This document shows, piece after piece, positions 1 through 64,000 of a DNA stretch of 64,000 bases. The stretch lies in the IMG/VR virus record IMGVR_UViG_3300045988_121463, one strand, 5' to 3'. This stretch comes from a virus. Made by a program: the position numbers and the translations under genes. Under the pieces are notes generated by a model that worked only from the letters and a program-made list of their open reading frames with translations, was not told the origin of the DNA and searched no databases. How positions within the stretch are numbered: the stretch's first letter is position 1; each line of letters opens with the position of its first letter.

Positions 1-1
1 C

Positions 2-379
2 GTACAATTGCTTGACGATGATAGCCGTGAAGAATCCGGAAGTGGGACATATTACGAACGTGAATGTGATGCGCTGTTTGACATTGACGGACGCGGCAAT
101 ACGGAACGCCTTGTAGCCAGAAATCCAAAATTGAGAAATCTGCTGGAAGATGGCGAGTATATACCATCTCTTGGTCAATTAAATTTAATGGCCCATTATA
201 TGAACGAACTAAACAAAGCATTCACTTATGTTTCGGCATCTCCCCTCTCCTCGACGTGGTATTGGTCCAGTACTGAGAGCAGCCAGGCCGTCGCGTGGTA
301 CGTGGTCTTCTCCAGTGGCCTCACGGGCACCGGCAACAAGCACATCGGAGACATGGTTCGGGCGGTAATTGATTTTTAA
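2..379 (+). CDS. DUF1566 (Lcl C-terminal-like) domain protein, C-terminal fragment; reading frame is open to the window edge
   Basis: Motifs IPSLGQLNLM ... YWSSTE ... AWYVVFSSG ... K ... VRAV match the DUF1566 signature (LPTxxEL...YWSST...AW...F..G...VRxV). No in-frame stop upstream, so the N-terminus lies outside the window. Confidence 0.5.
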   Translation, partial: VQLLDDDSREESGSGTYYERECDALFDIDGRGNTERLVARNPKLRNLLEDGEYIPSLGQLNLMAHYMNELNKAFTYVSASPLSSTWYWSSTESSQAVAWYVVFSSGLTGTGNKHIGDMVRAVIDF

Positions 380-390
380 AAAGGATTACA

Positions 391-1197
391 ATGATAACAT
401 CAGTAAAAATAAAAGACAATACAAAAACTCCTTTTGAATATGCTTCTGACATAGAAGCGTTTGAAAATAGTAGAGAATTTATTTTCAAGCCAGGAGTGAA
501 TGTGATTGTAGGTAAAAACGGTAGTGGAAAATCAACTTTGCTTAACATCATATCAATGTATGCGTTATGCGAGAAATCCATGTGCTCTGAAATACCGATC
601 GAGGCACTGGATTTTCTACCTATATTTGATGATGATGATAAGGTTCTTGATGGGATTGATATATCATCCGATTATGCAGGGAAAGTATTCCGTTTATTGC
701 CATCGGCGGAGATGAATCGAGATAGCGTATTGAAAAACATCAGCAACTTAGATTTGTATGTGAATAATATTAGAAGATCTTATGGAGAGAAAGTGGTGTT
801 ATCATTGGAATCACTTTTCAATTTAATGTTCGGTCAAAAGGATTATACGTTTCCAGTACAAGATCTTGTAGAATACAAGAAAAAATCAAATGCGTTTTGG
901 ATTAAAAGAATTGATAGTCTGTTGAAGTATTATAAAAGAAACCGCATAACATTAACAGAAAGCAGTTTTGAATACACGGTTCTCATGGATGAGCCAGACA
1001 GGAATCTTGACATTGACAATATAATGCAAATTTATAATGTATTGTCATTCCATAAACCACAAACGCAAATTATAGCCATAGTACACAATCCGGCATTGAT
1101 TTACAAATTAAGCAAATTAGATTGTGTGAATTTCATAGAGATGACAGAAGGATATCTAAAGGATGTTGTCAATTTCATAAGTGAAACAAATAAATGA
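391..1197 (+). CDS. P-loop NTPase (ABC/AAA_21-like ATPase)
   Basis: Walker A GKNGSGKSTLLN, Walker B-like hydrophobic stretch ending MDEPDRNLD, distal H-loop-like IAIVHNP. Confidence 0.6.
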   Translation: MITSVKIKDNTKTPFEYASDIEAFENSREFIFKPGVNVIVGKNGSGKSTLLNIISMYALCEKSMCSEIPIEALDFLPIFDDDDKVLDGIDISSDYAGKVFRLLPSAEMNRDSVLKNISNLDLYVNNIRRSYGEKVVLSLESLFNLMFGQKDYTFPVQDLVEYKKKSNAFWIKRIDSLLKYYKRNRITLTESSFEYTVLMDEPDRNLDIDNIMQIYNVLSFHKPQTQIIAIVHNPALIYKLSKLDCVNFIEMTEGYLKDVVNFISETNK

Positions 1198-1203
1198 AAG
1201 AGA

Positions 1204-1557
1204 ATGAGAAAAGAACTGAAAATAATAGGATCAAGAGATCGGCACGTATTTACAGCGACATTCATTCGTTTTGGATTCAGGGATGGGTATAAAGGACCTG
1301 TAAAGACAATACTTTTACAAGACGTGTTACTCGATGGTAAAATAGTAACAGATCATTTGTGGTTTGATTTGACAAAAGGATTCGAAAGCGCCGATTTATT
1401 ACCAGGCGATGTGGTTGAGTTTTGTGCAAGGGTTAGTATTTACGAGAAAGGATATAAAGGATATAGGAATGACGTATTCGATAGGCCGATAGAAAAGGAT
1501 TATCGATTGTCAAGACCAACAAAGATTAAAAAGATTGGGAAGAAATCAATAGATTGA
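1204..1557 (+). CDS. hypothetical protein
   Basis: 117-aa ORF tightly packed in the same-strand array; no recognisable motif. Confidence 0.4.
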   Translation: MRKELKIIGSRDRHVFTATFIRFGFRDGYKGPVKTILLQDVLLDGKIVTDHLWFDLTKGFESADLLPGDVVEFCARVSIYEKGYKGYRNDVFDRPIEKDYRLSRPTKIKKIGKKSID

Positions 1558-1657
1558 CATACTACCGCGAACTTTAGGTGTGGGAGTATGTCAAAGAGAT
1601 GACAGAAGGGCATCTTAGTAAAACTTGTATATTTGTGTCTAATTAATTAAAGGTGAG

Positions 1658-1972
1658 ATGAACTGGAAGAAATTCAAAGAGGAAAAACCTTCAGAGGGAG
1701 AAGAAGTGTTGGCTTATCACCCAAGTTGGATAGATGAAGATTTCAACCCAAGAGGTATAAGAATAGGGTTTTGGAATGGAGGAGACGATTTTAAATCGGC
1801 TCATTGGTGGGATTATCAAGATTGTTATATCACAATCTCTCATTGTGATTGTGATGATAATTCTCTTTTCAGTGATAGAATAAAAAACAGCATAGAGCCA
1901 GAGTTATGGATATCACTTGATGTTATTACAAATTACTTACCTGATATAAAACAAAATCACTTATCACAATGA
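1658..1972 (+). CDS. hypothetical protein
   Basis: 104-aa ORF with ATG preceded by a TATATTTG motif (1628-1635) and a purine-rich stretch; 4-nt overlap with the next ORF. Confidence 0.4.
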   Translation: MNWKKFKEEKPSEGEEVLAYHPSWIDEDFNPRGIRIGFWNGGDDFKSAHWWDYQDCYITISHCDCDDNSLFSDRIKNSIEPELWISLDVITNYLPDIKQNHLSQ

Positions 1973-2352
1973 GCTATTTTATATTAATGGGAAGAAGAAT
2001 CCCCAAGCAAGCCATAACAGGCTTCAAATTTCAAAATGAAACAGATAACATTCGTCCTTTCTTGTCAATCAGGATAAGGGGAAAGGACGAAATTATACCT
2101 TTCAAAGATAAAAAGGAGATACAGTCTGTAAAAGCGCATCTGTGTTCTATCTTTTCTGGGTTTGTAAAAATAGGTGACTGGTATCTCAAGATGTCGGAAG
2201 TTAAGGAATATAAGCCGGTGACTGCCGAAGATATGAACCCCTACATCTTGTTTAAGACATCTAAGTTTGGAAATATAAAAGTTCGTTTCCCGAAAGATGA
2301 AGATATGAATGCGGAATTGTTGGTGTTAGATCAGCTTTTTGATGTAGAATAA
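1969..2352 (+). CDS. hypothetical protein
   Basis: 127-aa ORF translationally coupled to the upstream ORF (ATGA overlap). Confidence 0.4.
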   Translation: MSYFILMGRRIPKQAITGFKFQNETDNIRPFLSIRIRGKDEIIPFKDKKEIQSVKAHLCSIFSGFVKIGDWYLKMSEVKEYKPVTAEDMNPYILFKTSKFGNIKVRFPKDEDMNAELLVLDQLFDVE

Positions 2353-2376
2353 ACTATTAATCATCTTTTAAAAATC

Positions 2377-2628
2377 ATGACCTGGAAAGAATTGAAAGAC
2401 AAAATATCCCTTATGACGGAAGAAGAGCAACGACAAGAAGTTGCAGTATGGGGAGAAAATATGAATCTAATGAAAGATTGTTCCTTGGAAAAAACAAACG
2501 AGGATATGTACTACAACTCTGAATGGGATTATACTCGTGAAGAGAGCGAATTGGAACTGGAAGACAAGAATGACCCTGATGTACATAAGGTGTATGAAGC
2601 AGGAATGCATTATATTTATTCGAATTGA
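2377..2628 (+). CDS. hypothetical small acidic protein
   Basis: 83-aa ORF in the array. Confidence 0.35.
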   Translation: MTWKELKDKISLMTEEEQRQEVAVWGENMNLMKDCSLEKTNEDMYYNSEWDYTREESELELEDKNDPDVHKVYEAGMHYIYSN

Positions 2629-2646
2629 TTTTAAAAAGATCTGATT

Positions 2647-3393
2647 ATGGCAGCATTAACAACACTAAATATAACGGAAAAGAACGCTAATAACAGTTTG
2701 TCTGTAACTGTTAAAGTGAATGTCACCAAAGAAGGAGTGTTTACCACTACCTTGTCAAAAGAAGATGTGGACAAGATTCATTCTTATGGGATCAAATTAC
2801 CTACAAACAGATTAGGCGACGAAGGATATTTCAATAGTATAGCACTTTCTGATTTGGAAAGTCAAATCAGGGAAGTTCTGAAGAGATGTTTGAGTTATAA
2901 AATAGTAGAAGAAGTGCCTGTTATTAAGTATCAACTGGAAACGAATTGCATGTTTTCCTATGACAAAAACGGAAATATTGTCCCTAACCCCTCTAAGGAA
3001 TGGACAGGAGGCGATGAAAATGGAAAATGGAGAGATGGAACTTCCCGTTTAGATGCCTTAAACACCCGACCTTTCGGTTTTAGTGTTTATGCAAAACCAT
3101 TTCTAAAAAGAGTAATTGAATATGGAAATGGAGAGACAAAAGTAGAATACGGCAGGTTAAATACAGAAAAAGGAACTTATGCGCACTGGCTGAATTGTGT
3201 AACGAGCATATCATACAATAGATATAAACAGGTAATGGAAGTGGAGTGTAACGAATGTACCTCGAAATTATTCGTTGATATGATCAAGTCCATTTGTAAT
3301 ATAAGCGAACAAGTTAAGAGTTTTGTCAATCCAGAACAAATAAAAGCAATTGCGGAGTCAAATGAACCGATTTTGCTTTTATCTAACAACTAA
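2647..3393 (+). CDS. hypothetical protein
   Basis: 248-aa ORF with no recognised motifs. Confidence 0.45.
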   Translation: MAALTTLNITEKNANNSLSVTVKVNVTKEGVFTTTLSKEDVDKIHSYGIKLPTNRLGDEGYFNSIALSDLESQIREVLKRCLSYKIVEEVPVIKYQLETNCMFSYDKNGNIVPNPSKEWTGGDENGKWRDGTSRLDALNTRPFGFSVYAKPFLKRVIEYGNGETKVEYGRLNTEKGTYAHWLNCVTSISYNRYKQVMEVECNECTSKLFVDMIKSICNISEQVKSFVNPEQIKAIAESNEPILLLSNN

Positions 3394-3627
3394 AAAATCA
3401 TGAGGTATGTATGTGTTTTTTATCTGCTTTCTGTTATGGCTTATTTTTACATTGTTATTATCATCAACTGTCATAGGATTGGTTATAAGCGTGAGTGATG
3501 AATGGCAGGAAATGGGTGACAAAATAATAGATAAACTTTAATAAAATATGAATAAGAATATAATCAACAACGCTCAACTTTTAGAGATTAAAACTAAGAT
3601 TAGACAACTTGGAGCAATTAATAAGAC

Positions 3628-3894
3628 ATGAAACAAGATATAGAATTTGCTGTTCCTCTTTTTAAAGCTGGTGCAGAATGGCGCATTAACAGCGTGTGGC
3701 ATTCTATAACAGTAATTCCAGATTGCCACCGTTTTATTGTGTTTCTCCCTAAGAAATCAACAATAGGATCAAAGAATCCAATTATGGGTATATTGGAAGA
3801 GAACAAAACTTTTATATCCAGCCGTCCAGGATGTATTTTATGCAGATTAGATGAAATGGAATCATGGGCTTATTTGGATGATCTATTACCTTAG
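3628..3894 (+). CDS. hypothetical protein
   Basis: 88-aa ORF. Confidence 0.3.
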   Translation: MKQDIEFAVPLFKAGAEWRINSVWHSITVIPDCHRFIVFLPKKSTIGSKNPIMGILEENKTFISSRPGCILCRLDEMESWAYLDDLLP

Positions 3895-3927
3895 GTAATT
3901 ATATACTCAATTTTAAAAGTTAGAATT

Positions 3928-4176
3928 ATGAAAAAAGATTTAACAGACAAAGAAAAAGAGGAAAGAATGAATTACCTTACCATTCATAAATGTAAAAACG
4001 AGGATGAACGTAAAGAGTTAAAAGAATTATGTGATTGGTATTTTAAGGATACTCCTACATTAACTATGTCTTTTTCTTTAACAGAAGAAGATTTTCGGGT
4101 AACAATGGAAAGGGACGTGGAGTTGTCGGAGGTAGCCAGAGCGGTAAAGAATCAACACCATAAGAAGAAAATTTGA
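3928..4176 (+). CDS. hypothetical protein
   Basis: 82-aa ORF. Confidence 0.35.
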   Translation: MKKDLTDKEKEERMNYLTIHKCKNEDERKELKELCDWYFKDTPTLTMSFSLTEEDFRVTMERDVELSEVARAVKNQHHKKKI

Positions 4177-4182
4177 AAGGTT

Positions 4183-4398
4183 ATGACCGACAGAGAACTT
4201 CTTGAAGAAAACAATAAGATGTTAAAGGAAATTCTAAGTTTTGTGAGAAAAGTTGATTCTGCTGAATACAGGGATCATCAAGACTTTATGGAATTTCTTA
4301 GAAATGTGGCAGCCGATATATGGGTGGAATATACGGAGCCTGAACAAAGAAGTAAGTTGTTTAATTTAATGAATAAAAAAAATGAAAACAGTTTTTGA
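4183..4398 (+). CDS. hypothetical protein
   Basis: 71-aa ORF. Confidence 0.3.
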   Translation: MTDRELLEENNKMLKEILSFVRKVDSAEYRDHQDFMEFLRNVAADIWVEYTEPEQRSKLFNLMNKKNENSF

Positions 4399-5050
4399 TT
4401 TAAGCAGAGATGAGATTGTGGCATTGACAGACGAAGAGATAAGTCTGTATATAGACAAGGAGCTTGCTGGTAAAGGTATTCCAATTGAAGCTAAAAACTG
4501 GAATATAAAGAACGAAAAAGAAGTCGTGTATCCAAGAACTGGAGTTCCAGTATTTATGTTAAAAGATATCGGCATCGGTTTTAGAACCGTAGAAGGTGCA
4601 ACTGAGGTGGCTAATTTGCTTGTTAAATATAATGCATTTAAAATAGAATCAAGGTTTCTGACAGGATCGTATGAACAGTTTTGGATCATAAAAGAAAGTG
4701 TTTGCCCGGCTATTAAAGGGGAAGCGGGGTATAGCAAGGAAGAGTTTGATAAGGTAAACAAGGAAAACAAAGATCCAGAATTGGAAAGTATAAATTCCTT
4801 CAATGATACTGTGAAAAAAGCCAATGAAATTAAAGACAGGGTGTTGAAATACGTGTACAACATAAAACAAGAGCGTTCATATAACAATGACCTGGTTGGT
4901 ATCTTTGAAAGGTATAAAGATATAGCAGACGGTGATATGGAGGTAGCTATGAATTTTATTAAGGAAGCCTATCCATTCAATGAAGAAACAGAGTCGTTTA
5001 TCAGAAAAAAGTTTGACATGCCTATACCGGACGAATCAAAAGAGCAGTAA
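4382..5050 (+). CDS. hypothetical protein
   Basis: 222-aa ORF. Confidence 0.45.
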   Translation: MKTVFDLSRDEIVALTDEEISLYIDKELAGKGIPIEAKNWNIKNEKEVVYPRTGVPVFMLKDIGIGFRTVEGATEVANLLVKYNAFKIESRFLTGSYEQFWIIKESVCPAIKGEAGYSKEEFDKVNKENKDPELESINSFNDTVKKANEIKDRVLKYVYNIKQERSYNNDLVGIFERYKDIADGDMEVAMNFIKEAYPFNEETESFIRKKFDMPIPDESKEQ

Positions 5051-5199
5051 TTAAGCTAAATTAAATCATTTTGAATCTTTTTTATTATCAAAAGACATAT
5101 CTTTGTCCCAAAAAAAACAAACAGAATGGAAGAAAAAGAGATAAAAGAAGCTATGATTGAAGCCCTGACGCATTTAGATTAGAGGGGTGTAAGTATTTC

Positions 5200-5385
5200 G
5201 TGGCTACGATAGTAAATGAGGAGGAAAGAAGATTTGATATGAGCCTAAGAATGTCACAGTATCAATTGGCGTTAGTTATAAAAGGCATCTTATCTAATAA
5301 TGAAATGATGATGATGGACGTTTTGCAGTGGTGTTCTGAAAGATTTAAAAATAGTATAGAGAAAGGAAAGAAATCAACTAATTAA
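5200..5385 (+). CDS. hypothetical small protein
   Basis: 61-aa ORF downstream of TATCTTTG (5098-5105). Confidence 0.3.
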   Translation: MATIVNEEERRFDMSLRMSQYQLALVIKGILSNNEMMMMDVLQWCSERFKNSIEKGKKSTN

Positions 5386-5396
5386 ATATTAATACA

Positions 5397-5867
5397 ATGA
5401 ATCGCTGGTTTGAAATTACGGTAAAAGCCGAGATTGATAATATCGAGAACGGCAAAAAAAAGAAAGTAACTGAAAAGTATTTGGTAGATGCCTTGTCTTA
5501 CACAGAGGCAGAATCAAGATCGTTGGAGATCTTCAAGGATTTGTACAATTCTTTCGAGGTTGTAAAAATTAATCCTATTAAAGTGTCGGAAATCTTCTTC
5601 AACGGAGAGGCTGAGTACTGGTATAAGTGTAAGGTGAATTACATTACACTGGATGAAAAGAAAGGTAAAGAAAAGAAAACACCATGCTATATGTATGTCC
5701 AGGCCGGCAATCCCAAGGATGCCGAAGCTGTGTTGACTAAAGGCATGCAGGGTACGTTGGGCGACTGGAACTGCGAAGCTATTGCTGAAACGAAGATCAT
5801 AGACGTATTCAAATACGATCTTCAGAAGGGAGCTGAAAAATTAGGCGAGAAGAAGAGTGAAGAGTAA
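5397..5867 (+). CDS. hypothetical protein
   Basis: 156-aa ORF. Confidence 0.45.
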   Translation: MNRWFEITVKAEIDNIENGKKKKVTEKYLVDALSYTEAESRSLEIFKDLYNSFEVVKINPIKVSEIFFNGEAEYWYKCKVNYITLDEKKGKEKKTPCYMYVQAGNPKDAEAVLTKGMQGTLGDWNCEAIAETKIIDVFKYDLQKGAEKLGEKKSEE

Positions 5868-6096
5868 GGCTGATGTAGTTTCCAACATAGCGCTTGTTGT
5901 GGCGATAATATCATTGCTTTCAGCAGGCGCTTTCCTTCTGATAGTGATTAAGACAGACGAGGTATCTAAATTATTAATGAACGTACCTTATCTACTGGCT
6001 TCAGCGGGATTGTTCTTTTCAATAATATCATTATTATTCGAATGGAAAGCAAGGAAAAGAAGCTATACGTCTGCGAACGATGCGGACGAAAAGTGA
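5857..6096 (+). CDS. small membrane protein
   Basis: 79 aa with two hydrophobic helices (IALVVAIISLLSAGAFLLIVI; LLASAGLFFSIISLLF). Confidence 0.35.
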   Translation: MKSKADVVSNIALVVAIISLLSAGAFLLIVIKTDEVSKLLMNVPYLLASAGLFFSIISLLFEWKARKRSYTSANDADEK

Positions 6097-6563
6097 TGAT
6101 AAGAAGTCATGGCTTATGCCAGGCTTGCAGGAGCAAAGAGTTGACTCCGAAGAAGAAAAACAGAATTACATCCATTAAAAACAGCAGCAAGAAGAAAAAG
6201 TTAGAGAGCCCGGATTTATCCGGGTTTTTTCGTCTTATGCTGGAAGAGCTAAATAGTATTCGGATGTCTATGACTGGTAGGGCTATTCATTTTCCTACAG
6301 TATGTAACGTATGTCACATACTTCCGAAAAGGATATATAAGTCGGTTGCCACTTGCAGAGATAATATAGTTTTTCTACATGAATCGGAGCATACGGTATT
6401 CGACATGTATCTTGACCGGATAGAATTTGATAAACTTGAAACAGAATTTCCTTTTGTGTGGAAATATGCGGTAAAGAAGGTACTGGATATGGAAAGCAGG
6501 GGAATGATTAAAGAAAGAGGTAGGTTGATTATTGAAATAATTGACAGATATAACCCCAAATAG
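6042..6563 (+). CDS. zinc-ribbon protein
   Basis: N-terminal CERCGRK ... CQAC zinc-ribbon-like cysteines followed by a basic linker. Confidence 0.4.
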   Translation: MESKEKKLYVCERCGRKVMIRSHGLCQACRSKELTPKKKNRITSIKNSSKKKKLESPDLSGFFRLMLEELNSIRMSMTGRAIHFPTVCNVCHILPKRIYKSVATCRDNIVFLHESEHTVFDMYLDRIEFDKLETEFPFVWKYAVKKVLDMESRGMIKERGRLIIEIIDRYNPK

Positions 6564-6645
6564 TATTTGAGAAAGCAGCCACAGATATTGATGAGACTGT
6601 AACTGTGTTGTATTATGTTAAAGAGGAATTAATTGAGAAATTGCG

Positions 6646-7965
6646 ATGATAGAACAGAAAATAAAAATATTGACAGATTTAGGGTTTGTACCTATGGTGG
6701 AGGGAAAAGGAAATACGTTGTTTAGAATGAACGATGTTGTGATGTCGGTGTCAGATCCTAATCAAACACCGGAGCAATTGAGAAAGGAAGTTATGTCTTT
6801 AATAAAAAACAAAGATATAGCAGAAAGAGGCGGACGGGTTCCAGTAGTTAAAGAGCCGGAGCCTGAGCCAGAGCAGGCCCAGGGAGAAGAACCGGAAGCT
6901 CCGGCAGAGGAAGCAGATCCTAACCCTGGAGAGGAAGATTCGAATCCGTTTACAGAAAATCAAGAAACGTTAGAGCCGTTTTATATCTGCGATGAGTTGA
7001 AGAAGATTGAGACTCCCAAATTCGTAAGATTGACATTAGACGATAATCGTTTTTATGTAAGGAAGATGGATGATGGAACGGCCAAGATATATGCTTCGGT
7101 AACAACTTTAATCAAAGATGGGTATGTAGATGATAAGACCGCACTTCAGGAATGGAAGCAAGAGATGAAGATGCTTGGTCGCAATCCGGAAGAGGTGGCA
7201 CAGTATGAAGCCGACAGGGGAACGATCATGCACTATCTGTACGGATTGTACCTAACAGGTAGAGATATGGTCTTAAATCGAAGCTTTGTAGTTAAGACAG
7301 TGCAAGAAGGCAAGCTGAAAATATCTAAGAAAAATCTTGATCGGTTTTTTAACAGTATTGATGATCTTGATGATATGATTGTCAGAATTATGAAGTTTGC
7401 CAAATTTTGTTCAGAGTATAAGGTTAAGCCGATGATGATTGAAAGAATATTGTCATTAGAAGACTATTTAGTAGCTACGCCGATAGATGCGATGGTTAAA
7501 ATGACATTCAAATACAAAGAAGAAGGTTATTTTGGAGCCGTGTATCAAAGGGCTACAGGGCAGTTTAAAAAAGGTGATCCGAAGAAGGAGGTAAGAGACG
7601 TGGAGAAGGAAGAAGTGGTTATTCTCGACTTTAAATCAGGGGGAATATGGGAATCATACGCATTTCAATTAGAAGCTGAAAGAAGAATGGTTAAAGCATG
7701 GTATGGGATTGATGCACGTATTATGAACTTTTCTCCAAAAAGCACGAGCAGCAAAGGATATACGTTGAAAGAATGGACAGAAGACAGTATAGCACTTGAA
7801 AAGGCGGACTGCGTGTTCCAACAAGGTATGTTGAATCACCTTAGAAAAGATAAGAAGTTCAAAGTGAGAAAAGGAGTGCTGAATATCAATAAGCCGTACA
7901 ATGAAGAGGATCATACGGTCGTGTATGATATTGCAGAGGAAATGTCTAAAAGATTCATAATATGA
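6646..7965 (+). CDS. putative PD-(D/E)XK-family nuclease with acidic linker
   Basis: PIDAMVKM ... VVILDFKSG ... FQLEAE resemble RecB/Cas4-family motifs II and III (hhhD, D-x-K) and QxxxY. Acidic E/P-rich low-complexity region at residues about 70-110. Confidence 0.4.
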   Translation: MIEQKIKILTDLGFVPMVEGKGNTLFRMNDVVMSVSDPNQTPEQLRKEVMSLIKNKDIAERGGRVPVVKEPEPEPEQAQGEEPEAPAEEADPNPGEEDSNPFTENQETLEPFYICDELKKIETPKFVRLTLDDNRFYVRKMDDGTAKIYASVTTLIKDGYVDDKTALQEWKQEMKMLGRNPEEVAQYEADRGTIMHYLYGLYLTGRDMVLNRSFVVKTVQEGKLKISKKNLDRFFNSIDDLDDMIVRIMKFAKFCSEYKVKPMMIERILSLEDYLVATPIDAMVKMTFKYKEEGYFGAVYQRATGQFKKGDPKKEVRDVEKEEVVILDFKSGGIWESYAFQLEAERRMVKAWYGIDARIMNFSPKSTSSKGYTLKEWTEDSIALEKADCVFQQGMLNHLRKDKKFKVRKGVLNINKPYNEEDHTVVYDIAEEMSKRFII

Positions 7966-8195
7966 ACGATATTGTTATTCCTGAAGGAGATTATATAGAA
8001 ATCGTAAAACCGATATGCATCAATCCTTTTGGTGGTTATTTTATTAACATCAAAAGGGGTTCGAGATTAAGATTATCGAAAGATTTGAAAATAGGAGATA
8101 AATATGCAATATGTGTACTTGCATCTCATAAGAAATATGGCAAGACCATCGAAATAATAATGCCTATATTGGTCAGAAATACAAGAAGAGTATGA
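7962..8195 (+). CDS. hypothetical protein
   Basis: 77-aa ORF with ATGA overlap to the upstream gene. Confidence 0.3.
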   Translation: MNDIVIPEGDYIEIVKPICINPFGGYFINIKRGSRLRLSKDLKIGDKYAICVLASHKKYGKTIEIIMPILVRNTRRV

Positions 8196-8542
8196 AAAGA
8201 AAAATTAGAAGAACAGGAGAGATAATAGACGTAATCACTTTCAGTAGCTCAACTACAAGAAGCGACCATGACAGAATACAGTTCTATGGTGATAATGGGA
8301 ATGTGATAAGTGAGAGTTTAAATTTTTATCTCGATACCCTTCCTGTAAATGACGAAAACAAAGATGTAGACTGGGAGCAACGTAGATTCGATCTTATTAA
8401 GGCTTATTCTATTGAGTTTGTTAAAGCACAAAATAGAAAAGGTGAAATAGATTGCGGAGTATATGTACCAGATGTGGTGTCATGGTCTATAACTATAGCA
8501 GATAGAATCATAGAGGCGATGAGAGGAGTTAAAAATGCTTGA
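8192..8542 (+). CDS. hypothetical protein
   Basis: 116-aa ORF, coupled. Confidence 0.4.
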   Translation: MKRKIRRTGEIIDVITFSSSTTRSDHDRIQFYGDNGNVISESLNFYLDTLPVNDENKDVDWEQRRFDLIKAYSIEFVKAQNRKGEIDCGVYVPDVVSWSITIADRIIEAMRGVKNA

Positions 8543-9548
8543 TTTTAGAAAATACGAAAACGTACCCCGGTTTCAACTTGACCGCAGACCCGGCAGGAGC
8601 CGGCTGAAGCTAACCTGCCCGGCCTGCGGGAAAAGCCGGTGCCTCACCCCTTATATTGATGTGGCAACAGGTCAGGTTGTTGGAAACGAGTTCGGAAGAT
8701 GCGATCATGAACGGACTTGCGGTTACGATAAACGACCTACCGGCAAGGATGTAGGTGACAAAGATCTTTGGATTTCGGGAAACAAGTGTATAAGAGCTTA
8801 TCGCCCTCCTGTAAATCCTGACGTTGTAAATTACATACCTTTTAGCGAGTTTGAGAGGACTGTGGTTCCAGACGATAGAAACACTGTATTTAGATTTTTA
8901 TCGTCTCTATGGGGAAAAGAAAGGGTGTCTGATGTATTCAGGAGGTATCATGTAGGAACAATGGACTTATGGGGATGGAAAGGATGTTGTATATTCTGGC
9001 AGATAGACAAAGATTTTGTATGTAGAACCGGCAAGATCATGGACTTTTATATAAAGACCGACAGCCAGGGGAATGAGATTGATGTAAAAAGAGTGAAAGA
9101 AAAAGACGGTGACAATGAGCGGCCTCATGTCATGTTTTATCACTCGTTGCATGCAAGAGACTTCTTGTTTAGACAATGCCTGTTCGGAGAACATCTTCTA
9201 AGCCAGTATCCGGATAAGGTGGTTAATTTGGTGGAATCAGAAAAGACGGCTATTATATGCGCTGTGAATAAACCGGATGAGTTATTTGTAGCTACCGGTG
9301 GGTTGCAGAATCTAAGGCCGGAAGTGATAGATGTTTTAAAAGATAGAAAGACTGTAGCTTTTCCGGACAAAGGACAAGCATTTGAGACATGGAGTAAAAA
9401 GATAGATGGGATGATGATGAAGTCAAGGATAAAAGTATCGGACTATCTTCAAAATGTTGAAAATGTAGGGGACGGAGATGATGTGGCAGATTTGATAATC
9501 AATAACAAGGTAAAAGAAAAACAGTATGAGCCTGGACGTTTATATTAA
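8535..9548 (+). CDS. putative primase-like protein (zinc ribbon plus Toprim-like segment)
   Basis: CPACGKS ... CDHERTC zinc-binding cluster. Later VNLVESEKTAII and AFPDKG resemble the Toprim acidic motifs. Sits immediately upstream of the DnaB-like helicase. Confidence 0.35.
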   Translation: MLDFRKYENVPRFQLDRRPGRSRLKLTCPACGKSRCLTPYIDVATGQVVGNEFGRCDHERTCGYDKRPTGKDVGDKDLWISGNKCIRAYRPPVNPDVVNYIPFSEFERTVVPDDRNTVFRFLSSLWGKERVSDVFRRYHVGTMDLWGWKGCCIFWQIDKDFVCRTGKIMDFYIKTDSQGNEIDVKRVKEKDGDNERPHVMFYHSLHARDFLFRQCLFGEHLLSQYPDKVVNLVESEKTAIICAVNKPDELFVATGGLQNLRPEVIDVLKDRKTVAFPDKGQAFETWSKKIDGMMMKSRIKVSDYLQNVENVGDGDDVADLIINNKVKEKQYEPGRLY

Positions 9549-9879
9549 AAGTAAGAAGAAAGAAGAGGATCGTGAATGGGTTGCAAACATTACCCACAAC
9601 ATGAACAAGATGGCACAAAGAATATTCGTATCAGAAAATAAAGAAACGCTGTACGATTATGTTTGGAGACCAGAAGAATTGGGTAGGGAAATAGATACCG
9701 ATGAGATGAAGAATGTACTTACAAAAGGTATATGTATTATGATCTCCAAGAGAAAAAGTCTTTTGAAATACGAGCCAGAAAATGGATGGGGGTCTTATGA
9801 TTCATTTCTTAAGTTTCTTATCGAATACAAAGAGGCGTGTGAAGATCATCCTGGTTATATAATTGAAGCAAGCAGATAA
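9526..9879 (+). CDS. hypothetical protein
   Basis: 117-aa ORF. Confidence 0.35.
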   Translation: MSLDVYIKSKKKEEDREWVANITHNMNKMAQRIFVSENKETLYDYVWRPEELGREIDTDEMKNVLTKGICIMISKRKSLLKYEPENGWGSYDSFLKFLIEYKEACEDHPGYIIEASR

Positions 9880-10138
9880 TATGGAAAATTACAAAAACAC
9901 TTTAAATGAGGTAGTGGTGATCGAATCGTCACCAGAAACGTGTTTTGTTTACGCTATTCGTAATGCTATTCGTATCTCTAAATGTGCGTATCCGACAGCC
10001 AAGAAAGTAATTTTCAAAAGAGAGGATGTAGAGGTAGAGATTTCGGAAATGGAAACTGAAAACAGTTTGTATGAAAAGTTTAAAGAAAAACAAAAGAATA
10101 GGGTATGGAACTTAATGAGCGCCAACAACGGGTTTTAA
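9863..10138 (+). CDS. hypothetical protein
   Basis: 91-aa ORF. Confidence 0.3.
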   Translation: MKQADNMENYKNTLNEVVVIESSPETCFVYAIRNAIRISKCAYPTAKKVIFKREDVEVEISEMETENSLYEKFKEKQKNRVWNLMSANNGF

Positions 10139-10671
10139 GAGGCGAAATTTGTCCTTATTGCGGAAGAGAAACCGAGTTGATCAATGCCGATAAAGTATAT
10201 AACAGAAAAGGCTTAGGGATGGTTATGATGTGCAAACCATGCAACGCTTATGTCGGTGTTCATGAATCAGGGCCGAATAAGGGAAAAGCTAAAGGCCGGC
10301 TTGCGGGGCCATCACTGAGATCTCTTAAGATAAGAGTCCATGCCGAACTTGACAGACTATGGTCTACGCCGGAGGAACGGGAAAGGATGTATAAAGATTT
10401 ATCTGAATTTCTCTCTATACCGGAAGAATACACACATATAGGTATGTTTGGCGAGAAGACGATGGGAAAAGTATTTCAATTCTGTCATGTAAACAAAGAG
10501 CGATCAGGTTCGAGAATAGAATGGCATAAACCTGGAGATAAGTGCCCTAATAAAAACAATCAAATAGTGTCAGGAAGTAGCGCATGTAGAGGATGTCCTG
10601 AGTATCTTCATGATGAGAAAGACGGGTATGTCTGGTGTGATCCTGATATGAGTTACGGCAGGTTGAAATAG
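10105..10671 (+). CDS. zinc-finger protein
   Basis: CPYCGRE ... CKPCNAY and C-terminal CRGCPEY cysteine pairs. Confidence 0.4.
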   Translation: MELNERQQRVLRGEICPYCGRETELINADKVYNRKGLGMVMMCKPCNAYVGVHESGPNKGKAKGRLAGPSLRSLKIRVHAELDRLWSTPEERERMYKDLSEFLSIPEEYTHIGMFGEKTMGKVFQFCHVNKERSGSRIEWHKPGDKCPNKNNQIVSGSSACRGCPEYLHDEKDGYVWCDPDMSYGRLK

Positions 10672-10689
10672 GGCGAGAATTGCCTATCT

Positions 10690-11001
10690 TTGTGCTATTA
10701 TCAATCAAAAAAATGTAAGAAGATGGGCAGATCAACAGAGTACTACAGGACTCATCCCGAAGCCAGGAAGAAAAAGGCTAAAAAAGACAAGGAGATAAAT
10801 GCCAGACCGGAACAGAAAGCCAAACGCCGGGAGCTTGGTCGTAAAAACTACGAAACGGACAAGAAGAAGGGTAAGGGCTGGAGAAAAGGCAAGGATTGTT
10901 CTCATACCAAGAACGGTCTTAGGTATAAATCAGTAAAAGCTAATAGGGGATCCAAATCGGATACAAAAGGTGACAAAAATGCACGAGGAGATAGCAAATA
11001 G
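10690..11001 (+). CDS. highly basic Lys/Arg-rich protein (putative nucleic-acid binding)
   Basis: About one third K/R over 103 aa (KKKAKKDKE ... KKKGKGWRKGK). Confidence 0.35.
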   Translation: MCYYQSKKCKKMGRSTEYYRTHPEARKKKAKKDKEINARPEQKAKRRELGRKNYETDKKKGKGWRKGKDCSHTKNGLRYKSVKANRGSKSDTKGDKNARGDSK

Positions 11002-12103
11002 GATAGATATAAGAAGGATATTCAAGACCTCTAAACAGGTCATGGAAGAGGCGTATGAGAATATCTTGAAATACAGGCGGGGAGAGCTTATCCCCGCTAA
11101 AACCGGATACGATTATATTGATGAGGCTTTGCTTGGAGGTATTTTCCCTCAGCATGCTATTGCCATAGGAGCCCGGCCATCTGTAGGTAAATCGTATGTG
11201 GCCCAAAAGATATTGGAAAATGTGATGAATCCGATGATCAACCCGCAAGCAGAAGATTATTTTCTTGTTAATTGCGAGTTCGAAATGAATCCTCAAGATC
11301 TTCTTCTTCGTAGAATGAGCCAGGATATGAAAAAGCGGGCTCCTGAAATATTAAGAAGGCAAGATTCTAATACAGTGGAAGAGATGAGGATGTTTGAAAT
11401 CCTTCAAGGTGAAATCAGGAATAATATAATATACATCGATGCTCCGTGTACGGTAAAAGAGTTTGAGGCGGCTGTGTATCATATAGCTACCAAACACAAA
11501 GACAAACGTCTTATAATATTTAAAGTCGATCATATTGCTTTGATAAAAAGAATGGGGTTAGATCCTAAGTCGGCTATAGATGATTTGGTGGCGGTTATGA
11601 ACGAAGCTAAATTAGTATATAAAAACATATTTTTCCTCATCATATCACAATTCAACAGAGAGATAGAAGGAAGGATAAAAAGCCCACAAGAGCAGCCTCC
11701 GCGTCTTTCTGATTTTTACCAATCTGATACGCTGGGTCAGTTATGTACGTTAATGATAGGTTTGCACAATCCTCGTAGGTACGGGCTGGATAAGTATATG
11801 ATATTTGGGAAAGATTGGTATCAGACTCTTGATAGGTTTAAAACTGAAAACAAAACATCATTCAGGACAGCCGGACTGGTGTTTCATCATATACTGAAGG
11901 TAAGGCAAGTTAGTATGGAAGAGCTTACTAATACAATCCACCCAGAGATTCTGCCGGGGCATGGATGGATGTACGGGGAGGGCGGGACGAAGTTCGTGAA
12001 CCCCAACCAGCCGCCGACGCCGCCCAAGCTCTATACTGTGGAAGACGTTACGGACAATCAGGAACAAGAACAAGAGACAAAAGAAGAACAGTCATTGTAT
12101 TAA
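10970..12103 (+). CDS. DnaB-like replicative helicase (RecA-fold C-terminal domain)
   Basis: Walker A GARPSVGKSYVAQK, Walker B-like IIFKVDHIAL, H3-like ISQFNREIEGR (DnaB SQLxR motif). Confidence 0.7.
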   Translation: MTKMHEEIANRIDIRRIFKTSKQVMEEAYENILKYRRGELIPAKTGYDYIDEALLGGIFPQHAIAIGARPSVGKSYVAQKILENVMNPMINPQAEDYFLVNCEFEMNPQDLLLRRMSQDMKKRAPEILRRQDSNTVEEMRMFEILQGEIRNNIIYIDAPCTVKEFEAAVYHIATKHKDKRLIIFKVDHIALIKRMGLDPKSAIDDLVAVMNEAKLVYKNIFFLIISQFNREIEGRIKSPQEQPPRLSDFYQSDTLGQLCTLMIGLHNPRRYGLDKYMIFGKDWYQTLDRFKTENKTSFRTAGLVFHHILKVRQVSMEELTNTIHPEILPGHGWMYGEGGTKFVNPNQPPTPPKLYTVEDVTDNQEQEQETKEEQSLY

Positions 12104-12117
12104 AAAAAATAAGAACC

Positions 12118-12720
12118 ATGAGACTGACAGTAGAAGAAAACGAATACCTGATAAGTAAGTTCCTTTTGGTTCTTACTGAGTTTGCAGGAGATGAAAGAGA
12201 GATGTTTTTAATCAACTCCATACATGATAAGGCGGTGGCGGATATGAATTATCGTCTTCCGTCTTTAATAAGCAGAGAACGTAAAAGACGAGTCATTGAG
12301 CTCCTTAAAGAAGGAACCAGAATAATCAAGGACTTTTCCGGATATGCAGGTGATATGGGTATGATTAACGAATACGATCGTTTAAAGAAAGAAATAGGAA
12401 CCGTCCAAGACCAGCTTGGTGACGTAGAAGGTCAACTTCGGGCAGCAGGAGAAGTTATTAAAAAAGAACTTGATATGATTGCTGACCGAATCAAAGAAGA
12501 CCTCCTCGACCGAGAACTGGCTAAAAGTAATGCCGAGGCCGAAAGAAAAGCCAAAGTAGATCCGAGATACGAAGTAGCTTTAGGTGATTACAAGGAGATG
12601 CTGGAAGTGATTTTTACAACCAGAAACAAGTATTCTACGGTAGATTCTGTACATGACGATCTTCGACAGTCGGTATCTACCGGTAGAAATTCGATTATTA
12701 AAGAAGGGTACAACAGTTAA
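12118..12720 (+). CDS. coiled-coil protein
   Basis: ATG at 12118 taken as the start; the longer ORF-track version overlaps the helicase. Charged heptad-like sequence. Confidence 0.4.
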   Translation: MRLTVEENEYLISKFLLVLTEFAGDEREMFLINSIHDKAVADMNYRLPSLISRERKRRVIELLKEGTRIIKDFSGYAGDMGMINEYDRLKKEIGTVQDQLGDVEGQLRAAGEVIKKELDMIADRIKEDLLDRELAKSNAEAERKAKVDPRYEVALGDYKEMLEVIFTTRNKYSTVDSVHDDLRQSVSTGRNSIIKEGYNS

Positions 12721-12735
12721 AAACAAGGAGGGAAT

Positions 12736-12933
12736 ATGGAAAAGAAGGAATTTAAAGTAGGAGAAGTATTTACTGCCGGACTTGTAAGATTAAAATGTGT
12801 GGAAGGTGATACATGCGATAGGTGTATATTCGAAGATTACGATTCTTGTTCATGTACAGACATAATTATTGGTCCATGTGAACATGTTGATAGACAAGAT
12901 AACAAGAATGTTATTTTTATTAAAGCTGATTAA
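12736..12933 (+). CDS. small Cys-rich protein
   Basis: 65 aa with 7 Cys (CDRC ... CSC ... C). Confidence 0.3.
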   Translation: MEKKEFKVGEVFTAGLVRLKCVEGDTCDRCIFEDYDSCSCTDIIIGPCEHVDRQDNKNVIFIKAD

Positions 12934-12935
12934 GA

Positions 12936-13649
12936 ATGTACATCAATTTCAGACAACTTGCAGCATCAGACATGACTCCTAATGATCTTGCCAATCTTCT
13001 TGCCATAAGACAGAAGGATACGGTTATGATCGAAGCCATGCCGGAAGAAGATGCTGGGAGGTATATAGAGCTTGGCCTGGTTGAGAAATTAAAATCAGGC
13101 GTGATGAGATTGACCAACAAAGGAACGTCTTTTGTGAATTATATAGAGACACCGGAGATGACAGACGAGGTTCTGGAAACGTTGAAGATTATGATAGGAA
13201 TGTACGAATCATATTCAAAAGACATAGGTGTCAGCAGAAAAGAAGCGGAATCCAGATTGTGTTGGTTTATGGGTAACACTTCATTCAAGAAAGAGGTCAT
13301 ACTTCAGGTAACGGAATCTTATATAGCAGAGTCAGGAGATTATACAATGAGCTTATGTAACTTCATATGGAAACCGCCTTCTCAGGCTTTTTCAGTTCAT
13401 ATGAACCTTAAAAATTCAAAGCTCTTTGACTTAATAGCTGAAAAATTTAAGATCGCTACCGAGCCTTATTTGGAGTCTAAGAAGAATAAGGAAATGGATT
13501 GGTTGTTTGCCGTATCTAAATTGCCTACGCCGCCAGCTAAAGGCAATCCGGATTATTTGTTTACCGGAAGTTCTGAAACAGACAAAGAGCGATTGAAAAA
13601 CATAAAAACGTATTTATTTAACAAAATTAGAAAGCAATGGAAAAAGTAA
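12936..13649 (+). CDS. hypothetical protein
   Basis: 237-aa ORF immediately upstream of the ACP gene. Confidence 0.45.
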   Translation: MYINFRQLAASDMTPNDLANLLAIRQKDTVMIEAMPEEDAGRYIELGLVEKLKSGVMRLTNKGTSFVNYIETPEMTDEVLETLKIMIGMYESYSKDIGVSRKEAESRLCWFMGNTSFKKEVILQVTESYIAESGDYTMSLCNFIWKPPSQAFSVHMNLKNSKLFDLIAEKFKIATEPYLESKKNKEMDWLFAVSKLPTPPAKGNPDYLFTGSSETDKERLKNIKTYLFNKIRKQWKK

Positions 13650-13888
13650 GAATCAGAAAGATAATAGAGGATATAATTATTACTCAGTTTCTTAATTCGG
13701 AAATAGATATAGTTCATGAAGAAGATGTGACGTTTAAAGAACTTGGATTAGATTCTGTTGATCAAATTGAACTGGAAGTGATGGTGGAACAAAAATTCAA
13801 TATTGTTATTATTGATTATGATATGGAGACCATCAAAGATATGACTGATCTTGTTTACAAAATAATAACAGAAGGGTATGGGAAGTGA
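13637..13888 (+). CDS. acyl carrier protein-like (phosphopantetheine-binding) protein
   Basis: ELGLDSVDQIELEVMVEQKF aligns with the ACP helix II motif [20 protein letters not shown], including the Ser attachment site. About 83 aa, acidic. Confidence 0.7.
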   Translation: MEKVRIRKIIEDIIITQFLNSEIDIVHEEDVTFKELGLDSVDQIELEVMVEQKFNIVIIDYDMETIKDMTDLVYKIITEGYGK

Positions 13889-14366
13889 TATAATTTTATG
13901 CATGGCTTTAATAGCATCATTTGCTTTTGTTATACAGTTTTTGTTGTCGATATTAGGATCTGATCTGGATACGGATATTGACAATGCTTCTGATTTAAGC
14001 ATGTCTTTATCAGACATCATATCATTTAAGGGTATAACACATTTTATTCTTGGATATAGCTGGACTACCTACTTTTCGGGTTCTCATTTAGTAGGGGTTG
14101 TGATAGGGTCGTTTTTCTTTATCGTTTTGTTTTACGTATATAAGTTACTTCTTAAGTTAAAGCAAGAAATGGTGTACGAATGTCCGGAAGATTTAAATGG
14201 CAGAGAGGTGGAGATAGTATTTAGATCAGGGAAGAATCATTATATGGTAAATATTTCGAAAAATGGAAGACAGGAGCAAATGAGAGTAAGATGTTTGTCT
14301 GGAAAAACTTACAAAAACGGTGACAAGGTGAATATAAAATACGAAGAAGGAGAACTAAGTATCTAA
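13878..14366 (+). CDS. NfeD-like membrane protein (YuaF-like)
   Basis: N-terminal hydrophobic helices, then a C-terminal beta-rich GxVxV/GD segment. Directly upstream of the flotillin gene, as in the yuaF-floT operon. Confidence 0.5.
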   Translation: MGSDIILCMALIASFAFVIQFLLSILGSDLDTDIDNASDLSMSLSDIISFKGITHFILGYSWTTYFSGSHLVGVVIGSFFFIVLFYVYKLLLKLKQEMVYECPEDLNGREVEIVFRSGKNHYMVNISKNGRQEQMRVRCLSGKTYKNGDKVNIKYEEGELSI

Positions 14367-14398
14367 TTTTTTTTATCAACAATTAAATTTTAAAAGTT

Positions 14399-16132
14399 AT
14401 GACAACAATCATGTACGTGTCAGCTATCTTAGCTGTAGTGATTATTTTGACAATCATCGGAGTCTTATCAAGGTATCGTAGATGTAAGCCTAATCAGGTC
14501 TTGGTCGTTTATGGTAAGACAGGTGGGGAAAAGAAATCGGCGAAATTATATCATGGTGGAGCGGCATTTGTCTTGCCTATTATTCAAAGCTATGATGTTT
14601 TGTCAATGGAGCCTATGCAAATAGATTGCAAGCTTACCGGTGCTTTGTCATCTCAGAATATTAGAGTAGATGTTCCTACGACTATTACAGTAGCTATCAG
14701 TACAAATCCAGAGATCATGCAAAATGCGGCAGAAAGACTTTTGGGAATGGATACCGAATCTACTGAAAATCTTATTACGGACATCGTTTACGGTCAGATG
14801 CGTTTGATTATTGCTGAAATGACAATCGAAAAACTTAATTCTGACAGGGATGAGTTTTTGGATAAGGCAAGAAAGAACATTGATAACGAGCTTAACAAGT
14901 TAGGTCTTTACCTCCTGAACATCAACATCAGTGACATTAGAGACGAAGCCGGTTATATTATGAACCTTGGTAAGGAGGCTGAAAGTAGGGCTCTAAACGA
15001 AGCACAGGCTAATATCGAAGAACAGGAGAAGCTGGGGGCTATTAAGATTGCTGTACAGCAGAAGGAGAAAGAAACGGCTGTGGCTAATACCAAAAAAGAA
15101 CAAGAGATTCAAATTGCTTGTACTGAAAAAGAAAAGGAAACAATAGTAGCTGAAACGAAGAAAGAAAAAGAAATAGCTTTGGCTTTAACCGATAAAGAAA
15201 AACAGATTGGTGTAGCTCAAGCAGATAGAGATAGGGCTGCGGTTATCGCAAAAACTTTAACCGACAAGGAATCGGCGATCGTAAGATCTAAGGCAGAACT
15301 TGAAGTAAATAAAGCCGAGGCTGAAAGGATGGAAGAAGTCGGAAAGAACAAGGCTGAAGCTGACAAGGAAGCAGCTATAGCAATACAAAACTCTGAAGCT
15401 CAGATTAAGAAGGCTGAGGCTGAGAAAAATGCGTCTATAGGATACAACAATGCCCAGAAGGAGGTTGCTGTGTCAGTATCAGAATTGCAGATTATCAAAG
15501 CTCAATCAGAAAAGAAGGCCGGAGAAGAAAAAGTTAAATCGGAAGCGGCTGTAAAAACAGCAAAAGAGCTTGCAGACAAAGAAGTGGAAGAAGCTAAGGC
15601 TAAGAAAGTTCAGGCTGCGCTTAAGGCTGAAAAGATTGTGCCGGCTGAAACCCAGAAGGAAGAGGCTATCTTGCAAGCTGATGCCGAGGCCGAGAAGATC
15701 AAACGCCGGGCTGAGGCTGAGGCATCAGCACATTTGGCAAAAGCTGAGGCAGAGGCAAAAGCTATTCAGATGAAGCTGGAGGCAGAAGCCGAAGGTAAGA
15801 AAAAGTCGTTAATGGCAGAAGCCGACGGATTTAAGGCTATGGTGGAAGCAGCAGAATCCAATCCTCAGATCGCCATCCAGTACAAGATGGTTAATCAGTG
15901 GAAAGAAATTGCCGGAGAACAGGTTAAGGCATTTGAGCACATTAACCTCGGAAATATCACGGTATTTGACGGCGGTCAGAACAGTACCGGTAATTTCCTT
16001 AACAATGTTGTCAAGACCGTCGCTCCGGCATTGGGAGTCATTGATCAGCTTCCGATTGCAGATACTTTAAAGAAATTAAAAGGAGATGACAAAAAAATAA
16101 ATACAATGGCCCAAGGTTACACTTGGGCCTAA
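14399..16132 (+). CDS. floT: flotillin-like SPFH/band-7 protein
   Basis: N-terminal TM helix. SPFH region YRRCKPNQVLVVYGKTGG ... GGAAFVLPIIQ ... NINISDIRDEAGYIMNLGKEAESRA is collinear with B. subtilis FloT. Long Glu/Ala-rich coiled-coil (EA repeats) and flotillin-type C-terminus. Confidence 0.85.
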   Translation: MTTIMYVSAILAVVIILTIIGVLSRYRRCKPNQVLVVYGKTGGEKKSAKLYHGGAAFVLPIIQSYDVLSMEPMQIDCKLTGALSSQNIRVDVPTTITVAISTNPEIMQNAAERLLGMDTESTENLITDIVYGQMRLIIAEMTIEKLNSDRDEFLDKARKNIDNELNKLGLYLLNINISDIRDEAGYIMNLGKEAESRALNEAQANIEEQEKLGAIKIAVQQKEKETAVANTKKEQEIQIACTEKEKETIVAETKKEKEIALALTDKEKQIGVAQADRDRAAVIAKTLTDKESAIVRSKAELEVNKAEAERMEEVGKNKAEADKEAAIAIQNSEAQIKKAEAEKNASIGYNNAQKEVAVSVSELQIIKAQSEKKAGEEKVKSEAAVKTAKELADKEVEEAKAKKVQAALKAEKIVPAETQKEEAILQADAEAEKIKRRAEAEASAHLAKAEAEAKAIQMKLEAEAEGKKKSLMAEADGFKAMVEAAESNPQIAIQYKMVNQWKEIAGEQVKAFEHINLGNITVFDGGQNSTGNFLNNVVKTVAPALGVIDQLPIADTLKKLKGDDKKINTMAQGYTWA

Positions 16133-16263
16133 TTGAAGAAATAAAAGCAGCATTCATAGATTTCCTGCCTGCGGGAACAGTGATTTTAAGTGCTTTACTA
16201 ATTACGATATTTTTAACATGGATTTTGGACAAGATTTAGAACCAGAAGAACTGACCGGGCATT

Positions 16264-16623
16264 ATGATCAGTGTTATGGAATTGATTTTGAAACAGAAGA
16301 AGAGGAGGATGAAGAATATGACGGATGAGGAATTTGCATTAGATAATAAGAAAAAAGTTGTTGTAAGAAAAAGAATATCCTATTTAAGCAAAGGGGATAA
16401 AGTGTGGATCGTGTCTTCCGACGGCTACCTGCTACACACGGACGTCGTTCGGCGGGATCGGGGCCGATCTTATGTGGATATAGACGGGATACTGTATTGG
16501 AAGCGAGGATTAGATGGCAAGCATCGTAATCGTAATAACTACATGCAGTTTGCCATGACGCCGGAGGACGGTAAGAAGTATGTCGTATATTACCCGGAAG
16601 GATTTAAAGACAATGACTTATGA
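16264..16623 (+). CDS. hypothetical protein
   Basis: 119-aa ORF. Confidence 0.4.
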   Translation: MISVMELILKQKKRRMKNMTDEEFALDNKKKVVVRKRISYLSKGDKVWIVSSDGYLLHTDVVRRDRGRSYVDIDGILYWKRGLDGKHRNRNNYMQFAMTPEDGKKYVVYYPEGFKDNDL

Positions 16624-17639
16624 TGGTCCCGGAAACGCATTTGCTATATAAGGAGTTTAATGGCGTGAAACGTCTTGCCATTTCCTATTCCCAGATAGAT
16701 ACGTTTCTTACCTGTCCAATGAAATGGTATAAGACTTACGTAGAGGGCAAAAGGTCTACGGAAAAACAAGAAGCTACGTCTTATGGTACGGTTATCCATA
16801 AGACACTGGAATACTTCTTTAAGAACGGAAGACAGCCTTCTGGAAAAGACCTGGGGGAAGCTATAAGTTACTATGCTTACCAAGAAGACATACCTTGGCA
16901 ATCACCGGAAAATATGATGATAGCCATGAAGCAATCCGGGGAGCTTCTTGCTTGGATTGTGGATCTGTTCAAAAAAGACGGCAATAGGTTTATGATAGCT
17001 GATAGTGATCTTAATCCCTGCGAGAAACTTATCAGACACAGCGCTATAGTTGGAGTCGAAGAAGATTTTGTGCTGCCGTACCGTCTTCCTAAGCCTGTTA
17101 ACATAAATGGAGTAATTCATACTCATGTGTACATAGTAGGATCGGTAGACCTTCATCTGGCTATAAAAAGCAAGAACGTAGTTCACCATTATGTCATAGA
17201 TTGGAAATCAGGTAATAAGGTTTTTGATTCTAAGAAGTTGGAAACAAATTTACAGCATCCTATATATTCATTTTACATCTATAGAAGATATGGTGGGGTT
17301 CTACCAGATATGAACATCTATTTCTTTACCAGGACCAGGCAGTACCAAAAGGTTAAGGTAGATGAGGAACGTAAAACAAAATCTATAGAGATGCTAAATG
17401 ACACTTTGTCTAAAATGTATGATTTTGAAGATAATAGTGTAAAATCATTTCAAGCGTACATCCAGGGAGCAGAAGGAGCCAGGTATAGCAAGCGGCGTGC
17501 CACCCTAAGCCAGCCTGTTTCGCAAAACAAGCTACCCTGCCCGTCAGCACTGTGTTATTATTGTGACTTTGGATTACATAACAAAAACGAATGCCCTTTC
17601 TCTTCGGATTGGGATCCGTCTAAAAAGATAAAACGATGA
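16620..17639 (+). CDS. Cas4-like PD-(D/E)XK nuclease with Fe-S-type cysteine cluster
   Basis: N-terminal CPMKWY, VDLHLAI, VIDWKSG (D-x-K), QHPIYSFY (QxxxY), C-terminal CPSALCYYC ... C cysteines. Confidence 0.6.
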   Translation: MMVPETHLLYKEFNGVKRLAISYSQIDTFLTCPMKWYKTYVEGKRSTEKQEATSYGTVIHKTLEYFFKNGRQPSGKDLGEAISYYAYQEDIPWQSPENMMIAMKQSGELLAWIVDLFKKDGNRFMIADSDLNPCEKLIRHSAIVGVEEDFVLPYRLPKPVNINGVIHTHVYIVGSVDLHLAIKSKNVVHHYVIDWKSGNKVFDSKKLETNLQHPIYSFYIYRRYGGVLPDMNIYFFTRTRQYQKVKVDEERKTKSIEMLNDTLSKMYDFEDNSVKSFQAYIQGAEGARYSKRRATLSQPVSQNKLPCPSALCYYCDFGLHNKNECPFSSDWDPSKKIKR

Positions 17640-17805
17640 AATACGAGGACGTTCAAAAGTTAAGAACAAAATACCGGCAAGATCCGGAAGTTATAAACGT
17701 AGAATACATGAGAGACGTTGCTGTAAGATGTGGGAATTTCAAGAAAGCATTTGAACTTCAGGAGAAGCTGGAGGATATATGGTTTAACTACTTAAAGGGA
17801 GTCCA

Positions 17806-18120
17806 ATGAAAGAAGATCTAATATGTGGAGTAGCGATCCTTTTGTATTTAGTTTTATTATACTTGCTCACGACAGCTTTCATAAAAACAGGTAGAGCAGT
17901 AGATCGTTATAAGATGAAGAAGAAAACTGACAAAATCAAAGTAGGTCAAAGATACGAACATAAGAACTACTTTGAGGATCCATTTGAAAGAGGCAAGCAT
18001 GTGATTAAGATATTAGACATAAAAGAAGGGTACGTTCTATATGAGTACGAAGAAAAACCATATATACGTTCTTCTGTGAGTCTTGAAGATATTGTTAAAA
18101 AAATACATTTTAATTACTGA
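17806..18120 (+). CDS. membrane protein
   Basis: N-terminal TM helix (VAILLYLVLLYLLTTAF). Confidence 0.35.
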   Translation: MKEDLICGVAILLYLVLLYLLTTAFIKTGRAVDRYKMKKKTDKIKVGQRYEHKNYFEDPFERGKHVIKILDIKEGYVLYEYEEKPYIRSSVSLEDIVKKIHFNY

Positions 18121-18139
18121 TGTTAAACACAAGTAAGTC

Positions 18140-18517
18140 ATGAAAAAAGAAGTCACAATCAAGGAAGATATGGCTGTGTTTTATAAAAATACAGGAAAAG
18201 AACTATGGATTTATAACGGACTTTTCAGAAACAAGGTGTTGTCTATAAAAAAAGATAAAGCCATTATCATGTGTGAAACTGATGCTGAATATGCTGTACT
18301 GATAGAAGATAATCAGTTTATTGCCGTAGCAAAAAACATGGATTATGATTACTGCTGCGCATTCACATTAGGTAATGCCGAGGCTTATGGGGATCGTATG
18401 GGCATATCGTGCAGTGTATGCTTGCTTGAAGATAACGAAGATAAAGCAAGGGAGATGTTGAAAGAGGCGATAATAGAACTTTCAAAAAACAGTAAAATAG
18501 ATTGCGATGGGCTTTGA
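18140..18517 (+). CDS. hypothetical protein
   Basis: 125-aa ORF. Confidence 0.4.
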   Translation: MKKEVTIKEDMAVFYKNTGKELWIYNGLFRNKVLSIKKDKAIIMCETDAEYAVLIEDNQFIAVAKNMDYDYCCAFTLGNAEAYGDRMGISCSVCLLEDNEDKAREMLKEAIIELSKNSKIDCDGL

Positions 18518-19928
18518 ACTTAGACCTTACCAAAAAGAGGCAGTAGATGCCGGGCTTAAGTTCCTTACAGGAAGATCTAAGAAGCCTGGCATAATCGTAG
18601 CCCCATGCGGATGTGGAAAGAGCCTTCTGATATCCAAGATAGCACATGAAATAAATAGACCGACATTAGTATTACAGCCCTCAAAAGAGATTCTGGAGCA
18701 GAATTATGCGAAGACCGTATCATTCGGTTCTGAACCTACTATATATTCTGCTTCATGTGGTATAAAGGAGCTGTCGGCTATGACTTATGCAACATTAAAG
18801 AGCATAAAGAAAGATGTAGCGAGGTTGAAGGATATAGGGATAGATACCTTATTGATAGACGAATGTCATTCAGGATATTCTCCTGAAGAAGGTTCTGAAT
18901 TTATGGAGTTTATGAACGGGTTTCCAGAGGCGAAGGTGCTGGGCTTCACCGCCACTCCCTGCCGCCTCCGAACCTACAGTTCCATGCTGGAAGGAAACTA
19001 CAGCAAGCTCAATATGCTGACGAAAGACGAGCATAACTTCTTCAAGAAAATAGTTCATGTGACTCAAATACAAGAACTAACTTCTCAAGGGTTTTGGTGT
19101 CCACTTAAGTACGAACGATGGTCGTTTGATGAATCGGCTCTGATGTTAAACAGTACCGGAGCCGAATACACCAACGAATCTATTAAAGAAAGTATTGTAC
19201 GAAACGGCTTAAACAACTCTATCTACAAGCGCCTTCTTCAACTTATGAACGAGCGTAAAGCCATTTTGGTTTGCATGGATTCTATCGAATCATGTAATAG
19301 AATATCAGAGTTCATGAATGCCAGGATGGGAGCCATAACCGGTGTCGTAACATCGCTAACAACCAAAAAGAAAAGAGAGCAAATTATATCAGATTTCAAA
19401 GAAGGTAAGTTGAAAGTGGTTTTTAATTATTCAACGCTTGCTACCGGATTTGATTTTCCTGAACTTGATTGTGTGATGTTTGGGCGACCAACTTTCTCAT
19501 ATTCAACTTATTACCAAATATTAGGCCGCGCCGTCCGCATCCATCCTGACAAGAAAGAGGCGCTGATAGTTGATTGCTGCGACAACATGAGGCGTTTCGG
19601 TCGGATAGAAGACCTGACAATTGAGCAATTCCCTTCTAAGGGCTGGTGTATGTTTGCCGGCGATCAACTTCTGTCTAATATAAGGATGGGTGATATTATT
19701 ACCAAAGACGAGATCCTTCGTCGGGCAGCCTCGCTTAAATCTGTGAATGGAGATGGTAGGAGAGAAGACGATCTTGACAGTATAATAATGTGGTTTGGAA
19801 AATATGAAGGAATTAGATTCAAAGACATACCGGTGTCGTATTTTAGGTTCTTGGCTGAGAATATGGCAGTAAAACCAGGAGACAGGAAAGAAAAGATTAT
19901 CGAATATTATAATAGAATAAAAGCATGA
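18507..19928 (+). CDS. SF2 DEAD/DEAH-box helicase
   Basis: Motif I APCGCGKS, motif II LIDECHSG, motif III GFTATP, motif VI QILGRAVR. Confidence 0.8.
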   Translation: MGFELRPYQKEAVDAGLKFLTGRSKKPGIIVAPCGCGKSLLISKIAHEINRPTLVLQPSKEILEQNYAKTVSFGSEPTIYSASCGIKELSAMTYATLKSIKKDVARLKDIGIDTLLIDECHSGYSPEEGSEFMEFMNGFPEAKVLGFTATPCRLRTYSSMLEGNYSKLNMLTKDEHNFFKKIVHVTQIQELTSQGFWCPLKYERWSFDESALMLNSTGAEYTNESIKESIVRNGLNNSIYKRLLQLMNERKAILVCMDSIESCNRISEFMNARMGAITGVVTSLTTKKKREQIISDFKEGKLKVVFNYSTLATGFDFPELDCVMFGRPTFSYSTYYQILGRAVRIHPDKKEALIVDCCDNMRRFGRIEDLTIEQFPSKGWCMFAGDQLLSNIRMGDIITKDEILRRAASLKSVNGDGRREDDLDSIIMWFGKYEGIRFKDIPVSYFRFLAENMAVKPGDRKEKIIEYYNRIKA

Positions 19929-20287
19929 ACAGCAAAAGACGTAAGAAAATAGAGGATATTATTTCCAATTTGGAAAAGCATAAAACAGATCTTGAGTTTA
20001 TCAAATCAAAGCTGTCAGAGGTCAGGCATAATCTGGATTCAGCCAAGGATGATGTTGATATGATTTTAGACGAGGAGACAGAAGCAAGAGACAATACGCC
20101 GGAGTCGTTACAAGATACAGAAAGATATTATCAATCAGATGAGGCTGTAGCTAATATGGAGGCAGTTGTTGATGATATGGAAAGTATTGTAGGGGATTTA
20201 GAGAATGCGGTTTCAACCATTGATGATAAAATCGATGAGATAGAAACTGATATTATAGGAAATTTAGAGGCAGCCATAGGCGCATAA
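19925..20287 (+). CDS. strongly acidic coiled-coil protein
   Basis: 120 aa, about 37 D/E versus about 14 K/R; heptad-like repeats. Confidence 0.45.
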   Translation: MNSKRRKKIEDIISNLEKHKTDLEFIKSKLSEVRHNLDSAKDDVDMILDEETEARDNTPESLQDTERYYQSDEAVANMEAVVDDMESIVGDLENAVSTIDDKIDEIETDIIGNLEAAIGA

Positions 20288-20301
20288 TGTAAAAATATAA
20301 T

Positions 20302-20398
20302 CATAAAATATAACACAATATATTTGTATAGATATAATACGATACAAAAATATGTATCGTATTATATCTATACAAATATATTGTGTTATATTTTATGA
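20302..20398. repeat. about 95-bp near-perfect palindrome (about 45-bp arms, about 6-nt centre)
   Basis: Left arm CATAAAATATAACACAATATATTTGTATAGATATAATACGATACA is the reverse complement of the right arm TGTATCGTATTATATCTATACAAATATATTGTGTTATATTTTATG. TATATTTG occurs in the + sense at 20319-20326 and mirrored on the - strand at 20373-20380. Confidence 0.85.
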
Positions 20399-21129
20399 AA
20401 ACAAATGTTACAATGGTATCAAAAGACCGAGAATTATTTGGCGTAATAATTAAGCAGGACACTAAAACTTCGTTTATGTCCTTAACAGACCTTCAGGAAG
20501 CCTATACGAAGAAGAGGGTTGAGATGGGGTGGAATGAAAAGAGAATAGAGAATATCCTATCTAATAAGGAGAGTGCGGAACGTGTTTACTATATCCTTGA
20601 AAAACAAGGATATAAGATAGAATCAGGATTTCCTGGTTTTATACAATCTGTTGAAAAAGAGTCACTTATAAAAGTGATGAAAAAAATGGGAGCTTATAAG
20701 ACAATGGGTAGAGGAGAGAATAGGAGAACTATGTGTAATCCATATATATGGGTGCTTGTAGCTATGGAACTAAACCCTATGTTGTATGCTGAGGTTGTTA
20801 CGTGGTTAACAGATAAGCTTATCTTAAACCGAATAGAGGCAGGTGATAAATACAATGTCTTGTCAAGAGCTATATCAAGATTTCCGGATGCCGATTACTC
20901 CAAGATGGCTAAAGGCTTAAATTGGATTGTATTTAATGAGCATGAAAGCATGATAAGAAATAGGGCTACACAGGAGCAGTTGAAAGAACTTGAAACCCTA
21001 CAGTCTAATCTTGCATTCTGCATAGAGATGGGAACCATCTCTTCTTTCTCTAATTTAATGAACATGATGAGATCTATATATGTAAAGAAATGGGGAGAAG
21101 AGGCTGTAACTTCTAAAAACGTAAAATAA
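20395..21129 (+). CDS. possible KilA-N-type DNA-binding domain protein
   Basis: The N-terminus SFMSLTDLQEAYTKKRVEMGW resembles the KilA-N/APSES core. Start taken at the ATG inside the right palindrome arm. Confidence 0.35.
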   Translation: MKTNVTMVSKDRELFGVIIKQDTKTSFMSLTDLQEAYTKKRVEMGWNEKRIENILSNKESAERVYYILEKQGYKIESGFPGFIQSVEKESLIKVMKKMGAYKTMGRGENRRTMCNPYIWVLVAMELNPMLYAEVVTWLTDKLILNRIEAGDKYNVLSRAISRFPDADYSKMAKGLNWIVFNEHESMIRNRATQEQLKELETLQSNLAFCIEMGTISSFSNLMNMMRSIYVKKWGEEAVTSKNVK

Positions 21130-21130
21130 T

Positions 21131-21418
21131 ATGGGAGTAAAAGAAATAAGAGAACTACTTAGACTCTACAATCTCGAACATAGTGTCGTCCAGAACAAAA
21201 ACTCTGGGCGGTATTCTATTATTCTCCATAACAACATCATAGGAACGAACGTAGATGGAGAGAAGGTAGTTGTGTTCAGAACCATTCCGGATGGAAGCAA
21301 TACGTTCTCTATGGAGCGAAATAGATTCTATGAGGGGTTTGTAGAGGCTTTTGATGACGATAAGGCGATTGAAGCCGTAAGACAGTATTTTGAGAAAAAC
21401 AGAAATGATAGGGTATAA
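21131..21418 (+). CDS. hypothetical protein
   Basis: 95-aa ORF. Confidence 0.35.
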   Translation: MGVKEIRELLRLYNLEHSVVQNKNSGRYSIILHNNIIGTNVDGEKVVVFRTIPDGSNTFSMERNRFYEGFVEAFDDDKAIEAVRQYFEKNRNDRV

Positions 21419-21470
21419 GACGAAGATGGATTATATTACTATCGAAATGAGGTAAAACAACGATAAAGCA

Positions 21471-22028
21471 ATGGAAAAGATGGATGATAATACTAAAAAT
21501 ATCCTTTATCCAAAAGGATCTATTTTTCGCATATTAAAAGATGATATAATCAGTGCCGAATTTAAAATCGTCAAAGGAGCTATAGCGGAGGCAGTATCAG
21601 ACATAGAAGTAAATGATAAATATGCTGAGGTTTGTTGCAATGGGGAGACGTTCGTCATAGAAACGGATATTATGGATATTATTCTTACCAAAGACCCCAT
21701 AGAAAACAAATCGGTGAAAAATGACATCATTGATGATAAACTACGATGGGATTTGCTTCCAATGGAAGAGATTGAGGACATTGTAAAAGTCTATCATGCC
21801 GGAGCCAAAAAGTACGATCCTAACACTTGGCAGAACCTTGACAACGGATTTGAACGGTATCGAGCTGCAATGTTTCGACACCTGATGGAATACATGAAAG
21901 GAGAAAGAGTGGATTCCGATACAGGATGTTTTCATCTTGCACAATGTGCATGGAACTGCATAGCTATGCTGTGGTATGACAAGCATGGAAAAGGGTTGAT
22001 ACCATTAAATAAGGAGGAAAAGAAATGA
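21471..22028 (+). CDS. dATP/dGTP pyrophosphohydrolase-like (DUF5664-type) protein
   Basis: W.N ... R ... FRHL ... GERVDSDTG.FHLAQCAWN pattern, recalled from memory of the phage dATP/dGTP diphosphohydrolase N-terminal domain; not checked against a database. Confidence 0.4.
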   Translation: MEKMDDNTKNILYPKGSIFRILKDDIISAEFKIVKGAIAEAVSDIEVNDKYAEVCCNGETFVIETDIMDIILTKDPIENKSVKNDIIDDKLRWDLLPMEEIEDIVKVYHAGAKKYDPNTWQNLDNGFERYRAAMFRHLMEYMKGERVDSDTGCFHLAQCAWNCIAMLWYDKHGKGLIPLNKEEKK

Positions 22029-22333
22029 CAATAGAACAACTAAATTATTTATTAAGAAAAGAGCTTTATGCTATAAAAAAACATAAAGACAATATTGATA
22101 GAATCAAAAAAGAATATTTTGATTCCAATTATGGGTTAAAAGAAGGAGATAAGATCCGTATTTTACACGAAGCAGGAGATGAAATGATAGGCTTCTTGAA
22201 AAAAGTTGAAGTATGTGAAGACGGAGATCTGTACTTGACAATCCAAAAACAAAACGAAAAAGGTGACAGAGGCAGAGGAATATGGAATATGTATCTATCA
22301 TCAAAATCAATTAAAATTGAAAAATGTGTATAA
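22025..22333 (+). CDS. hypothetical protein
   Basis: 102-aa ORF. Confidence 0.35.
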   Translation: MTIEQLNYLLRKELYAIKKHKDNIDRIKKEYFDSNYGLKEGDKIRILHEAGDEMIGFLKKVEVCEDGDLYLTIQKQNEKGDRGRGIWNMYLSSKSIKIEKCV

Positions 22334-22337
22334 TGCC

Positions 22338-23516
22338 ATGAGAGTGTTAAGTTTATTTGACGGAACGTCATGTGGTCAAATAGCGTTAAAAGAAATAGGG
22401 ATCACACCTGAAGTATATTATGCGTCAGAAATAGATAAGTTCGCTATTAAACAAACGCAATTAAATTTTCCTAATACGATACAAGTAGGAGATGTGAGGG
22501 ATTTAAATGTAGAAGATCTTGGACGCATAGATCTTATTTTAGCCGGCAGCCCATGTACGGATATGTCTTTTTCTGGAAAAAGAAAAGGGTTGTCTACCGT
22601 AGAAGGAATAGAAGTCAAATCACTTAATGAGTATCTTGAATTAAAAAAACAAGGATTTGAGTTTGCCGGTCAGTCTTACTTGTTCTGGGAGTTTATTCGT
22701 ATTTTGAATGATGTAAGAAAAACTAATCCTGATGTGTTGTTTCTTCTTGAGAACGTTAAGATGGGAAAGAAATGGGAGCCGGTATTCGATGATGCTATAG
22801 GGTGTAAGGGCAATCATATTAATTCAGCACTTGTTTCAGCTCAAGTCAGGAAACGTATTTATTGGACTAATATTCAAGACGGCATTATTCCTCAACCTGA
22901 AGACGAAGGTTTGACCATAAGTGATATAGCTGAATATGAAGTAGATGAAAAATATTACTTATCTGAAAAAGTTTTAAACAATTTAGCTTTTCACTTAAAA
23001 AGAAATCACGACAAGGGAAATTGTTATGGAGCTAATATTAAAACAAAAGATGAAAAATCCAATACTGTTACCGTAAAGGGTAAATACATGTACGATCTTA
23101 TTTGTGTAGCAATGAGAGGCAGGAATCCAGAAAAACCTACATGTAGAGAATCTGGTCTTAAAACAGTTCAGATGATTGAATTTAAAAACGATGGAAAATC
23201 CAATTGTCTCACAACAGTTCAGAAAGATAATCTTATTTTTCAAATACCAAGAGGATTTAACAAAGGTGGATTTCATGAAGATAAGGCTCCAACATTATCT
23301 TGTAATTCATATGATAGAAACAATTTTATCATACAGAGAGCATTACATGGCGATTTCAGAATAAGAAGATTAACCCCTACAGAGTGCTCCAGGTTACAGA
23401 CTGTACCAAATTGGTATAAATGGGAATGCGGCGAAACCCAACAGTACAAGATGTTGGGAAACGGGTGGACTATTAAAGTTATTGAACATATACTTAAAAG
23501 AATAAAAGAATCATGA
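22338..23516 (+). CDS. dcm: DNA (cytosine-5)-methyltransferase
   Basis: Motif I LFDGTSCG, motif IV GSPCTDMS (PC), motif VI FLLENV, C-terminal target-recognition region. Start placed at ATG 22338 to avoid overlap. Confidence 0.85.
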   Translation: MRVLSLFDGTSCGQIALKEIGITPEVYYASEIDKFAIKQTQLNFPNTIQVGDVRDLNVEDLGRIDLILAGSPCTDMSFSGKRKGLSTVEGIEVKSLNEYLELKKQGFEFAGQSYLFWEFIRILNDVRKTNPDVLFLLENVKMGKKWEPVFDDAIGCKGNHINSALVSAQVRKRIYWTNIQDGIIPQPEDEGLTISDIAEYEVDEKYYLSEKVLNNLAFHLKRNHDKGNCYGANIKTKDEKSNTVTVKGKYMYDLICVAMRGRNPEKPTCRESGLKTVQMIEFKNDGKSNCLTTVQKDNLIFQIPRGFNKGGFHEDKAPTLSCNSYDRNNFIIQRALHGDFRIRRLTPTECSRLQTVPNWYKWECGETQQYKMLGNGWTIKVIEHILKRIKES

Positions 23517-24043
23517 TTAGAGCAAGATTTTACATTAAAAAATCCGACTGCGGTAACGACTACCGTCCAGTCAAATGGCCTATAAAATATCCATATTGGT
23601 GTAGTGCAGAATCCAGTAATTCATTTGTATTGGTGGCGTATGCTGAAGATGAAGACAGCATAAAAGAACTGTGGCCGGAGGCGTATGATATTAATGTCTT
23701 AGAGAAAGATACCGAAATTAGATTCACATTAAGATTTCCTAAACCAGAATGGTATGAATTGTACGAAAGGGAATTAGAAGAATGTGATAGGTTTATATGG
23801 ATTACAGATGCGTGCATGAGAGACGGTGTAATAAGAAAAGTAAAAGCTAAAATAGAAGAGTATGGTGGTCTTTTGTTAGCCGACATTCCTGATAGGATCA
23901 CTCCTTATGAAATAGGAAGGGATGCTTTTGAGAGCAAAGAAGAAGCTTTAAAACATGCAGAGAAACGGAGAACGTACCTGATCGAGTCTACTAAGAAACA
24001 ATTGAATGAACTTGAAAATCTAAAATTTAAATGCGATGATTAA
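23513..24043 (+). CDS. hypothetical protein
   Basis: 176-aa ORF, coupled. Confidence 0.4.
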   Translation: MIRARFYIKKSDCGNDYRPVKWPIKYPYWCSAESSNSFVLVAYAEDEDSIKELWPEAYDINVLEKDTEIRFTLRFPKPEWYELYERELEECDRFIWITDACMRDGVIRKVKAKIEEYGGLLLADIPDRITPYEIGRDAFESKEEALKHAEKRRTYLIESTKKQLNELENLKFKCDD

Positions 24044-24749
24044 CTACGCGGCAAAAGCCAGAAAAGCTTATTTGATAAACAATTTCGATAAGATTCTTAA
24101 CAGTCTCAACACGCTTCATTCAACGGTTGAAACCATGACGTTGTTCGTAAACGACCAGGCTTATAATTACATTCTTAAGCTAAAGGAAGTAATTAAAACC
24201 AGTCCTATGTATAAGCACAATATCAAGCGTCTTTTAAATGATATGGACAAAGAGATAAAGAGGTACAATGCTTCTATCTACTACATAAATAAAGAGCGTA
24301 GTGAGGTTATAGCTGATATAACACAAGCGATGGAAGATTGCCTCATGCCATACATAGACGACCTGGCCGGCGCTATAAGGGCAGCCGTGTGGTCGAAGGG
24401 TGTGTCCGAGGAGTGGACGGAAGCGGCGGTACTGTCCCTAATCGTATCCTCCTTGGCCACGACATCAGGCAGACTTATCTCAGGTGGATATCAGATCATG
24501 AAAGAAATGGGTGGGGGTCAAGGTGGTAATCCATTTACGTTTATGAGCATTGATAAGATAAGACACTTATCTACATCATTATCTGATGCTATTACCGGTG
24601 GGGAAATAGCTCTTGAGGAAAAAGAAGCCAATGACATAACTAAGGCAATGGATATTTTTATTGAGAAAATGTCTGATTCGGATATTGTTGATAAGGTGAT
24701 CAGCATACTTGAAGAGGCTGAATCTAAAAATAAGGAGGAGCGATCGTGA
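24036..24749 (+). CDS. hypothetical protein
   Basis: 237-aa ORF. Confidence 0.4.
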   Translation: MINYAAKARKAYLINNFDKILNSLNTLHSTVETMTLFVNDQAYNYILKLKEVIKTSPMYKHNIKRLLNDMDKEIKRYNASIYYINKERSEVIADITQAMEDCLMPYIDDLAGAIRAAVWSKGVSEEWTEAAVLSLIVSSLATTSGRLISGGYQIMKEMGGGQGGNPFTFMSIDKIRHLSTSLSDAITGGEIALEEKEANDITKAMDIFIEKMSDSDIVDKVISILEEAESKNKEERS

Positions 24750-24937
24750 ATTATTTGGATGGGTATGTAGAAGAAGTTCTTTCTGAGCCGTACTATGATG
24801 ATTATGGCTCTGGGGTTTTTAGGTGGTGGGTGAAAGTGTCTTACGTTTGTGAAGGCATAGGAGCTGTCACTACCTTAATGTTTGATACGAGAGAAGAAGC
24901 AGAGGCAGTAAAAATAGGTTATAAATTTTTATGTTGA
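24746..24937 (+). CDS. hypothetical small protein
   Basis: 63-aa ORF. Confidence 0.3.
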   Translation: MNYLDGYVEEVLSEPYYDDYGSGVFRWWVKVSYVCEGIGAVTTLMFDTREEAEAVKIGYKFLC

Positions 24938-24944
24938 AAATAAT

Positions 24945-25181
24945 ATGAGGTATTTTGTTTTATTGATGGCACTTGTGTTATCATCATGTTCGCATGATGA
25001 TAGTCAGGTTAATAACGGATGGGTTATATATGATTTACGTCCTTTACAGGGTGGACGTGTGATGTATTATGCTGAAGACGAAAGAATTTCAATATTTAAA
25101 CATAATAGAATCATAAAATTCGTTAGATACCAAGGGGAATACAATATCGGAGATTCTATTAAGATCGTGAAAGTAAAATAA
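24945..25181 (+). CDS. putative lipoprotein
   Basis: Signal peptide with lipobox: MRYFVLLMALVLSSC. Confidence 0.4.
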   Translation: MRYFVLLMALVLSSCSHDDSQVNNGWVIYDLRPLQGGRVMYYAEDERISIFKHNRIIKFVRYQGEYNIGDSIKIVKVK

Positions 25182-25182
25182 T

Positions 25183-25671
25183 ATGGAAAATAATTTAAAA
25201 CTCGTATGCCCAAAATGTGGCACCCCTCACCAGCCTCATTCTCCGCACACGATGGATGCAGATGGATTTGAAAGGTGTGAGATAAGAACTGTCATGGAAG
25301 ACAGGGGGTGGTGCTACGAATGCTCTTTTTGGCAAAATATGTACGACAAGCACAAAGACGATCCAGGATGGGTTAGGATAGACGGTGAAAGCTGGGTGCT
25401 TAAGCCTATGGTGGAAAACGCACCGAGCGGATGGAACAGCCTTGGATGTGGTGGAAGAAAGATGTATATCAATATCGAAGGGAAAGGCATTGTTGTATCA
25501 AATAACTGCTGGTGCCAAGGTGATGTTTCGGACGCATTCAAGGATCTTATGCCTGATAATGCTACTTGGGCTACGAAGGAGGAATTTGACAAAGCTCCTG
25601 TAGTAGGATATATTGTAGAAGGTATTGGTTTAGTTTTCACAGATAGGGAAGGTCATGAAGTTAATACTTAG
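25183..25671 (+). CDS. zinc-ribbon protein
   Basis: CPKCGTPH N-terminal ribbon and further Cys pairs. Confidence 0.4.
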   Translation: MENNLKLVCPKCGTPHQPHSPHTMDADGFERCEIRTVMEDRGWCYECSFWQNMYDKHKDDPGWVRIDGESWVLKPMVENAPSGWNSLGCGGRKMYINIEGKGIVVSNNCWCQGDVSDAFKDLMPDNATWATKEEFDKAPVVGYIVEGIGLVFTDREGHEVNT

Positions 25672-25913
25672 AAACTTGTTTCATATTCCTCTTAGAATAG
25701 TTGAAAGGAAATTAACTAATGGGGAAGTAGAATATTGATGCCAATATCAAAACATTTTTGGGAAATGGAAAAACAGGATAAAATACGATATGTTTGGCAT
25801 GTCGTGTTATGCTGTTTTTTATTCATTCGAAGATGCGTATGAATTTAATTATGGTAAGAACAAAGAAGAAAAGGTAAAGGTAGTGGATTCTTGTTACAAG
25901 AAAAGATGGTAAC

Positions 25914-25956
25914 TACAATAATCCCCGGCCATACAATAGGTGTACGGTTGGGGATT
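25914..25956. repeat. inverted repeat at the strand-switch point
   Basis: AATAATCCCC ... GGGGATTATT, 10-bp arms around a 23-nt spacer, in the convergent intergenic region. Confidence 0.5.
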
Positions 25957-26026
25957 ATTGTAATATATGATTAATAACCGTCTTATCTTATACTAATACA
26001 TTTTAGTACTATTTTTATATCTTTTA

Positions 26027-26476
26027 TTATAATTCTACATAGGTGTCAATAGGAACAAAGCTGCCAATTGTACTTATCTTATATATTGAATGAATAAGGT
26101 GAGTACTTGGACTTAATTTCAGTTGAGGTACTTGATTGGATCCTTCTGTAATAAAGAAATAATAAAAAACGTCTCCAATCGTAAACTGTAACATAATATC
26201 ACCTGTTACCGATCCTTCATTAAAGTAAGCCTGGATATATTGTCCAGAATTTGATATCGTACAATTTATAGGATTACCGCCCATCGTACATACCTTGCTA
26301 TTATTAATTTCATCTAAAACATAGGAAGCCGCCATAGTTGCTCCATTAGATCGGTATCTACAACCAAGAATAGGTACAGGATTTCGCCATGTGGTTGTAG
26401 GGGCCGAAATCGAACAAGCAAAAACAGGGATCTTGCCGCCAGCAACTGTATTAATATTTTCAAATCTTCTTCTCAT
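26027..26476 (-). CDS. MRRRF-family small protein (paralog A)
   Basis: Starts MRRRFENINTVAGG; the N-terminal motif is shared with two other ORFs. Confidence 0.45.
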   Translation of the reverse strand: MRRRFENINTVAGGKIPVFACSISAPTTTWRNPVPILGCRYRSNGATMAASYVLDEINNSKVCTMGGNPINCTISNSGQYIQAYFNEGSVTGDIMLQFTIGDVFYYFFITEGSNQVPQLKLSPSTHLIHSIYKISTIGSFVPIDTYVEL

Positions 26477-26480
26477 AATT

Positions 26481-27098
26481 TTATAAAATTAATTCAGTAA
26501 AAGGACGGACATAATGTGAACTACCCCTTGAACCTGTATCCAAATGATCTCCTTGGATGTTTATATCATAATACCACGAATAGGAAAATTTTTCATTTCG
26601 AGTGGATGTCCACATTCTATTACTCATTATCGTACCTCCTACCATTAAAAGGCATTCGTTTATTTCATTAGCATACAATGATATCAAAAAAAACTCTCCG
26701 GCGCCACCTACATATCCATTTTGACCATTTTTAAATAAATAGCTATTAGCTTTATTAAAAGCGTAATCTGTATTACTGGTATCATATTCAAGATACGCAT
26801 TCTGATTTTCACGCCCCCAATAATCCTTTTTAATAGTTCCCATATGAGAACTATCTTGTGCAAATATATTGTCTATTTCTCCATCCTTACCCCAACGAAA
26901 TGTGCCAATATATTCGGTGGCTATAACAAAACACACTTTATCTACAAGAGCTATTCCATTGCATAGATCATTGGAATATCCTTTATTAGACCAATTTTCT
27001 TTTGTATATAATCCTCCATCTACATGTTGGATGTATATGCCTTTATTGATTATAAGCGAGGGATTTACCCCCATCCCTATTTGAAATCTTCGTCTCAT
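26481..27098 (-). CDS. MRRRF-family protein with DUF1566-like C-terminus (paralog B)
   Basis: Start moved to the internal MRRRFQIGMG. C-terminus MWTSTRNE ... SHYVRPF resembles the DUF1566 YWSSTE ... VRxVR motif. Confidence 0.45.
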   Translation of the reverse strand: MRRRFQIGMGVNPSLIINKGIYIQHVDGGLYTKENWSNKGYSNDLCNGIALVDKVCFVIATEYIGTFRWGKDGEIDNIFAQDSSHMGTIKKDYWGRENQNAYLEYDTSNTDYAFNKANSYLFKNGQNGYVGGAGEFFLISLYANEINECLLMVGGTIMSNRMWTSTRNEKFSYSWYYDINIQGDHLDTGSRGSSHYVRPFTELIL

Positions 27099-27312
27099 GA
27101 TTTTTGTTTGCAAGATAGCAATAATTGACAACATAAAAGAAACCGGTTCCCTATCATCTCTGACTGAGAACCGGTAAGAAAACAATTTCAGAAAAAATTA
27201 AACCTACATAATCTTTCAAGTAAGAACAAAAAAACGTACAATCTACTCTTTGACGATGCTAATATAACATATTGGAATCATACAAAAACAATGCAAGTCC
27301 GATATTCTTCGT

Positions 27313-30300
27313 CTACTTGTAGCTAACATCATCGTCCCCTTCCGAATCAGGAGTAGCGCCGATGAAGAACATCATTGACTTGTTGTTCGTCTGCTGCCAC
27401 CAATTATAGGCGCGCGCTACGTCTTCCGGCGTCTTGATATTATACCATTGTTTGATAAACGTCTGTTTGGCGAGTTGCCTAAATAACTTAGACTCTCCCT
27501 TGTATGTACCGGATGTTACTTTATCAAGTGAATAATTCCTAAGATCGGTAAGATCCTTCAGTTTTCGCCCCATAACAAACGGATCGTTAATGATATCTAC
27601 CACGTTAAGCTCCATAATAAACGGCATCTGTGAAGCTATTTCGTTTATGGTTCTGAATCCGACATAGGATCCAAATTGAGTAAGCCAACTTTCTTCGTTT
27701 TCATCATCATCACGCCATCCGGCAAGAAGCATAGATACGGCCTGCATGATAAGGAACGTGCCGGCATAGACACTGAGACGTTTGAGATTGGTTTTTTCTA
27801 CCTCATTCATATTGTCTTTATTTTCATTCCAGGCATCTATGATGTTTTTCATACCAGACTCGGAAGCCAGGCTAAATGTTTTGGCTATCATATTCTTTAA
27901 CGTAATTGACAACCCTTCCTCTTCTTGCATTGTCTGGAAATTGAAGCCACGTCTTTTCCACAGACGTTGAGCCGACAGCACCAACCATCCTCGGTGGGCG
28001 GTCATGAACCTGGCTATCCAGTTGCGCGATGCGGCAGTTCGGTTTTCTTCATTCAAAGATCCGTTGCATATCTGCGACAAGCTACGAACTTGATTTCTGG
28101 TTATAGCCATCTGGGTTTCTACTTCCTCAACAGTAACACCCGATCCTGGCTTTACAACCACCTTCCCATCCACGACGTCTACCATACTCCATAAAGTACG
28201 ATCTTTTAATGCGTTCCATTCTCTTTTTATGGTACTCTGTTCTTTACCACGTTCTTTTTCCATCTTGAAATCTTGGAACGTGTAGAACCGGCCTTTGTAA
28301 TAACGAACATTGTCCATAGTAGCAATCATAACCTGCGGATCAAGAGGGTAGTTCAGGATTTCCATAAAAGCATACATAGGCGAACGCATTAAGGTCCTGG
28401 CCGCTCTATTGTATCCGGCACCATACATACGATTTCGGATATTGAATATCCCCATTCTCTCACCTATGACATATAATTTGCTTTTCCTATCTATGTCTCC
28501 GGTTTCTGCTATACAAGATGGAGCAAGGCGTGAAAATTCAGCCGATGCGTATTTAAGGGAGTCTTTGCTTATATACTGTCCTACGGCAGATTCCATGATG
28601 AGGTTGATATGACCTGTTAAGGCGCCGGTAGCTGCCACAAATGGAGACAGTGCCAAGTTCATGACCGACATAAACCTTTCAACAGCCATCATAATTCTTG
28701 TAAGGTCTACCGTATATCCTCCGATGTTCACCGTAAGTTTTTTGGTGTTCATCCTAATGCCATAATAATGATCGTTGAAGAAGTCCCTGAACATCTGATA
28801 TGCTTGGGTTGCTTCAGCCTTTTTACCACCTTCAAATTGTTTATTTAGTAACATCTGCTCCAGTCCTTGAGCGAGCTCTATAGACTTCTGCTTTTCGTTG
28901 TATAACGATGACTGCATCATAAGCATCGAATAAGAGTAGCCAAAATCGTGAGATACATCATCTTGGTTCTCCAATTCATATATGTAGTATTTAGGTATAG
29001 ACCTAAGCCTGTCTTCTGGATCATACACTTCTCCTTGCCTGGTCTTACCATATAGAGAATCGTCTACTCTGTCCAGGCACAGATCTGATACAAAATTACG
29101 AACCGTATTTTTGAAGTTAATACCCAATCCTTCTACACGTTCTATATCTTGTTTGGATATCTGTGGAATAGCATACAGGTTCGGGCTCTGCTCTTTGTAT
29201 AGATCAAGGGATTGTCTTTTTATTTCCTTGAGTTTTTGAATCATATTCCACTGCTCTACGTTTTTAGTAGCAACCTCATTACCGTCAGCATCATACTTGA
29301 TACCAAAGTCATTGAAATACGATTCGTCACGATACAGGCTTTTCTTAGGCATTCGATGACCATACCCATGATCTTTTACATAATCAGGATTACGACCGCT
29401 ATTTTCGGCTTCAGATTCAGCCACCCATGCCCTTGCAGGGTCGAAAGACAAGTACGATATGTCCATGCCATAATCTTGGGTGGATGTACCGTTTTGTACG
29501 TCCTTAACCATTTGCGCCACATCTATCTCACCTCGACCGATTTTGTCGATCATAGCTGCATATCCGGTAGGCGCCATGCGTTTATAGTACGAAAAAACCT
29601 GGCTTCTGGCAAATTCATTAACAATAGCATTAGCTTCTTCTACGCCCTCTTCTCTTGTATTATTTAAAAATAAGCTGGCCATCTTAGCATTAACAGCATT
29701 CCTGAAATCTCTACCGTCTAATTCTTTGCTTATACCAAGCTTTTCTGACAGGTAGTTGGTTTCAGATACGGTAAACAGATATCGGTTATCAGCAGCCTTA
29801 AACAGCTTATCCCTTAAAGCCTGAATCCTTTTTGCTTTCTTCGCCGTAGTATGACGTTGTACGAACTTCCATTCCACTTCCTTGGAGTCAGCAAGAGCAT
29901 TTAAATAAGACTGATTTACTTCGTTTTCAGCCTTACTGCTTTTAGTAAGGTACTTATCAATATCTTCAAGACCCACCATCTTAGCATAATCTATCAAAAT
30001 AGCGTAATCGGCTTCAATAGCTTCAGATGCGGCCCTAAAAGCATCTCTTTCAGATGAGGTAAATGTCGCTTCGTTAATCTCTCCGATATCAGCCACATCG
30101 CGATTGTTTCCGATTATTTCCTTGATAATAGCCTTATTTTTTTCTATATCTTTCACAATAGAATCCACGTCAGTCGCATCTCTATCACTTGTCGTAGAAC
30201 TAATGATATCATGCGCCATTTTAAGATACGAAGCCTTGTTATTTGATTCGGTACGTGCCGACTGTTCTGATTCTACATCATTCCAAAACCGATCGTTGAA

Positions 30301-33300
30301 TGACAGGTGACCTCCCAACATAAGTGTCTTCAGCGCAGCTTCTCCTCCAGACTCGCTCTGAATCGTTCTTAATTTTTGCAAAAACGATTCTGATACGGCA
30401 TTAGTGGCATTATTTGATTCCTTTCTCCAAACTTCATTTATAGCTTGTATTTCTTTGGCCATCTTAAGTTGGTCGCCGGTTTTTTCCACTCTCCTGGTTC
30501 CTACATATATGTATTCTGAAGCTGCTTCCTTACGTTGTTTACGAAGCAGTCCTTCTTCTTCGTAATTGCTGCTTTTAAAATAGGCAACCTCATCAAAATT
30601 ACCACCGCTATCAATAAAAGGCTGCCTCAATATCCGTTTTTGCCGGGATAGGGCATTAAGGTATTCTTTGGTTGTTTGAGAAACCGGATGCCCTAATTCT
30701 TCTTCAGCCTTTTTGTATATGGATTCCATTCTTGTGGCATAACTTTCGCTAAATTCCAGTTCCGAATTTTCAGCATCCCACTTTTCCATCTGCTCTGTAT
30801 AGATCTTTTCCTGCTCGATGGTAAAAATATCGGTATTAACTCTATCAGACGATGGTTTGAATTTAGCGTTTTCAGTAACCGTATTTCCATCCTTGTCAAC
30901 TACTTCTCTTTTAAATACGTAATTACGGTTATTGTCAACCACATCACCAATTTCTTCTTCTGATATCTCTATGTTCATGGCAGTCGCAAACGCTCGCATC
31001 TGCGCCAGCTTCTTATTACGATCGTATTTAGCCATATCAAGAGCACTACGAAGGTAATTAGAAGTTTTGCCGTCTACTTTCTGAAGCAGTTTTTCAAATT
31101 CAGATTTGTTAAAACCATGCTTTTTCGCATATGCCAGGAAGTCGGATATGGCGGGCTGGGCATTCACCATCGCATTGTAATTGTCTTTGGCAATCATAGC
31201 TCCAAGAGCGTTATTGAACAGACTGGAAGAATGCTCTAATATACCAAACCACCTACTTATCCAAGAAACATCGTGTTGAACCTTGTCAAAAAATTCTTTT
31301 ACTCTCTTTACCTTATCTGCCGGCACATGAAGTTCGTTCATTAACTTATCAAGCAACGTACTTTCATCAAGGTCTTGTACTGATTTAATATCAGACTGAA
31401 TACCATTGATGTCGGCAATGACGGTATTGATCCTATTTGTATAATCCTGCTTTTCACGTTCATCAAATTCGGTACTTCTGTTACGGATATATCCTCGAAG
31501 ATCGTTCATGATCGGAAGAACCTGATTGTTGATAATATCTACGTTCTTTCGATCATTGGTATTGAAGTGAAGCTTACCGTCTTTGGTATCACCATGAAGG
31601 ATGGTGTTCACCACATTACTTAAGTATCTGACCTGAGCTTCGGCTGTAGAGATCATGCTATTCATGGCAGCCGCCATCTCATTCTTGTCTATTTCGGTCT
31701 CTACCTTATTTATCTTATCTTCTATGGTCTTAAGCTGGGCAAGGGTCATAGACGTAGTTACAGCCCTATCAGAGCTTATCTGACGTAAGTCTCTTAACGT
31801 TTTTCTCAATGCCCGGATCTTAGACTCAAGAAACTTGTTCTTGTTCATAGAAGAAAGGGAGTATAATGTAAAATCATTATCCTTTAACAGAGAGGTATCA
31901 AATCCTTTATCTATGTCGGTAATAGCAAGATCACGAATGTTTTTAATAACGTTATTCAAATCTTGTCTTTGGGTAGATAAAGCTGATTTAAGCCAGCTTA
32001 CGATTCCAGAGAGAAGCTGCCGGACGCGCCCCAGGAAGGAGGTGGGCTCTACCGGCGCCTGTGCTGTGCCGGTCTGCATCTCCCTGGCGAGGATCTTTCC
32101 AAGAATTTCTCTCCTAACAGCATTATCAAGTTCAGAGCCTTCATATACCTTACCGTATGTATTATAATACTGACCTGCATACTGATTCCATTCTTCAGTG
32201 CCTTCTACATCTTGCAAAACAGATTCAACAGCATTCTGATCTCTATACGCCTCTACGAGAAAGTGTGCTGTTTCTTCTACTAAGTCAGACAAAGTAGCAT
32301 CTTCACCGACTGCTATTACGTTATTGGCAATATCCGCCAATGCCTTAGCAGAAGGTTCGTGTCCGTATTTAGTTTGGTACTTCTCTATATAATCGGTCAT
32401 GCCAACGACACTAACGCCCAGCGTTTTCAGTATCTCAACAATAGAATTTCGTTGGTCACGTTCCTCTTGGCTATAATCTGATACGATCTTAGCTTTAGTA
32501 TCAGCATAAAGATCGTTGTCTTCTAATATGAATGAAACTACAAGCGCATCAAAATGATCGTACTTAGCATCCAATTCATTGTATCTTCCTGACTTAAGAT
32601 CGTTCTTTATCTGCTCTTTGCTAACCCTTTCCGTTCCTCCGGTGGCGAGTCTCATAGTCACCTTACTATTATCCAACGAGCTTATGGTTATCATACCCTG
32701 GTCGTTCATGGAAACATCGGAACCAAAATGATTACGGAGCTCGGTGTAGGATAATGCCGAATTGAAAAGTCTAATTTGTCCTGTATGTCCTTCTCCTGCA
32801 ATATAATAGCTTCTTGTTTCCGGATCGAATATCTTGGATCCGGACAAAAGACCTTTCTTTATAAGGTAGTTAATTATACCGCCTTTTGTTGATAAAGAAG
32901 TAGAAGCAGAAGCGGTCATGACCGGTATAAAAGACTTGGGATTATTAAGAACATACTTTCCAGCTTTGTAAGTAATGTCTGCCACGCCATCCACGGCAGA
33001 TTCTTGAACGGTGCCGGATAAGAATCCTATTCTAATATCATTCCCTCCAGAGCGAAGAGCTTCTCCGTAATCTTCAAATAATTGACTACGATCGTTCATG
33101 AAAAACAAACGAGGCTCTCCGGTCTGATACGTTACACCCACAGGATTAGAATCTGTCTGTGGTAACTCTTCTGGGCTAAATATCTTAAGACCGTCTTTTA
33201 TAACCATATAATTAACACCCTTATCCTGTACCATAGATACGGGAGTAAAGTCCGAAGATATAGCATCTTGTAGATACTGCCCGGCGTCTATCCCAGGTCC

Positions 33301-33735
33301 TTCCGGTACGGAAATGCTTGACGTAACCATAGCATCCACCAACATAATATTATCACCCAGATTTTGGCTGTAGAATCCAAAGCCCGATTCTTGGATTTCA
33401 TAAGGTGCATCTGATTTTGACACAAGAACAGGGTTACTCATCTTAGACGCCTTATCCAGCACCCTTTCTCTATAGGCTTCTGGGATAAGGTCGATGTTAG
33501 ATTTTACCTTATTATAAGCCTGTTTATTAACAGGTACATTCCTTCTCCAGTCACCAAAAGCCTTTAAGAACTTATTAGAAAATACGGTTTTAAAAACAGT
33601 AGTAGCCCGTTCCCTATTCTCCATAAGAGGAATAGATGCTATTTTATCAAACAACATAGACCTGTCCCCTGATCTGGTAGAGACAGAAACAACTTTCTTT
33701 TTATTATCTCTTTTAATAATACACGTTGATGTCAT
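27313..33735 (-). CDS. giant virion/tail-associated protein (2140 aa)
   Basis: 6.4-kb uninterrupted ORF in the minus-strand block of giant genes. No catalytic motif recognised. Confidence 0.6.
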   Translation of the reverse strand: MTSTCIIKRDNKKKVVSVSTRSGDRSMLFDKIASIPLMENRERATTVFKTVFSNKFLKAFGDWRRNVPVNKQAYNKVKSNIDLIPEAYRERVLDKASKMSNPVLVSKSDAPYEIQESGFGFYSQNLGDNIMLVDAMVTSSISVPEGPGIDAGQYLQDAISSDFTPVSMVQDKGVNYMVIKDGLKIFSPEELPQTDSNPVGVTYQTGEPRLFFMNDRSQLFEDYGEALRSGGNDIRIGFLSGTVQESAVDGVADITYKAGKYVLNNPKSFIPVMTASASTSLSTKGGIINYLIKKGLLSGSKIFDPETRSYYIAGEGHTGQIRLFNSALSYTELRNHFGSDVSMNDQGMITISSLDNSKVTMRLATGGTERVSKEQIKNDLKSGRYNELDAKYDHFDALVVSFILEDNDLYADTKAKIVSDYSQEERDQRNSIVEILKTLGVSVVGMTDYIEKYQTKYGHEPSAKALADIANNVIAVGEDATLSDLVEETAHFLVEAYRDQNAVESVLQDVEGTEEWNQYAGQYYNTYGKVYEGSELDNAVRREILGKILAREMQTGTAQAPVEPTSFLGRVRQLLSGIVSWLKSALSTQRQDLNNVIKNIRDLAITDIDKGFDTSLLKDNDFTLYSLSSMNKNKFLESKIRALRKTLRDLRQISSDRAVTTSMTLAQLKTIEDKINKVETEIDKNEMAAAMNSMISTAEAQVRYLSNVVNTILHGDTKDGKLHFNTNDRKNVDIINNQVLPIMNDLRGYIRNRSTEFDEREKQDYTNRINTVIADINGIQSDIKSVQDLDESTLLDKLMNELHVPADKVKRVKEFFDKVQHDVSWISRWFGILEHSSSLFNNALGAMIAKDNYNAMVNAQPAISDFLAYAKKHGFNKSEFEKLLQKVDGKTSNYLRSALDMAKYDRNKKLAQMRAFATAMNIEISEEEIGDVVDNNRNYVFKREVVDKDGNTVTENAKFKPSSDRVNTDIFTIEQEKIYTEQMEKWDAENSELEFSESYATRMESIYKKAEEELGHPVSQTTKEYLNALSRQKRILRQPFIDSGGNFDEVAYFKSSNYEEEGLLRKQRKEAASEYIYVGTRRVEKTGDQLKMAKEIQAINEVWRKESNNATNAVSESFLQKLRTIQSESGGEAALKTLMLGGHLSFNDRFWNDVESEQSARTESNNKASYLKMAHDIISSTTSDRDATDVDSIVKDIEKNKAIIKEIIGNNRDVADIGEINEATFTSSERDAFRAASEAIEADYAILIDYAKMVGLEDIDKYLTKSSKAENEVNQSYLNALADSKEVEWKFVQRHTTAKKAKRIQALRDKLFKAADNRYLFTVSETNYLSEKLGISKELDGRDFRNAVNAKMASLFLNNTREEGVEEANAIVNEFARSQVFSYYKRMAPTGYAAMIDKIGRGEIDVAQMVKDVQNGTSTQDYGMDISYLSFDPARAWVAESEAENSGRNPDYVKDHGYGHRMPKKSLYRDESYFNDFGIKYDADGNEVATKNVEQWNMIQKLKEIKRQSLDLYKEQSPNLYAIPQISKQDIERVEGLGINFKNTVRNFVSDLCLDRVDDSLYGKTRQGEVYDPEDRLRSIPKYYIYELENQDDVSHDFGYSYSMLMMQSSLYNEKQKSIELAQGLEQMLLNKQFEGGKKAEATQAYQMFRDFFNDHYYGIRMNTKKLTVNIGGYTVDLTRIMMAVERFMSVMNLALSPFVAATGALTGHINLIMESAVGQYISKDSLKYASAEFSRLAPSCIAETGDIDRKSKLYVIGERMGIFNIRNRMYGAGYNRAARTLMRSPMYAFMEILNYPLDPQVMIATMDNVRYYKGRFYTFQDFKMEKERGKEQSTIKREWNALKDRTLWSMVDVVDGKVVVKPGSGVTVEEVETQMAITRNQVRSLSQICNGSLNEENRTAASRNWIARFMTAHRGWLVLSAQRLWKRRGFNFQTMQEEEGLSITLKNMIAKTFSLASESGMKNIIDAWNENKDNMNEVEKTNLKRLSVYAGTFLIMQAVSMLLAGWRDDDENEESWLTQFGSYVGFRTINEIASQMPFIMELNVVDIINDPFVMGRKLKDLTDLRNYSLDKVTSGTYKGESKLFRQLAKQTFIKQWYNIKTPEDVARAYNWWQQTNNKSMMFFIGATPDSEGDDDVSYK

Positions 33736-33811
33736 AGTAAAACATTTTTGTTATGAGACAAAGGTAGTTAAAAATCAAGCATATCATAGAAAATAAAGCC
33801 ATCTAACTTCT

Positions 33812-33850
33812 CAGTCTGATGGCTTAAAAATAATATGAAAAAAAATTATA
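33812..33850 (-). terminator. putative intrinsic terminator (minus strand)
   Basis: AAGCCATC / GATGGCTT 8-bp stem; on the minus-sense RNA it is followed by UAUUUUCU. Confidence 0.3.
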
Positions 33851-33877
33851 ATCTGACGAAAAATCGTCAAGTTCAGC

Positions 33878-34270
33878 TTATATGTAATGCATGTACCCAT
33901 CTCGGTGTATAAACCTTCCCGATTCAAAGCGCTCAATATCTTCAGGGCAAATAGGGCCCGAATCCTCTCTCCTGGCTTCAAACCAAAGCCCCGGCTTACG
34001 AAGTCGGCAAGTTATGATATAATTGAAGCAATTGTGCGTAAAATGGAAAACAGATCCTACAGGGAAATACCTATCAGCTTGAAATACGATTCTTTTTCGT
34101 TTAGTATCAAACGTGATATCTCCTACTATCTTAGCCACGTAATAGCTTCTGCCATTTAACGTTTCATCTGTTTGTGGTATCCAATAATAACCTCTTGCCA
34201 TGCCACAAATATATAAAAAAAGTCGGACAAGACACATGTCCGACTTTATATTACTTTGATTCATTTTCAA
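33878..34270 (-). CDS. hypothetical protein
   Basis: 130-aa ORF. Confidence 0.4.
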   Translation of the reverse strand: MKMNQSNIKSDMCLVRLFLYICGMARGYYWIPQTDETLNGRSYYVAKIVGDITFDTKRKRIVFQADRYFPVGSVFHFTHNCFNYIITCRLRKPGLWFEARREDSGPICPEDIERFESGRFIHRDGYMHYI

Positions 34271-34410
34271 ACCGCTTTATAAGAGAAGCAATATCATCAC
34301 CACAAACAAACATCATTCGACGTTCTTCTTTTGGTTTATGAGACACTGGGATGGTTTTGTTTATCTTAATCTGATTCGCCAGACCTCTGCCTAAACGAAT
34401 ATCAACTTTT

Positions 34411-34728
34411 TTACCTTTCATGAATTATTTGTTTAAACAGACCAATTCCATCTATTATAATATGACCGCTTTGCATACGACCATTATTAGGATTATGTAG
34501 AAAATTGAAACCACTTTCTTTTTCCTGTCTTTCAAAAGAACTGATATCCTTTCCTCTACGGGCTCTTTCAAAAGCTTTCTTGAACAACTTGCCTCTAAAG
34601 GTCTTGACGAGGATCTTGGTAGCGTTATTGCCGGCTTTTACCATTGCTTTCCTTGCCTGGTCCTCCGAGACAAAACTGCTTCGGAAAATATACGATGCTG
34701 CTGCTTGTATGTCCTGCTTGGTAATCAT
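34411..34728 (-). CDS. hypothetical protein
   Basis: 105-aa basic ORF. Confidence 0.4.
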   Translation of the reverse strand: MITKQDIQAAASYIFRSSFVSEDQARKAMVKAGNNATKILVKTFRGKLFKKAFERARRGKDISSFERQEKESGFNFLHNPNNGRMQSGHIIIDGIGLFKQIIHER

Positions 34729-35075
34729 ATGATAAACATTTCTTTCAGAATACTGATCTTTATTCCGTATATCAATTTCATCTCATCTCTATCATATACG
34801 TCAAAAAAGGATTCACTGGGGTCCTTTGGATTTACGTTCAATTGAATTATGCAATTACCGGTATAAACCTTAATTCCGTAATTATCAGAGTATATATCCT
34901 GCATAGTCTCAAATGTCTCAATTAAATTTTCAACAAGTACTCTGTTAAATGAAAAAGATTCTTTACCATCACCTTTAAATGTGATATGATCTAAATCCCT
35001 GTTGTCAAATTCATACTTTAATTGATTGCCGTCCATCATATCATAAGATATTGACTTTCTGATTATAAATCCCAT
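34725..35075 (-). CDS. hypothetical protein
   Basis: 116-aa ORF, coupled. Confidence 0.4.
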   Translation of the reverse strand: MGFIIRKSISYDMMDGNQLKYEFDNRDLDHITFKGDGKESFSFNRVLVENLIETFETMQDIYSDNYGIKVYTGNCIIQLNVNPKDPSESFFDVYDRDEMKLIYGIKISILKEMFII

Positions 35076-35092
35076 ATTGTTTTATTTTTTAG

Positions 35093-35398
35093 TTAATATA
35101 GATCTTCTGAATACAATTGTTCTCTAATGGCATTCCTATCTACTACCATTTCCTGATTATTGTTTCTAACAAGTTCAGATGCCTCCTCTCTTGTTAAAAA
35201 CCGATTCTTGCTTGTCAAAAATCCTTGAACACTGCGGTTTTTATGGGCTATACCGTATGCCGCAAGTTGAGATAGTATAGAGGGGTGTCTCAATCCACAG
35301 AACACGGTGCCGGATGGTATATTGGTGGGCTGATAGGGACGCTTCTTGCCGTCCTGCACCCAGATGGCAGCGCATATCACGATTTCTTTATTGCACAT
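35093..35398 (-). CDS. hypothetical protein
   Basis: 101-aa ORF. Confidence 0.4.
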   Translation of the reverse strand: MCNKEIVICAAIWVQDGKKRPYQPTNIPSGTVFCGLRHPSILSQLAAYGIAHKNRSVQGFLTSKNRFLTREEASELVRNNNQEMVVDRNAIREQLYSEDLY

Positions 35399-35400
35399 GA

Positions 35401-35676
35401 CTATAAATTTAATATTCCGTTTTTACCAATATGCTTCTTCTCTTCTTCAGTAGGCCATTCTTTCTTGAACTTACCATGCCACGTTCCAGGAACTACCACC
35501 ACTTCGTCTCCCTTACTATATTCAATAGCGGCACATTCAGAACAAAGAGGCTTGCCTTCATATCCCTTTAGCGACTTATCGTAAATACGATTCTTACAAG
35601 GTCTTATAAGAGCCCAATAACAGGATGTGGCTGTATTATCTATACAGCCACATTTTGAACAAACAAACAAACTCAT
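35401..35676 (-). CDS. zinc-ribbon protein
   Basis: CSKCGC ... CSEC. Confidence 0.4.
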   Translation of the reverse strand: MSLFVCSKCGCIDNTATSCYWALIRPCKNRIYDKSLKGYEGKPLCSECAAIEYSKGDEVVVVPGTWHGKFKKEWPTEEEKKHIGKNGILNL

Positions 35677-36539
35677 CCCACAATCTCCCAGTCATTAGAC
35701 ATAATATCATGTTCGGTTGGATTCCAATTTGATGCTACTTTTTGACCTGTATCTATCATCAATATATTTACGTCAAACATACAGATATACTTTTTACCCC
35801 AATCGATTCTTTTTATCTTACGACCTAATTTAAGCCGTTCTAAAGCCTGTTCGAATGTCATGCCACGACGAGGCAGTTTGAGATACTTTTTAAGTCTGTC
35901 GGCGGCTTCATCTGGTGTATGGCCGTCGTATTCGAAAGCGGTTTCTCTTTCAGGAACATCAAACAAATCCCAGTATTTGCTTTCATAGTGATTAGATACC
36001 TGACCGGTAGGTAGAATCGCCATCACAATAAACCAATCATCAGAACCGAAGCATTTTTCTCCGTCGCTGTGTCTCCTTGATTTGCAAACTTCAACCTGTC
36101 CGTTTCTGGCTAATAGATTAAAGAAGGCAGCGTTATACAACATGCGGTACCGATACAATTCATTGAAAGTATGGTATCCATCAGAGACTTCTCCCACGTC
36201 TACAGGCTTCTTATTTTGAATACTACCCAAAATCTTCTCTACATAGAGCTGTATTTTATACAGACCCATTTCGGTGTGGCCGTATTTGTTCAAGATCTTA
36301 TTGACATCGTATTGTATATTAAAATCTTTTTCAAATTCTACTTCAGGATGATTAGGATAGCAGTAGTCCACTGATGCTTTTAACACAGACTTTATGTGTT
36401 CTATTATCCTCGCAACATCATCATGTTTAAAAAAATGCTTAAATCTTTCAACGAATTTAATATCTTCGTTGATTGCTGATTCGAACTCTTCTTTTGTCAT
36501 CACTCTAATTACATCTTTTTTTAAATCGTCTAATCCCAT
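35673..36539 (-). CDS. hypothetical two-domain protein (C-terminal DUF2829-like)
   Basis: The C-terminal MTFEQALERLKLGRKIKRIDW pattern resembles the prophage-associated DUF2829 fold. A DGYHTFNELYRYR motif sits centrally. Confidence 0.4.
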   Translation of the reverse strand: MGLDDLKKDVIRVMTKEEFESAINEDIKFVERFKHFFKHDDVARIIEHIKSVLKASVDYCYPNHPEVEFEKDFNIQYDVNKILNKYGHTEMGLYKIQLYVEKILGSIQNKKPVDVGEVSDGYHTFNELYRYRMLYNAAFFNLLARNGQVEVCKSRRHSDGEKCFGSDDWFIVMAILPTGQVSNHYESKYWDLFDVPERETAFEYDGHTPDEAADRLKKYLKLPRRGMTFEQALERLKLGRKIKRIDWGKKYICMFDVNILMIDTGQKVASNWNPTEHDIMSNDWEIVG

Positions 36540-36562
36540 GATTTATTTTAAATTAGTTGTTA

Positions 36563-37195
36563 TTATACTTTTTTTATCCTACAATACAAATCCAATAAGA
36601 ACTCAGCAGAAAAACCATCCCATGCATTATTCTGCCAAATATCTACTTTGTTAATAAACCAAGACCATGTAGGACCATCATATGAAGAATCAGATGATGA
36701 TCCCAATCCGATTTTCTCCATTTCATTCGCCACATCAGAATAAGGATCTAAATCGACTCCCCTAATCATGTTAATAATATCACCCTTGTCTAATGTAAAT
36801 TGAAACCGCTCCTTGTTAGTAAGCGAATCTTGATTCAATTTACCAGTCGCAAGCCATTCTCCATCATGATACAATTCGGCAAGTTTCTTTACCTTATTTT
36901 TAAGAAAAGAATACTCTTGTGTGACTTCTATAAAATCAGCTTCGTTAGCTTCACCCTCTATGAAGATAACGGTTTTGCTTCCAGGTCTATGATCGTCTAA
37001 GCTTGCCGGGATTCCCAATATCGTCCATCCTTTAAACTCAGCTATCTTAAAACGCATGACATCAAACACCTTATAGAAATCATCACAATCTACAGATTCT
37101 ATTACCTTAATATCCTCTTCTGTGAATTTACCTCGTATTGGAATAACGTGATGACCGGGGCAGCCATCGGTTCCGAAATATGCGATTCTAACCAC
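36563..37195 (-). CDS. hypothetical protein
   Basis: 210-aa ORF. Confidence 0.4.
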   Translation of the reverse strand: MVRIAYFGTDGCPGHHVIPIRGKFTEEDIKVIESVDCDDFYKVFDVMRFKIAEFKGWTILGIPASLDDHRPGSKTVIFIEGEANEADFIEVTQEYSFLKNKVKKLAELYHDGEWLATGKLNQDSLTNKERFQFTLDKGDIINMIRGVDLDPYSDVANEMEKIGLGSSSDSSYDGPTWSWFINKVDIWQNNAWDGFSAEFLLDLYCRIKKV

Positions 37196-37215
37196 GATAT
37201 TTACAATATTTTAAT

Positions 37216-37431
37216 TTATTTTGCTAAAACATTCATATAACATGGCACATCTACCACATCTCTTCTACGAAGTCCCTTATCAAAATAGGAAACCATATAA
37301 GTATTTTTACCTTCGTGATCAGGTCTGGGATCAAAACATTCAAAAACGAATCTTGTTATACCTTCCAAATGACCAAGCATGAAAACAAATTCGCCACTGT
37401 ATCTTTTATTAGCCAATTCTTCTACAGTCAT
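37216..37431 (-). CDS. hypothetical protein
   Basis: 71-aa ORF. Confidence 0.3.
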   Translation of the reverse strand: MTVEELANKRYSGEFVFMLGHLEGITRFVFECFDPRPDHEGKNTYMVSYFDKGLRRRDVVDVPCYMNVLAK

Positions 37432-37655
37432 AATCTGTCCCCTCCTAATCCTGAATTGATGCTAACGTACTTAACACGGACATCATTTCCACGTCCAAGC
37501 TGACCCCAGCCGGGCGATGGCGTTCCCTTGGCCGGAGCAGGGACAGCCCTAAGCCGAGACCAGTCCTGCTTTTGCCTCATGGCTTCAGCCTCTTTGTAAT
37601 ACCGGTTACACAGTTCTTGATCTTCGTAACCAACGTAATCTTCCTTATTTTCCAT
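37428..37655 (-). CDS. hypothetical protein
   Basis: 75-aa ORF, coupled. Confidence 0.3.
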   Translation of the reverse strand: MENKEDYVGYEDQELCNRYYKEAEAMRQKQDWSRLRAVPAPAKGTPSPGWGQLGRGNDVRVKYVSINSGLGGDRL

Positions 37656-37726
37656 ATAGAATACTTTTTCAACAAAAGTACGACATTCATGAATTAATTA
37701 GATTTAAAATAAAACAATATGAATTA

Positions 37727-37760
37727 AAATAAAAACCCGATACGTTAAAATCGCATCGGG
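37727..37760 (-). terminator. intrinsic terminator (minus strand)
   Basis: CCCGATACG / CGCATCGGG stem (8 of 9 bp) with a 7-nt loop; the A-run on + (37727-37735) gives a U-run after the stem in minus-sense RNA. Confidence 0.55.
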
Positions 37761-37783
37761 CCCGGTATTGAAAAAAAATAGGT

Positions 37784-37959
37784 TCAGATCTTGGGTAAAG
37801 ATTCGAGCCAATTTTTAACATCTTTATATTTAGGGTCTTTGTCTATTCTATCTTTCAGTTCATGCAATGCTGAGTCCATAACCGTATTCGGTACGCCAAT
37901 CAACTCTCCTATTAAATACAAGGGGGTTTTATTCGATTTAGATTCATGTGCTATATTCA
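37784..37959 (-). CDS. small hypothetical protein (58 aa, below the ORF-track cutoff)
   Basis: Translated by hand: MNIAHESKSNKTPLYLIGELIGVPNTVMDSALHELKDRIDKDPKYKDVKNWLESLPKI. Ends 24 nt before the terminator. Confidence 0.3.
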
Positions 37960-38123
37960 TATCCCAAAAAAGTTATGTGAAACAAACCGGCCACGGGTAT
38001 TCTATTGCCCGCCGACCGGTATAATATTTTTATTCCTTTTTTTCCAAACGGGAAAAACGGGAATGCGGGAATCATATTTTTTACTATGGCTCCCGCACCA
38101 CCGGAAGGACCTGGATCTGGATC

Positions 38124-38417
38124 TCAGGTCAGATCCTTCCAGTTTATTTTTTCGCCGAGGTAATCTTGCACGGCAAGCCATCTTATAAAGGCTACTCCTT
38201 CGGGAGCATCCGGATCATCCAAATACATTAACGTAGCTTTCACCAACTCGTTCTCACATTTGAAGACCTTCGGAAAACCATCCGAATAGTACATTGCAAA
38301 GACATATTGGACATCGCCCCATGTCGCTTTATCCGGCTTCTTCGCTCCGCACTTTTCAAAAATATCTTTTATTTCCGGCTGCTTCCAGATCCTCTTGGAT
38401 CCATCGACGTTGACCAT
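38124..38417 (-). CDS. hypothetical protein
   Basis: 97-aa ORF; the stop codon is embedded in a GGAAGGA / TCCTTCC hairpin. Confidence 0.4.
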   Translation of the reverse strand: MVNVDGSKRIWKQPEIKDIFEKCGAKKPDKATWGDVQYVFAMYYSDGFPKVFKCENELVKATLMYLDDPDAPEGVAFIRWLAVQDYLGEKINWKDLT

Positions 38418-38510
38418 CTTCTTTACCGCCTCATCAGCGAGAGCATTAGAAAAATGGTAGCCGTAAGTATCTACATATTTCTGATAAGCTGGATCCTCTG
38501 CGTCTGCTCC

Positions 38511-38879
38511 TCAATAAGAACGACCTCTGCCACGTCCGCGACCTCTACGCATCTGAGGTCCGTCACCGTAGTATCTGTCGTCTCCATAGTAATCGGTCGG
38601 GTAGGATTCGTAACCCATCCTCCGGTATTCCCGGTCCTCCATTTCATGACGACGTTCGCGCTCTTCGAGCCTTCTTTCCCTTTCTTCCAGCTCGTTTTCG
38701 CGCTCTTCCATTTCTTTCATCTTCTCATGCATACCGTAATGGTCGTAAATACCACCACCATACCCCATGTACGTCCCATCAGAACGCCGGCTTCTGCCTC
38801 TGCCTCCACCTCGTCTGTCTTCTATCTCGTCATATCCAGGATATTCTCTGTGTCCTGAATTTAAATCATATACTATCAT
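38511..38879 (-). CDS. RGG/RG-repeat and ER-repeat low-complexity protein
   Basis: GGGRGRSRR, GYGGGIY, ERERRLEERERRHEMEDREYRR, C-terminal RGRGRGRGRSY. Confidence 0.4.
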   Translation of the reverse strand: MIVYDLNSGHREYPGYDEIEDRRGGGRGRSRRSDGTYMGYGGGIYDHYGMHEKMKEMEERENELEERERRLEERERRHEMEDREYRRMGYESYPTDYYGDDRYYGDGPQMRRGRGRGRGRSY

Positions 38880-38886
38880 ATTATAC

Positions 38887-39381
38887 TTATTTCAAACGTT
38901 CTACAATTAACTTCTTTAAATCTTCGAATGAATCAGTAAGGTCATTCACCTTATTTTCTATACCAGCTATTTTACGATCCTGCTCTCTCGTTTGCTTGAA
39001 TGCCGGATTGATATCTTCTAATATAGATTCACAAGCCTCTATCTTGGCACGATGGGCATCTACGCTGTCTATTATTTCCTGACTGGTGCTTTTTATGGCA
39101 TTCAGCTCGTTCATAATCGGATCTATGCTGGTAGATAATGTTATGCCCATAGCCTTAGCCACATTCTGGGATTCCGGGACCGTATAGGTCTTGGTTTCGC
39201 CAGTGAGCTCTACCGTCAGATCCACCACACGGGTCTGCATCGCCTGATACTGACCTGGCTGAGGAGGAAGATACCTGGGTTCGGATACGGCTACTACCTT
39301 TCCCAATTCGTATTTAGGTACTGTATTAGTATCAAGGGTATGTACCTGAAACCCTTTCTTCAAATCTGAAAACATGATCAA
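38887..39381 (-). CDS. coiled-coil protein
   Basis: 164-aa ORF with an alpha-helical C-terminal half. Confidence 0.4.
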   Translation of the reverse strand: MIMFSDLKKGFQVHTLDTNTVPKYELGKVVAVSEPRYLPPQPGQYQAMQTRVVDLTVELTGETKTYTVPESQNVAKAMGITLSTSIDPIMNELNAIKSTSQEIIDSVDAHRAKIEACESILEDINPAFKQTREQDRKIAGIENKVNDLTDSFEDLKKLIVERLK

Positions 39382-39431
39382 AATATTAGTTAGGTGAAAA
39401 TAGGGTGATGATCTCCATCACCCTACTGAAA

Positions 39432-39845
39432 TCATTTACCTGCTTTAACTTCAGACGCCTGGGCTGCCGCTACTGGAACACAGCAATCCATTAATCTTAA
39501 CACGCCACGAACTTTATTGAAGTACAGAAGGCGTTCTGTGCCATTTACCATAGCAGCACCCGTGACAGCTACGTTAATAGGGTTCACGACATTCACTCCC
39601 GTAACCGGGCAACAGGTGTCGGCTCCTACTGTTGAAACTGTGCTGTTTGCCGGGACCGCAATCTGTACCGGTAGAGCACTTCCGGCTGTGGGGACTACTT
39701 GCCTTATCTTAAGAAGGATAAGACCCTCACACGGAAGGGCGATCCAAGCCCGTGGGTTAATACCGAAGACTGTATTTGTCGTACTGACAATAACATTCTT
39801 CGTAACCATCTCATACAACGATCCTATTTTAGAAACACAAGCCAT
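39432..39845 (-). CDS. small protein with CC dyads
   Basis: DTCCPV and MDCCVP dyads; A/V/T-rich. Confidence 0.4.
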   Translation of the reverse strand: MACVSKIGSLYEMVTKNVIVSTTNTVFGINPRAWIALPCEGLILLKIRQVVPTAGSALPVQIAVPANSTVSTVGADTCCPVTGVNVVNPINVAVTGAAMVNGTERLLYFNKVRGVLRLMDCCVPVAAAQASEVKAGK

Positions 39846-39868
39846 ATTAGCCTCCTTTCTTAATAAAA

Positions 39869-40876
39869 TCAGACAGCAGCGTTGTTATTGCAACATCCGT
39901 TGTTACATCCGCATCCGTTATTACAGCAACCTCCTCCGAATACCTGTCCCCAAGTATAAGCCTGGTAAGGAGAACAAGAGGGGTAGGCCGGGACGGCCGT
40001 CGGGCGTAATTGACCAACGATATTCTGGGTTTGTTGCTGAGATAATGCCGAAGCTGTCAAAGCCGCTTTTTCTTCACGAAGTTGAGCAATAGTGTTCTGC
40101 ATCTCCCTCATTTCCAACTGACAGAATTTGTCGTTGATCATAACGGTTTGGGCGTCAAGTTTCGCAGACAAGATATTGAATTGGCTTGTAGCTTGCTCAC
40201 GATTGTTAGCCAGACCTTGGTTGAGACCGTTCTGCAAGATATTGGTTTGTTCCAACGTGCGAAGCTGGTTATCAAAACCTTGCTGAGTAATCATTCCCTG
40301 AGTCTGGCAAGTGCTTTGATTGATCAACGAACTCAGATTGCAGCAGCAAGAGCTGATTTGATTTCCTATTTCACAACCTTGTTGTTGAACTGCGTTGATA
40401 ACAGCCTGAGAAGTCATACCTACCTGACCAGCTACTTTATCAATAGCACCCTGTACGTTGCAGATAGCGTTCTGAAGTTGAGTAGTAGAACAGTTCAAAG
40501 CAGAAGCAATCTGATCTATGGCGCTACGATTACCTTGAATTGCCTGCATCAAAAGTTCACGACCGTAATCGTTATTCAACTGAGCCGGCAAACCATTGGC
40601 ACAACAATCACCGCCATTTCCAAAACCGTTACCGAAGCCGCGTCCACCCCACAGCCAGAACAAAACAATTATCCAGAGCCACCAACCGTTAGCCCCACCG
40701 AAACCGTCCTGGTTGTTACGACCGTTCATCAAAGCCGCCACCAGATTCGGATCCATTTTATTACCACCTATCAAATTAGCAAACATGCCGGGAATCATTG
40801 AAAGAAGACCGTTAGTGGCTGCACCACCACCGTTAGCCCCGGCTCCATCTAAAAGGACGATTTTATCACCACCCAT
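39869..40876 (-). CDS. membrane-anchored Gly/Asn/Gln-rich protein with Cys-dyad C-terminal tail
   Basis: Start placed at MGGDKIV. TM helix WWLWIIVLFWLWGG, Q/N-rich coiled-coil, dyads DCC, SCCC, and C-terminus GGGCCNNGCGCNNGCCNNNAAV. Confidence 0.45.
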   Translation of the reverse strand: MGGDKIVLLDGAGANGGGAATNGLLSMIPGMFANLIGGNKMDPNLVAALMNGRNNQDGFGGANGWWLWIIVLFWLWGGRGFGNGFGNGGDCCANGLPAQLNNDYGRELLMQAIQGNRSAIDQIASALNCSTTQLQNAICNVQGAIDKVAGQVGMTSQAVINAVQQQGCEIGNQISSCCCNLSSLINQSTCQTQGMITQQGFDNQLRTLEQTNILQNGLNQGLANNREQATSQFNILSAKLDAQTVMINDKFCQLEMREMQNTIAQLREEKAALTASALSQQQTQNIVGQLRPTAVPAYPSCSPYQAYTWGQVFGGGCCNNGCGCNNGCCNNNAAV

Positions 40877-41089
40877 AATTTTATAGTATTTAATTGTTAA
40901 ACATACGTGCATGAAGCACGTAACAAAGATCATGATTGCAGGGTGGAACAAGGCTGAGTTTGTTTCCGATAAAATGGAAGGATTTTCAGTAAAAACGGAA
41001 ATATAATATACAACGAGTAGTTTTCCCCATTTATGGGTAAAAATTGATAATCAGCAACTTTCGCTTTTCCTTTTTTGGGTAAAGCGCTG

Positions 41090-41127
41090 TAAATCAAAAC
41101 AGGATCCGCATCACTGCGAATCCTGCC
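41090..41127 (-). terminator. putative terminator (minus strand)
   Basis: GGATCCGCA / TGCGAATCC hairpin followed on the minus-sense RNA by UUUUGAUUU. Confidence 0.3.
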
Positions 41128-41634
41128 TCAACTAATCTAAACTAAAATACCATGAAAAACTTTTCCCTACTAAAACTAAAGAACGAACAAATGTATGAAA
41201 ATACATGCTTTTCACAAAGAATCCGTATCCTGTTCTTTGGTATGGTTAAGTACATGGGATATAGTTCTGATACTTAATCCGGTTTGATTTTGTATCAGAT
41301 TATAAATATAGGATTTTAAAACTACAGTTCTTAATTGACCTAAATCATTCATAATGTTTTTATACATAAGATGAATGCTGTTGTTACGTTTGATGGTACT
41401 GATTCTCATTTCCTACTGTTATTAGTTACGTTCGGTTCTTACTTTTTCCTTATTTCCATAATCCCTTCCTGAAACTAATATCGCAAAATTAATAAAAATA
41501 ATCCATAAACGACGAAAGTCTAACTTTTCTTGTATGTTATTGATATACGTGCATATGCAAGAAAAGTGAGACTTTCACAAGCCTCACTTTCCAAATCGTA
41601 ATTATGAAAAAACTATATTATATATATACAAAAA

Positions 41635-43893
41635 TTACCTGCATTCCAATTTATTAAGATCATCCAATTCAGACTTGCTTACGGTCATGTCTTGCGTCAA
41701 GCCAGATCTGTTTTGGTATGGAGCGTAATCAGTTTCTACCGTCTTAGCCTTCTGAGTAGAATCGTATTTCACCTCCGATTCGGTTCCTGTCAGATTTTGG
41801 TAGATAGAGCCGGAACTACTCTCGCTTACTTTAGACCATATCTTATTACCTACTCTTATAAAATTATCATAAATACCTTCTGCTGTTATAACACCATCTT
41901 GCTCTACGATATTAGAACCCGATTTTTCTTTTAACAAATACGGGTGCCTGGTGTAAAAATAGTGTTCAAAATCATTCCCAGCATACGAAGGGTCATACCT
42001 CTCCAAATAAAACAATTCTGATAAAGAAGGGTCGGTACTGGTCATGCTATAATCAAACAACATCAACCTGTCTTTTCCAGATAAAGATAATTCTATTGAT
42101 TTCAAAATATCAGGATCATCAGAAATAAGACCCAAAGATGGACCAGGTTTGAAGTCAAGATACTTATAGGCATTATCATATAATTTTGTTTTATGGAGTT
42201 TGTTGTCAAGGTAAGATTGGTATAAATCGAATAAGGATAATGGGTTTTCGCTATCTTGTTTTTTGTTCATGTATCGACTATACTCCCGATCCACATCCAC
42301 GTAAGGAACGTCAAGTACCGCAGGGTGCCCAAACGCCATCCTGGTCATTATCATGTCCTCTGTGTTCTGAGAATCCATGAACGATCTGACGTATTTTTTA
42401 ATGGAAGCCATGAGCGTATTATTATCTACGTTCCGTACTTTCTCTTTATCCAAAACGCCGTTCTTAAAACAAGATTCAGGATATATTTTAGTAGAAAAAT
42501 GAGTTAGGTTGTGCTTGGCTAATACTGTTGATATTTGATACATCTCGTTAAGATCATCTTTGCTGATCCTTTGATATAGATTATCTCCTACCTTAAGCAA
42601 TGAATGTTTCTCAAATGCCTCTACTGGGTCTATATCGGATTCAGAATAAACGATATTCAAATTATCCATATACTCCGGCAATAATCCAAAATAATAGTCT
42701 GTACTATCACCAAGAACATCATCTATAGAAGATGCCAGCGTTGGAGCATAATTTACATCATTATGCCTGGCCACATAAATATCAAGATCCAGCATCAAAT
42801 TATCTATCTTATTCAAAGATTCTTCTGTGCCATCATAAGTTTCCGATGTCCCTATTATATCTATGCCAAACCACGTACAAGCCTCTTCTATATCCCATAT
42901 CATGCTTCTTAAATCGGATTCGGTGTCGGCATTAGCCCTATGTAAATAAGCTGATATACGAGCTCTTAGGAACTCTATTTTGCCAGGATTGTAATAAGAC
43001 AGATCTTGTAGCTTAGACAAGGATCTTCTCTTGCCTTCTACCACATCATCCCCTTCTATGTTTATTACCGGAATCTTATTCGTAGATGAGAACTCATCAA
43101 ACATAGATTCGGCAAATTCTTTATCAGAAACGAATTTCTCAACCAGTTCAGGGTATGAGTTTCTCAACGATTCAAAAGCAGATGAAAATTCAGAAAAGTT
43201 TTTTATGCCGGCTACTGTTTTGCCCATAGCCCAATAAAGCTCAGAAGGATTATATGGTACTTTTTTACCAAATTGGTTAAACACTCCCTCCTTGTAAACA
43301 ATAGGACCATACTGATAGTCAACAGACATAAAATAATTATCCTTTTCCCTATCATGTTCGTTAATAGAAGAATCTATTAACTTTCTCATGGAAGTCGAAA
43401 CCTCGTTTAAAACAGAAGGATCGGATAAAATACGACTTATTTCTGTTTCATCATACAAACCGGATCTCCTTAATTTCTGCTCATTCAGTATCAAACTGCC
43501 ATCTACATAAAAATCGAAGAGGATAGCATTAGACAATGAAGACGCATTGAAAAAATAATGAGTAGACAAAAGGAAATCCCTTACATCCTTAATGTCCTGA
43601 GCCGTTAAAGGATCAGCAAAATAAGTCTGACGCTTCATATACGACAGCACGTCTTCTAAAAGAGGTTCGCCATTGGGATCGGTATTAAACATCTCCCCTG
43701 GAGCCGGGTTGTTCCAATGACCGTAATACGACAAAAAACCAGGAGTGTAAGCCTTAGCCCATACCTGAAGGGCCCGCTCGCTGTTTCCTAATACTTTTAA
43801 AGCACTTTCGTAAAGAACGGAAGGCTCCCCGTTAGGAGCCTTAACCCGTTTTATTTCATTTTCCTTTTTTTCTATCTGACATTTGACACCCAT
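41635..43893 (-). CDS. large virion-associated protein (752 aa)
   Basis: Long ORF in the structural-type block. Confidence 0.55.
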   Translation of the reverse strand: MGVKCQIEKKENEIKRVKAPNGEPSVLYESALKVLGNSERALQVWAKAYTPGFLSYYGHWNNPAPGEMFNTDPNGEPLLEDVLSYMKRQTYFADPLTAQDIKDVRDFLLSTHYFFNASSLSNAILFDFYVDGSLILNEQKLRRSGLYDETEISRILSDPSVLNEVSTSMRKLIDSSINEHDREKDNYFMSVDYQYGPIVYKEGVFNQFGKKVPYNPSELYWAMGKTVAGIKNFSEFSSAFESLRNSYPELVEKFVSDKEFAESMFDEFSSTNKIPVINIEGDDVVEGKRRSLSKLQDLSYYNPGKIEFLRARISAYLHRANADTESDLRSMIWDIEEACTWFGIDIIGTSETYDGTEESLNKIDNLMLDLDIYVARHNDVNYAPTLASSIDDVLGDSTDYYFGLLPEYMDNLNIVYSESDIDPVEAFEKHSLLKVGDNLYQRISKDDLNEMYQISTVLAKHNLTHFSTKIYPESCFKNGVLDKEKVRNVDNNTLMASIKKYVRSFMDSQNTEDMIMTRMAFGHPAVLDVPYVDVDREYSRYMNKKQDSENPLSLFDLYQSYLDNKLHKTKLYDNAYKYLDFKPGPSLGLISDDPDILKSIELSLSGKDRLMLFDYSMTSTDPSLSELFYLERYDPSYAGNDFEHYFYTRHPYLLKEKSGSNIVEQDGVITAEGIYDNFIRVGNKIWSKVSESSSGSIYQNLTGTESEVKYDSTQKAKTVETDYAPYQNRSGLTQDMTVSKSELDDLNKLECR

Positions 43894-43919
43894 TGTAATT
43901 AACTTTTTTGCAAAGTTAA

Positions 43920-44450
43920 TTATAAAACCGACTTATACAATGACGGATCCCAAATTCCTTCTATATAAATCTCCGGAAAACTCAAACTGCCATCACGAAG
44001 AGTGGTGACTTCCAAGCTGGGAATGTTGAAAACAGTACTGGTATCACCAAACCCACCATTCAACTTGATAGCATTTCCGCTGTTATTAGCCTCATAATAA
44101 AAATAACAATAATTTTCATTAATGCTTGGATCATATTCGTACCAATATGTTAGATCTTGTATATGATCTTCTATGTTACCAATTTTGTTTTCACCTAATA
44201 TAAAAATACCATTATTGCTATGATTATAAACCATAGATTCATAACCACCATGATTCCAATTACTATTAAACATTATGTAACTAACATCAGAATCATGATC
44301 TTTTAATACAGGTCCTATATGTATATGAATTTTATTAAACTGACATACATAAGGTCTTTTTCCTCCAAGCCTTTTTATATCTTCATTGGATAACTTATTA
44401 TAACATCCTCCCACGAAATTATCCGCAGCATTAAAAAATCTCCTTCTCAT
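43920..44450 (-). CDS. MRRRF-family small protein (paralog C)
   Basis: Start moved to MRRRFFNAADNFVGG, 2 nt after the stop of the upstream giant gene. Confidence 0.45.
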   Translation of the reverse strand: MRRRFFNAADNFVGGCYNKLSNEDIKRLGGKRPYVCQFNKIHIHIGPVLKDHDSDVSYIMFNSNWNHGGYESMVYNHSNNGIFILGENKIGNIEDHIQDLTYWYEYDPSINENYCYFYYEANNSGNAIKLNGGFGDTSTVFNIPSLEVTTLRDGSLSFPEIYIEGIWDPSLYKSVL

Positions 44451-44452
44451 AC

Positions 44453-47400
44453 TCAACACTCCTTATTTAACTCATTTATCGAATCCGAATTATCAGAACC
44501 TTCTACGAGATTCTTATTCCTATCTATCTCTTCCTGACTCATGTTACTCATCATATTTTGTATTTTTCTACCAGATTGAGATAAAGAGCGGATGAATGCA
44601 CTGGAACTTATCTTAACTCCAAGATCCGGTTTTGCCCTAAACGCTTCACCGGTACTGATATTATACAAATCATACACACCTGAGTTCATATAGAATTTAT
44701 ATATCCAGTTTCCACCAGCTTTTTTGTACCCTAATTTGGTTAACTCGACTACACTCATACCAAATTTAATGCCATTACGACCCATTATCTTCTCAGGTAT
44801 CTGTTCTACCTTAGCCGGAACAGATGTATATGCTTCATCACCGCCGTACAGAAAATAAGGGGTTGTTACCCTTGATATGTGAGTAAGCGGTTCTTCGGAT
44901 ATACGAGGTTCGTCTTTTTCTATTTCTCCTTTTGTAGATCCAGGTAATTCGACATTTCCTTCAACTTCGACATTTGTTCTGGATTGTCCTTTGCCTTCTC
45001 CATCTCCCTTTTTATCGCCATCTTCCTCAGTGCGTACTGCACCGCCTTCTGCACTTCCTTCTTTTCCATCATTTAAAATATTATCTGATTCTGACTCTAT
45101 AGACTCCACAACAGCATCATACTCTGGTATGCCGCTAAGGAAATCTGCTACGTTATTCAAAAACTCTATTTTTTCCTCGTTTGTCATATCAAGGCTTTCC
45201 ACGGGCCTCCATATGGCAGGCAAGTTGTTTGATTTTATTGCAGTAGAAACATCTTCTACAGTTTTATTATCCACCGTAGGCAAAACTTTAGAAACCAAAC
45301 TATTGATATCAGATTCCATTTTTTCTACTTCCTCTTTTGTGCCATATTCTTTTAGGGTATCCATGCCATTGACTCTAAGAGAATAATTTAAAGCCTTACT
45401 TGGAACAAAATTAATATATTTCAAAAAGTTTTTCAACTCTGATATAATTTGTTCATCAGATCTTGGACCAACATAATCAACCACCACCTGATCTGTTTGA
45501 GAACGAAGCCAAGAAATGTATTCTTCTAAAGTCTTACCACCTTTACTGGAAGGAGTGGATATTTTATCACCTACTGTTCCTTTAGGTTCTAATCCCATTT
45601 CCTCCTTAAGACTTTTAGGATTACCTCTCTCACGAAGAAACCTCAAATCACCTCCTACAATCTTCCTTGCTATAAAATCAAAAATATTAGCATAAGGCGG
45701 CAATCCCTCTTTTTCTATATGAGATTCTATTTCGTTTAACATAAGAGAGAAGTTTTTCCTGGAGGTACGCTTCTTGCCAGGTAAAGACTGCGCATCTTGT
45801 GCCGCAGGAGCCGGCTGAGCTAATGGCGCCGTCTGAGTCTCCCGGGCAGCCCCTTCCTCTGGCATTTCCTCTTCATAAACATCCACGTATTCTTTAGAAG
45901 TAACGGTCTTACCCTCATCAGAGAAAGGAAGATCATCCTCTATAAGTGATTTAGGTCTGGAAGATGATTTACCAAACTGAATCCTGATCTTAGGAGCGAC
46001 AAACATCTCACCTTCGAAATCTATTCCAGATTCTACTTCAGACGTCACAATGTCTTTCACATTCCTGCTTTCATCTTCTACCCATTTAACAACATCAGGA
46101 ACCGTAGATAATTTTTCTATAGCCTCACGAGCTTTTCTAAGCCCTGAAATAGGATTCAAATACGATACTTGATACGAAGCCGGATCAAGGCCTAACTTGG
46201 TTAGATACGCATTAAGATCTTGTATATCATCTTGACCCATCTGTAGCAATTCAGAATCACCGGATTCAAGCAGCATATCTATAAAAGACATCCATTTCCG
46301 CCCTTCCTCTGATTCCACAGAACGCAGGCTAACTGGGAAAAGATAATTAAGACCGTTTTTACCTTTGATGACAACTACCGGAACTCTTACATTTTTGTAA
46401 TTATTCCCCTTGTCATTTAATATAGAATAAGCAAATGGGAAGCCTGTGTATTTAGATCCGTTCTTAAGCACGACTTTGCCATTTAATACATATCCGACAT
46501 CAGATACTTTTTCAGCACCTTTTTCGGTAATAGGGAGATTTTCTACCTGGCCATATCCTTGACCGTTCACCTTCATGTTAAACACCGGTCTTCCGGGAAG
46601 GGTCTGGGCAACAACATGCGTGCCGACGCCGATGGTAGCCGACCGGCCGGCGTCCTTCTTCCACTTGTTAAAAGCCGTTCTTCTTATCTTACTTATACCA
46701 TCTATGCCTCCTGTGTCAGCTTTTACAACAGAAACGAATCTGTTTCCACTCATGACCTTGATAACCATATTGGACACCAGTTTATTCTCAGCAGATTCTA
46801 TTCTTTTTTTATCGCCGGACTGAACAGCATCATTGTATTCGGCAAAAAGAGACTGATTATAGGTATCATTTACATCTATTTCGAGATTAACCTTATCTCC
46901 TTTTTTCAAAGAAGATAATGCTTCCTGATCTATTTTATCTACCTCATTATCTCCGAATCCGACACCCGTTCTGTACGGAACCAACTCATCTGAATCAAGA
47001 CGCTTATAAACCAAAGAATAGGAATTACCCACGTCCTGAATAGACACATCTGTGTAGCGATTAAGAACACGAGCCGATTCTTTGTCTATAGACCATCTCG
47101 CATGATAAGGAAGTTCTATCACGGTAGCCGTTTCTCCACCTATGTTAAGGAAATACCTTTTAGTTCCATTAGCGTTCGTTTCAGAACTTATTTGAATAGG
47201 AACCAATGATTTTATTGAAGATATAAATTTATCGGCTCTAAGACCTGCAATTTCATACCTTTCATTGCCGTCATTGGAGATTCTTCTCACCATCAACGTC
47301 TCTGGATTCTGGGCGCTATCTATATTGGCTCCTGGCGTATTATCGGATTCATCTAACTCATTTACAAGAGAATCTATATTAGCATCATCTTCCCCAAAAT

Positions 47401-50400
47401 TACTCAACGTAGATTCAGAGATACGACCTTTGTCAATAATCCTGTTTTGTTCAACATAAGGAAGGAGATCCGTGATGTTTCCAACCTGGCCAAGATCTTC
47501 TATGGTAAATACCGAATCAGCAAGCTTATCTTCGTCAACTTTCTCCCCTTTGTCCCGTCTGTTCATTATATCCACATACGAAGAAATAGCATCATCAAGT
47601 TCCTGCCTTTGATCTGGTTCCAAATTTGATTTAGCCATATCAATAATGATCTTATTGTCCTCATACACAGATCGAGGTTCAGTAAGTCTCTTAACTTTAT
47701 CCGATAAATCTTTTATCATCTTAGCCGGACTATCACCAAGATATGATATATAATCATCAATATCCTGTTTATACTTTTCATATATCTCCTTCTCCCTTGG
47801 AGATAAAAGATCTTGATTACCTGTATATATCTTATCTACGATACGTTCTCTAACCTCTATAGGTGCAGACAAAAGATCTTTCATTGCCAACTCATAATCA
47901 AAATCAGACAATATATCCTCTTTCGGCTTCTGAGTTATACCATCGTTTAGATGACCAAATACTTTCATGGTAAATGCTTCATCTAAATTTATTTCTCCAT
48001 TATTCAGAAGTTCATCTATTTTTTCATCCAAACTGACATTATTACCCTCTGTCTGATAAAAACGATCACTTTCTATAGATTCAGTATTAGAAGATACCAT
48101 ATCATTTAAGAACTTAGAAAATAAAGAAAAATCATGTCTCATGAATTTCTTATCCTGTATGGAGTTCATAAATGACCGTAAAACCTTATATTGGGTAATG
48201 GCTTGCTGATATTTCACAACCATATTTCTTAAATCCTCTGCTTCTTTCTTTCCTTTATTATTCTCAATATAAGTACTTAAAGAAGCTACGGAGTCATAAG
48301 CCTTCAATATATCTTCAGCAGTTATCGTTTCAGATTTAAACAACTCAAGAGCTAATACTCCAGGATCAAAAGAATAAAATACTTCTTTATAACTACTAAG
48401 AAGTTCTTCTGACAACCTTCTATATTCCTTATTAAGATTATCGTATTTAATAGTTTTTTGTTTTATAGCCTCTGCTTCGGTATCATTGCCATCCTCTACT
48501 CTTCTCGGAGTTGTAGCCAACCTCTCTATTTCAGCATTCAGATCATTGATCTCATTACGCAATTCCCTTAACTGATTAGCTGTATCAAAAGCTTGACTTG
48601 ATAATGAATAAAACGTATTTATATCATCAAACAAATTATTGTCATTTACATAATCAGCAATATCATTTGATGCTTCCATTGCTATATCCTCTGCATCCAA
48701 CCCCTTAAAAACAGCATTAGCAACATTAGATCGATAAAGATCAGATGAAGTCTCAGCAGTAATAGCCTCAGCAAAAGAAGAAGCTTTTTTATAATTGGCT
48801 AACTTCTTATCAAAATCTTTTATAATATCTTCCTTATATTTTTTGACAGTTTCTTCATCTACTTTCATTTCAGAAGCCAACTCACTTTCGTCAAGGCTTT
48901 TAACCATTGACCTGAAATTGTTAGCCGTATCCTCTAACATTCCCATTCTGTCAGATAATTCAAATTTAGAATAATAATCTGATTCAGGATCATTCATTTG
49001 AGCATTAAATTCGGCTAAATTTCGCATAGAGTCTTTTACAGATTGAGAAGTAAAAGCATTATTACTATTAAATTTCTCAACATCAGTATTAATAGTACGT
49101 TCTTTATTTCTCCTTTCATATAAACCAAAAGCACCATTTCTGGCTCCAAATAAACCACCAATCAGGGATCCTATACCAATCTCTTTCAATCCTTCTTTGG
49201 TTGTAAATTGTTCAGCTATGGCCTTAGAAAAAGAATCAACTATAGAAGACGTAGCATCAAGATACGTCTTATCATATCTTGATCTAATAAAATCTTCCCC
49301 CATGCGCTGAGCAACACCTTGCATGCCTTCCTCCCATACGCCTTCAGATATGGGCCTTTTAGACACATTCCAGACAGTAGCTAAGGATTTCTGGAATAAA
49401 TTTGCTTTTAATGTCTGTAACCTTCCAGCATCACCCGCTACCTTCTTAGTTCCTAATCCAAACAAATAACGATCTATAAAACTCTTTGATCCTCCATATG
49501 TATCTGATACACCCTTTAATCCAGGTATGTATTTAGAAGCAAAACCAGTGTCTACTCCAAGATATTTTCCCAGAAGGAGATAATTGGATAATCCAACTAT
49601 ACCCATATTGGCTAAAAATATGCTGTTTGCTGTATCGGAAATAGAACTCTTAAATTCAGCCATCTCGGACTGATTAGGATTCCGACCATACATATTTTTA
49701 AAATATTCTTTGTATTTACTTTCAGAGTCTTTCATGAAGGACTGAGCTTCCACAGCAGACTCCCAGCCGGCTCCCACGAACGTATTTACTCCTACCTTGG
49801 CCATATTGCCGATAGCTCTGCCGTACATCGCTCCTGCTCTATACGCTCCAAAAGCGGATTTTACAGCACTTGCTGCAATCTTAGATGCTGCCATCTTGCC
49901 GGCCACTTTCATCCCTACTTTAGCGCCAACAGCTCCAAGACTTGACACGCCCATCCCACCTGTAAGGTAGGCAGACAGAATAGCTCCTGTCGTAAACGAT
50001 AGACCATTTCCAATAACATCATTAAAAATAAAATTTGCAGTTCCAAGACTCTGCAAAAATCCCATATCACGCTCTTCTCTTGTATAATAATGAGGAAGAG
50101 AGTGGTTTATTCTTTCATCTATATCATTTATGGTCCGTGTAAAATCATTGTCAAATGCAGAAGATAACGTACCAGTCTTTATAAGATTATACGCAGCCGG
50201 GATAATACCTACTACTCCTGATACACCATATAATGCTGTTTTTGTTACAAGCTTTCCTATGCCATTAACAGCCTTATTCCAAGTAGTTTGCCTTCTTCCG
50301 TAATAATCTTCATTATCCCTTCCTGGCATATAACTTTTAAACTTTGCAAGACCGATGTTTCCATCGGATAAAAAGTCATATGCTTCATCTAACTTAATAG

Positions 50401-50860
50401 TTCTTCCTTTACCAAATACACCAAAATCAGCAGCAGATGACTGTTGATTACCAGCTATAACCTCACCATAAGACGTTTGTTTACCAGAATAAGTATTCCT
50501 TGATTTATCTTGAATAGATTTTATCATGGAATTTAACTTATTATAAGATTCCTCTTTCTTCTTTCTTGGGTCATCTCCACCATTCAGAGCCGATTTTAAT
50601 CCAGAAAAAGATGTGTCTACATCAAAAGAAGTATCTATTCCGCTAATATCAGATCCTTTTTCTGAATCATCATCAGGATTTATGGCTGATACTGGGGGAG
50701 TGTATGATCCTACTTTCATCCTCTCCATCTCTCTTTTTGCTCCCTCAATAAGAGAAGATTCTTCTTCATATCGCGTAGGAACTCCGGCATTATACCCTCT
50801 TAATCCAGTAGATGGTAAGAACCCTGATTTCTCCACCAATGTCTGTTCCTTATTTTCCAT
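44453..50860 (-). CDS. giant virion/tail-associated protein (2135 aa) with Gly/Ala-rich hydrophobic N-terminal segment
   Basis: 6.4-kb ORF. Residues about 190-360 form glycine-zipper-like hydrophobic stretches (GMGVSSLGAVGAKVGMKVAGKMAASKIAASAV). Confidence 0.6.
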   Translation of the reverse strand: MENKEQTLVEKSGFLPSTGLRGYNAGVPTRYEEESSLIEGAKREMERMKVGSYTPPVSAINPDDDSEKGSDISGIDTSFDVDTSFSGLKSALNGGDDPRKKKEESYNKLNSMIKSIQDKSRNTYSGKQTSYGEVIAGNQQSSAADFGVFGKGRTIKLDEAYDFLSDGNIGLAKFKSYMPGRDNEDYYGRRQTTWNKAVNGIGKLVTKTALYGVSGVVGIIPAAYNLIKTGTLSSAFDNDFTRTINDIDERINHSLPHYYTREERDMGFLQSLGTANFIFNDVIGNGLSFTTGAILSAYLTGGMGVSSLGAVGAKVGMKVAGKMAASKIAASAVKSAFGAYRAGAMYGRAIGNMAKVGVNTFVGAGWESAVEAQSFMKDSESKYKEYFKNMYGRNPNQSEMAEFKSSISDTANSIFLANMGIVGLSNYLLLGKYLGVDTGFASKYIPGLKGVSDTYGGSKSFIDRYLFGLGTKKVAGDAGRLQTLKANLFQKSLATVWNVSKRPISEGVWEEGMQGVAQRMGEDFIRSRYDKTYLDATSSIVDSFSKAIAEQFTTKEGLKEIGIGSLIGGLFGARNGAFGLYERRNKERTINTDVEKFNSNNAFTSQSVKDSMRNLAEFNAQMNDPESDYYSKFELSDRMGMLEDTANNFRSMVKSLDESELASEMKVDEETVKKYKEDIIKDFDKKLANYKKASSFAEAITAETSSDLYRSNVANAVFKGLDAEDIAMEASNDIADYVNDNNLFDDINTFYSLSSQAFDTANQLRELRNEINDLNAEIERLATTPRRVEDGNDTEAEAIKQKTIKYDNLNKEYRRLSEELLSSYKEVFYSFDPGVLALELFKSETITAEDILKAYDSVASLSTYIENNKGKKEAEDLRNMVVKYQQAITQYKVLRSFMNSIQDKKFMRHDFSLFSKFLNDMVSSNTESIESDRFYQTEGNNVSLDEKIDELLNNGEINLDEAFTMKVFGHLNDGITQKPKEDILSDFDYELAMKDLLSAPIEVRERIVDKIYTGNQDLLSPREKEIYEKYKQDIDDYISYLGDSPAKMIKDLSDKVKRLTEPRSVYEDNKIIIDMAKSNLEPDQRQELDDAISSYVDIMNRRDKGEKVDEDKLADSVFTIEDLGQVGNITDLLPYVEQNRIIDKGRISESTLSNFGEDDANIDSLVNELDESDNTPGANIDSAQNPETLMVRRISNDGNERYEIAGLRADKFISSIKSLVPIQISSETNANGTKRYFLNIGGETATVIELPYHARWSIDKESARVLNRYTDVSIQDVGNSYSLVYKRLDSDELVPYRTGVGFGDNEVDKIDQEALSSLKKGDKVNLEIDVNDTYNQSLFAEYNDAVQSGDKKRIESAENKLVSNMVIKVMSGNRFVSVVKADTGGIDGISKIRRTAFNKWKKDAGRSATIGVGTHVVAQTLPGRPVFNMKVNGQGYGQVENLPITEKGAEKVSDVGYVLNGKVVLKNGSKYTGFPFAYSILNDKGNNYKNVRVPVVVIKGKNGLNYLFPVSLRSVESEEGRKWMSFIDMLLESGDSELLQMGQDDIQDLNAYLTKLGLDPASYQVSYLNPISGLRKAREAIEKLSTVPDVVKWVEDESRNVKDIVTSEVESGIDFEGEMFVAPKIRIQFGKSSSRPKSLIEDDLPFSDEGKTVTSKEYVDVYEEEMPEEGAARETQTAPLAQPAPAAQDAQSLPGKKRTSRKNFSLMLNEIESHIEKEGLPPYANIFDFIARKIVGGDLRFLRERGNPKSLKEEMGLEPKGTVGDKISTPSSKGGKTLEEYISWLRSQTDQVVVDYVGPRSDEQIISELKNFLKYINFVPSKALNYSLRVNGMDTLKEYGTKEEVEKMESDINSLVSKVLPTVDNKTVEDVSTAIKSNNLPAIWRPVESLDMTNEEKIEFLNNVADFLSGIPEYDAVVESIESESDNILNDGKEGSAEGGAVRTEEDGDKKGDGEGKGQSRTNVEVEGNVELPGSTKGEIEKDEPRISEEPLTHISRVTTPYFLYGGDEAYTSVPAKVEQIPEKIMGRNGIKFGMSVVELTKLGYKKAGGNWIYKFYMNSGVYDLYNISTGEAFRAKPDLGVKISSSAFIRSLSQSGRKIQNMMSNMSQEEIDRNKNLVEGSDNSDSINELNKEC

Positions 50861-50863
50861 ATA

Positions 50864-53800
50864 TTATTCCCTATTTACACTATTCAACAACTTCATCAAC
50901 TTGCCGTTTTTATTCAAAGACGTAGGTAAATCACCCCTTTCTTTTGCCGCCACCATATCCTTAATCTCTTCTGTTATGGCTGCCACAACAAAATCAACTA
51001 TTTTTTTCTGAGGCGCAACAGCAAGTTCTTTAGACACATTATCCGCAAACCATACATTAGGAGTATCAAACGAATCTATTAACTCAGGTTTACCATTCTC
51101 CATAAGATAAAGCCTTGTCTCATATCCATAACCGTAACTTGTCTTAGGATCATAACCTTCAACCTTTACACCAAGCTTTCCACTGTTATCCAATATATCT
51201 TTAGCTGCATTAAGAAGCCAAACCTTTTGTTCTGGCATATCATCTAAATTATTACCAGATTCATTTATCATATCTGATAACACTTTCATCATTGAAGATA
51301 CAGAAGCATAAGCGGGTGATATATCTGAATTTTCAAGCATCTTCGGATACCACATATTGGTATCACTTCCAAATGTAGGTCTTATAATACCACTTTCATA
51401 TCCACCTATATCGACGGAAGGAGTATTAATACCAGGATCTATGCCATTATTTATCAACTCTGTTTCAGATACCTCAACAATATCTATTTCCTCTCTTTCA
51501 CCAGTATGATTAGCAACCAAACTGTAAGTCTTCTCTCCATTGTCGGCTATTCCCGATTCTGTCAAAGAAAATGATTCAATAGTTGCCGATGATGATTTAG
51601 ATTTACCAACAGGATGCTCTGCCATTTTTTTAGTAAATAGATCCCTGAGAACACCCATCTCTCTATAACCAGCCTCCTTGGAGGTTAATTTGGTTGAATA
51701 CGTTACTGTGTTAGGTGAATACAGTTCGAGATATTCTTTACGTATCTCATTTATACCATCATCTTGAACCTTAGTTATTTGATTGGCTATATTAATATCG
51801 CTTACTACATCACCTCCAACGCTCTCCATTCCGCTAATAGAATACAGTGTATTAAAAAACACCTTTTCTTCACCATCCGAGAAACTATTTTTTACATCAT
51901 CGTATTTTTTTAAGAAATACCTGCCACTTTTGCTATCCCTCTCAAATACTTTAGATAAATCAATGCCATCATTTTTCACCCTCTTTCTTATAGTAGCTAT
52001 ATCAGCAGGCGAGAATCCTTTTTCATAATATCTTACTCCAGATTCTACATCGCCGACTGTACCTCTATTTTTTCTTAAAATATCATTAAGGGATAACGCT
52101 GTAGCATAGGCTATATATTCTTCGGGTTTACCTCCTTCCTTCTGCGCGATCGCATTTGCTATTTCAGATACAATATTATCATAAATCTTATTCTCCTTCT
52201 TAATTCTATCATTCTCTATATCCATCTTGTCTACAGCGCTATTAAGCTGCATATAAGCATCTGTGGCAGCTTTTCTCTCTGCCACAGGTAGCTTGTCAAA
52301 CATATCATTAGAGAGACCTCCATTGTCCTTTATATACTTAAGAAGTTTTTCTTCATCCATAAGATACTTGTATCCTGATGTTTCATCCGTCATATTTCTT
52401 GATATGGCAGCTTGAATATTTTTCATGTTTTCAGCACCAAGGGCTGTAGATAGTCTACTTCCGGATGTTACAAGATCTGTATATGCCTTATTAAACTTCT
52501 TATGAGTTTCTTCTGATATGCTAATATTTTTAGTTTCGATAGGATTAGCTGAAATAGTTCCACCAGAGTTTGTGCCAACGCCCACCTGCATGGCTCGGCT
52601 TCCAGCTCTGCCGCCTGCCGCTCCTGCACCAGAGGACATAAGTTTTGCTATTCTGGCTTCATTAAGCCTATTCTGCATCTTCAGACGTTCTTCGTCTAAT
52701 CCAAATCTGGCTTCATCCTTATTCTTACCATATTCAAACTCTGCAATATCCCTATTTCTTTCATATTCAAATTCTATCTTCCATTTTTCGAAATTCAAAT
52801 TAGCTAATCTTTCCCTCTGATTATATTCTTTGGTTTTCCAGTAAAGCTCGTCGGCTTTGATTATGAAAGACGAATTATCATAAGCATATGAAGCAGCAGC
52901 ATTATTAATAAAATTATTTTCAATAACCTTCATCGCTCCAAGATACGGATCGTAAGCCCTTTCATCCATTCTGCTAAATTCAGATTTCATGGAAGCTATT
53001 TCAGATTTGGCTCTCTTTATTTCATTTTCAACCATTTCTTTCTTTGCAGGATCAGAACCCAAACCGGAAAGATCGGCAGTAAGAGCATCAACATACCTCT
53101 GCTTATCACTTATCTGCTTATTCATAAAACCAAGAACAGAATCATACGAATATAAAGAGGGATTAGAGTCTACCATGTAAATAGCCTCCACCTGCATCTG
53201 CTGCCTTGCTTTATCTGATAACCCTGACAATGCAAAAGAAGCTATCTGTTCAGGAGTAAGCATATCCTTAGTTACTTCTTGTACTGCCCCGGTAGGATGA
53301 CCATCCTTGTCAAGAATAGGAATCTGAACTTTAGCTCCTTTATGAAGCTTGCTTATAAAATCTATCCTATCTTTTAATTCCTTATTATAATCAGTATAAG
53401 GAGTATATTGAAGAGGAGCAAGACGGGAACCAGCCTTTCCATCATTCACCCATTCATTATACGGCTTTGAAGCCGCATAAGCATTCGCAGCAGAATAAAG
53501 TTCTGGATTATTTATTTGTAAATCAGATAGCATTTTATGCATTCTCCTGCCTTCTTTTGTGCCGGCAATCGCGTTAATGACCGTATCATCCAACACCGAA
53601 CTGATCTCTCCTTGTATGGCTCTCGTAACACCATCAGAAGAAAGATCCACGCCTTTGAATTTTTGATTGATGTTAGCAATCACACCTGACATCTTATCTT
53701 CCATATAAGCGCGGGCTTCAGGCTTATCTATCTCTTGACCCATAAGATAATCTACCTGGGTATAGATCTTTTCACGAGCAGCATCAACCTTCTGCTGTTT

Positions 53801-53887
53801 GTACATCATGACGTCCTTAACAAGATCTATGTTGTAAGGACTAACATACGGGGCATATTGCCTTAAAATACTATATTGTGAAGCCAT
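50864..53887 (-). CDS. large virion-associated protein (1007 aa)
   Basis: Long ORF separated by 3 nt from the upstream 2135-aa gene and overlapping the next gene by 1 nt (ATGA). Confidence 0.55.
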   Translation of the reverse strand: MASQYSILRQYAPYVSPYNIDLVKDVMMYKQQKVDAAREKIYTQVDYLMGQEIDKPEARAYMEDKMSGVIANINQKFKGVDLSSDGVTRAIQGEISSVLDDTVINAIAGTKEGRRMHKMLSDLQINNPELYSAANAYAASKPYNEWVNDGKAGSRLAPLQYTPYTDYNKELKDRIDFISKLHKGAKVQIPILDKDGHPTGAVQEVTKDMLTPEQIASFALSGLSDKARQQMQVEAIYMVDSNPSLYSYDSVLGFMNKQISDKQRYVDALTADLSGLGSDPAKKEMVENEIKRAKSEIASMKSEFSRMDERAYDPYLGAMKVIENNFINNAAASYAYDNSSFIIKADELYWKTKEYNQRERLANLNFEKWKIEFEYERNRDIAEFEYGKNKDEARFGLDEERLKMQNRLNEARIAKLMSSGAGAAGGRAGSRAMQVGVGTNSGGTISANPIETKNISISEETHKKFNKAYTDLVTSGSRLSTALGAENMKNIQAAISRNMTDETSGYKYLMDEEKLLKYIKDNGGLSNDMFDKLPVAERKAATDAYMQLNSAVDKMDIENDRIKKENKIYDNIVSEIANAIAQKEGGKPEEYIAYATALSLNDILRKNRGTVGDVESGVRYYEKGFSPADIATIRKRVKNDGIDLSKVFERDSKSGRYFLKKYDDVKNSFSDGEEKVFFNTLYSISGMESVGGDVVSDINIANQITKVQDDGINEIRKEYLELYSPNTVTYSTKLTSKEAGYREMGVLRDLFTKKMAEHPVGKSKSSSATIESFSLTESGIADNGEKTYSLVANHTGEREEIDIVEVSETELINNGIDPGINTPSVDIGGYESGIIRPTFGSDTNMWYPKMLENSDISPAYASVSSMMKVLSDMINESGNNLDDMPEQKVWLLNAAKDILDNSGKLGVKVEGYDPKTSYGYGYETRLYLMENGKPELIDSFDTPNVWFADNVSKELAVAPQKKIVDFVVAAITEEIKDMVAAKERGDLPTSLNKNGKLMKLLNSVNRE

Positions 53888-56754
53888 CAGCTATTTCTCC
53901 TTCTCTTTTTATATTTATCTTCTTCATCATCCTCCAAGCTCTTCAAATAAGGTGTAGAATAATCACCCATATTCATCACATCCTGATTGCCTTGAACGTA
54001 AATAATTTGACCACTTGGAAGCATTCTCATATTCGGGGCTATGGAAGCTATGGTATTCAACGATGTACGAACATTAAACTTATTCTGTATCTCGCTGTTT
54101 ATACTATCATAATAACGAGCAAGATTTTCATCCCTTATAGCCATAGCTTTCAACAACCCAGATTCATAACGTTGCCTTTCTGCTATGTTCTTATCATCTG
54201 TCTGAACATAAGCCATTTCATTAAACCTATCAGCTTCGTTTATTTGCCTTGCGTTATTGAAATTTACTTCATTAACATACTTGGCTATATTGCTTCCAGC
54301 TATGGCGTTCATATTAGCCAGAATAGCAGCCCGCTGGGAGTCGGGCACGTCACCTGCTGCGTCTAACTGAGCCGATGTCGCACGGTTGAGCTCGTTGATA
54401 TACTGATCAGCAGATTGAAGAACCGGGTCTATTCTCGGAGCCTGATGTCTTTCCAGGCCTTCTATCTCCAAGCCAGTGTCAAGGGTTCTTAGCATTTCCG
54501 GGAAGATAGGACCGAACGCCGCCGGTCTGCCCTGTCCTTTAGGTCCGTTGTCTTCAACCACCTCCTCTGTATCGGTGTCGGTTGCAGTCGCAGGCGTACT
54601 TGCTTTCGGTTTTACCTCTATCCTTCCAGGAGATCCAATCTTAGGCGGTGTAAGGTCTGGTGCTATGGGACCGGCCTCAATAGGCTTCATTTCTGGTTTA
54701 ACAGACTCAAGAACGAAGTCTATTTCCGGCATTAACCCACTATCTCTTAAAGCAACAAACTTATTATAATCGGAGCCCAGAATCTTCTTAGCGGCATCAG
54801 ATTTATCACCAAATAAGTCAACATAATTCTTTATCCCTTTTTCGTTTAACAATCTTTTTTGCTCTGCCGAAACAACGTCCAATCCATAATAAGAACGGGT
54901 GGCTGTTGTCTGACCAAACTTATCATCTACGGCAAATGAATTATAAGCCTGATTACCTCCGTAGCTTCCGGCATCCTGGCCCCAGAATCCGTACTCATCT
55001 CTGAATTTCTTGGCTGCATCAGCATTCGTGATAGCACCTACATCAGCTAACGCCCACAATGCATTTAATTGCCTGTTGTATCCTTTCTGGAAACCTTCTG
55101 TATCAAAATCACCATCCGTATTGTACTTGTTAGCCCATCGGTTTATGTCGAGCAAATTAGATACCGCCTTATCATTTACCCTGCCGTATCCTAAATTGCT
55201 TCTATGTTGGAGATTCTGGTTGGCATTGACACTGGAATCAGGATTAAGAATCTGCTCACGACCACTAACATCAGATACAGTCATATTAAGAGTTCGTCCA
55301 AATAACTGATTGATAAGCTTATTGTAGCCGATAGCATTCTTTCTAAGTTCCTCCAGCTCCTTCTGAGTAGGTCCACCTTCAGCCATTTTCCTGGTTTGCT
55401 TAACATACTCGTCATATATCCAGTTCTTAGCATCTGATTCTGCAATATTAAAAGCCTTAGCTTGTTTCTTTACCTGATTCAGATCAACAACCCCGCCATC
55501 CCTGAAAAAAGCATCCATCTTCTCGTTACGCTTAGATTCTTCCTGTTTGCCATAAACGATTTCAGCGAAAGAACGAAATTGTGCTTCAAGCTCGTCTATC
55601 TCTTTCTGGTTTTCATTGACGTACTTGGAAAGAATAGAAGCATTAAGATTAGATGTGTTTTTGTCTTTTACATCTTCATTTTTCTCTAATCTCTTATATA
55701 CACGCTCCTGATCTTCGTACTTATCAGACAAACCAATCTTCTTCTTATATCGATCAAGGAGTGTAGCATACGTATCTTTTGACGTTGCCTTAATACCATA
55801 ATTTTCTCTAACGTAAGAGGCAAACTCATCATCTATCTTACGATAATCGGAAACAATATAAGCCTCTGGCAAATCAACCGGAGTGCCACCATTTTCATGT
55901 CTGTTCCCTTTGGCTTCCATAGGCCCTACGGAGTCAGGAGTCAGCACGTACTCGCCTTTCTCTATCTCTACATTCGCAGCATCTTCCATAGACTTGGGAA
56001 GAGGATAAATATATTCGCCGGTCATATCAGACGTATCCATCTTCTGACCGTTACCTAAATTCACGCCACCACCTTCACGTTCCCACTTGATGAATTGCTG
56101 ACGACGCTCCTTGGCAAGTTTTTCCCTCGCTGCCTGCTCGTCTCTGCTGGCTGCATACGCAGCAGATGAAGCTCCCATGATATTACGGGTAAGACCTAAT
56201 CCTAAACTAACACCAGACAAGGCAGCTTGAGCCACATTAGCACCGACCTTATTACCGGCTCTTATCCGGCCAAGACTTGTACCGAACATTTGAGCTCTGC
56301 CGGTTAGATCGGGTGAATAATATGGGGTAGTCATAGGATCAAGAGGATTACCATCTTGGGAACGTTTTTCTTTAGAGGAATCAGCATCAACACCACCTAC
56401 ATTCATTGCATTATCAACGACTGATTTCTCTACGTTTTTAACCATACCCCTATTATCAGCGAGATATCCTGCATATCCTGCATATCCTGCATCATTGTTT
56501 TCAAAAAACGGATCGGATGTAGGCATACTACTAAATGGATTTATCTCCCCCTCCTCTGTTTCTAAAATCACATCAGAAGGCATATATATATTCTGAATAT
56601 CAGATTCACCCCATTTATTAACAGGCGTTCCATAATCAAGAATAGGCTGAGTAGAGGATACATTAATATCCTGTTTCTTATCCTGAACACTACCGCCAGG
56701 AGCGAATATCGGACGATTTTTTATGATTCGTAATTTCATACTATCTTTTTTCAC
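53887..56754 (-). CDS. large virion-associated protein (955 aa)
   Basis: Long ORF with a repeated AGYAGYAGY segment. Confidence 0.55.
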   Translation of the reverse strand: MKKDSMKLRIIKNRPIFAPGGSVQDKKQDINVSSTQPILDYGTPVNKWGESDIQNIYMPSDVILETEEGEINPFSSMPTSDPFFENNDAGYAGYAGYLADNRGMVKNVEKSVVDNAMNVGGVDADSSKEKRSQDGNPLDPMTTPYYSPDLTGRAQMFGTSLGRIRAGNKVGANVAQAALSGVSLGLGLTRNIMGASSAAYAASRDEQAAREKLAKERRQQFIKWEREGGGVNLGNGQKMDTSDMTGEYIYPLPKSMEDAANVEIEKGEYVLTPDSVGPMEAKGNRHENGGTPVDLPEAYIVSDYRKIDDEFASYVRENYGIKATSKDTYATLLDRYKKKIGLSDKYEDQERVYKRLEKNEDVKDKNTSNLNASILSKYVNENQKEIDELEAQFRSFAEIVYGKQEESKRNEKMDAFFRDGGVVDLNQVKKQAKAFNIAESDAKNWIYDEYVKQTRKMAEGGPTQKELEELRKNAIGYNKLINQLFGRTLNMTVSDVSGREQILNPDSSVNANQNLQHRSNLGYGRVNDKAVSNLLDINRWANKYNTDGDFDTEGFQKGYNRQLNALWALADVGAITNADAAKKFRDEYGFWGQDAGSYGGNQAYNSFAVDDKFGQTTATRSYYGLDVVSAEQKRLLNEKGIKNYVDLFGDKSDAAKKILGSDYNKFVALRDSGLMPEIDFVLESVKPEMKPIEAGPIAPDLTPPKIGSPGRIEVKPKASTPATATDTDTEEVVEDNGPKGQGRPAAFGPIFPEMLRTLDTGLEIEGLERHQAPRIDPVLQSADQYINELNRATSAQLDAAGDVPDSQRAAILANMNAIAGSNIAKYVNEVNFNNARQINEADRFNEMAYVQTDDKNIAERQRYESGLLKAMAIRDENLARYYDSINSEIQNKFNVRTSLNTIASIAPNMRMLPSGQIIYVQGNQDVMNMGDYSTPYLKSLEDDEEDKYKKRRRNS

Positions 56755-56807
56755 AAAGATAAGAGAAACGAACGAGAAAATCCAACGTTATGGGATACGT
56801 TTAAAAA

Positions 56808-57827
56808 TCAATCATGTACGGCAGACAAACCGCCCGAATCAGGGTCGTACTTAAGACCGCATGCCCGGCGATAGTTCTTAAGCGCTCTCTTGTACAAAAA
56901 CAGCACTGTCTTGGAAACTATTTTCTTCATAGATTTGGTTAAAACCTCTTCTGTTGAAACAGACATCAGACAGCTATTCAAAAACGACCTGACATTGGAA
57001 CCGAACAAGATCTTCACCATTTTTCTAAACGTTCTAAAAAGATATGATGCAGAAAGAGACTTTAACCCATTGCGAACCAGTCTCTTATTCAAATACGAAA
57101 CAGCCTTTTCAGATAGACAGAGCCTATTCTTTCCTTCGCTATCTACCTCTGATGAAAACCACGAATATAAAGTGGTAGGATGTTTCTTAAGGTGATTGAT
57201 GAAGGAAGTCATTATCCCTTCTTTTAAAGCCCTTTTGTGGGCTACGCATGCAGCAATCTTCTCTTCTCTTTTTAAAGAGCTGTCAAGGCATCTAAACACC
57301 GTCCTATCGTCTCCGATGAAATACTGAGGACGTTCTTCCTTGAACTTAGCCCGATAAGCGGCATATCCTTCCTTACGAAGCATATCTATCTGAGACCGGA
57401 TATAGAACCTTACACACTTTTCTTCAGCCTCTTGCACGCTTTTAAGATAAGGAACTGACTTTCTCCCATATCGAAGATAATCATAAACCATAGCCTCAAT
57501 AAAGTCATTGTACGGAAAGAATCTTCCAAATCCAAAGTTCCAAACTATGAAACATCGCACTCTATCTTTCCAGTAATCAGATATGAGAAAATTACTACAA
57601 TATCTCAACTTCCTGTTTTTCTGATAGAAATGATGAGTATGTTTGTCATAAAATAGATTAAAATATCTCAAATTGCCTAAACACTGACCGGCTGGACGGC
57701 GTACTACATTGTACCCTAAGTTGCTGAAGCTATTGTATATAACTTCTATCGGAGAGACCTGCTCTTTCTTGAAGAGCTTGTCGTGTAACTTGTGAGGATT
57801 CATTATTTCAGTTATTTTTGTCTCCAT
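56808..57827 (-). CDS. candidate HUH-type endonuclease (Rep-like) protein
   Basis: Has an H-u-H-like KHTHHFY about 95 aa upstream of YAAYRAKFK (Y-x-x-Y-x-x-K). At 339 aa it is in the size range of microvirus and plasmid rolling-circle initiators. No motif-1 equivalent identified. Confidence 0.3.
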   Translation of the reverse strand: METKITEIMNPHKLHDKLFKKEQVSPIEVIYNSFSNLGYNVVRRPAGQCLGNLRYFNLFYDKHTHHFYQKNRKLRYCSNFLISDYWKDRVRCFIVWNFGFGRFFPYNDFIEAMVYDYLRYGRKSVPYLKSVQEAEEKCVRFYIRSQIDMLRKEGYAAYRAKFKEERPQYFIGDDRTVFRCLDSSLKREEKIAACVAHKRALKEGIMTSFINHLKKHPTTLYSWFSSEVDSEGKNRLCLSEKAVSYLNKRLVRNGLKSLSASYLFRTFRKMVKILFGSNVRSFLNSCLMSVSTEEVLTKSMKKIVSKTVLFLYKRALKNYRRACGLKYDPDSGGLSAVHD

Positions 57828-57883
57828 ATTGTTTTTGTTTTTTAGTGCAAATATATGATTTTATATAAAAAGAAGAAAATGCA

Positions 57884-57935
57884 CTGCCTTGTATCCGGTT
57901 TGAGAGAAATAGGATACAAGGTTTTTTATTTTATG
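57884..57935 (+). terminator. strong hairpin plus T-run, oriented on the + strand inside a minus-strand block
   Basis: CCTTGTATCC / GGATACAAGG, a perfect 10-bp stem with a 15-nt loop, then TTTTTTATTTT. Confidence 0.4.
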
Positions 57936-58146
57936 ACGGTTTGGATAAGAGACAGGAAAACGACTCTGAACGTAACCGACTGACCGTCAGTGGTGGGACA
58001 ACAAATCTTGAATTAAAACTACGCCTATGAATAGTCTCCGTTTTCCTTAATATTAAGACCATTTTCAATGATCTTACTCATTATATTATTTATATTATTT
58101 TATATACTTTACCATTTATTCATATAATTGTTTATAGTGAATGAAC

Positions 58147-58335
58147 TTAACGACCGAAGGGAGTTAAGTGAGTGAACGGATTGACAAATTACTTTTTCCG
58201 TCATTGTATTGTTCGCCTAATTGTGTTAAAAGATTGAGTATCGTGACCAAAGGGAACGATGCGAAAGAACTTATAATATTTAAAAACGACTGAACCTATC
58301 GACTGAAGGGAGATAGGTGATGGAGTGACGTTAAT
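58147..58335. repeat. imperfect direct repeats in a GC-rich non-coding island
   Basis: CGACCGAAGGGAGTTAAGTGAGTGAACG (58151-58178) versus CGACTGAAGGGAGATAGGTGATGGAGTGACG (58300-58330). A related ACGACTGAAC / CGACTGACCGTCAG occurs at 57959-57993. Confidence 0.5.
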
Positions 58336-58578
58336 AGTTATATTAGGTAGCCAGTGGAGAATTAGGCAGGCTGGTAGGCGAGACGAGCGCCCATGCCCGT
58401 CAGGACAGTGGAAGTACGTAGGTCTGTTCTGTTAAACCAAGGTGATGATAGTTCCATCCTTCACGAAATCGCACAAAAAAGCCGGATTATCTTGATATCG
58501 TTCTTCAACCTCCGGTATCCGCATAACGAGTCTCAAATCCGGCTTCGCTTTATTAATATGAGAAATAAAATAATTGTT

Positions 58579-64000: not shown

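Follow-up and report, generated by a model that had tools for sequence, protein, structure and literature searches.

A flotillin gene and a candidate NfeD2-type partner gene, probably of host origin, in a clade of human gut phages

In bacteria, SPFH2 genes occur together with NfeD2 partners of weak sequence conservation, such as YuaF and YqiJ, and both are laterally transferred together (Hinderhofer et al. 2009, PMC2636767). In yuaF-floT of Bacillus subtilis and yqiJ-yqiK of Escherichia coli, the gene for a small membrane protein lies directly upstream of that for a flotillin-type SPFH protein; this NfeD2 partner has roughly three hydrophobic segments ahead of a soluble C-terminal domain that is all-beta, and is 'minimally conserved' in sequence (PMC2636767). 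Flotillin has been solved as a 44-mer dome (PMC13000311), and dome- or cage-like SPFH assemblies are also known from the solved structures of HflK/C and QmcA. The E. coli QmcA-YbbJ complex (PDB 8z5g; Tan et al. 2024, as cited in PMC12624060) is a structural template for an NfeD partner beside an SPFH cage, although QmcA is stomatin-type (SPFH1), unlike the flotillin described here. SPFH proteins have already been noted in phages as unexplained, including a lipoprotein of phage GIB1 (PMC13239085), and acyl carrier protein (ACP) modules have been described in freshwater flavobacterial jumbophages (PMC13573597). In this work we analyse a human gut phage locus in which an ACP gene, a gene for a small transmembrane (TM) protein and a flotillin gene follow each other. 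Its core feature is probably a two-gene host operon, encoding an NfeD2-like protein and a flotillin (SPFH2), that the phage carries as an auxiliary, conditionally beneficial function in host takeover.

The window, i.e., the whole stretch of 64,000 nucleotides that was analysed, is ∼97% identical to csAssE-Sib, a 151-kb GenBank phage from the human gut, and can be assigned to a phage because giant virion proteins are encoded on its opposite strand. Three plus-strand ORFs had been reported in the first-pass annotation as consecutive and overlapping, and all of them were confirmed at their positions (Table 1); the overlap is real for the ACP and TM ORFs (11 nt), but the TM ORF and the flotillin gene are separated by a 32-nt spacer, similar to that of the host operon described below. 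An unrelated 237-aa gene upstream also overlaps the ACP gene, and overlapping stop and start codons with tight packing are the norm across the whole gene block. The genes that flank the three ORFs serve replication and recombination and encode a DnaB-like helicase, a PD-(D/E)XK exonuclease and another helicase. In the Rfam scan of the window one tRNA alone reached its family gathering score. Scans for sigma-70 promoters and terminators gave counts at chance and nothing near the ACP, partner or flotillin genes, and the Bacteroides-type -33/-7 promoter pattern was also at chance level and absent from their vicinity, so that the operon boundaries are undefined by any promoter or terminator signal. 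The phage clade is uncultured, and it comprises thousands of database sequences plus 161 IMG/VR contigs. Among GenBank phages csAssE-Sib alone is close to this replication block; the next DnaB matches are in Cellulophaga phages (29%) and crAss-like phages (about 25%), and neither the 237-aa gene nor the ACP of the divergent L113 type gave further matches.

Table 1. Features of the locus, with positions in the window
Feature	Position	Strand	Basis
ACP, 83 aa, divergent, Ser40 in LGLDS motif	13637..13888	+	PP-binding and phrog_5934 matches
NfeD2-like flotillin partner (candidate), 162 aa	13878..14366	+	Predicted fold, topology, synteny
Flotillin (SPFH2 type), 577 aa here, 566 aa in most relatives	14399..16132	+	Band_7 and Flot
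Position of small single-TM ORF, 50-52 aa in relatives, overlapping the flotillin stop	16086..16238	+	Gene calls, alignment
GC-rich hairpin, conserved, 3' end of the flotillin gene	16108..16129		Sequence survey

The claim of a full-length flotillin was borne out by the HMM searches, in which both expected domains scored above the Pfam cut-offs: PF01145 Band_7 at residues 30-211 (91.6 bits, cut-off 23.6) and PF15975 Flot at residues 450-559 (38.9 bits, cut-off 27). Read from the sequence, the N-terminal anchor is a hydrophobic run (MYVSAILAVVIILTIIGVLS, residues 5-24), and a long E/A/K-rich helical region with 11-residue repeats extends from ∼215 to 450. The PDB sequence matches of the protein are flotillin-1/2 only (E = 9e-23 to 2e-13). 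The NCBIfam FloT model (NF058507) gave 146 bits vs a cut-off of 700 and the identity to YqiK is 23%; judged by its domains, the 577-aa protein is a member of the flotillin family and not a FloT equivalog. Other phage SPFH/Band-7 proteins differ from it in having the Band_7 domain only, as in PHROG 200 ('lipoprotein'), the 'flotillin family protein' of Vibrio phage KIT04 and the GIB1 SPFH lipoprotein. They are ∼30% identical to our protein in the SPFH domain only, PHROG 200 is barely matched by it (E = 4.5e-5), and the KIT04 protein has neither the Flot C-terminal domain nor a recognisable upstream partner. The first-pass annotation had regarded a flotillin module as not described in phages. 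This is too broad, since the csAssE-Sib record (OR575929.1) already carries the labels 'acyl carrier protein', 'transmembrane protein' and 'flotillin family protein' and phage SPFH proteins had been noted as mentioned above; it holds in that no paper was found on a phage flotillin with its NfeD partner, on csAssE-Sib, or on flotillin and crAss-like phages.

The 577-aa form of the flotillin is a minority allele, the usual length being 566 aa. A homopolymer near the 3' end of the gene is A7 in the window and A6 in 80 of the 84 related loci (two others have the L113-type sequence), and the A7 therefore adds 11 codons to the flotillin and truncates the conserved 50-aa downstream ORF, which is annotated or called in csAssE-Sib and at loci L113, L115 and L130. 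In the same region there is a hairpin, GGCCCAAG-GTTACA-CTTGGGCC, identical in 67 of the 89 surveyed sequences, with close variants in 9 more; in the L113 clade (GGCCCAGG...CCTGGGCC) both arms have changed and the pairing is kept. The scan scored it as terminator-like for the minus strand alone, and such sites are no more numerous in the region than expected by chance.

The 162-aa protein had been called NfeD/YuaF-like, a claim that is supported by predicted fold, topology and synteny but not by HMM searches. Its layout comprises a TM helix, a loop that bears a conserved acidic D-x-D and the motif SFKG..HF, two further TM helices as a hairpin and, at the C terminus, a beta-barrel of the OB fold; the predicted model has three TM helices and a C-terminal OB barrel. 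It gave no match in Pfam (not even to PF01957 at E = 10), NCBIfam, PHROGs or PADLOC, and two Bacteroides orthologues also failed to match PF01957 at E = 10; one of the 58 members of the partner family did match it (6e-5), and a viral-database homologue that is 36% identical is named 'NfeD-like C-terminal domain-containing protein'. In profile comparisons the partner family aligned with the whole OB domain of YbbJ at E = 3.8e-4 and a probability of 36% (hhalign), with YqiJ at E = 0.02 and with YuaF at E = 0.34. When the full-length model was compared using Foldseek, YbbJ was the second-best match, with 147 of 148 residues aligned (E = 0.016, TM about 0.3, which is not statistically strong), and the solved YuaF domain was also among the fold matches. 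In its predicted shape, its best fold matches and its location upstream of flotillin, the 162-aa protein fits an NfeD2/YuaF-type partner. A 448-aa protein, P0241, was considered as a 'long NfeD' link on account of its profile match (1.7e-11) and was rejected, since the gene call proved to be chimeric and to include a DPP-IV domain.

The resemblance to yuaF-floT that had been pointed out, with the partner upstream of flotillin, also holds, and the phage genes appear in fact to be a copy of the host's own operon of this type. Over its full length, the phage flotillin shares 62-70% identity with flotillins of Bacteroides/Phocaeicola, with matches at 62-66% in 29 loci of Bacteroides, Phocaeicola and related Bacteroidales, and the partner is 35-41% identical to the product of a Bacteroides/Phocaeicola TM/OB gene. 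In all 13 bacterial loci examined a TM/OB gene of 165-177 aa lies upstream of flotillin, and the pair is present in essentially all sampled Bacteroides genomes. The host operon (for example, in B. xylanisolvens XB1A and P. vulgatus ATCC 8482) has the same gene order and a similarly short spacer, and its first gene product shares with that of the phage the architecture, the D-x-D acidic loop, the SFKG..HF motif and the C-terminal OB. In contrast, the phage copy lies among the replication genes of a 151-kb virus, preceded by an ACP gene and followed by a small TM ORF that are both absent from the host loci, and the flotillins of phage and host differ by indels in the helical region that are multiples of 11 aa; no DNA tandem repeats were found that could account for this length variation, whose periodicity is at the protein level. 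In both gene trees, built by simple neighbour-joining without support values, the phage copies form one branch, sister to Bacteroides plus Phocaeicola. A single phage branch beside the host genes fits a single old co-capture, and, as judged from these sequence comparisons, the explanation that we consider likely is that the ancestor of this clade of gut Bacteroidaceae phages captured the pair once from a host chromosome and that it was then inherited vertically.

In the case of the 83-aa protein, the assignment as an ACP with an intact serine site was upheld. It matches PF00550 PP-binding with 26.7 bits (cut-off 20.8) and phrog_5934 'acyl carrier protein' at 2e-8, all of its 65 PDB sequence matches are ACPs, and Ser40 (LGLDS) is invariant between sub-clades in which the protein is 38% identical. 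The NCBIfam AcpP models gave 28-30 bits vs cut-offs of 66-106, short of canonical AcpP status, and by its sequence the protein is a divergent member of the ACP family and not the housekeeping AcpP; its AF2 model (mean pLDDT of 45, from an alignment of 12 near-identical sequences) was too poor to use. Like the ACPs of PHROG 5934 and of the Yersinia jumbo phages fHe-Yen9-03 and fHe-Yen9-04, it is a small stand-alone ACP with its serine site, encoded in the large genome of a phage whose host is Bacteroidota-type or Gram-negative. Its closest counterpart among GenBank phage ACPs is only about 41% identical, over 49 residues. Unlike for known phage ACPs, no lipid or polyketide enzyme is annotated in the csAssE-Sib genome, nor is any phosphopantetheinyl transferase, acyltransferase or fatty-acid (Fab) gene in the depositors' annotation of its 151 kb, where many genes are 'hypothetical'; the ACP presumably depends on the phosphopantetheinyl transferase of the host.

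The first-pass annotation had joined the three genes in one lipid-raft module; on this model the ACP would supply acyl chains or lipids to an NfeD-flotillin microdomain, or would be scaffolded by it, and the three proteins would act jointly on host lipids. The fixed order of ACP, TM/OB and flotillin genes at every intact phage locus examined in both sub-clades, the overlap of the first two and the invariant serine agree with this. However, an ACP gene was found beside the TM/OB and flotillin pair at no bacterial locus examined, overlaps are common throughout the block (that between the 237-aa and ACP genes included), and the enzymes of acyl transfer and fatty-acid synthesis are missing from the annotation. 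Because the ACP evolves ∼5 times faster than flotillin (dN of 0.59 vs 0.12 between sub-clades) and is left undamaged in genomes that have lost the pair by deletion, a three-gene lipid-raft operon is only partly supported, and we regard such a module as unlikely. The ACP gene adjoins the pair but is a distinct, rapidly evolving gene of the phage, not demonstrably tied to it in function. This independence is argued from the absent linkage outside the clade, whereas inside this clade of phages the ACP gene invariably lies next to the partner-flotillin pair, and a clade-specific functional link between them may exist.

As for whether related phages carry the same genes, the ACP, partner and flotillin and their synteny are kept, across two sub-clades, at each of the 83 loci examined from related phages. 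Between these sub-clades dS is saturated and the dN of flotillin (0.12) is the lowest in the block (0.15 for the DnaB helicase), with amino-acid identities of 82% for flotillin, 62% for the partner, in which all motifs are kept, and 38% for the ACP. Despite this conservation, independent loss and remodelling alleles recur in nature in many samples, so that flotillin is best seen as a conditionally useful accessory gene. In-frame deletions remove 85-99 aa of the coiled coil, TM::Flot fusion deletions occur, with the ACP intact in these genomes, and nonsense alleles include Q426 to TAA (plus a frameshift) and Q508 to TAG. Nonsense alleles were present in 520 of the ∼3,100 flotillin sequences in the largest database clusters listed, or about one in six, and the benefit of the pair is therefore not universal. 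Genomes in which the pair is disrupted or cut short were assembled as long contigs (76-142 kb) from many independent samples, indicating that the pair is not essential. It is thus under purifying selection yet dispensable. Stop-codon recoding was considered for the TAG and TAA alleles and rejected: the phage tRNA-Gln carries the anticodon UUG, suppressor tRNAs were looked for and not found, code 11 leaves the large structural ORFs uninterrupted, and the reading frame is also shifted in the TAA allele.

The roles put forward in the first-pass annotation, namely a platform for replication or assembly, a change in host membrane fluidity and superinfection exclusion, are conjectures. Strong conservation with recurrent natural loss is typical of conditionally useful conflict genes, and membrane proteins often act as exclusion factors. 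The phage flotillin/NfeD assembly could in this way alter the inner membrane and block the entry of DNA from other phages or from the same phage, a role in superinfection exclusion or inter-phage competition that would also suit genes of an early block. Against it, none of the ACP, partner and flotillin matched a PADLOC model at E <= 0.1, and the pair is an ordinary housekeeping-type operon in the host and not known there as a defence system, so we consider this role quite improbable. A dedicated membrane platform for phage DNA replication or virion assembly, with an essential structural role, is suggested by the neighbours of the pair, with the DnaB helicase on one side and the PD-(D/E)XK exonuclease and helicases on the other. 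However, where a gene lies within a tightly packed early block says little about its function, and the many long genomes with a disrupted pair make an essential platform very unlikely. Finally, that the pair is a neutral passenger or decaying host fragment without phage function, as the several circulating nonsense and deletion alleles might suggest, is hardly credible because of the dN/dS values, with flotillin and partner constrained as above despite saturated dS and all three genes still encoded at every related locus examined.

According to the reading that we favour, an auxiliary host-derived pair, the two genes would be expressed alongside the early replication block, and the flotillin would use its N-terminal hydrophobic anchor to insert into the infected cell's cytoplasmic membrane. 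By analogy with the solved SPFH structures, it may then oligomerise through the helical region and the Flot C-terminal domain into a dome- or cage-like assembly, and the partner could lie in the same membrane patch through its three TM helices, with the OB barrel touching flotillin as YbbJ does with QmcA. In this form the phage pair might supplement or replace the flotillin scaffold of the host during infection, and plausible benefits would be the maintenance of membrane-protein complexes and membrane order, or a bias in FtsH-type quality control. A bolder and rather doubtful extension is that the phage-built cage would be a purpose-made inner-membrane compartment that corrals a host machine (FtsH, envelope synthesis or secretion) or excludes rivals, with the ACP and the small TM protein as clade-specific cofactors. 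If this were true, it would represent a virus-specific elaboration of the bacterial 'lipid raft', and trade-offs that differ between host strains would explain why nonsense and deletion alleles circulate.

Returning to the auxiliary pair, its long purifying selection together with the circulating null and length alleles suggests that the scaffold pays off in infection under some conditions only. A common clade of human gut phages would then offer a natural experiment on flotillin/NfeD function, in which the circulating null and coiled-coil-length alleles are a ready allelic series for the contribution of the flotillin cage. The comparison also gives a name and a context to a Bacteroidota-wide partner family that HMMs currently miss. 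All these data suggest that membrane-microdomain scaffolds may join the list of host functions carried by gut phages as auxiliary genes.

The 577-aa protein, proposed to be a flotillin in the first-pass annotation, does belong to this family, since it exceeds the cut-offs of both Pfam Band_7 (91.6 bits, cut-off 23.6) and the flotillin C-terminal domain PF15975 (38.9 bits, cut-off 27), and its sole matches among all PDB sequences are eukaryotic flotillin-1 and flotillin-2 (E from 9e-23 to 2e-13). With 146 bits against the NCBIfam FloT model (cut-off 700), it falls within the flotillin family without being an equivalog of B. subtilis FloT; its identity to E. coli YqiK is 23%. PHROGs contain no flotillin family, and the sole match there is a weak one to an SPFH "lipoprotein" (phrog_200, E = 4.5e-5). 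Within the GenBank phage collection a full-length match was found only in phage csAssE-Sib, and the "flotillin family protein" of Vibrio phage KIT04 has Band_7 alone, without the Flot domain.

The middle protein had been called NfeD-like, and this holds for structure and synteny, while sequence matches are marginal. No Pfam, NCBIfam, PHROG or PADLOC model matched the 162-aa protein, even at permissive thresholds. An exhaustive profile search collected a Bacteroidota-wide family of ~224 cluster representatives, mostly of 155-185 aa, for which there is no Pfam family. PF01957 was matched by only one of 58 family members (6e-5), and the family profile was marginally similar to YuaF (E = 0.34), YqiJ (E = 0.02) and YbbJ (E = 3.8e-4, probability 36%). 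In the AlphaFold2 model a TM helix is followed by an acidic, disordered loop, a TM hairpin and, at the C-terminus, a beta domain of six strands whose prediction is reasonably confident (pLDDT ~80-86). The second-best Foldseek match in the PDB was full-length YbbJ of the QmcA-YbbJ SPFH-NfeD complex (8z5g; 147 of 148 residues aligned), and a 36%-identical homologue in a viral structure library is named "NfeD-like C-terminal domain-containing protein". These searches with a predicted fold point to NfeD. The partners of flotillin-type SPFH2 genes have been described as "minimally conserved NfeD homologs", which can be recognised from their place in the operon and from an all-beta domain that accompanies three hydrophobic stretches (Hinderhofer et al. 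2009, PMC2636767). The phage protein, with its marginal sequence similarity, is in the same situation, and because it fits this description in architecture, fold and synteny we name it NfeD2-like. Between TM1 and TM2 it carries a near-invariant acidic D-x-D-x-D loop followed by SFKG..HF (D31, D33, S49, K51, G52, H55 and F56 are conserved family-wide), which from its sequence looks like a putative cation-binding or flotillin-contact site.

Over its full length, the phage flotillin shares 62-66% identity with flotillins encoded on the chromosomes of Bacteroides, Phocaeicola and related Bacteroidales. In every bacterial locus opened, the upstream neighbour of the flotillin gene is a gene of 165-177 aa with the architecture and motifs of the phage partner, and the B. 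xylanisolvens protein is 35% identical to the latter (E = 9e-30). In neighbour-joining trees of both genes, built without support values, the two phage sub-clades form one branch, sister to Bacteroides plus Phocaeicola, whose depth is about that of the split between these genera (flotillin 73% identical between them, against 64-70% from phage to host). The simplest reading of these sequence relationships would be a single, old co-capture of a host NfeD2-SPFH2 operon, which agrees with the conclusion that NfeD2 and SPFH2 genes have been laterally transferred together (PMC2636767). What the phage carries in this pair is an orthodox host operon of the NfeD2-SPFH2 kind.

The three plus-strand ORFs lie exactly where the first-pass annotation had placed them. 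They had also been described as overlapping, which is true of the ACP/partner junction (11 nt) and not of the partner/flotillin junction, where there is a 32-nt spacer. Genes are packed tightly throughout the block, since the unrelated ORF upstream also overlaps the ACP start. As had been stated, the trio is embedded in a phage replication region, a co-directional replication/recombination block with a DnaB-like helicase, a PD-(D/E)XK exonuclease and an SF2 helicase. Giant virion proteins encoded on the opposite strand indicate that the window is phage. Promoter and terminator scans gave no transcription signals that stood out.

Features in the window, with amino-acid identity and dN between the two phage sub-clades
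Feature	Position	Strand	Product	Identity	dN
DnaB-like helicase	10970-12103			78%	0.15
Unrelated ORF upstream of ACP, running into its start	12936-13649		237 aa
ACP	13637-13888	+	83 aa	38%	0.59
NfeD2-like partner	13878-14366	+	162 aa	62%	0.27
Acidic loop and SFKG..HF of partner (residues ~28-56)	13960-14050
Flotillin	14399-16132	+	577 aa	82%	0.12
Length-variable helical region of flotillin (residues ~312-437)	15330-15710
Homopolymer (within 16086-16238)	~16091-16097
GC-rich hairpin, flotillin 3' end	16108-16129
Ro60-like protein	61509-63143	-	544 aa
Two tRNA genes	63259-63477	-

The 83-aa protein was correctly recognised as an ACP: it passes the Pfam PP-binding cut-off, matches PHROG 5934 ("acyl carrier protein"), retains an invariant Ser40 (LGLDS) even across the divergent sub-clades, and all of its 65 matches among PDB sequences are ACPs. 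It stands far from housekeeping AcpP, whose models give 28-30 bits against cut-offs of 66-106. Its AlphaFold2 model (pLDDT 45) is too poor to judge the four-helix fold. No PPTase, acyltransferase or fatty-acid genes are annotated in the csAssE-Sib genome record. Its proposed membership of a three-gene module was not supported, as four points speak for an independent neighbour instead of a third component: an ACP is absent beside the pair at every bacterial locus opened, the dN of the phage ACP is roughly fivefold that of flotillin, its gene is kept where the pair has been lost by deletion, and stand-alone ACPs are already known from jumbo phages and flavobacterial phages. Alternatively, the ACP may have a functional link to the pair that is specific to this clade.

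The region 13000-17000 of the window is 96.9% identical to csAssE-Sib (OR575929.1), a 151,256-bp record from human gut, Russia, classified no further than Caudoviricetes. Its annotation includes crAss-like hallmarks (ring and muzzle proteins, BACON-type carbohydrate-binding proteins, a diversity-generating retroelement and tRNAs). The nearest GenBank kin of the DnaB-like helicase outside the clade are the ~145-kb Cellulophaga phages phi4:1 and phi17:2 (29% identity), followed by recognised crAss-like genomes (~25%). Members of the clade are common: the flotillin is encoded on 161 IMG/VR contigs, and one 90%-identity cluster each holds 2,433 flotillin and 2,357 partner sequences. The module had been thought undescribed; in fact, the GenBank record already labels "acyl carrier protein" and "flotillin family protein", calling the partner merely "transmembrane protein", and we found no paper discussing this phage-borne flotillin/NfeD pair. 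The window also encodes a Ro60-like RNA-binding protein (phrog_850, E = 3e-30; "Ro sixty-related protein" in GenBank), adjoined by two tRNA genes that ARAGORN reads as Lys-UUU and Asp-GUC and the GenBank record as Tyr and Lys; Rfam gave only one tRNA at the gathering threshold and no Y-RNA-like element.

All three genes are encoded in each of the 83 related phage loci examined, and synteny is preserved in the second sub-clade (L113, L114). Synonymous sites between sub-clades are saturated (dS >2.5 or undefined), and flotillin has the lowest dN of the block. In-frame deletions of at least four distinct kinds join the partner N-terminus to the flotillin C-terminus and leave the ACP intact, and they come from independent samples and both sub-clades. 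Two flotillin nonsense alleles are widespread, Gln426 CAA->TAA with a 1-nt frameshift (14 contigs read; cluster of 348 sequences) and Gln508 CAG->TAG (9 contigs read; cluster of 172). The pair is therefore under purifying selection and non-essential; because it is conserved, yet many damaged or remodelled alleles circulate, we regard it as a conditionally useful accessory function and not a core one. Both nonsense alleles turn Gln codons into stops, and TAG/TAA-to-Gln recoding occurs in some gut phages. Such recoding was rejected here, as the anticodon of the phage tRNA-Gln is UUG with no suppressor tRNA, the standard code leaves the structural ORFs intact and the TAA allele carries a frameshift. 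In one fusion variant (L125; logan SRR15404651 contig, 3663-7676) the gene order downstream is altered, with a sliding-clamp-like gene where the PD-(D/E)XK exonuclease and helicase usually stand, which suggests that the assembly is chimeric or that a larger rearrangement has occurred.

Flotillin length also varies. In-frame deletions of 85, 90 and 99 aa fall in the helical region of phage alleles that are otherwise 99-100% identical, phage-host indels are of 11 or 22 aa (host loci L092, L099), and no DNA tandem repeat was found at this region. This suggests hendecad-based modular helices with natural variation in length, and hence in cage height. Near the 3' end, A6 is the state of 80 of 84 related loci, and the window carries A7 instead; this could be a true slippage allele or a sequencing error. 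The extra A gives 577 instead of 566 aa. It also cuts short a conserved ORF of 50-52 aa with a single TM (MTKNKYNGPRLHLGLIEEIKAAF...TWILDKI), which in csAssE-Sib and the L113 sub-clade overlaps the stop of the flotillin gene; the product of this ORF might be a fourth partner of the module. The hairpin (GGCCCAAG-GTTACA-CTTGGGCC) is conserved throughout the clade, and in the L113 sub-clade (GGCCCAGG...CCTGGGCC) both arms are changed with pairing kept. No U-tract follows it on the plus strand. Possible roles are mRNA stability, processing or translational coupling, and the constraint is ambiguous because the region is also protein-coding.

Defence-system models (PADLOC) gave no match. By analogy with solved SPFH assemblies (the flotillin 44-mer dome, PMC13000311; QmcA-YbbJ, 8z5g) and with bacterial flotillins, which for example stabilise membrane proteins in microdomains (PMC11222466), the phage-made flotillin would be anchored in the infected cell's inner membrane and would oligomerise to form a scaffold, either a cage or a microdomain. 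The NfeD2-like partner would sit in the same membrane patch, and both could supplement or replace the host scaffold while infection runs. Candidate beneficiaries would be membrane order, FtsH-type quality control, envelope complexes or the exclusion of other phages. The interest of the pair lies mainly in its strong conservation together with a natural allelic series within a very abundant gut phage.

Follow-up and report, generated by a model that had tools for sequence, protein, structure and literature searches.

Quasipalindrome correction (the Ripley model) turns an imperfect inverted repeat into a perfect one, and intermolecular template switching has a published signature in which the arms are homogenised or expanded and the spacer is inverted (PMC8604942). 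At yeast REG2, an intermolecular switch with spacer inversion lengthened arms of 5 bp to 16 bp (PMC8604942). A further study describes how perfect RNA hairpins arise through template switching (PMC8794818). For transcription in Bacteroidota, the sigma-ABfr consensus consists of TTTG at -33 and TAnnTTTG at -7 (PMC7366714).

Here we analysed an intergenic palindrome in a 64,000-nt stretch of viral DNA (IMG/VR record IMGVR_UViG_3300045988_121463; hereafter the window) and its counterparts in related phages. We consider it likely that an ordinary intergenic control module mutated here very recently and that the long palindrome is the resulting allele, which occurs in this one sequence and is not conserved.

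The palindrome and its neighbourhood

The features of the locus are as follows, where ‘relatives’ are phages carrying the homologous locus and segment B is the inner part of the left arm.

19925–20287, plus strand: acidic coiled-coil gene, with which the genes upstream of the hairpin end
20301–20398: whole perfect palindrome (46 + 6 + 46 nt), in a form private to the window sequence
20301–20316, plus strand: outer left arm TCATAAAATATAACAC (TCATAAAATTTAACAC in relatives), including the widely conserved box AAAATTTAACAC
20310, plus strand: private T>A, partner 20389, abolishing the sole mismatch of the outer helix; T in all relatives
20317–20333, plus strand: inner left segment B, AATATATTTGTATAGAT, which holds TATATTTG at 20319–20326
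20323–20326: TTTG in segment B, 20 nt 5′ of the ancestral loop -7 box; probable -33 element
20334–20346, plus strand: left arm of the ancestral 13-bp terminator stem, ATAATACGATACA; 13-nt microhomology of the proposed first switch
20347–20352: loop AAAATA, the reverse complement of the relatives' TATTTT (spacer inversion)
20345–20376, minus strand: promoter-like pair TTTG-N20-TATTTTTG of Bacteroidota type; putative ancestral promoter of the 244-aa gene, now facing away
20353–20365, plus strand: right arm of the ancestral 13-bp stem, TGTATCGTATTAT
20366–20382, plus strand: new segment B′, ATCTATACAAATATATT, the reverse complement of 20317–20333, in place of a run of 6–9 T plus AT
20347–20381 (minimum) to 20334–20388 (maximum): block copied from the opposite strand under the two-switch model, its limits blurred by microhomology
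20383–20398, plus strand: outer right arm GTGTTATATTTTATGA, the same as in relatives, with the start codon at 20395–20397 and the proposed return switch in TGTGTTA
20395–21129, plus strand: 244-aa gene with a predicted KilA-N/APSES-like N-terminal fold; protein 100% identical to that of the relatives
31-mers of the palindrome allele: GATACAAAAATATGTATCGTATTATATCTAT and TATTATATCTATACAAATATATTGTGTTATA

The initial annotation had described a near-perfect 95-bp palindrome with arms of about 45 bp around a 6-nt centre, one TAnnTTTG per arm in opposite orientation and the downstream ATG inside the right arm, a description that was borne out and right to within 3 bp. The arms (20301–20346 and 20353–20398) are 46 nt each and 100% complementary, giving 98 bp in total around the centre AAAATA (20347–20352). 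The motif TATATTTG is mirrored with one copy per arm, at 20319–20326 on the plus strand and at 20373–20380 on the minus strand, and the start codon occupies 20395–20397. A third TAnnTTTG, TATTTTTG, crosses the palindrome loop on the minus strand (20345–20352). The motif itself was found without enrichment across the window, with 64 occurrences observed and 66 expected.

An inverted-repeat scan of the 64-kb window returned the palindrome as the sole repeat with arms longer than 26 nt and the sole perfect one, the runner-up having 22-nt arms with 91% complementarity. Folded as RNA, the palindrome reached -64.2 kcal/mol (z = -15.7; 0 of 200 shuffles were equally good) and, folded as DNA, -43.6 kcal/mol (z = -16.7). 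It is far beyond chance. Two other inverted repeats were recorded in the window, both of 22 nt: one at 41514–41576 is 91% complementary with a 19-nt spacer, and the other, at 25914–25962, is 86% complementary with a GC-rich core (CCCCGG/GGGG). The latter sits at the turn of gene orientation and of cumulative GC skew, at ∼26 kb, and is probably a bidirectional terminator between convergent gene blocks. An Rfam scan of the window found tRNA only. Two tRNA genes, tRNA-Lys(ttt) and tRNA-Asp(gtc), were located on the minus strand at 63259–63477, the first of which was reported at the Rfam gathering threshold and the second was not.

The 34-nt core of the arm had no second copy in the window with up to 3 mismatches allowed (chance expectation 0.00), and the 34-nt arm was present in 52 IMG/VR contigs of 22–154 kb as a single copy each, never as two. 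A family of identical repeats scattered through the genome, which the initial annotation had named as a finding that would overturn its proposals, was accordingly not supported by the arm search. It is next to inconceivable that the palindrome is a dispersed palindromic repeat or a miniature mobile element, since the palindromic shape and nothing beyond it speaks for such an origin, against the single copy in the window and the homologous sequence that relatives carry at the same locus between the same flanks.

Downstream, the 244-aa product had been described as a KilA-N-like DNA binder. This reading is reasonable, although not proven: KilA-N was matched weakly, in 2 of the 28 family members (best E 0.047), and distant homologues in Vibrio and Bacteroides phages are annotated as KilA or transcriptional regulator, but a Pfam search of the protein gave no family match, KilA-N (PF04383) included. 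The AF2 model of the protein had a pLDDT of 79.5. We found no link between the 244-aa protein and the palindrome. Homologues of the gene were present in Hymenobacter, Dyadobacter and Chryseobacterium genomes (6 of 11 loci) and also in Bacteroides phages, which makes a phage host in the Bacteroidota plausible. A 20-kb WGS contig of Vibrio olivae CECT 8064 was found to encode a homologue of the 244-aa protein with 79% identity, far closer than the 44–54% of those in Bacteroidota genomes, and this contig may stem from gut-phage contamination instead of being Vibrio DNA.

The homologous locus in related phages

None of the ∼70 contigs in the ≥98% group of near-identical gut phages carried the palindrome. 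The layout in the relatives, taken from the 52 IMG/VR contigs, was TCATAAAATTTAACAC-AATATATTTGTATAGAT-ATAATACGATACA-TATTTT-TGTATCGTATTAT-T(6–9)AT-GTGTTATATTTTATG, from which the window departs by three differences, every one within the 98 bp. The loop is reverse-complemented (AAAATA versus TATTTT), the T-run and the following AT are swapped for ATCTATACAAATATATT, which is the reverse complement of 20317–20333, and a T>A change at 20310 leaves the outer repeat without its single mismatch. The same short form was found in Logan contigs encoding a 100%-identical 244-aa protein and in ENA and Logan contigs encoding an identical acidic protein. Two of the latter (L307 and L310) differ from the window by 1 SNP in 3,279 flanking nt and yet lack the palindrome, indicating that it is very recent. 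The perfect-form junction had 0 matches among JGI metagenome contigs and the inverted-loop junction had 0 matches in JGI metagenomes and in IMG/VR, the palindrome allele being known from one assembled sequence.

When window positions 9925–30300 were compared with the closest strains (contigs L314–L317), the sequences were near-identical over ∼3.3 kb at the palindrome and 96.7–98.8% identical over the surrounding 20 kb, an identity pattern that indicates a recombining, mosaic phage population. Other private events were sought over 20 kb of the closest contigs, but the search was uninformative because of this mosaic drop to 96.7–98.8% identity beyond the local 3.3 kb. One of these (L316, a Logan ERR4341722 contig) carries at 15080–16312, corresponding to about 25000 in the window, an IS605 OrfB/TnpB (Cas12f-like) gene inserted before the strand switch; this gene is absent from the window.

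The sole phage relative in GenBank, csAssE-Sib (OR575929; 151 kb, human gut, ∼92% identity), has neither the palindrome or hairpin nor the 244-aa gene (5270–5300 versus 20288–21133 in the window). The stop of its acidic gene adjoins ATGAAAACAAATG, the first 13 nt of the missing 244-aa gene, fused in frame to a 95-aa ORF homologue (MKTN+ELREILKLY...), which looks like a deletion that left the start codon in place. A literature search on csAssE-Sib found nothing.

A replication origin, a cruciform or a telomere-resolution-type site would agree with a long, AT-rich and perfect palindrome beside replication genes (helicase and exonuclease), and an origin or cruciform was among the functions first proposed for it. 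However, the palindrome is absent from all relatives and the whole module from csAssE-Sib, the turn in cumulative GC skew falls at ∼26 kb, together with the flip in gene orientation, and not at 20.3 kb, neither iterons nor repeated boxes were seen around the palindrome, and its centre is without dyad symmetry. We regard such a site as highly improbable.

What the relatives have in common is a two-tier plus-strand quasi-palindrome with a 13-bp stem, a 6-nt loop and a run of 6–9 T. The stem is enclosed by an outer inverted repeat of 16 bp, which is weaker and has a T.T mismatch fixed at one pair. This hairpin stands after the exonuclease–helicase–acidic gene block, and a terminator scan called it an intrinsic terminator (13 pairs, loop 6, tail TTTTT). 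The same scan found 0 terminator-like sites in the window form, because its T-run is replaced by B′. Base pairing in the relatives was evaluated on an alignment of 21 distinct sequences from the G1 and G93 lineages, in which the compensatory changes reflect essentially one split. Compensatory double changes were found in 4 of the 12 tested pairs of the inner stem, with 99.6% of cells paired, and in 1 of the 16 pairs of the outer stem, with 87.8% of cells paired and one pair always T.T, while controls with the partner slid by 1–3 columns gave 21–52% pairing. The G93 lineage (93% protein identity) has a quite different stem of the same size, GTATCATGATG(C/T)A / TGCATCATGATAT, again followed by a T-run. 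In two further lineages, L216 and L217–L247, the stem polymorphisms are A>G in the left arm, which are tolerated as G.U on the plus-strand RNA only. From the conserved pairing and the G.U-type variation, the conserved element is most likely a plus-strand RNA hairpin, i.e. an intrinsic terminator.

The three functions offered by the initial annotation (origin or cruciform, bidirectional promoter–operator, transcript-processing hairpin) all presumed a conserved, designed element, where the relatives have only a 13-bp hairpin and a T-run. The transcript hairpin came closest to what is conserved. A simple terminator, cited there as an outcome that would contradict those functions, essentially describes the ancestral element, since the 13-bp hairpin and T-run of the relatives score as one; the window form itself scores none.

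Small-scale variation was also seen in the relatives. At the equivalent of 20366–20373, the T-run varies from 6 to 9 T between strains (e.g. L056, L073, L074 and L121) by homopolymer slippage, which shifts upstream frames and may add to the 238-, 244-, 255- and 265-aa calls in one 90% protein cluster. One contig (L072, 2440–2500) has a ∼28-nt deletion between short ATAT direct repeats in which the left stem arm, and with it the terminator hairpin, is lost and the -7 box is kept, so that the locus is structurally labile.

The same comparison bears on the idea that the palindrome is a functional operator with two symmetric halves, or a bidirectional promoter, to which the neighbouring KilA-N/APSES-like protein would bind as a dimer. 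The 244-aa product is probably DNA-binding, two lineages keep the outer repeat AAAATTTAACAC / GTGTTATATTTT, one compensatory change included, and the window form carries promoter-like boxes on both strands, all of which would suit an operator. On the other hand, the mirrored inner half-sites are confined to the window sequence, the right outer repeat is missing in L216 and L217–L247, which retain the gene, the tolerated variation is of the G.U type on the plus strand, fitting RNA pairing and not protein half-sites, and the 244-aa protein itself is unchanged. We judge an operator very unlikely; the mirrored TATATTTG, on which the proposed bidirectional promoter–operator had drawn, would be a copy made by mutation and an accident of duplication.

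Longer stems were found at the same locus in L216 and L217–L247 (2400–2500), which have fixed stems of 29 bp and 24 bp, respectively, and 12–18-nt loops with a -7-like box. Compared with the common form, both have an inserted right arm that mirrors the homologue of segment B, and compensatory changes distinguish L216 from L217. These inserted mirror arms imply that arms had grown at this locus earlier too: both lineages look like an older expansion of the same kind in which the loop was kept in plus orientation, suggesting that hairpin arms have grown here repeatedly.

A proposed template-switch account of the palindrome

The window allele probably arose by a replication template switch on the 13-bp terminator hairpin, a library artefact being less likely. 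A brute-force two-switch model applied to an ancestor of the L088/L307 type reproduced the window exactly, 20310 excepted, as anc[1..64-77] + rc(anc[42-49..83-96]) + anc[103-110..]; the switch points share 13 nt and 7–8 nt of microhomology. Sister sequences have an imperfect inverted repeat at the same site (the 13-bp stem within the 16-bp outer repeat), the changes in the window are the reverse complement of adjacent sequence between unchanged flanks, again except 20310, and the spacer is inverted (AAAATA versus TATTTT), which is the intermolecular signature and points to a switch between strands. A pure inversion between the outer repeats was rejected, as it would place ATAAAAAA instead of segment B to the left of the stem.

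Apart from 20310, the window sequence follows directly from this arithmetic, and the setting of the mutation in a replicating cell may be pictured as follows. The nascent strand would quit its template within the left stem arm and anneal to the complementary arm of the other strand, where it would copy 35–55 nt comprising the inverted loop, the right stem and the reverse complement of segment B, before returning to the original template in TGTGTTA. Such a patch would swap the T-run for B′, invert the loop and extend the perfect arms from 13 to 45–46 nt, and a second templated event, the T>A at 20310, would then clear the last mismatch.

The residual change at 20310 counts against a single-event model. 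A single-event account of the T>A was rejected because it fits no two-switch geometry: none yields both segment B on the left and A at 20310, so that two templated events are needed. With a flank divergence of ∼0.03%, the chance of a random change to the right base at 20310 is ∼1e-4, and the change is therefore best read as a second templated correction.

Strand-displacing polymerases produce inverted chimeras by the same template-switch chemistry, and a polymerase switch during amplification (e.g. MDA or PCR) at this hairpin-prone site might have become the consensus in vitro or during assembly. The occurrence of the palindrome in one sequence and in 0 of ∼70 near-identical contigs is as expected of such an artefact. 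Both flanks, however, continue collinearly in register, so that two switches, the second of them a return, would be needed, an extra templated correction lies at least 24 nt outside the copied block, and random chimeras seldom dominate a consensus. A de Bruijn fold-back, as reasoned from the sequence, cannot make the junctions B-C-l′ and C′-B′, whose k-mers longer than ∼14 nt are absent from the short form, and it was judged unlikely. Overall, an artefact of amplification or assembly appears rather improbable, and we retain a template switch during phage replication as the likely source of the allele.

Promoter context and comparison with known systems

In the relatives, the -7 box TATTTTTG lies on the plus strand at a distance of 30 nt from the ATG and runs through the loop into the right arm, of which it takes in the first two bases. 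A TTTG lies exactly 20 nt 5′ of TATTTTTG in close relatives and is the TTTG of TATATTTG; because of this position upstream of the loop -7 box, the TTTG of segment B is a probable -33 element. This arrangement fits sigma-ABfr promoters, in which TTTG is expected 19–21 nt 5′ of TAnnTTTG and the pair at a fitting distance from the ATG. TAnnTTTG was found to end 20–34 nt before the ATG in 150 of the 196 loci, compared with ∼2% in shuffles, and the loci with the conserved box include diverged 50–160-kb phages with unrelated upstream flanks. The L217–L247 lineage has a near-match only (TATATTTTTA). The motif, its spacing and its conservation suggest that the hairpin and the promoter of the KilA-N-like gene are interleaved, and transcripts starting just after the -7 box would escape termination because they would lack the left arm.

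The close relatives would also accommodate a sigma-70-like arrangement, TTAACA-17-TATAAT, with 11 of 12 matches, but because the G93, L216 and L217 lineages have not conserved it, a promoter of the sigma-70 type is not preferred. Exactly 30 nt upstream of the -7 box, we also observed a box TAAAATTTAACAC (20305–20316 in the window; also in L119 and L223, and as AAATTTATCAC in L136) that is kept in several lineages despite differing surroundings and in close relatives also forms the left outer arm. Its role may be that of an upstream promoter element or of a site for a regulator.

The -33/-7 pair in the window is intact on the minus strand only (20376 to 20345). The predicted regulatory outcome of the mutation is that the terminator of the window strain would lose its U-tract, that the 244-aa gene's own promoter would now be antisense, and that the start codon would be buried in the 46-bp stem of a -64 kcal/mol hairpin. 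Instability or a mildly deleterious effect is likely for a 98-bp palindrome and would agree with how rare it is.

We also considered the hairpin with its loop -7 box as a recombinase-independent, phase-variable promoter switch, of which the window would represent the ‘off’ or antisense state. If this were true, switches of template from one arm to the other would turn the 6-nt loop round and direct the promoter towards or away from the KilA-N-like gene, 46-bp arms would raise the flip rate, and the 24-bp and 29-bp stems elsewhere would be part of the same dynamic. As in Bacteroidales invertons, a promoter between inverted repeats is seen in opposite orientation, but no recombinase is nearby and the invertible unit is 6 nt, as opposed to hundreds, and mixed loop orientations were not seen among ∼200 loci. 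There is at most a slim chance that the locus is such a switch; in contrast to recombinase-driven invertons, the flip in the window is explained by a polymerase template switch.

To a specialist the palindrome would be neat more than surprising, and it does not open a question of long standing. It nevertheless offers a caution, namely that a perfect palindrome, however conspicuous in a single genome, may be something other than a designed element (an origin or operator, for instance); once near-identical strains were compared, it appeared as a fresh mutation of an ordinary terminator/promoter junction. It would also be a clean and large natural case from a gut phage in which a template switch both builds a long hairpin and inverts the spacer. 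The fixed 24–29-bp stems in other lineages suggest that template switches repeatedly shape the intergenic hairpins of phages, and such recurrent growth agrees with published work in which RNA hairpins are traced to template switching (PMC8794818).

Compared with known systems, the locus in the relatives resembles a Rho-independent terminator overlapping the next promoter, with a stem-loop and 6–9 T directly after a gene block and promoter elements interleaved. The window form no longer fits the definition of a terminator, as it is without a T-run and its stem is more than three times longer. The placement of a -7 box within the hairpin loop is unusual, though simple. The motif pair, its 20-nt spacing and the distance to the ATG are like those of Bacteroidota sigma-ABfr promoters (PMC7366714), and the -7 box is conserved across divergent phages; unlike a standard promoter of this class, the window has its intact pair solely on the other strand from the gene, and the host is itself deduced from homologues.

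The mutation itself is most like quasipalindrome correction (PMC8604942), in that an imperfect repeat would have been perfected by one templated multinucleotide patch with microhomology at both switch points, an inverted spacer and untouched flanks. It is bigger than the correction of the yeast REG2 type, with arms growing from 13 bp to 46 bp, a patch of 35–55 nt and the need for a second base change. The patch also differs from quasipalindrome correction in what it strikes, which is a phage terminator/promoter module where, in place of changed codons, the U-tract would be deleted and the promoter reversed.

What the first reader, a model, noticed from the sequence alone, without database searches (positions are those of the whole stretch)
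26027..27185. Paralogous MRRRF-start proteins, two with DUF1566-type domains (third copy at 43920-44450; related domain at 8-379)
Three minus-strand ORFs begin with the same ATG AGA (A/C)G(A/G) AGA TTT codons, giving MRRRF followed by a similar N/A/G-rich segment, but then diverge completely. One carries a DUF1566-like C-terminus (WTST ... HYVRPF). The fragmentary + strand ORF at the window start has the canonical DUF1566 signature (YWSSTE ... AWYVVFSSG ... VRAV). A shared short N-terminal module on divergent C-terminal domains is the classic layout of swappable receptor-binding or tail-fibre tips. Copy C sits right after the 2135-aa gene and copies A and B right after the 2140-aa gene.
Basis: partly seen in the sequence, partly recalled or inferred. 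Interest (0 to 1): 0.5.

Follow-up and report, generated by a model that had tools for sequence, protein, structure and literature searches.

The report
Shared MRRRF tag on swappable proteins
In a human-gut crAss-like phage, three unrelated small genes begin with the same five amino acids (MRRRF); other proteins of this phage group, some of them adhesin-like, carry the same tag, and the genes behind it are swapped, lost or broken between near-identical phages, so it is probably a docking tag for optional virion attachments, though that is unproven.

Summary
The core observation holds. Three minus-strand ORFs start with ATG AGA (A/C)G(A/G) AGA TTT, giving MRRRF: A at 26481-27098, B at 26027-26476 and C at 43920-44450. 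That is 3 matches against 0.07 expected by chance.

The window is an epsilon crAss-like phage, 96% identical to crAssE-Sib. The ORFs lie in the late virion and cargo gene block.

The three proteins are not paralogues. Profile comparison aligns only residues 1-7.

The tag is conserved at protein level, because the codons differ. At least ten unrelated families carry it at three hypervariable slots. These include a Gly_rich_2 protein with the fold of a phage fibre tip and a DUF5977+BACON protein.

Among near-identical relatives the ORF bodies are replaced from codon 5 onward, duplicated, fused, deleted or pseudogenised. dN/dS is 0.19 for C and 0.7-0.9 for A and B.

The DUF1566 call is sub-threshold: A scores 11.3 bits and ORF 8-379 scores 23.9 bits, against a cut-off of 34.9.

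My best reading, at about 0.4, is a short basic N-terminal docking tag on interchangeable, dispensable virion-surface adhesins. The rivals are a cargo-packaging tag, a passive recombination scar, and a Tat-like signal.

I class it as a new variant of a known kind, of moderate interest.

The parts
26481..27098 (-). Gene A, 205 aa. It starts MRRRFQIGMG and has a weak DUF1566/Lcl_C-like motif in its C-terminal half (GAGEF...MWTST...YVRPF).
   Evidence: ORF and start. Lcl_C E 0.43, 11.3 bits. hhalign against ORF 8-379: P 8.5e-4. The family is restricted to this lineage. dN/dS 0.92. Intact in 32, disrupted in 25 and absent in 19 of 76 relatives.
26027..26476 (-). Gene B, 149 aa. It starts MRRRFENINT and begins 4 nt after A's stop. 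No domain was found.
   Evidence: No Pfam hit. 81 homologues, all from the same lineage. dN/dS 0.73. In relatives it is replaced by 242-245-aa MRRR[FY]ENN proteins.
43920..44450 (-). Gene C, 176 aa. It starts MRRRFFNAAD and begins 2 nt after the stop of the 2135-aa gene. It is an orphan.
   Evidence: Only same-lineage hits among 1.84 billion representatives. dN/dS 0.19. It is replaced by, or sits in tandem with, an unrelated 192-aa MRRRY protein in relatives. Independent inactivating lesions occur in 13 relatives.
27084..27098 (-). Tag codons of A: ATG AGA CGA AGA TTT.
26462..26476 (-). Tag codons of B: ATG AGA AGA AGA TTT.
44436..44450 (-). Tag codons of C: ATG AGA AGG AGA TTT.
44433..44438 (-). 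T6 tract formed by the Phe-Phe codons right after the Arg codons of C. It is a recurrent site of +1 frameshifts in relatives.
   Evidence: five relatives carry T7.
27099..27312 (-). Intergenic leader between the 2140-aa gene and A. Its reading frame is not conserved between relatives.
27313..33735 (-). 2140-aa virion structural or cargo-type protein upstream of A and B. Context only.
   Evidence: phrog_37651, E 2.9e-75. Annotated as a structural protein in crAssE-Sib. The C-terminal 500 aa are 99-100% conserved, with dN/dS 0.01.
44453..50860 (-). 2135-aa structural or cargo-type protein directly upstream of C. Context only.
   Evidence: phrog_32390. Annotation.
41635..43893 (-). 752-aa conserved gene. 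It forms the right-hand boundary of the C cassette slot.
25914..25962 (.). 22-nt-arm inverted repeat between the convergent gene blocks, downstream of B. It is probably a bidirectional terminator closing the late operon.
   Evidence: sequence.
2..379 (+). C-terminal about 125 aa of a 278-aa early-region protein, with a sub-threshold DUF1566/Lcl_C signature. It is not an MRRRF protein.

Best explanation
MRRR[F/Y], or more generally M-x(0-2)-[R/K]3-hydrophobic, is a short, basic, flexible N-terminal address tag. Epsilon crAss-like phages, and at least one Suoliviridae crassvirus, place it in front of many unrelated, mostly small, binding-type domains.

My best guess is that the tag docks these proteins non-covalently onto the virion. 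The site could be a tail hub, a fibre or a capsid pocket. Any body placed behind the tag would then become an optional virion-surface adhesin.

Genes A, B and C are three lineage-specific members. They sit in two of three 'landing-pad' slots of the late operon: after each giant structural gene, and upstream of the muzzle gene.

Shown:
- The tag is real and is conserved at protein level.
- The bodies are unrelated.
- The slots turn over by cassette replacement, unequal crossover, fusion, deletion and pseudogenisation.
- Some tagged proteins have fibre-tip or carbohydrate-binding domains.

Inferred:
- That the tag mediates virion attachment.
- That A, B and C are virion-surface proteins.
For: 1. 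Conservation is at protein level. The second Arg codon is CGA in A, AGA in B and AGG in C. The Gly-rich member uses ATG AGG CGT CGT TTC, and a divergent B allele uses AGA AGA AGG.
2. In 98 Gly_rich_2 homologues of 50-88% identity, 74 have RRR within the first 7 residues and 87 have at least 3 basic residues in positions 2-8. R3 is at least 90% conserved while positions 5-14 vary.
3. crAssE-Sib has only 5 genes of this kind genome-wide. All lie in the late virion gene block.
4. At least ten unrelated families carry the tag.
5. Some tagged proteins have adhesin character:
   - Gly_rich_2 scores 60.3 bits against a cut-off of 24.3.
   - Its AlphaFold model has pLDDT 89.9; the first 10 residues are low-confidence and the first strand starts at residue 12.
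   - The best fold matches are the Bxb1 tail tip (E 2e-5) and the Pam3 fibre gp24 (E 1.5e-4). BFVD hits include minor tail, baseplate and collagen-like fibre proteins.
   - A 772-aa MRRRF protein has three DUF5977 and two BACON domains.
6. In another crAss-like lineage, three tandem MLR[RK]-tagged genes sit inside the tail-fibre cluster. In the Suoliviridae phage cr1_1, the MLRRRT Gly-rich gene sits among probable fibre genes, just upstream of the lysis genes.
7. There is precedent in crAss001. The tail fibre gp22 docks by residues 1-26. The small head fibres gp21 and gp29 dock by their N-termini and carry variable C-terminal binding domains. The authors expect uncharacterised analogues in groups that lack gp21 and gp29 (PMC10172136).
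8. Dispensability and turnover fit accessory fibres or decorations.
Against: - There is no proteomic or structural evidence that any tagged protein is in the virion.
- Five to seven residues is very short for a docking element. Known crAss001 anchors are 26-58 residues, and the tag shows no similarity to them.
- A, B and C have no confidently identified domain. The AlphaFold model of A has pLDDT 31.
- A and B evolve nearly neutrally, with dN/dS 0.7-0.9, and are often broken. They could be decaying remnants.
- The window copies lie in the cargo gene block, not the fibre block.
- A second epsilon-like lineage has no such ORFs within 10 kb of the homologous 745-aa gene.
Confidence: 0.4

Rival explanations
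1. Cargo-targeting tag. The basic N-terminal peptide directs small, variable effector proteins into the capsid or tail cargo zone, to be ejected into the host with the giant cargo proteins. This would resemble the conserved N-terminal capsid-targeting sequence shared by the otherwise unrelated, hypervariable internal proteins of T-even phages (from my knowledge of T4 biology).
For: - A, B and C lie immediately after the two giant structural or cargo-type genes.
- In lineage L251, two tagged Gly-rich genes also lie between giant genes.
- The genes are small, dispensable, hypervariable and recurrently inactivated. That pattern is expected for effectors in an arms race with host defences.
- The tag is basic and could follow DNA or acidic cargo.
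- Epsilon crassviruses lack the gp45 cargo protein, so their cargo sets differ (PMC10172136).
Against: - The identifiable domains behind the tag are extracellular binding types. These are a TNF-like plus polyglycine fibre tip, BACON, DUF5977 and possibly a lectin-like domain.
- In other lineages the tagged genes sit in fibre clusters.
- There is no conserved protease site after the tag. Position 6 is Q in A, E in B and F in C.
Confidence: 0.2
2. Passive scar. The shared start is just the conserved edge of the slot, meaning the translation start context plus the recombination junction. New ORF bodies recombine in behind it. The peptide itself would have no function.
For: - Cassette breakpoints coincide with the tag. 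C and C' share the upstream sequence through ATGAGAAGGAGAT and then diverge. B and B' share it through ATGAGAAGAAGAT[TT/AC]GAAAAT.
- In L107, A is deleted so that its leader joins B' at the MRRRF codons.
- Chimeric A/B, A/B' and MSRRRY/Gly-rich proteins exist.
- A and B show weak constraint.
Against: - The same peptide is encoded by different codons.
- It occurs at three loci with unrelated upstream sequences.
- It is conserved across 98 diverged Gly_rich_2 proteins and across crassvirus families.
- The tandem C+C' arrangement arose by unequal crossover elsewhere, not at the tag.
Confidence: 0.12
3. Export signal. RRxF is the core of a twin-arginine (Tat) motif. B has VFAC and C has VGGC, which resemble lipoboxes. 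The proteins would then be exported or lipidated in the infected cell.
For: - The sequences MRRRF...PVFAC (B) and ...FVGGC (C) are visible.
- A divergent B allele, MRRRFLSYDLFQTIIPVFAVSISAP, is fairly hydrophobic.
Against: - Most families have charged or polar residues directly after the tag and no 12-20-residue hydrophobic core. Examples are MRRRYEDVSS, MRRRFLIKNRELED and MRRRFENNAKLYEY.
- In the confident Gly-rich model the folded domain starts at residue 12.
- There is no conserved AxA or lipobox across families.
Confidence: 0.04
4. Decaying junk. A, B and C are non-functional remnants kept open by chance.
For: - dN/dS is 0.92 for A and 0.73 for B.
- There are many truncated or frameshifted copies.
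- The A/B locus is empty in 12 of 76 relatives.
Against: - C and C' are under purifying selection, with dN/dS 0.19 and 0.26, comparable to 0.14 for the neighbouring 752-aa gene.
- Intact ORFs of 149-205 aa persist in a 38% G+C genome.
- The start is retained while the upstream frame drifts.
Confidence: 0.1

Closest known systems
Detachable fibre-tip adhesins: Pam3 gp24, S16/T2-type gp38 and the Bxb1 tail-tip glycine-rich proteins
   Same: - These are small stand-alone proteins (about 230-280 aa). Their distal TNF-like plus polyglycine domain recognises the receptor, and a short N-terminal element attaches them to the tail (PMC9608196).
- The tagged Gly_rich_2 protein of this phage group matches these folds.
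   Different: - The docking element here is about 10 flexible basic residues, not an alpha-helical domain.
- A, B and C do not have this fold or any detectable homology to it.
- Virion association has not been tested.
crAss001 head fibres gp21 and gp29, and tail fibre gp22
   Same: - They belong to the same virus order.
- They are small proteins that dock by their N-termini (residues 1-38, 1-58 and 1-26) into capsid hexon pockets or tail hubs, and they carry variable C-terminal binding domains.
- The epsilon group has no detectable gp21 or gp29 homologues, and analogues are expected (PMC10172136).
   Different: - There is no sequence or profile similarity.
- The anchors in crAss001 are folded segments of 26-58 residues.
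- There is no evidence that those genes are exchanged as cassettes.
T-even phage internal proteins sharing an N-terminal capsid-targeting sequence (from my knowledge, not tested here)
   Same: - A short conserved N-terminal peptide sits on otherwise unrelated, dispensable, hypervariable small proteins.
- These are encoded in a plastic region next to virion genes.
   Different: - The T4 tag is cleaved by the prohead protease at a conserved site. No such site is conserved here.
- The domains behind the tag here look extracellular.
Pfam Lcl_C / DUF1566
   Same: A, the A-like 218-aa MRRRF protein and the ORF at 2-379 all give weak hits to the same C-terminal part of the profile. The motif order matches: P-x-x-x-E-[LF], then W-[ST]-S-T, then V-R.
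   Different: - All scores are below the 34.9-bit cut-off: 11.3, 14.9 and 21.8-23.9 bits.
- No structure could be obtained to test the fold.

Membership tests
Pfam PF07603 Lcl_C (DUF1566) | HMM score at or above the gathering cut-off of 34.9 bits | tested here: not met
   A: 11.3 bits, E 0.43. B and C: no hit. ORF 8-379: 23.9 bits. Its full-length homologue: 21.8 bits. The A-like 218-aa protein: 14.9 bits.
Pfam PF07603 Lcl_C (DUF1566) | Shared fold, or profile-profile homology with a family member | tested here: inconclusive
   hhalign of the A profile against ORF 8-379 gives probability 24% and P 8.5e-4 over 57 columns. The AlphaFold model of A is unusable at pLDDT 31. The profile finds no PDB sequence match.
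Pfam PF21722 Gly_rich_2 (fibre-tip TNF-like plus polyglycine domain) | HMM score above the 24.3-bit cut-off, plus a fold match to solved fibre tips | tested here: not met
   A, B and C give no hit and share only residues 1-7 with the Gly-rich family. The feature is met only by the extra-window MRRRF protein: 60.3 bits, with Foldseek matches to 9d93 and 7ypx.
Phage receptor-binding or tail-fibre tip cassettes | Alternative unrelated C-terminal bodies occupy the same slot behind a conserved N-terminal element in related phages | tested here: met
   C and C', and B and B', are alternatives with defined breakpoints. Chimeras and tandem duplications also occur.
Phage receptor-binding or tail-fibre tip cassettes | The protein is a virion component that binds a host surface receptor | not testable with these tools
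   No proteomics or cultured host is available for this phage. The paper on crAssE-Sib lists these genes as hypothetical (PMC11054128; annotation).
crAss001 fibre families (gp21, gp29, gp22) | Detectable sequence or profile homology | tested here: not met
   hhalign of all six tag families against gp21, gp29 and the gp22 N-terminus gives probability at most 2.9%. The N-termini differ.
T4-type capsid-targeting-sequence proteins | A conserved N-terminal peptide followed by a conserved protease cleavage site | tested here: not met
   The tag is present, but the residues after it are not conserved between families (Q, E, F, L, Y). No common cleavage motif is visible.
Tat signal peptides or lipoprotein signals | RR motif followed by an uncharged hydrophobic core of 12-20 residues and an AxA site or lipobox | tested here: not met
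   By inspection only the RRxF core fits. Most families have charged residues straight after it. The folded domain starts at residue 12 in the Gly-rich model.

The most novel reading that the evidence does not exclude
Epsilon, and some other, crassviruses may possess a general plug-in system. A basic N-terminal address of 5-12 residues (M-RRR-hydrophobic) would be sufficient to mount essentially any domain on, or in, the virion. Three hypervariable landing pads in the late operon would continually sample new adhesins or effectors by cassette exchange. On/off switching would come from homopolymer slippage and start-codon loss. That would be a previously unrecognised modular host-range and tropism system in the most abundant phages of the human gut, and a natural display tag for engineering them.
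Probability: 0.25. Interest if true: 0.7.

Novelty: new variant of a known kind. Interest (0 to 1): 0.5.

Why it matters
Crassviruses are the dominant phages of the human gut, yet how they diversify their host or mucus binding is poorly known, and the epsilon group has no cultured member.

A tiny conserved N-terminal tag shared by at least ten unrelated protein families would do three things:
- It would give a concrete handle for predicting which 'hypothetical' genes are virion accessories. The families sit at three rapidly turning-over slots.
- It would explain strain-level variation between otherwise 99%-identical phages.
- It would allow designed display of foreign domains on crassvirus particles.

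If the tag instead marks ejected cargo, it would identify a pool of candidate anti-defence effectors.

Tried and rejected
- AlphaFold2 on A with 8 homologues gave pLDDT 31, which is unusable.
- The A profile found nothing among PDB sequences.
- PHROGs gave nothing for A and C, and only a marginal tail-fibre hit for B at E 0.051.
- Homologue searches for A and B, and a scan of C against 1.84 billion representative proteins, found only same-lineage proteins and fragments.
- I looked for the tag in crAss001 virion proteins. gp22 starts MFFTQEDY and nothing similar was found. hhalign against gp21, gp29 and gp22 was negative.
- A second epsilon-like lineage, anchored on a 30%-identical 745-aa homologue, has no RRR-tagged ORFs within 10 kb.
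- Literature searches for 'csAssE', 'MRRRF' and 'MRRRY' found nothing relevant. The crAssE-Sib paper does not discuss these genes.
- The 1.3-kb insert next to C' in some relatives gave no Rfam hit. It turned out to be a TnpB-type gene.
- The sigma-70 promoter scan was uninformative: 6 sites against 10 expected, and the probable host is a Bacteroidota member.
- I considered and rejected a Tat or lipoprotein signal, because there is no hydrophobic core.
- I considered and rejected a purely DNA-level repeat, because the codons differ.
Full report
**What is there.** The window (38% G+C) is 96% identical over 92% of a 20-kb test stretch to phage crAssE-Sib (OR575929, named 'csAssE-Sib' in the record). 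That is a 151-kb epsilon crAss-like phage from human gut, proposed genus Epsilonunovirus, with prophage relatives in Parabacteroides (PMC11054128). Its annotation shows the crassvirus hallmarks: muzzle protein, ring proteins, BACON proteins and a diversity-generating retroelement. The minus-strand genes of the window from about 26 kb to 63 kb are the late block that follows the muzzle gene. They include giant 'structural' proteins of 2135 and 2140 aa (PHROG virion structural protein), an 823-aa tail-lysozyme protein and others.

**The observation.** Three minus-strand ORFs start with ATGAGAMGRAGATTT, which encodes MRRRF.
- A is at 26481-27098 (205 aa).
- B is at 26027-26476 (149 aa).
- C is at 43920-44450 (176 aa).

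The 15-mer occurs 3 times against 0.07 expected. No other ORF in the window has such a start. C starts 2 nt after the stop of the 2135-aa gene. B starts 4 nt after A. A starts 214 nt after the 2140-aa gene.

GenBank annotates the MRRRF start. In relatives the stretch upstream of the ATG changes reading frame through an A-run length change, while MRRRF is kept.

**The three proteins are not paralogues.** All-against-all profile comparison aligns only residues 1-7 between the A, B and C families. The 'N/A/G-rich' resemblance after the tag is not significant.

**DUF1566.** Pfam Lcl_C (DUF1566) has a cut-off of 34.9 bits.
- A scores E 0.43, 11.3 bits.
- The ORF at 8-379 scores E 5.5e-5, 23.9 bits.
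- That ORF is the C-terminal end of a 278-aa early-region plus-strand protein, cut by the window edge, and it does not start with MRRRF. Its full-length homologue also scores below threshold, at 21.8 bits.
- A profile of A aligns to this ORF with P 8.5e-4 but only 24% probability.
- An A-like 218-aa MRRRF protein found elsewhere gives E 0.034 against the same part of the Lcl_C profile.
- The AlphaFold model of A was unusable (pLDDT 31), and the profile found no PDB sequence match.

A lectin-like DUF1566-type C-terminal half in A is therefore plausible but not demonstrated.

**The tag is conserved as a peptide, not as DNA.** The second Arg codon is CGA in A, AGA in B and AGG in C. A divergent B allele uses AGA AGA AGG. 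A further MRRRF gene in crAssE-Sib uses ATG AGG CGT CGT TTC.

Genome-wide, crAssE-Sib has only five genes starting M(S)RRR[F/Y], and all are in the late virion block. They are A, B, a 192-aa MRRRY protein (C') at the C position, and two genes just upstream of the muzzle gene: MSRRRY (153 aa) and MRRRF (240 aa).

The 240-aa protein is a Pfam Gly_rich_2 domain protein (E 3.6e-16). Among 98 full-length homologues of 50-88% identity:
- 74 have RRR within the first seven residues;
- 87 have at least three basic residues in positions 2-8;
- R3 is at least 90% conserved while the next ten positions vary.

The same leader (MLRRRTIGSKK...) heads the Gly_rich_2 protein of the Suoliviridae phage cr1_1.

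**Many unrelated bodies sit behind the tag, at three hypervariable slots.** I fetched 80 close relatives around each of three anchors; the anchor proteins were 94-100% identical.

At the C slot:
- C is either present, replaced by the unrelated C', or in tandem with it.
- The left breakpoint is right after ATGAGAAGGAGAT. The right one lies in the roughly 25-nt spacer before the 752-aa gene.
- The tandem form arose by unequal crossover. It joined the first 27 nt of the 752-aa gene to the last 33 nt of the giant gene.

At the A/B slot:
- B alternates with 242-245-aa MRRR[FY]ENN proteins (B'). These share a roughly 40-residue N-domain with C' (P 3.6e-5) and have at least two different C-terminal halves.
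- A can be deleted so that its leader joins B' at the tag (L107).
- A/B and A/B' chimeras exist.

At the slot upstream of the muzzle gene there are further tagged families:
- MRRRFENVNMAMG (169 aa);
- the A-like MRRRFEFDNNS (181-218 aa);
- a short Gly-rich variant;
- a 772-aa MRRRF protein with three DUF5977 and two BACON domains (E 3.4e-46 and 7.4e-12).

TnpB/IS605-type elements insert in the same slots.

**Selection and dispensability.** Pairwise dN/dS among relatives:

| Gene | dN/dS |
|---|---|
| C | 0.19 |
| C' | 0.26 |
| B | 0.73 |
| B' | 0.85 |
| A | 0.92 |
| 752-aa gene (control) | 0.14 |
| C-terminus of the 2140-aa protein (control) | 0.01 |

Occupancy of the slots:
- Of 76 A/B loci, 12 are empty. 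A is intact in 32, disrupted or partial in 25 and absent in 19.
- Of 75 C loci, 16 carry only disrupted copies.

C is knocked out by independent lesions in 13 relatives:
- five by T6 to T7 in the tract formed by the Phe-Phe codons right after the tag;
- two by A5 to A6;
- one by another single-base insertion;
- two by loss of the ATG;
- one by a nonsense codon;
- two by deletions.

C-type genes are therefore real and constrained when present, yet repeatedly discarded. A and B are weakly constrained or diversifying.

**What the tagged proteins look like.**
- The Gly-rich MRRRF protein models confidently (pLDDT 89.9, pTM 0.89). The first ten residues are of low confidence and the first strand starts at residue 12, so the tag is a free N-terminal arm.
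- Its best solved matches are chains of the mycobacteriophage Bxb1 tail tip (E 2e-5), the cyanophage Pam3 fibre gp24 (E 1.5e-4), and the ALK glycine-rich domain.
- Pam3 gp24 is a minimal tail fibre. [quoted passage not shown] It resembles the gp38 adhesin tip of phage S16 (PMC9608196).
- In BFVD there are 209 matches, including minor tail proteins, baseplate components and collagen-like fibre proteins. The domain often sits in longer proteins there.
- In a different 180-kb crAss-like contig, three tandem genes start MLRKRT, MLRRSI and MLRRCL. They have a B'-like N-domain, a Gly_rich_2 domain and a C'-like body. They sit inside the fibre cluster next to Fibritin_C- and BclA_C-like genes and a retroelement reverse transcriptase.
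- In another lineage, two tagged Gly-rich genes lie between giant genes, as in this window.

**Mechanism.** The best-supported reading is that the tag is a short basic N-terminal address that mounts interchangeable accessory binding modules on the virion. This rests on four things:
- the adhesin character of the identifiable bodies;
- the restriction of tagged genes to the late block;
- their placement in fibre clusters in other lineages;
- the crAss001 precedent.

In crAss001, tail fibre gp22 docks by residues 1-26. The small head fibres gp21 (97 aa) and gp29 (122 aa) dock by their N-termini into hexon pockets and carry variable binding domains. Analogues are expected in groups that lack them (PMC10172136).

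Dispensability fits head-fibre-like decorations or auxiliary fibres better than a primary receptor-binding protein. This step is inference. There are no proteomic data, the tag is much shorter than known anchors, and there is no similarity to gp21, gp22 or gp29.

**Rivals.**
- A cargo-packaging tag like the T4 capsid-targeting sequence. It fits the position next to giant cargo genes and the arms-race-like turnover. It fits the extracellular-type domains poorly.
- A passive scar of the slot edge. It fits the breakpoints. It is contradicted by codon variation and by conservation across diverged families and loci.
- A Tat or lipoprotein signal. Only the RRxF core fits.
- Decaying junk. This is possible for A and B, but not for C.

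**Novelty.** I found no description of this tag. The principle of a conserved N-terminal element with swappable bodies is known for phage fibres and for T4 internal proteins. What differs here is a roughly 5-residue basic tag spread over at least ten unrelated families at three landing pads in crassviruses. I class it as a new variant of a known kind, with moderate interest (0.5), limited by the lack of any direct evidence for function.

Noticed in passing
window 61509-63143 (-), 63259-63332 (-), 63405-63477 (-), 63528-63632 (-): There is a TROVE/Ro60-like 544-aa gene (Pfam E 7.8e-14). Immediately upstream on the same strand lie tRNA-Lys and tRNA-Asp, and a sub-threshold YrlA (Y-RNA-like, RF02553) match at 28.5 bits against a gathering score of 69, E 8e-4. 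This may be a phage-borne Ro60 plus Y-RNA module.
   Followed up: partly
window 35673-36539 (-): A 288-aa protein combines a WDGH domain (E 1e-36) with a Tad2-like Thoeris anti-defence domain (E 2.6e-11). It lies inside the late block.
   Followed up: no
L011 2733-3905 (-); L028 2702-3934 (+); L133, L153 and L161 at the A/B locus: TnpB/IS605-type genes of 383-410 aa are inserted in the same hypervariable slots that hold the MRRRF cassettes in some relatives.
   Followed up: partly
window 44433-44438 (-): The T6 tract right after the tag of gene C is T7 in five relatives, which is a frameshift. An A5 tract at nt 74 of the gene is A6 in two others. This could be slippage-based on/off switching or recurrent decay.
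   Followed up: partly
L014 3296-3380: The spacer between tandem C and C' contains the first 27 nt of the 752-aa gene fused to the last 33 nt of the giant gene. This is the footprint of an unequal crossover between two phage genomes.
   Followed up: yes
window 391-1197 (+): A 268-aa P-loop ATPase of the SMC_N / AAA_21 (AbiEii-like) type lies next to the DUF1566-like early gene.
   Followed up: no
window 25914-25962: A 22-nt-arm inverted repeat (86% complementary, 5-nt loop) sits between the convergent early and late gene blocks. It is probably a bidirectional terminator.
   Followed up: no
L250 4506-5735 and L162 45751-47816: Diversity-generating retroelement components (a reverse transcriptase, and annotated VR/TR repeats) lie in the fibre clusters of crAssE-Sib and of a distinct 180-kb crAss-like contig. 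They are close to the tagged genes in the latter.
   Followed up: no

Follow-up and report, generated by a model that had tools for sequence, protein, structure and literature searches.

HUH enzymes recognise strand-specific hairpins of the DNA type, as in IS200/IS605 elements and at the single-strand origins of rolling-circle plasmids. Lambdoid origin-initiator and immunity modules, together with morons, offer a further comparison for a phage gene that is exchanged along with the DNA beside it. Epsilon crAss-like phages, the source of the locus described here, count among the viruses that are abundant in the human gut. The closest described systems for its hairpins are the DNA mini-hairpins capped by C-GNA-G or GNNA, which occur at the complementary-strand origin of phage G4, in ssiA of RSF1010 (with the same CCGAAGG) and in the virion-polymerase promoters of N4 (PMC13037366).

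The locus is a self-contained cassette of about 1.68 kb (~56790-58470) in a human-gut crAss-like phage, and it has been swapped or inserted between near-identical phages (Table 1). It is made up of the gene for one strongly basic orphan protein, X, and a set of strand-specific hairpins. The window, by which we mean the whole 64,000-nt stretch of viral DNA analysed, is ~98% identical to csAssE-Sib, an Epsilon crAss-like phage.

As in the G4 origin, RSF1010 ssiA and ssiB and the N4 promoters, several hairpins of one strand lie in a non-coding stretch, each with a C-GNA-G (or GNNA) cap; the ssiA mini-hairpin has an identical CCGAAGG, and alleles at a second site contain GCGAAGC. A dedicated protein is encoded nearby, as is the primase RepB' in RSF1010. 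The cassette units differ, however, in their length (~45 nt) and in their up to three tandem G·A loops, with all three units on one strand. X is not similar to RepB', to DnaG or to any polymerase, and the motif is absent elsewhere in the genome. The cassette resembles lambdoid modules and morons in that a protein gene and what would be its cognate cis sites are swapped as one sharp-bordered block between near-identical genomes, and in that it brings its own promoter and is inserted in a late operon, where a terminator precedes it and the next gene follows. It differs from them in that its cis sites are not duplex iterons or operators but predicted folded elements of a single strand, in that the X family is new, and in its place inside the tail/virion gene block.

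Table 1. Features of the cassette and its distal flank, in window coordinates
Feature	Position	Strand	Basis or detail
Gene X, 339-aa orphan protein; the cassette's only ORF	56808-57827	-	ORF
Antisense -7 box TATTTTTG at the X start codon, pointing toward hairpin T	57813-57820	+	Motif match
-7 promoter box of gene X, Bacteroidetes-type, TATATTTG	57848-57855	-	Motif match
Hairpin T, terminator-like	57887-57932	+	10-bp stem 57887-57896/57912-57921; 15-nt loop GGTTTGAGAGAAATA; T-run 57922-57932
Conserved block CGTAAC..CTGAnCnTCAG..GGTGGGACAA..ATCTTGAAT	57968-58012	+	Invariant or near-invariant columns in alignments A7 and A8; holds palindrome 57979-57991
AT-rich tract, ~15% GC (~85 nt), with conserved stretch TTATTCATAT-TATTTTA	58050-58134		Composition; conservation in A7
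Hairpin u3: GUGA-AUGA-A / CUUAAC / GA-CC-GAA-GG-GA / GUUAAG / U-GAGU-GAAC	58135-58179	+	R1 54.4 bits, E = 4e-11
Hairpin u2, stem TATCGT/ACGATG, tip GACCAAAGGGA	58228-58272	+	R1 49.7 bits, E = 8e-10
Hairpin u1, stem CCTATC/GATAGG, tip GACTGAAGGGA with U·G pair	58284-58328	+	R1 54.2 bits, E = 5e-11
G-rich conserved block GTAGCCAGTGGAGAATTAGGCAGGCTGGTAGGCGAG...CAGGACAG	58338-58470	+	Invariant columns in A7 and A9; reaches the distal cassette border
Terminator hairpin of the upstream tail-lysozyme gene	58478-58545	-	AGCCGGATT...AATCCGGCT then TTTTTT; outside the cassette

Results

The original prediction described a 339-aa ORF containing KHTHHFY and YAAYRAKFK and, directly upstream, a visibly GC-rich stretch with no convincing ORF. 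The ORF with its two motifs was confirmed, as was an ORF-free gap of 751 bp (57828-58578). Each of the six frames of the gap holds 2-13 TAA codons along with several kinds of stop, so that the gap is non-coding under any known stop-codon reassignment, and hidden coding under a recoded stop codon was rejected on this count. The gap is not GC-rich, since its GC content of 0.364 is below the 0.381 of the window. Its left 313 nt have a GC content of 0.294 and so are AT-rich, and the sole richer part lies at 58331-58470 (GC 0.479, with G 40 and C 27). G exceeds C on its + strand (155 vs 118), the opposite of the flanking genes, and all folded elements of the cassette are on the strand opposite to the genes.

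Two alleles that are 40-75% identical occupy the position of the window's cassette (site 1) inside flanks that are 95-100% identical. Compared with the alternative allele, the window sequence is 95-100% identical down to ~58470, drops to 28-90% per 40-nt bin (mostly 40-75%) between there and ~56800, and is 100% identical again from 56785 onward; the borders are sharp, with no identity gradient. The break at ~58470 falls just after the T-run of the tail-lysozyme terminator, which is 98% identical between the alleles. The cassette begins right after this terminator of the upstream gene and stops just before the promoter of the next gene, with a host-type promoter of its own included. It lies within the late structural operon, inside the tail/virion gene block and far from the replication genes.

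A paralogous copy occurs in the same genus at site 2, between a DUF6808 gene and a 292-aa gene. This site is filled in 25 of 79 contigs and empty in the other 54, and it is empty in csAssE-Sib; the intergenic gap measures ~1.8-2.0 kb when filled and 83 nt when empty. Presence and absence alternate among phages that are 97-100% identical, and at least nine contigs carry both copies. Comparison of filled and empty sites shows an insertion whose limits are the upstream gene's stop codon and a point slightly beyond the X stop, with neither a target-site duplication nor terminal or inverted repeats at the cassette ends. The closer to the insertion at site 2, the lower the flank identity: successive values are 87, 80, 73 and 58% across the ~250 nt that adjoin it on the left, and 74 followed by 88% on its right side. 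The X proteins of site-2 loci are 61-63% identical to that of the window, and the genes flanking site 2 are unmatched in the window.

Distant relatives, at 22-44% identity, also have X with a gap of 0.5-1.1 kb upstream (540 nt and 1096 nt in homologues at 22-25%), and the gene order around X is conserved at 44% identity, in L093. The position of the cassette differs among distant lineages. Among 119 related loci, X has kept an intact reading frame in 117. In one chimera (P0002/L007) the N-terminal ~148 residues of X have been inherited together with the matching non-coding DNA. The original proposal of a small element inserted in the virion operon therefore holds in part: the non-coding DNA and the gene form one indel or exchange unit, but no recognisable transposase and no target-site duplication accompanies them. 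Site 1 is filled in 80 of 80 contigs. Conservation of X at this position in related genomes counts against the original prediction; no confident alternative fold for X emerged, which leaves that side of it standing.

The X protein has a pI of 9.75 and is mostly alpha-helical, with helices across residues 84-322 of the AF2 model (pLDDT 70.5). Its conserved positions include 19 basic and 7 acidic residues, and a single acidic residue is invariant. The family has only 20 representatives among 1.84 billion, and IMG/VR searches with two of its members (P0017 and P0018) returned no matches. X has no family match; nothing in Pfam, PHROG, NCBIfam, PADLOC, PDB or the fold comparisons supports an HUH/Rep identity, and X has no conserved catalytic set. 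HMM searches gave no initiator, primase or helicase-loader family. There are weak winged-helix-like matches, and one family member matches a sigma model at E = 0.007, the only match to an HTH, repressor or sigma family. The 339-aa protein encoded at 16620-17639 of the window is unrelated and was rejected as a paralogue. We also rejected a TnpB, IscB or IS110-type RNA-guided enzyme (no Pfam match and no conserved acidic triad) and a reverse transcriptase, retron or DGR template (X has no RT motif). The DGR of this phage is located elsewhere, at 43.8-47.8 kb of csAssE-Sib, and the same phage carries a Ro60/TROVE gene, another RNA-binding module.

KHTHHFY and YAAYRAKFK had been read as motifs 2 and 3 of an HUH endonuclease. 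On that view X would be a Rep of the rolling-circle type or a transposase, with the hairpins as the places where it nicks or as its origin sites, either in the phage's own origin or in a microvirus-, IS91- or helitron-like insertion. A protein of ~340 aa beside strand-specific hairpins does recall the HUH superfamily of Reps, relaxases and transposases (IS200/IS605, IS91, helitrons), for which strand-specific, DNA-type hairpins are the kind of target expected. The window copy has HxHH and a Tyr-rich stretch, and Y158, the second Tyr of YAAYRAKFK, is near-invariant (kept in 10 of 11 sequences, F in P0009). The His motif, however, is lost in close homologues: its place is taken by GRFDRWY in P0002, at 83% identity, and by KTGHFF or KTRHFF in P0005, P0006 and P0008. 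No His column is conserved in the X alignment, and KHTHHFY falls in residues 21-72, which are predicted at pLDDT < 50. Within the supposed motif 3 near-invariance is confined to Y158, with Y155 replaced by H or E in the distant homologues P0018, P0032 and P0033, and a lone conserved Tyr without HUH is not diagnostic of an HUH endonuclease. Besides a chance-level match to AAA_lid_5 (E = 0.076), Pfam gave nothing for X at E <= 1, so that PF05840 (Phage_GPA), PF01446 (Rep_1) and PF02486 (Rep_trans), the families that the original prediction put forward, are absent; a Pfam scan of distant homologues found no Rep family. The model of X, mostly helical, does not show the HUH alpha/beta fold and has no HUH-fold match. 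X thus differs from the superfamily in its defining motifs, its HMM matches and its fold. The cassette for its part has none of the defined ends, target-site duplication or family gene set of an IS200/IS605, IS91, helitron or microvirus insertion: it contains a single ORF, with no capsid gene and no recognisable transposase or nuclease. Motif conservation, HMMs and fold lead us to reject X as a rolling-circle Rep gene, and the HUH reading as a whole, already largely refuted, is very improbable.

The Bacteroides promoter consensus is TAnnTTTG, and matches to it at the 5' end of X define two predicted promoters that overlap and face away from each other. In the -7 box of X, the GCAAAT core of the complement is invariant in 28 aligned alleles (A7), and the neighbouring AT positions vary rarely. 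In 9 of 14 alleles, among them the distant L093 and L095, the anti-gene strand has an exact TAnnTTTG no more than ~15 nt from where X starts; the background rate of the motif is ~5e-4 per position. Hairpin T, with the T-run TTTTTTATTTT, has six covarying pairs and 15-19 G·U cells with zero A·C cells (A8), a pattern that places its folding on the + strand. Its loop is kept in L093, L092 and L095, and its folding z is -4.65 as RNA and -5.86 as DNA. A G+C-containing stem and a U-run downstream of a same-strand promoter make it a candidate intrinsic terminator of a cis-antisense transcript; a simple terminator scanner missed it because of a loop limit of 8 nt. The predicted transcript, which would leave the 5' end of the gene and end at a U-run stem-loop with a conserved loop, resembles R1 CopA, ColE2 RNAI, pT181 and type I toxin-antitoxin systems. 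It differs from them in a predicted overlap with the X mRNA of only ~15-20 nt, and in that the loop has no target elsewhere in the window (no kissing or complementary partner within 3 mismatches). The next conserved block includes the palindrome ACTGACCGTCAGT, which is present at 57979 as originally described; the only predicted helix there is the 4-bp CTGA/TCAG, without covariation. Just upstream of the first hairpin there is a conserved A/T segment, together with -10-like hexamers.

Imperfect direct repeats had also been described in the gap. CGACCGAAGGGAG at 58151 and CGACTGAAGGGAG at 58300 are indeed there, but they belong to three copies of a ~45-nt hairpin unit, not two, and ACGACTGAAC, said to occur twice, occurs once. 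Each unit combines short helices with tandem G·A loops and has a C-GNA-G triloop. Scored against the covariance model R1 they stand clear of the rest of the 64-kb window, in which the next best match has E = 2, and no further copy was found in the csAssE-Sib genome. All 122 R1 matches, in 43 loci, are on the anti-gene strand. The covariation score is 0.53, against 0.23 for shuffles (0/500 reach 0.53) and 0.08-0.21 for slid partners, and the stems contain ~31 G·U cells and zero A·C cells. The RNA fold of u3, ((..((..(((((((..((...))..)))))))..))..)), has -13.1 kcal/mol against -6.8 on the other strand; the corresponding values are -11.8 and -4.7 for u2 and -13.7 and -7.3 for u1. Whole-region folding z-scores do not separate the strands.

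The pair beside the triloop alternates between C-G, G-C and A-U. This covarying pair fixes the register of the triloop, and folding of the gene strand with C(UUCG)G tetraloops was therefore rejected; that strand would also contain mismatches of A with C and of pyrimidine with pyrimidine. The tip sequences are CCGAAGG, CCGTAGG, CCGGAGG, GCGAAGC, ACGTAGT and CTGAAGG, with one variant CCAAAGG, and GACA in L095, the most distant homologue. There the G-rich side seems to lie on the gene strand, but the match is weak (E = 0.19) and this apparent flip was set aside as evidence. Natural variants have 0 to 4 hairpins, and two rare ones, L057 and L252, have none of the three but still an intact X. Rfam finds only a tRNA in the whole window at gathering thresholds and only chance-level matches over 57700-58700 at E <= 10; known RNA families, including GOLLD, ROOL, Y RNA, HEARO and CRISPR repeats, were rejected accordingly. 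A general role of the motif as a virion-polymerase (early) promoter is not supported either: it is found only in the cassette and so is not the general early promoter of the phage.

Discussion

We infer that X is a non-catalytic, structure-specific nucleic-acid-binding protein that travels with its own cis array. The leading mechanisms for the cassette are an origin or priming element and an RNA-protein complex. Our first choice, which we hold tentatively, is a horizontally exchanged cassette whose protein binds single-stranded hairpins and which serves as an origin- or priming-type element. The + strand would become single-stranded through melting of the AT-rich tract or through antisense transcription, and would then fold into mini-hairpins. 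X would bind these hairpins in their single-stranded form, after which DNA synthesis would be primed, and a short antisense RNA ending at hairpin T may control X. Binding of the hairpins by X, action on single strands and a link to replication are what we infer from the locus. It is tempting to speculate, in more general terms, that an orphan non-catalytic protein and a one-strand array of GA-rich, GNA-capped hairpins together form a portable unit, of a kind not described before, which crAss-like phages exchange and duplicate and which starts replication priming or hairpin-promoter transcription, although we consider this broader statement unlikely.

The AT-rich tract, the repeated strand-specific hairpins and the predicted antisense control are consistent with the phage's own origin, and three repeated units with a tract of ~15% GC upstream of X recall an iteron origin. 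Epsilon crAss-like phages have a minimal replication machinery with no described initiator (PMC7886860). Several observations count against an origin. The turn in cumulative GC skew is at ~26 kb of the window, with none at 58 kb, and each module has 0-1 DnaA-like boxes, where the background frequency is 0.45 per kb; a skew-indicated origin at the locus and a DnaA-dependent origin were rejected on these grounds. X matches no known initiator family by HMM (Rep_3/RepA winged-helix pair, DnaA-like, O-like), the units keep their base-pairing rather than their sequence and are in this unlike duplex iterons, and a late structural operon is an unusual place for an origin. The two variants that have lost the hairpins and kept X argue against an essential origin, unless these contigs are defective or misassembled.

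It is also possible, if somewhat unlikely, that a structured + strand non-coding RNA of ~350-650 nt, comprising the three hairpins and the G-rich block, assembles with X into an accessory RNA-protein complex. Such a transcript could originate within the AT-rich tract; alternatively, the antisense promoter could produce it if hairpin T were read through. The complex might act in anti-defence, host takeover or late-gene regulation; diversifying selection on this role would then account for the swapping of cassettes. The + strand hairpins are favoured much more clearly by RNA than by DNA energy parameters, so that thermodynamically an RNA is at least as good a reading: at -11.8 to -13.7 kcal/mol and z of -4.1 to -4.6 they have about twice the stability of the other strand. 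Structured RNAs typically contain G·U pairs and tandem G·A loops, the antisense promoter upstream of hairpin T is conserved, and the A/T segment and -10-like hexamers lie before the first hairpin. The Ro60/TROVE gene of the same phage points the same way, as do the long intergenic regions that are among the most highly transcribed early RNAs of the crAss-like phage phi14:2 (bioRxiv 10.1101/2020.03.07.982082). RNAalifold proposes long-range helices with some compensatory changes, but these rest on three lineages only. The lack of an Rfam match even at E <= 10 and the variation in hairpin number, from 0 to 4, weigh on the other side. Moreover, the only canonical + strand -7 box upstream of the hairpins precedes a hairpin and U-run that would be expected to stop transcription, and the tips, GNA triloops (GACA in L095), follow the DNA mini-hairpin rule and not GNRA or UNCG (PMC13037366).

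The setting of the cassette between a terminator and the next gene's promoter, with a host-type promoter of its own, its sharp-bordered divergent alleles in near-identical backgrounds and its optional second copy would suit a moron-like regulatory or specificity cassette. X, basic and with weak winged-helix-like matches, would act as a regulator that binds DNA (a repressor or activator, for instance), in exclusion or as a factor for late genes, and the upstream region would be its control region, with divergent overlapping promoters, an antisense sRNA ending at hairpin T and operator-like repeats; the alleles would be heterospecific versions, as in lambdoid immunity regions. Operators for one protein are normally near-identical duplex sequences, however, whereas here the stems differ between units, pairing is kept, and the G·U and G·A pairs function on one strand only. 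A control region of ~650 nt would be long, and apart from the one sigma-model match no HTH, repressor or sigma family was recognised, which makes this explanation quite unlikely. Less probable again is a free-standing selfish homing cassette, in which X, as a new site-specific endonuclease or recombination-promoting protein, would drive copying into empty intergenic sites of co-infecting relatives and the non-coding part would serve expression or self-protection. Intergenic presence and absence among phages 97-100% identical, and a decay of flank identity at site 2 that resembles a co-conversion tract, do recall the free-standing seg/mob homing endonucleases of T4-like phages, and the cassette sits at different positions in distant lineages. 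Unlike seg/mob genes, it combines a 650-nt structured non-coding part with a protein in which Pfam, PHROG and NCBIfam recognise no GIY-YIG, HNH, LAGLIDADG, PD-(D/E)xK or other nuclease signature, and whose one invariant acidic residue also speaks against such an enzyme. Its fixation at site 1, its conserved gene order down to 44% identity, the sharp site-1 borders and an X without decay fit a core gene better than a patchy parasite. We give the homing explanation little credence.

We know of no origin or initiator described for Epsilon crAss-like phages and, to our knowledge, they have no DNA polymerase of their own. A paper of 2025 states that their genomes carry no mobile elements (PMC12386605). 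The locus described here is a discrete cassette that is inserted, duplicated and swapped among near-identical genomes. Its two partners are a protein family that is deeply conserved and unannotated and a hairpin motif that is absent from Rfam; the motif obeys the rules that hold for the DNA mini-hairpins of known priming sites and N4 promoters. Should the hairpins be initiation signals or the core of a new RNA-protein complex, the cassette would provide a direct experimental handle on the replication or early expression of uncultured phages; otherwise, it would still serve as a clean marker for recombination and for differences between strains in this group of phages.

Results

Over the 4.5 kb compared, the window shares about 98% identity with csAssE-Sib (OR575929.1), an Epsilon crAss-like phage. 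Where the original prediction placed them, within a run of minus-strand virion genes, we find a 339-aa ORF (here X) and, upstream of it, a 751-bp gap. The order in the direction of transcription is a TROVE/Ro60-like gene, a 154-aa gene, an 823-aa tail lysozyme gene (PF18013, 7.9e-32), the gap, X, and two structural genes of 955 and 1007 aa. The gap was rightly predicted to lack an ORF: all six frames contain TAA codons (2-13 per frame), which makes it non-coding whichever stop codon might be reassigned. Farther upstream, the TROVE/Ro60-like gene (PF05731, 7.8e-14) adjoins two tRNA genes, the second being tRNA-Asp(gtc) according to ARAGORN and tRNA-Tyr in the csAssE-Sib GenBank record; no Rfam Y RNA, the candidate partner of a Ro60 homologue, was found in the window. 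Elsewhere, at about 25.7-26.5 kb, genes on the plus strand and genes on the minus strand form converging blocks; cumulative GC skew peaks there, in the only skew turn within the window.

Coordinates of features in the window, in csAssE-Sib and in related loci or viral contigs (L-numbers)
Feature	Location	Strand
X	window 56808-57827	-
Gap	window 57828-58578	
Hairpin T, followed by a T-run	window 57887-57921	+
Conserved block containing the palindrome	window 57968-58012	
Tract of about 15% GC with a conserved A/T motif	window 58050-58134	
Hairpin units (about 45 nt each)	window 58135-58179, 58228-58272, 58284-58328	+
G-rich conserved block	window 58338-58470	
TROVE/Ro60-like gene	window 61509-63143	-
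tRNA genes	window 63259-63332, 63405-63477	-
Other stretches without an ORF of at least 120 aa (1.1-1.4 kb)	window 34271-35672, 37196-38306	
Chimeric X allele P0002	L007 6145-7161	
Broken X copy P0014	L006 5734-6783	
Mini-hairpin clusters	L321 4580-4690 (IMGVR_UViG_3300021255_001460); L334 12115-12185	
G-run sites	L095 5075-5370	gene strand
G-run sites	L093 5470-5500; L092 2480-2545	anti-gene strand
TnpB (OrfB_IS605) genes	L002 30-1169; csAssE-Sib 58986-60125, 64190-65413	

Comparison of related contigs indicates that the gap and X are one unit. Homologues of X at about 61% identity, likewise preceded by a gap of about 750 bp, occupy a second site (site 2), flanked by a DUF6808 gene and a 292-aa structural gene. 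In this same phage genus, site 2 belongs to the DGR/receptor-binding-protein region; a 685-aa protein neighbouring it is 94% identical to a csAssE-Sib protein. In csAssE-Sib only 83 bp separate the DUF6808 and 292-aa genes. This 83-bp spacer recurs in 54 of 79 IMG/VR contigs, while 25 carry an insertion of about 1.8-2.0 kb that extends from the stop codon of the upstream gene to just past that of X. Filled and empty sites, when compared, revealed no target duplication or terminal repeats. Identity drops toward the insertion on both sides, the left flank giving 87, 80, 73 and 58% and the right flank 74 then 88%; both reach 97-100% farther out.

At the window's own position (site 1) the cassette was present in all 80 contigs. 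A second allele there is 95-100% identical down to about 58470, directly after the T-run of the lysozyme terminator, then 28-90% per 40-nt bin (mostly 40-75%) to about 56800, and 100% identical from 56785 onward. At least nine contigs hold both cassette copies. In the chimeric allele P0002, residues 1 to about 148 of X match the allele P0009 and the remainder is of window type; the non-coding DNA of that locus is of the P0009/L221 type, matching the N-terminal part of its X. Sequence comparison thus suggests an N-terminal specificity part of X that is co-inherited with the cis elements. An intact X ORF was present at 117 of the 119 loci. Some site-2 copies (P0014, and P0015 in L011) are broken by an in-frame TAA (AAA to TAA within HFFKK) or a frameshift, and the short clusters P0003, P0004, P0007 and P0010-P0012 may be similar broken fragments or contig ends.

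Everything structured in the gap folds on the plus strand, antisense to X. Each of three hairpin units begins 5'-GU/GA/NU/GA/N, continues with a 6-bp stem half and GA-NC-GNA-GN'-GA, and closes with the second stem half and N/GA/NN/GA/AC-3', giving short helices split by 2x2 loops able to form tandem G·A pairs and a C-GNA-G triloop tip. Among 18 distinct units, 76% of cells pair (58% in shuffles), and the covariation score is 0.53, against 0.23 in shuffles (0 of 500 reach it) and 0.08-0.21 with slid partners. Across the stems, about 31 cells are G·U and none A·C. Because the pair next to the triloop covaries (C-G, G-C or A-U), the triloop register is fixed and a UNCG tetraloop on the opposite strand is excluded. 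Searched with the covariance model, the window yields three copies and no more (E about 1e-10; next match E = 2), and the rest of the genome none; the two other stretches without an ORF of at least 120 aa give no match. All 122 matches in 43 related loci lie on the anti-gene strand. Cassettes usually have three units; rare variants have four (L121), two (L127, L129) or none (L057, L252), arise by deletions and duplications between repeats, and keep X intact. L107 and L113 carry internal duplications. Such forms may be real variants or result from misassembly.

Clusters of GA-flanked C-GNA-G mini-hairpins (GAACGAAGTGA, GAGCGAAGCGA, GCCGAAGGC and similar) also occur in unrelated viral contigs; that in L321 (covariance-model E-value 0.007) lies in an ORF-free region of about 2.4 kb with other direct repeats and without an X homologue. 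Judged by these sequences, the motif class may be wider than the cassette.

The original description of the gap was accurate for both copies of CGACyGAAGGGAG and for the ACTGACCGTCAGT palindrome; ACGACTGAAC, said to occur twice, occurs once. Nor is the gap a GC-rich island: its GC content is 0.364 against 0.381 in the window, falling to 0.294 in the leftmost 313 nt, and 58331-58470 alone is richer, at 0.479. Its unusual trait is a plus-strand G excess, opposite to the neighbouring genes. In hairpin T six pairs covary, 15-19 cells are G·U and none A·C, and the most distant lineages still retain its loop. On the plus strand, 9 of 14 alleles, drawn from five lineages, have a Bacteroidetes-type -7 box at the X start codon (background about 5e-4 per position); it would yield an antisense RNA of about 105 nt ending at hairpin T. 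X's own promoter has a -7 box that is nearly unchanged in 28 alleles, with an invariant GCAAAT core.

The X family is tiny: a set of 5.8 billion sequences has 16-17 clusters of it, and one of 1.84 billion has 20 representatives. The pairing of X with an upstream gap persists in distant relatives, where X is 44% identical with gene order unchanged and neighbouring genes 55-80% identical (L093), 22% identical with a 540-bp gap (L092), or 25% identical with a 1096-bp gap, flanked by two giant structural genes (L095). At the position of the G-rich block these relatives carry G3-G5 runs such as GGGGAGGGGAAAGGGGAGAGGG, which could form G-quadruplexes; those of L095 are apparently on the opposite strand relative to X.

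Searches of Pfam, PHROG, NCBIfam and PADLOC, and of PDB sequences, gave no match for X or its relatives. The AlphaFold model (pLDDT 70.5) is helical at residues 84-322 and unreliable at residues 21-72, where KHTHHFY lies. X has a pI of 9.75, and its conserved positions comprise 19 basic and 7 acidic residues, E135 being the sole invariant acidic one. With this charge, a helical model, and no family match, HUH motif or multiple invariant acidic residues, we infer that X binds nucleic acid and has no obvious catalytic centre.

Discussion

The reading best supported by our data is an exchangeable cassette consisting of a structure-specific binding protein and its own strand-specific cis array. 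Whether the hairpins act as DNA or RNA separates the two leading proposals for its function. The tips follow the rule for extraordinarily stable DNA mini-hairpins (GNA triloops, GNNA in L095, with C·G closing); among them are the classic GCGAAGC and a CCGAAGG identical to that of RSF1010 ssiA. Mini-hairpins of this type have been reported from the phage G4 complementary-strand origin, from ssiA and from phage N4 virion-polymerase promoters (PMC13037366). The cassette would be a single-strand origin or priming-type element with X under antisense control, a tentative proposal that we rank first. Against an origin stand the lack of a skew turn at the cassette, DnaA boxes at background level, the lack of initiator homology in X, a position among late genes, and the rare hairpin-less variants with intact X. 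A structured plus-strand RNA complexed with X is a close second, itself only possible: under RNA parameters the plus-strand units (-11.8 to -13.7 kcal/mol) have about twice the stability of their complements (-4.7 to -7.3), whereas DNA parameters give a small difference.

The virion RNA polymerase of crAss-like phages prefers single-stranded templates, its early promoters have no linear consensus, and phi14:2 shows high early transcription of long intergenic regions (bioRxiv 10.1101/2020.03.07.982082); a polymerase of this kind is among the gene products of csAssE-Sib, as is a divergent primase (PMC11054128). Confinement of the motif to the cassette argues against a general phage promoter, and the motif is more likely a private target of X. 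A regulatory or specificity cassette, third in rank, seems unlikely, and a homing cassette with a novel nuclease still more so. Least credible, and very improbable, is the originally predicted HUH/Rep identity: KHTHHFY, read as motif 2, becomes GRFDRWY in a homologue of 83% identity, others having KTGHFF or KTRHFF, and of YAAYRAKFK only Y158 and R159 are kept in distant members.

We did not find this locus described in the papers about Epsilon crAss-like phages, whose genomes were stated in 2025 to lack mobile elements (PMC12386605). The TnpB genes in the virion region, one only a few kb from site 2, and the cassette are at odds with that statement. As a kind, the modular phage cassette of a protein with cis sites is familiar; what is new is the family to which X belongs, along with the hairpin motif and the pattern of presence and absence.
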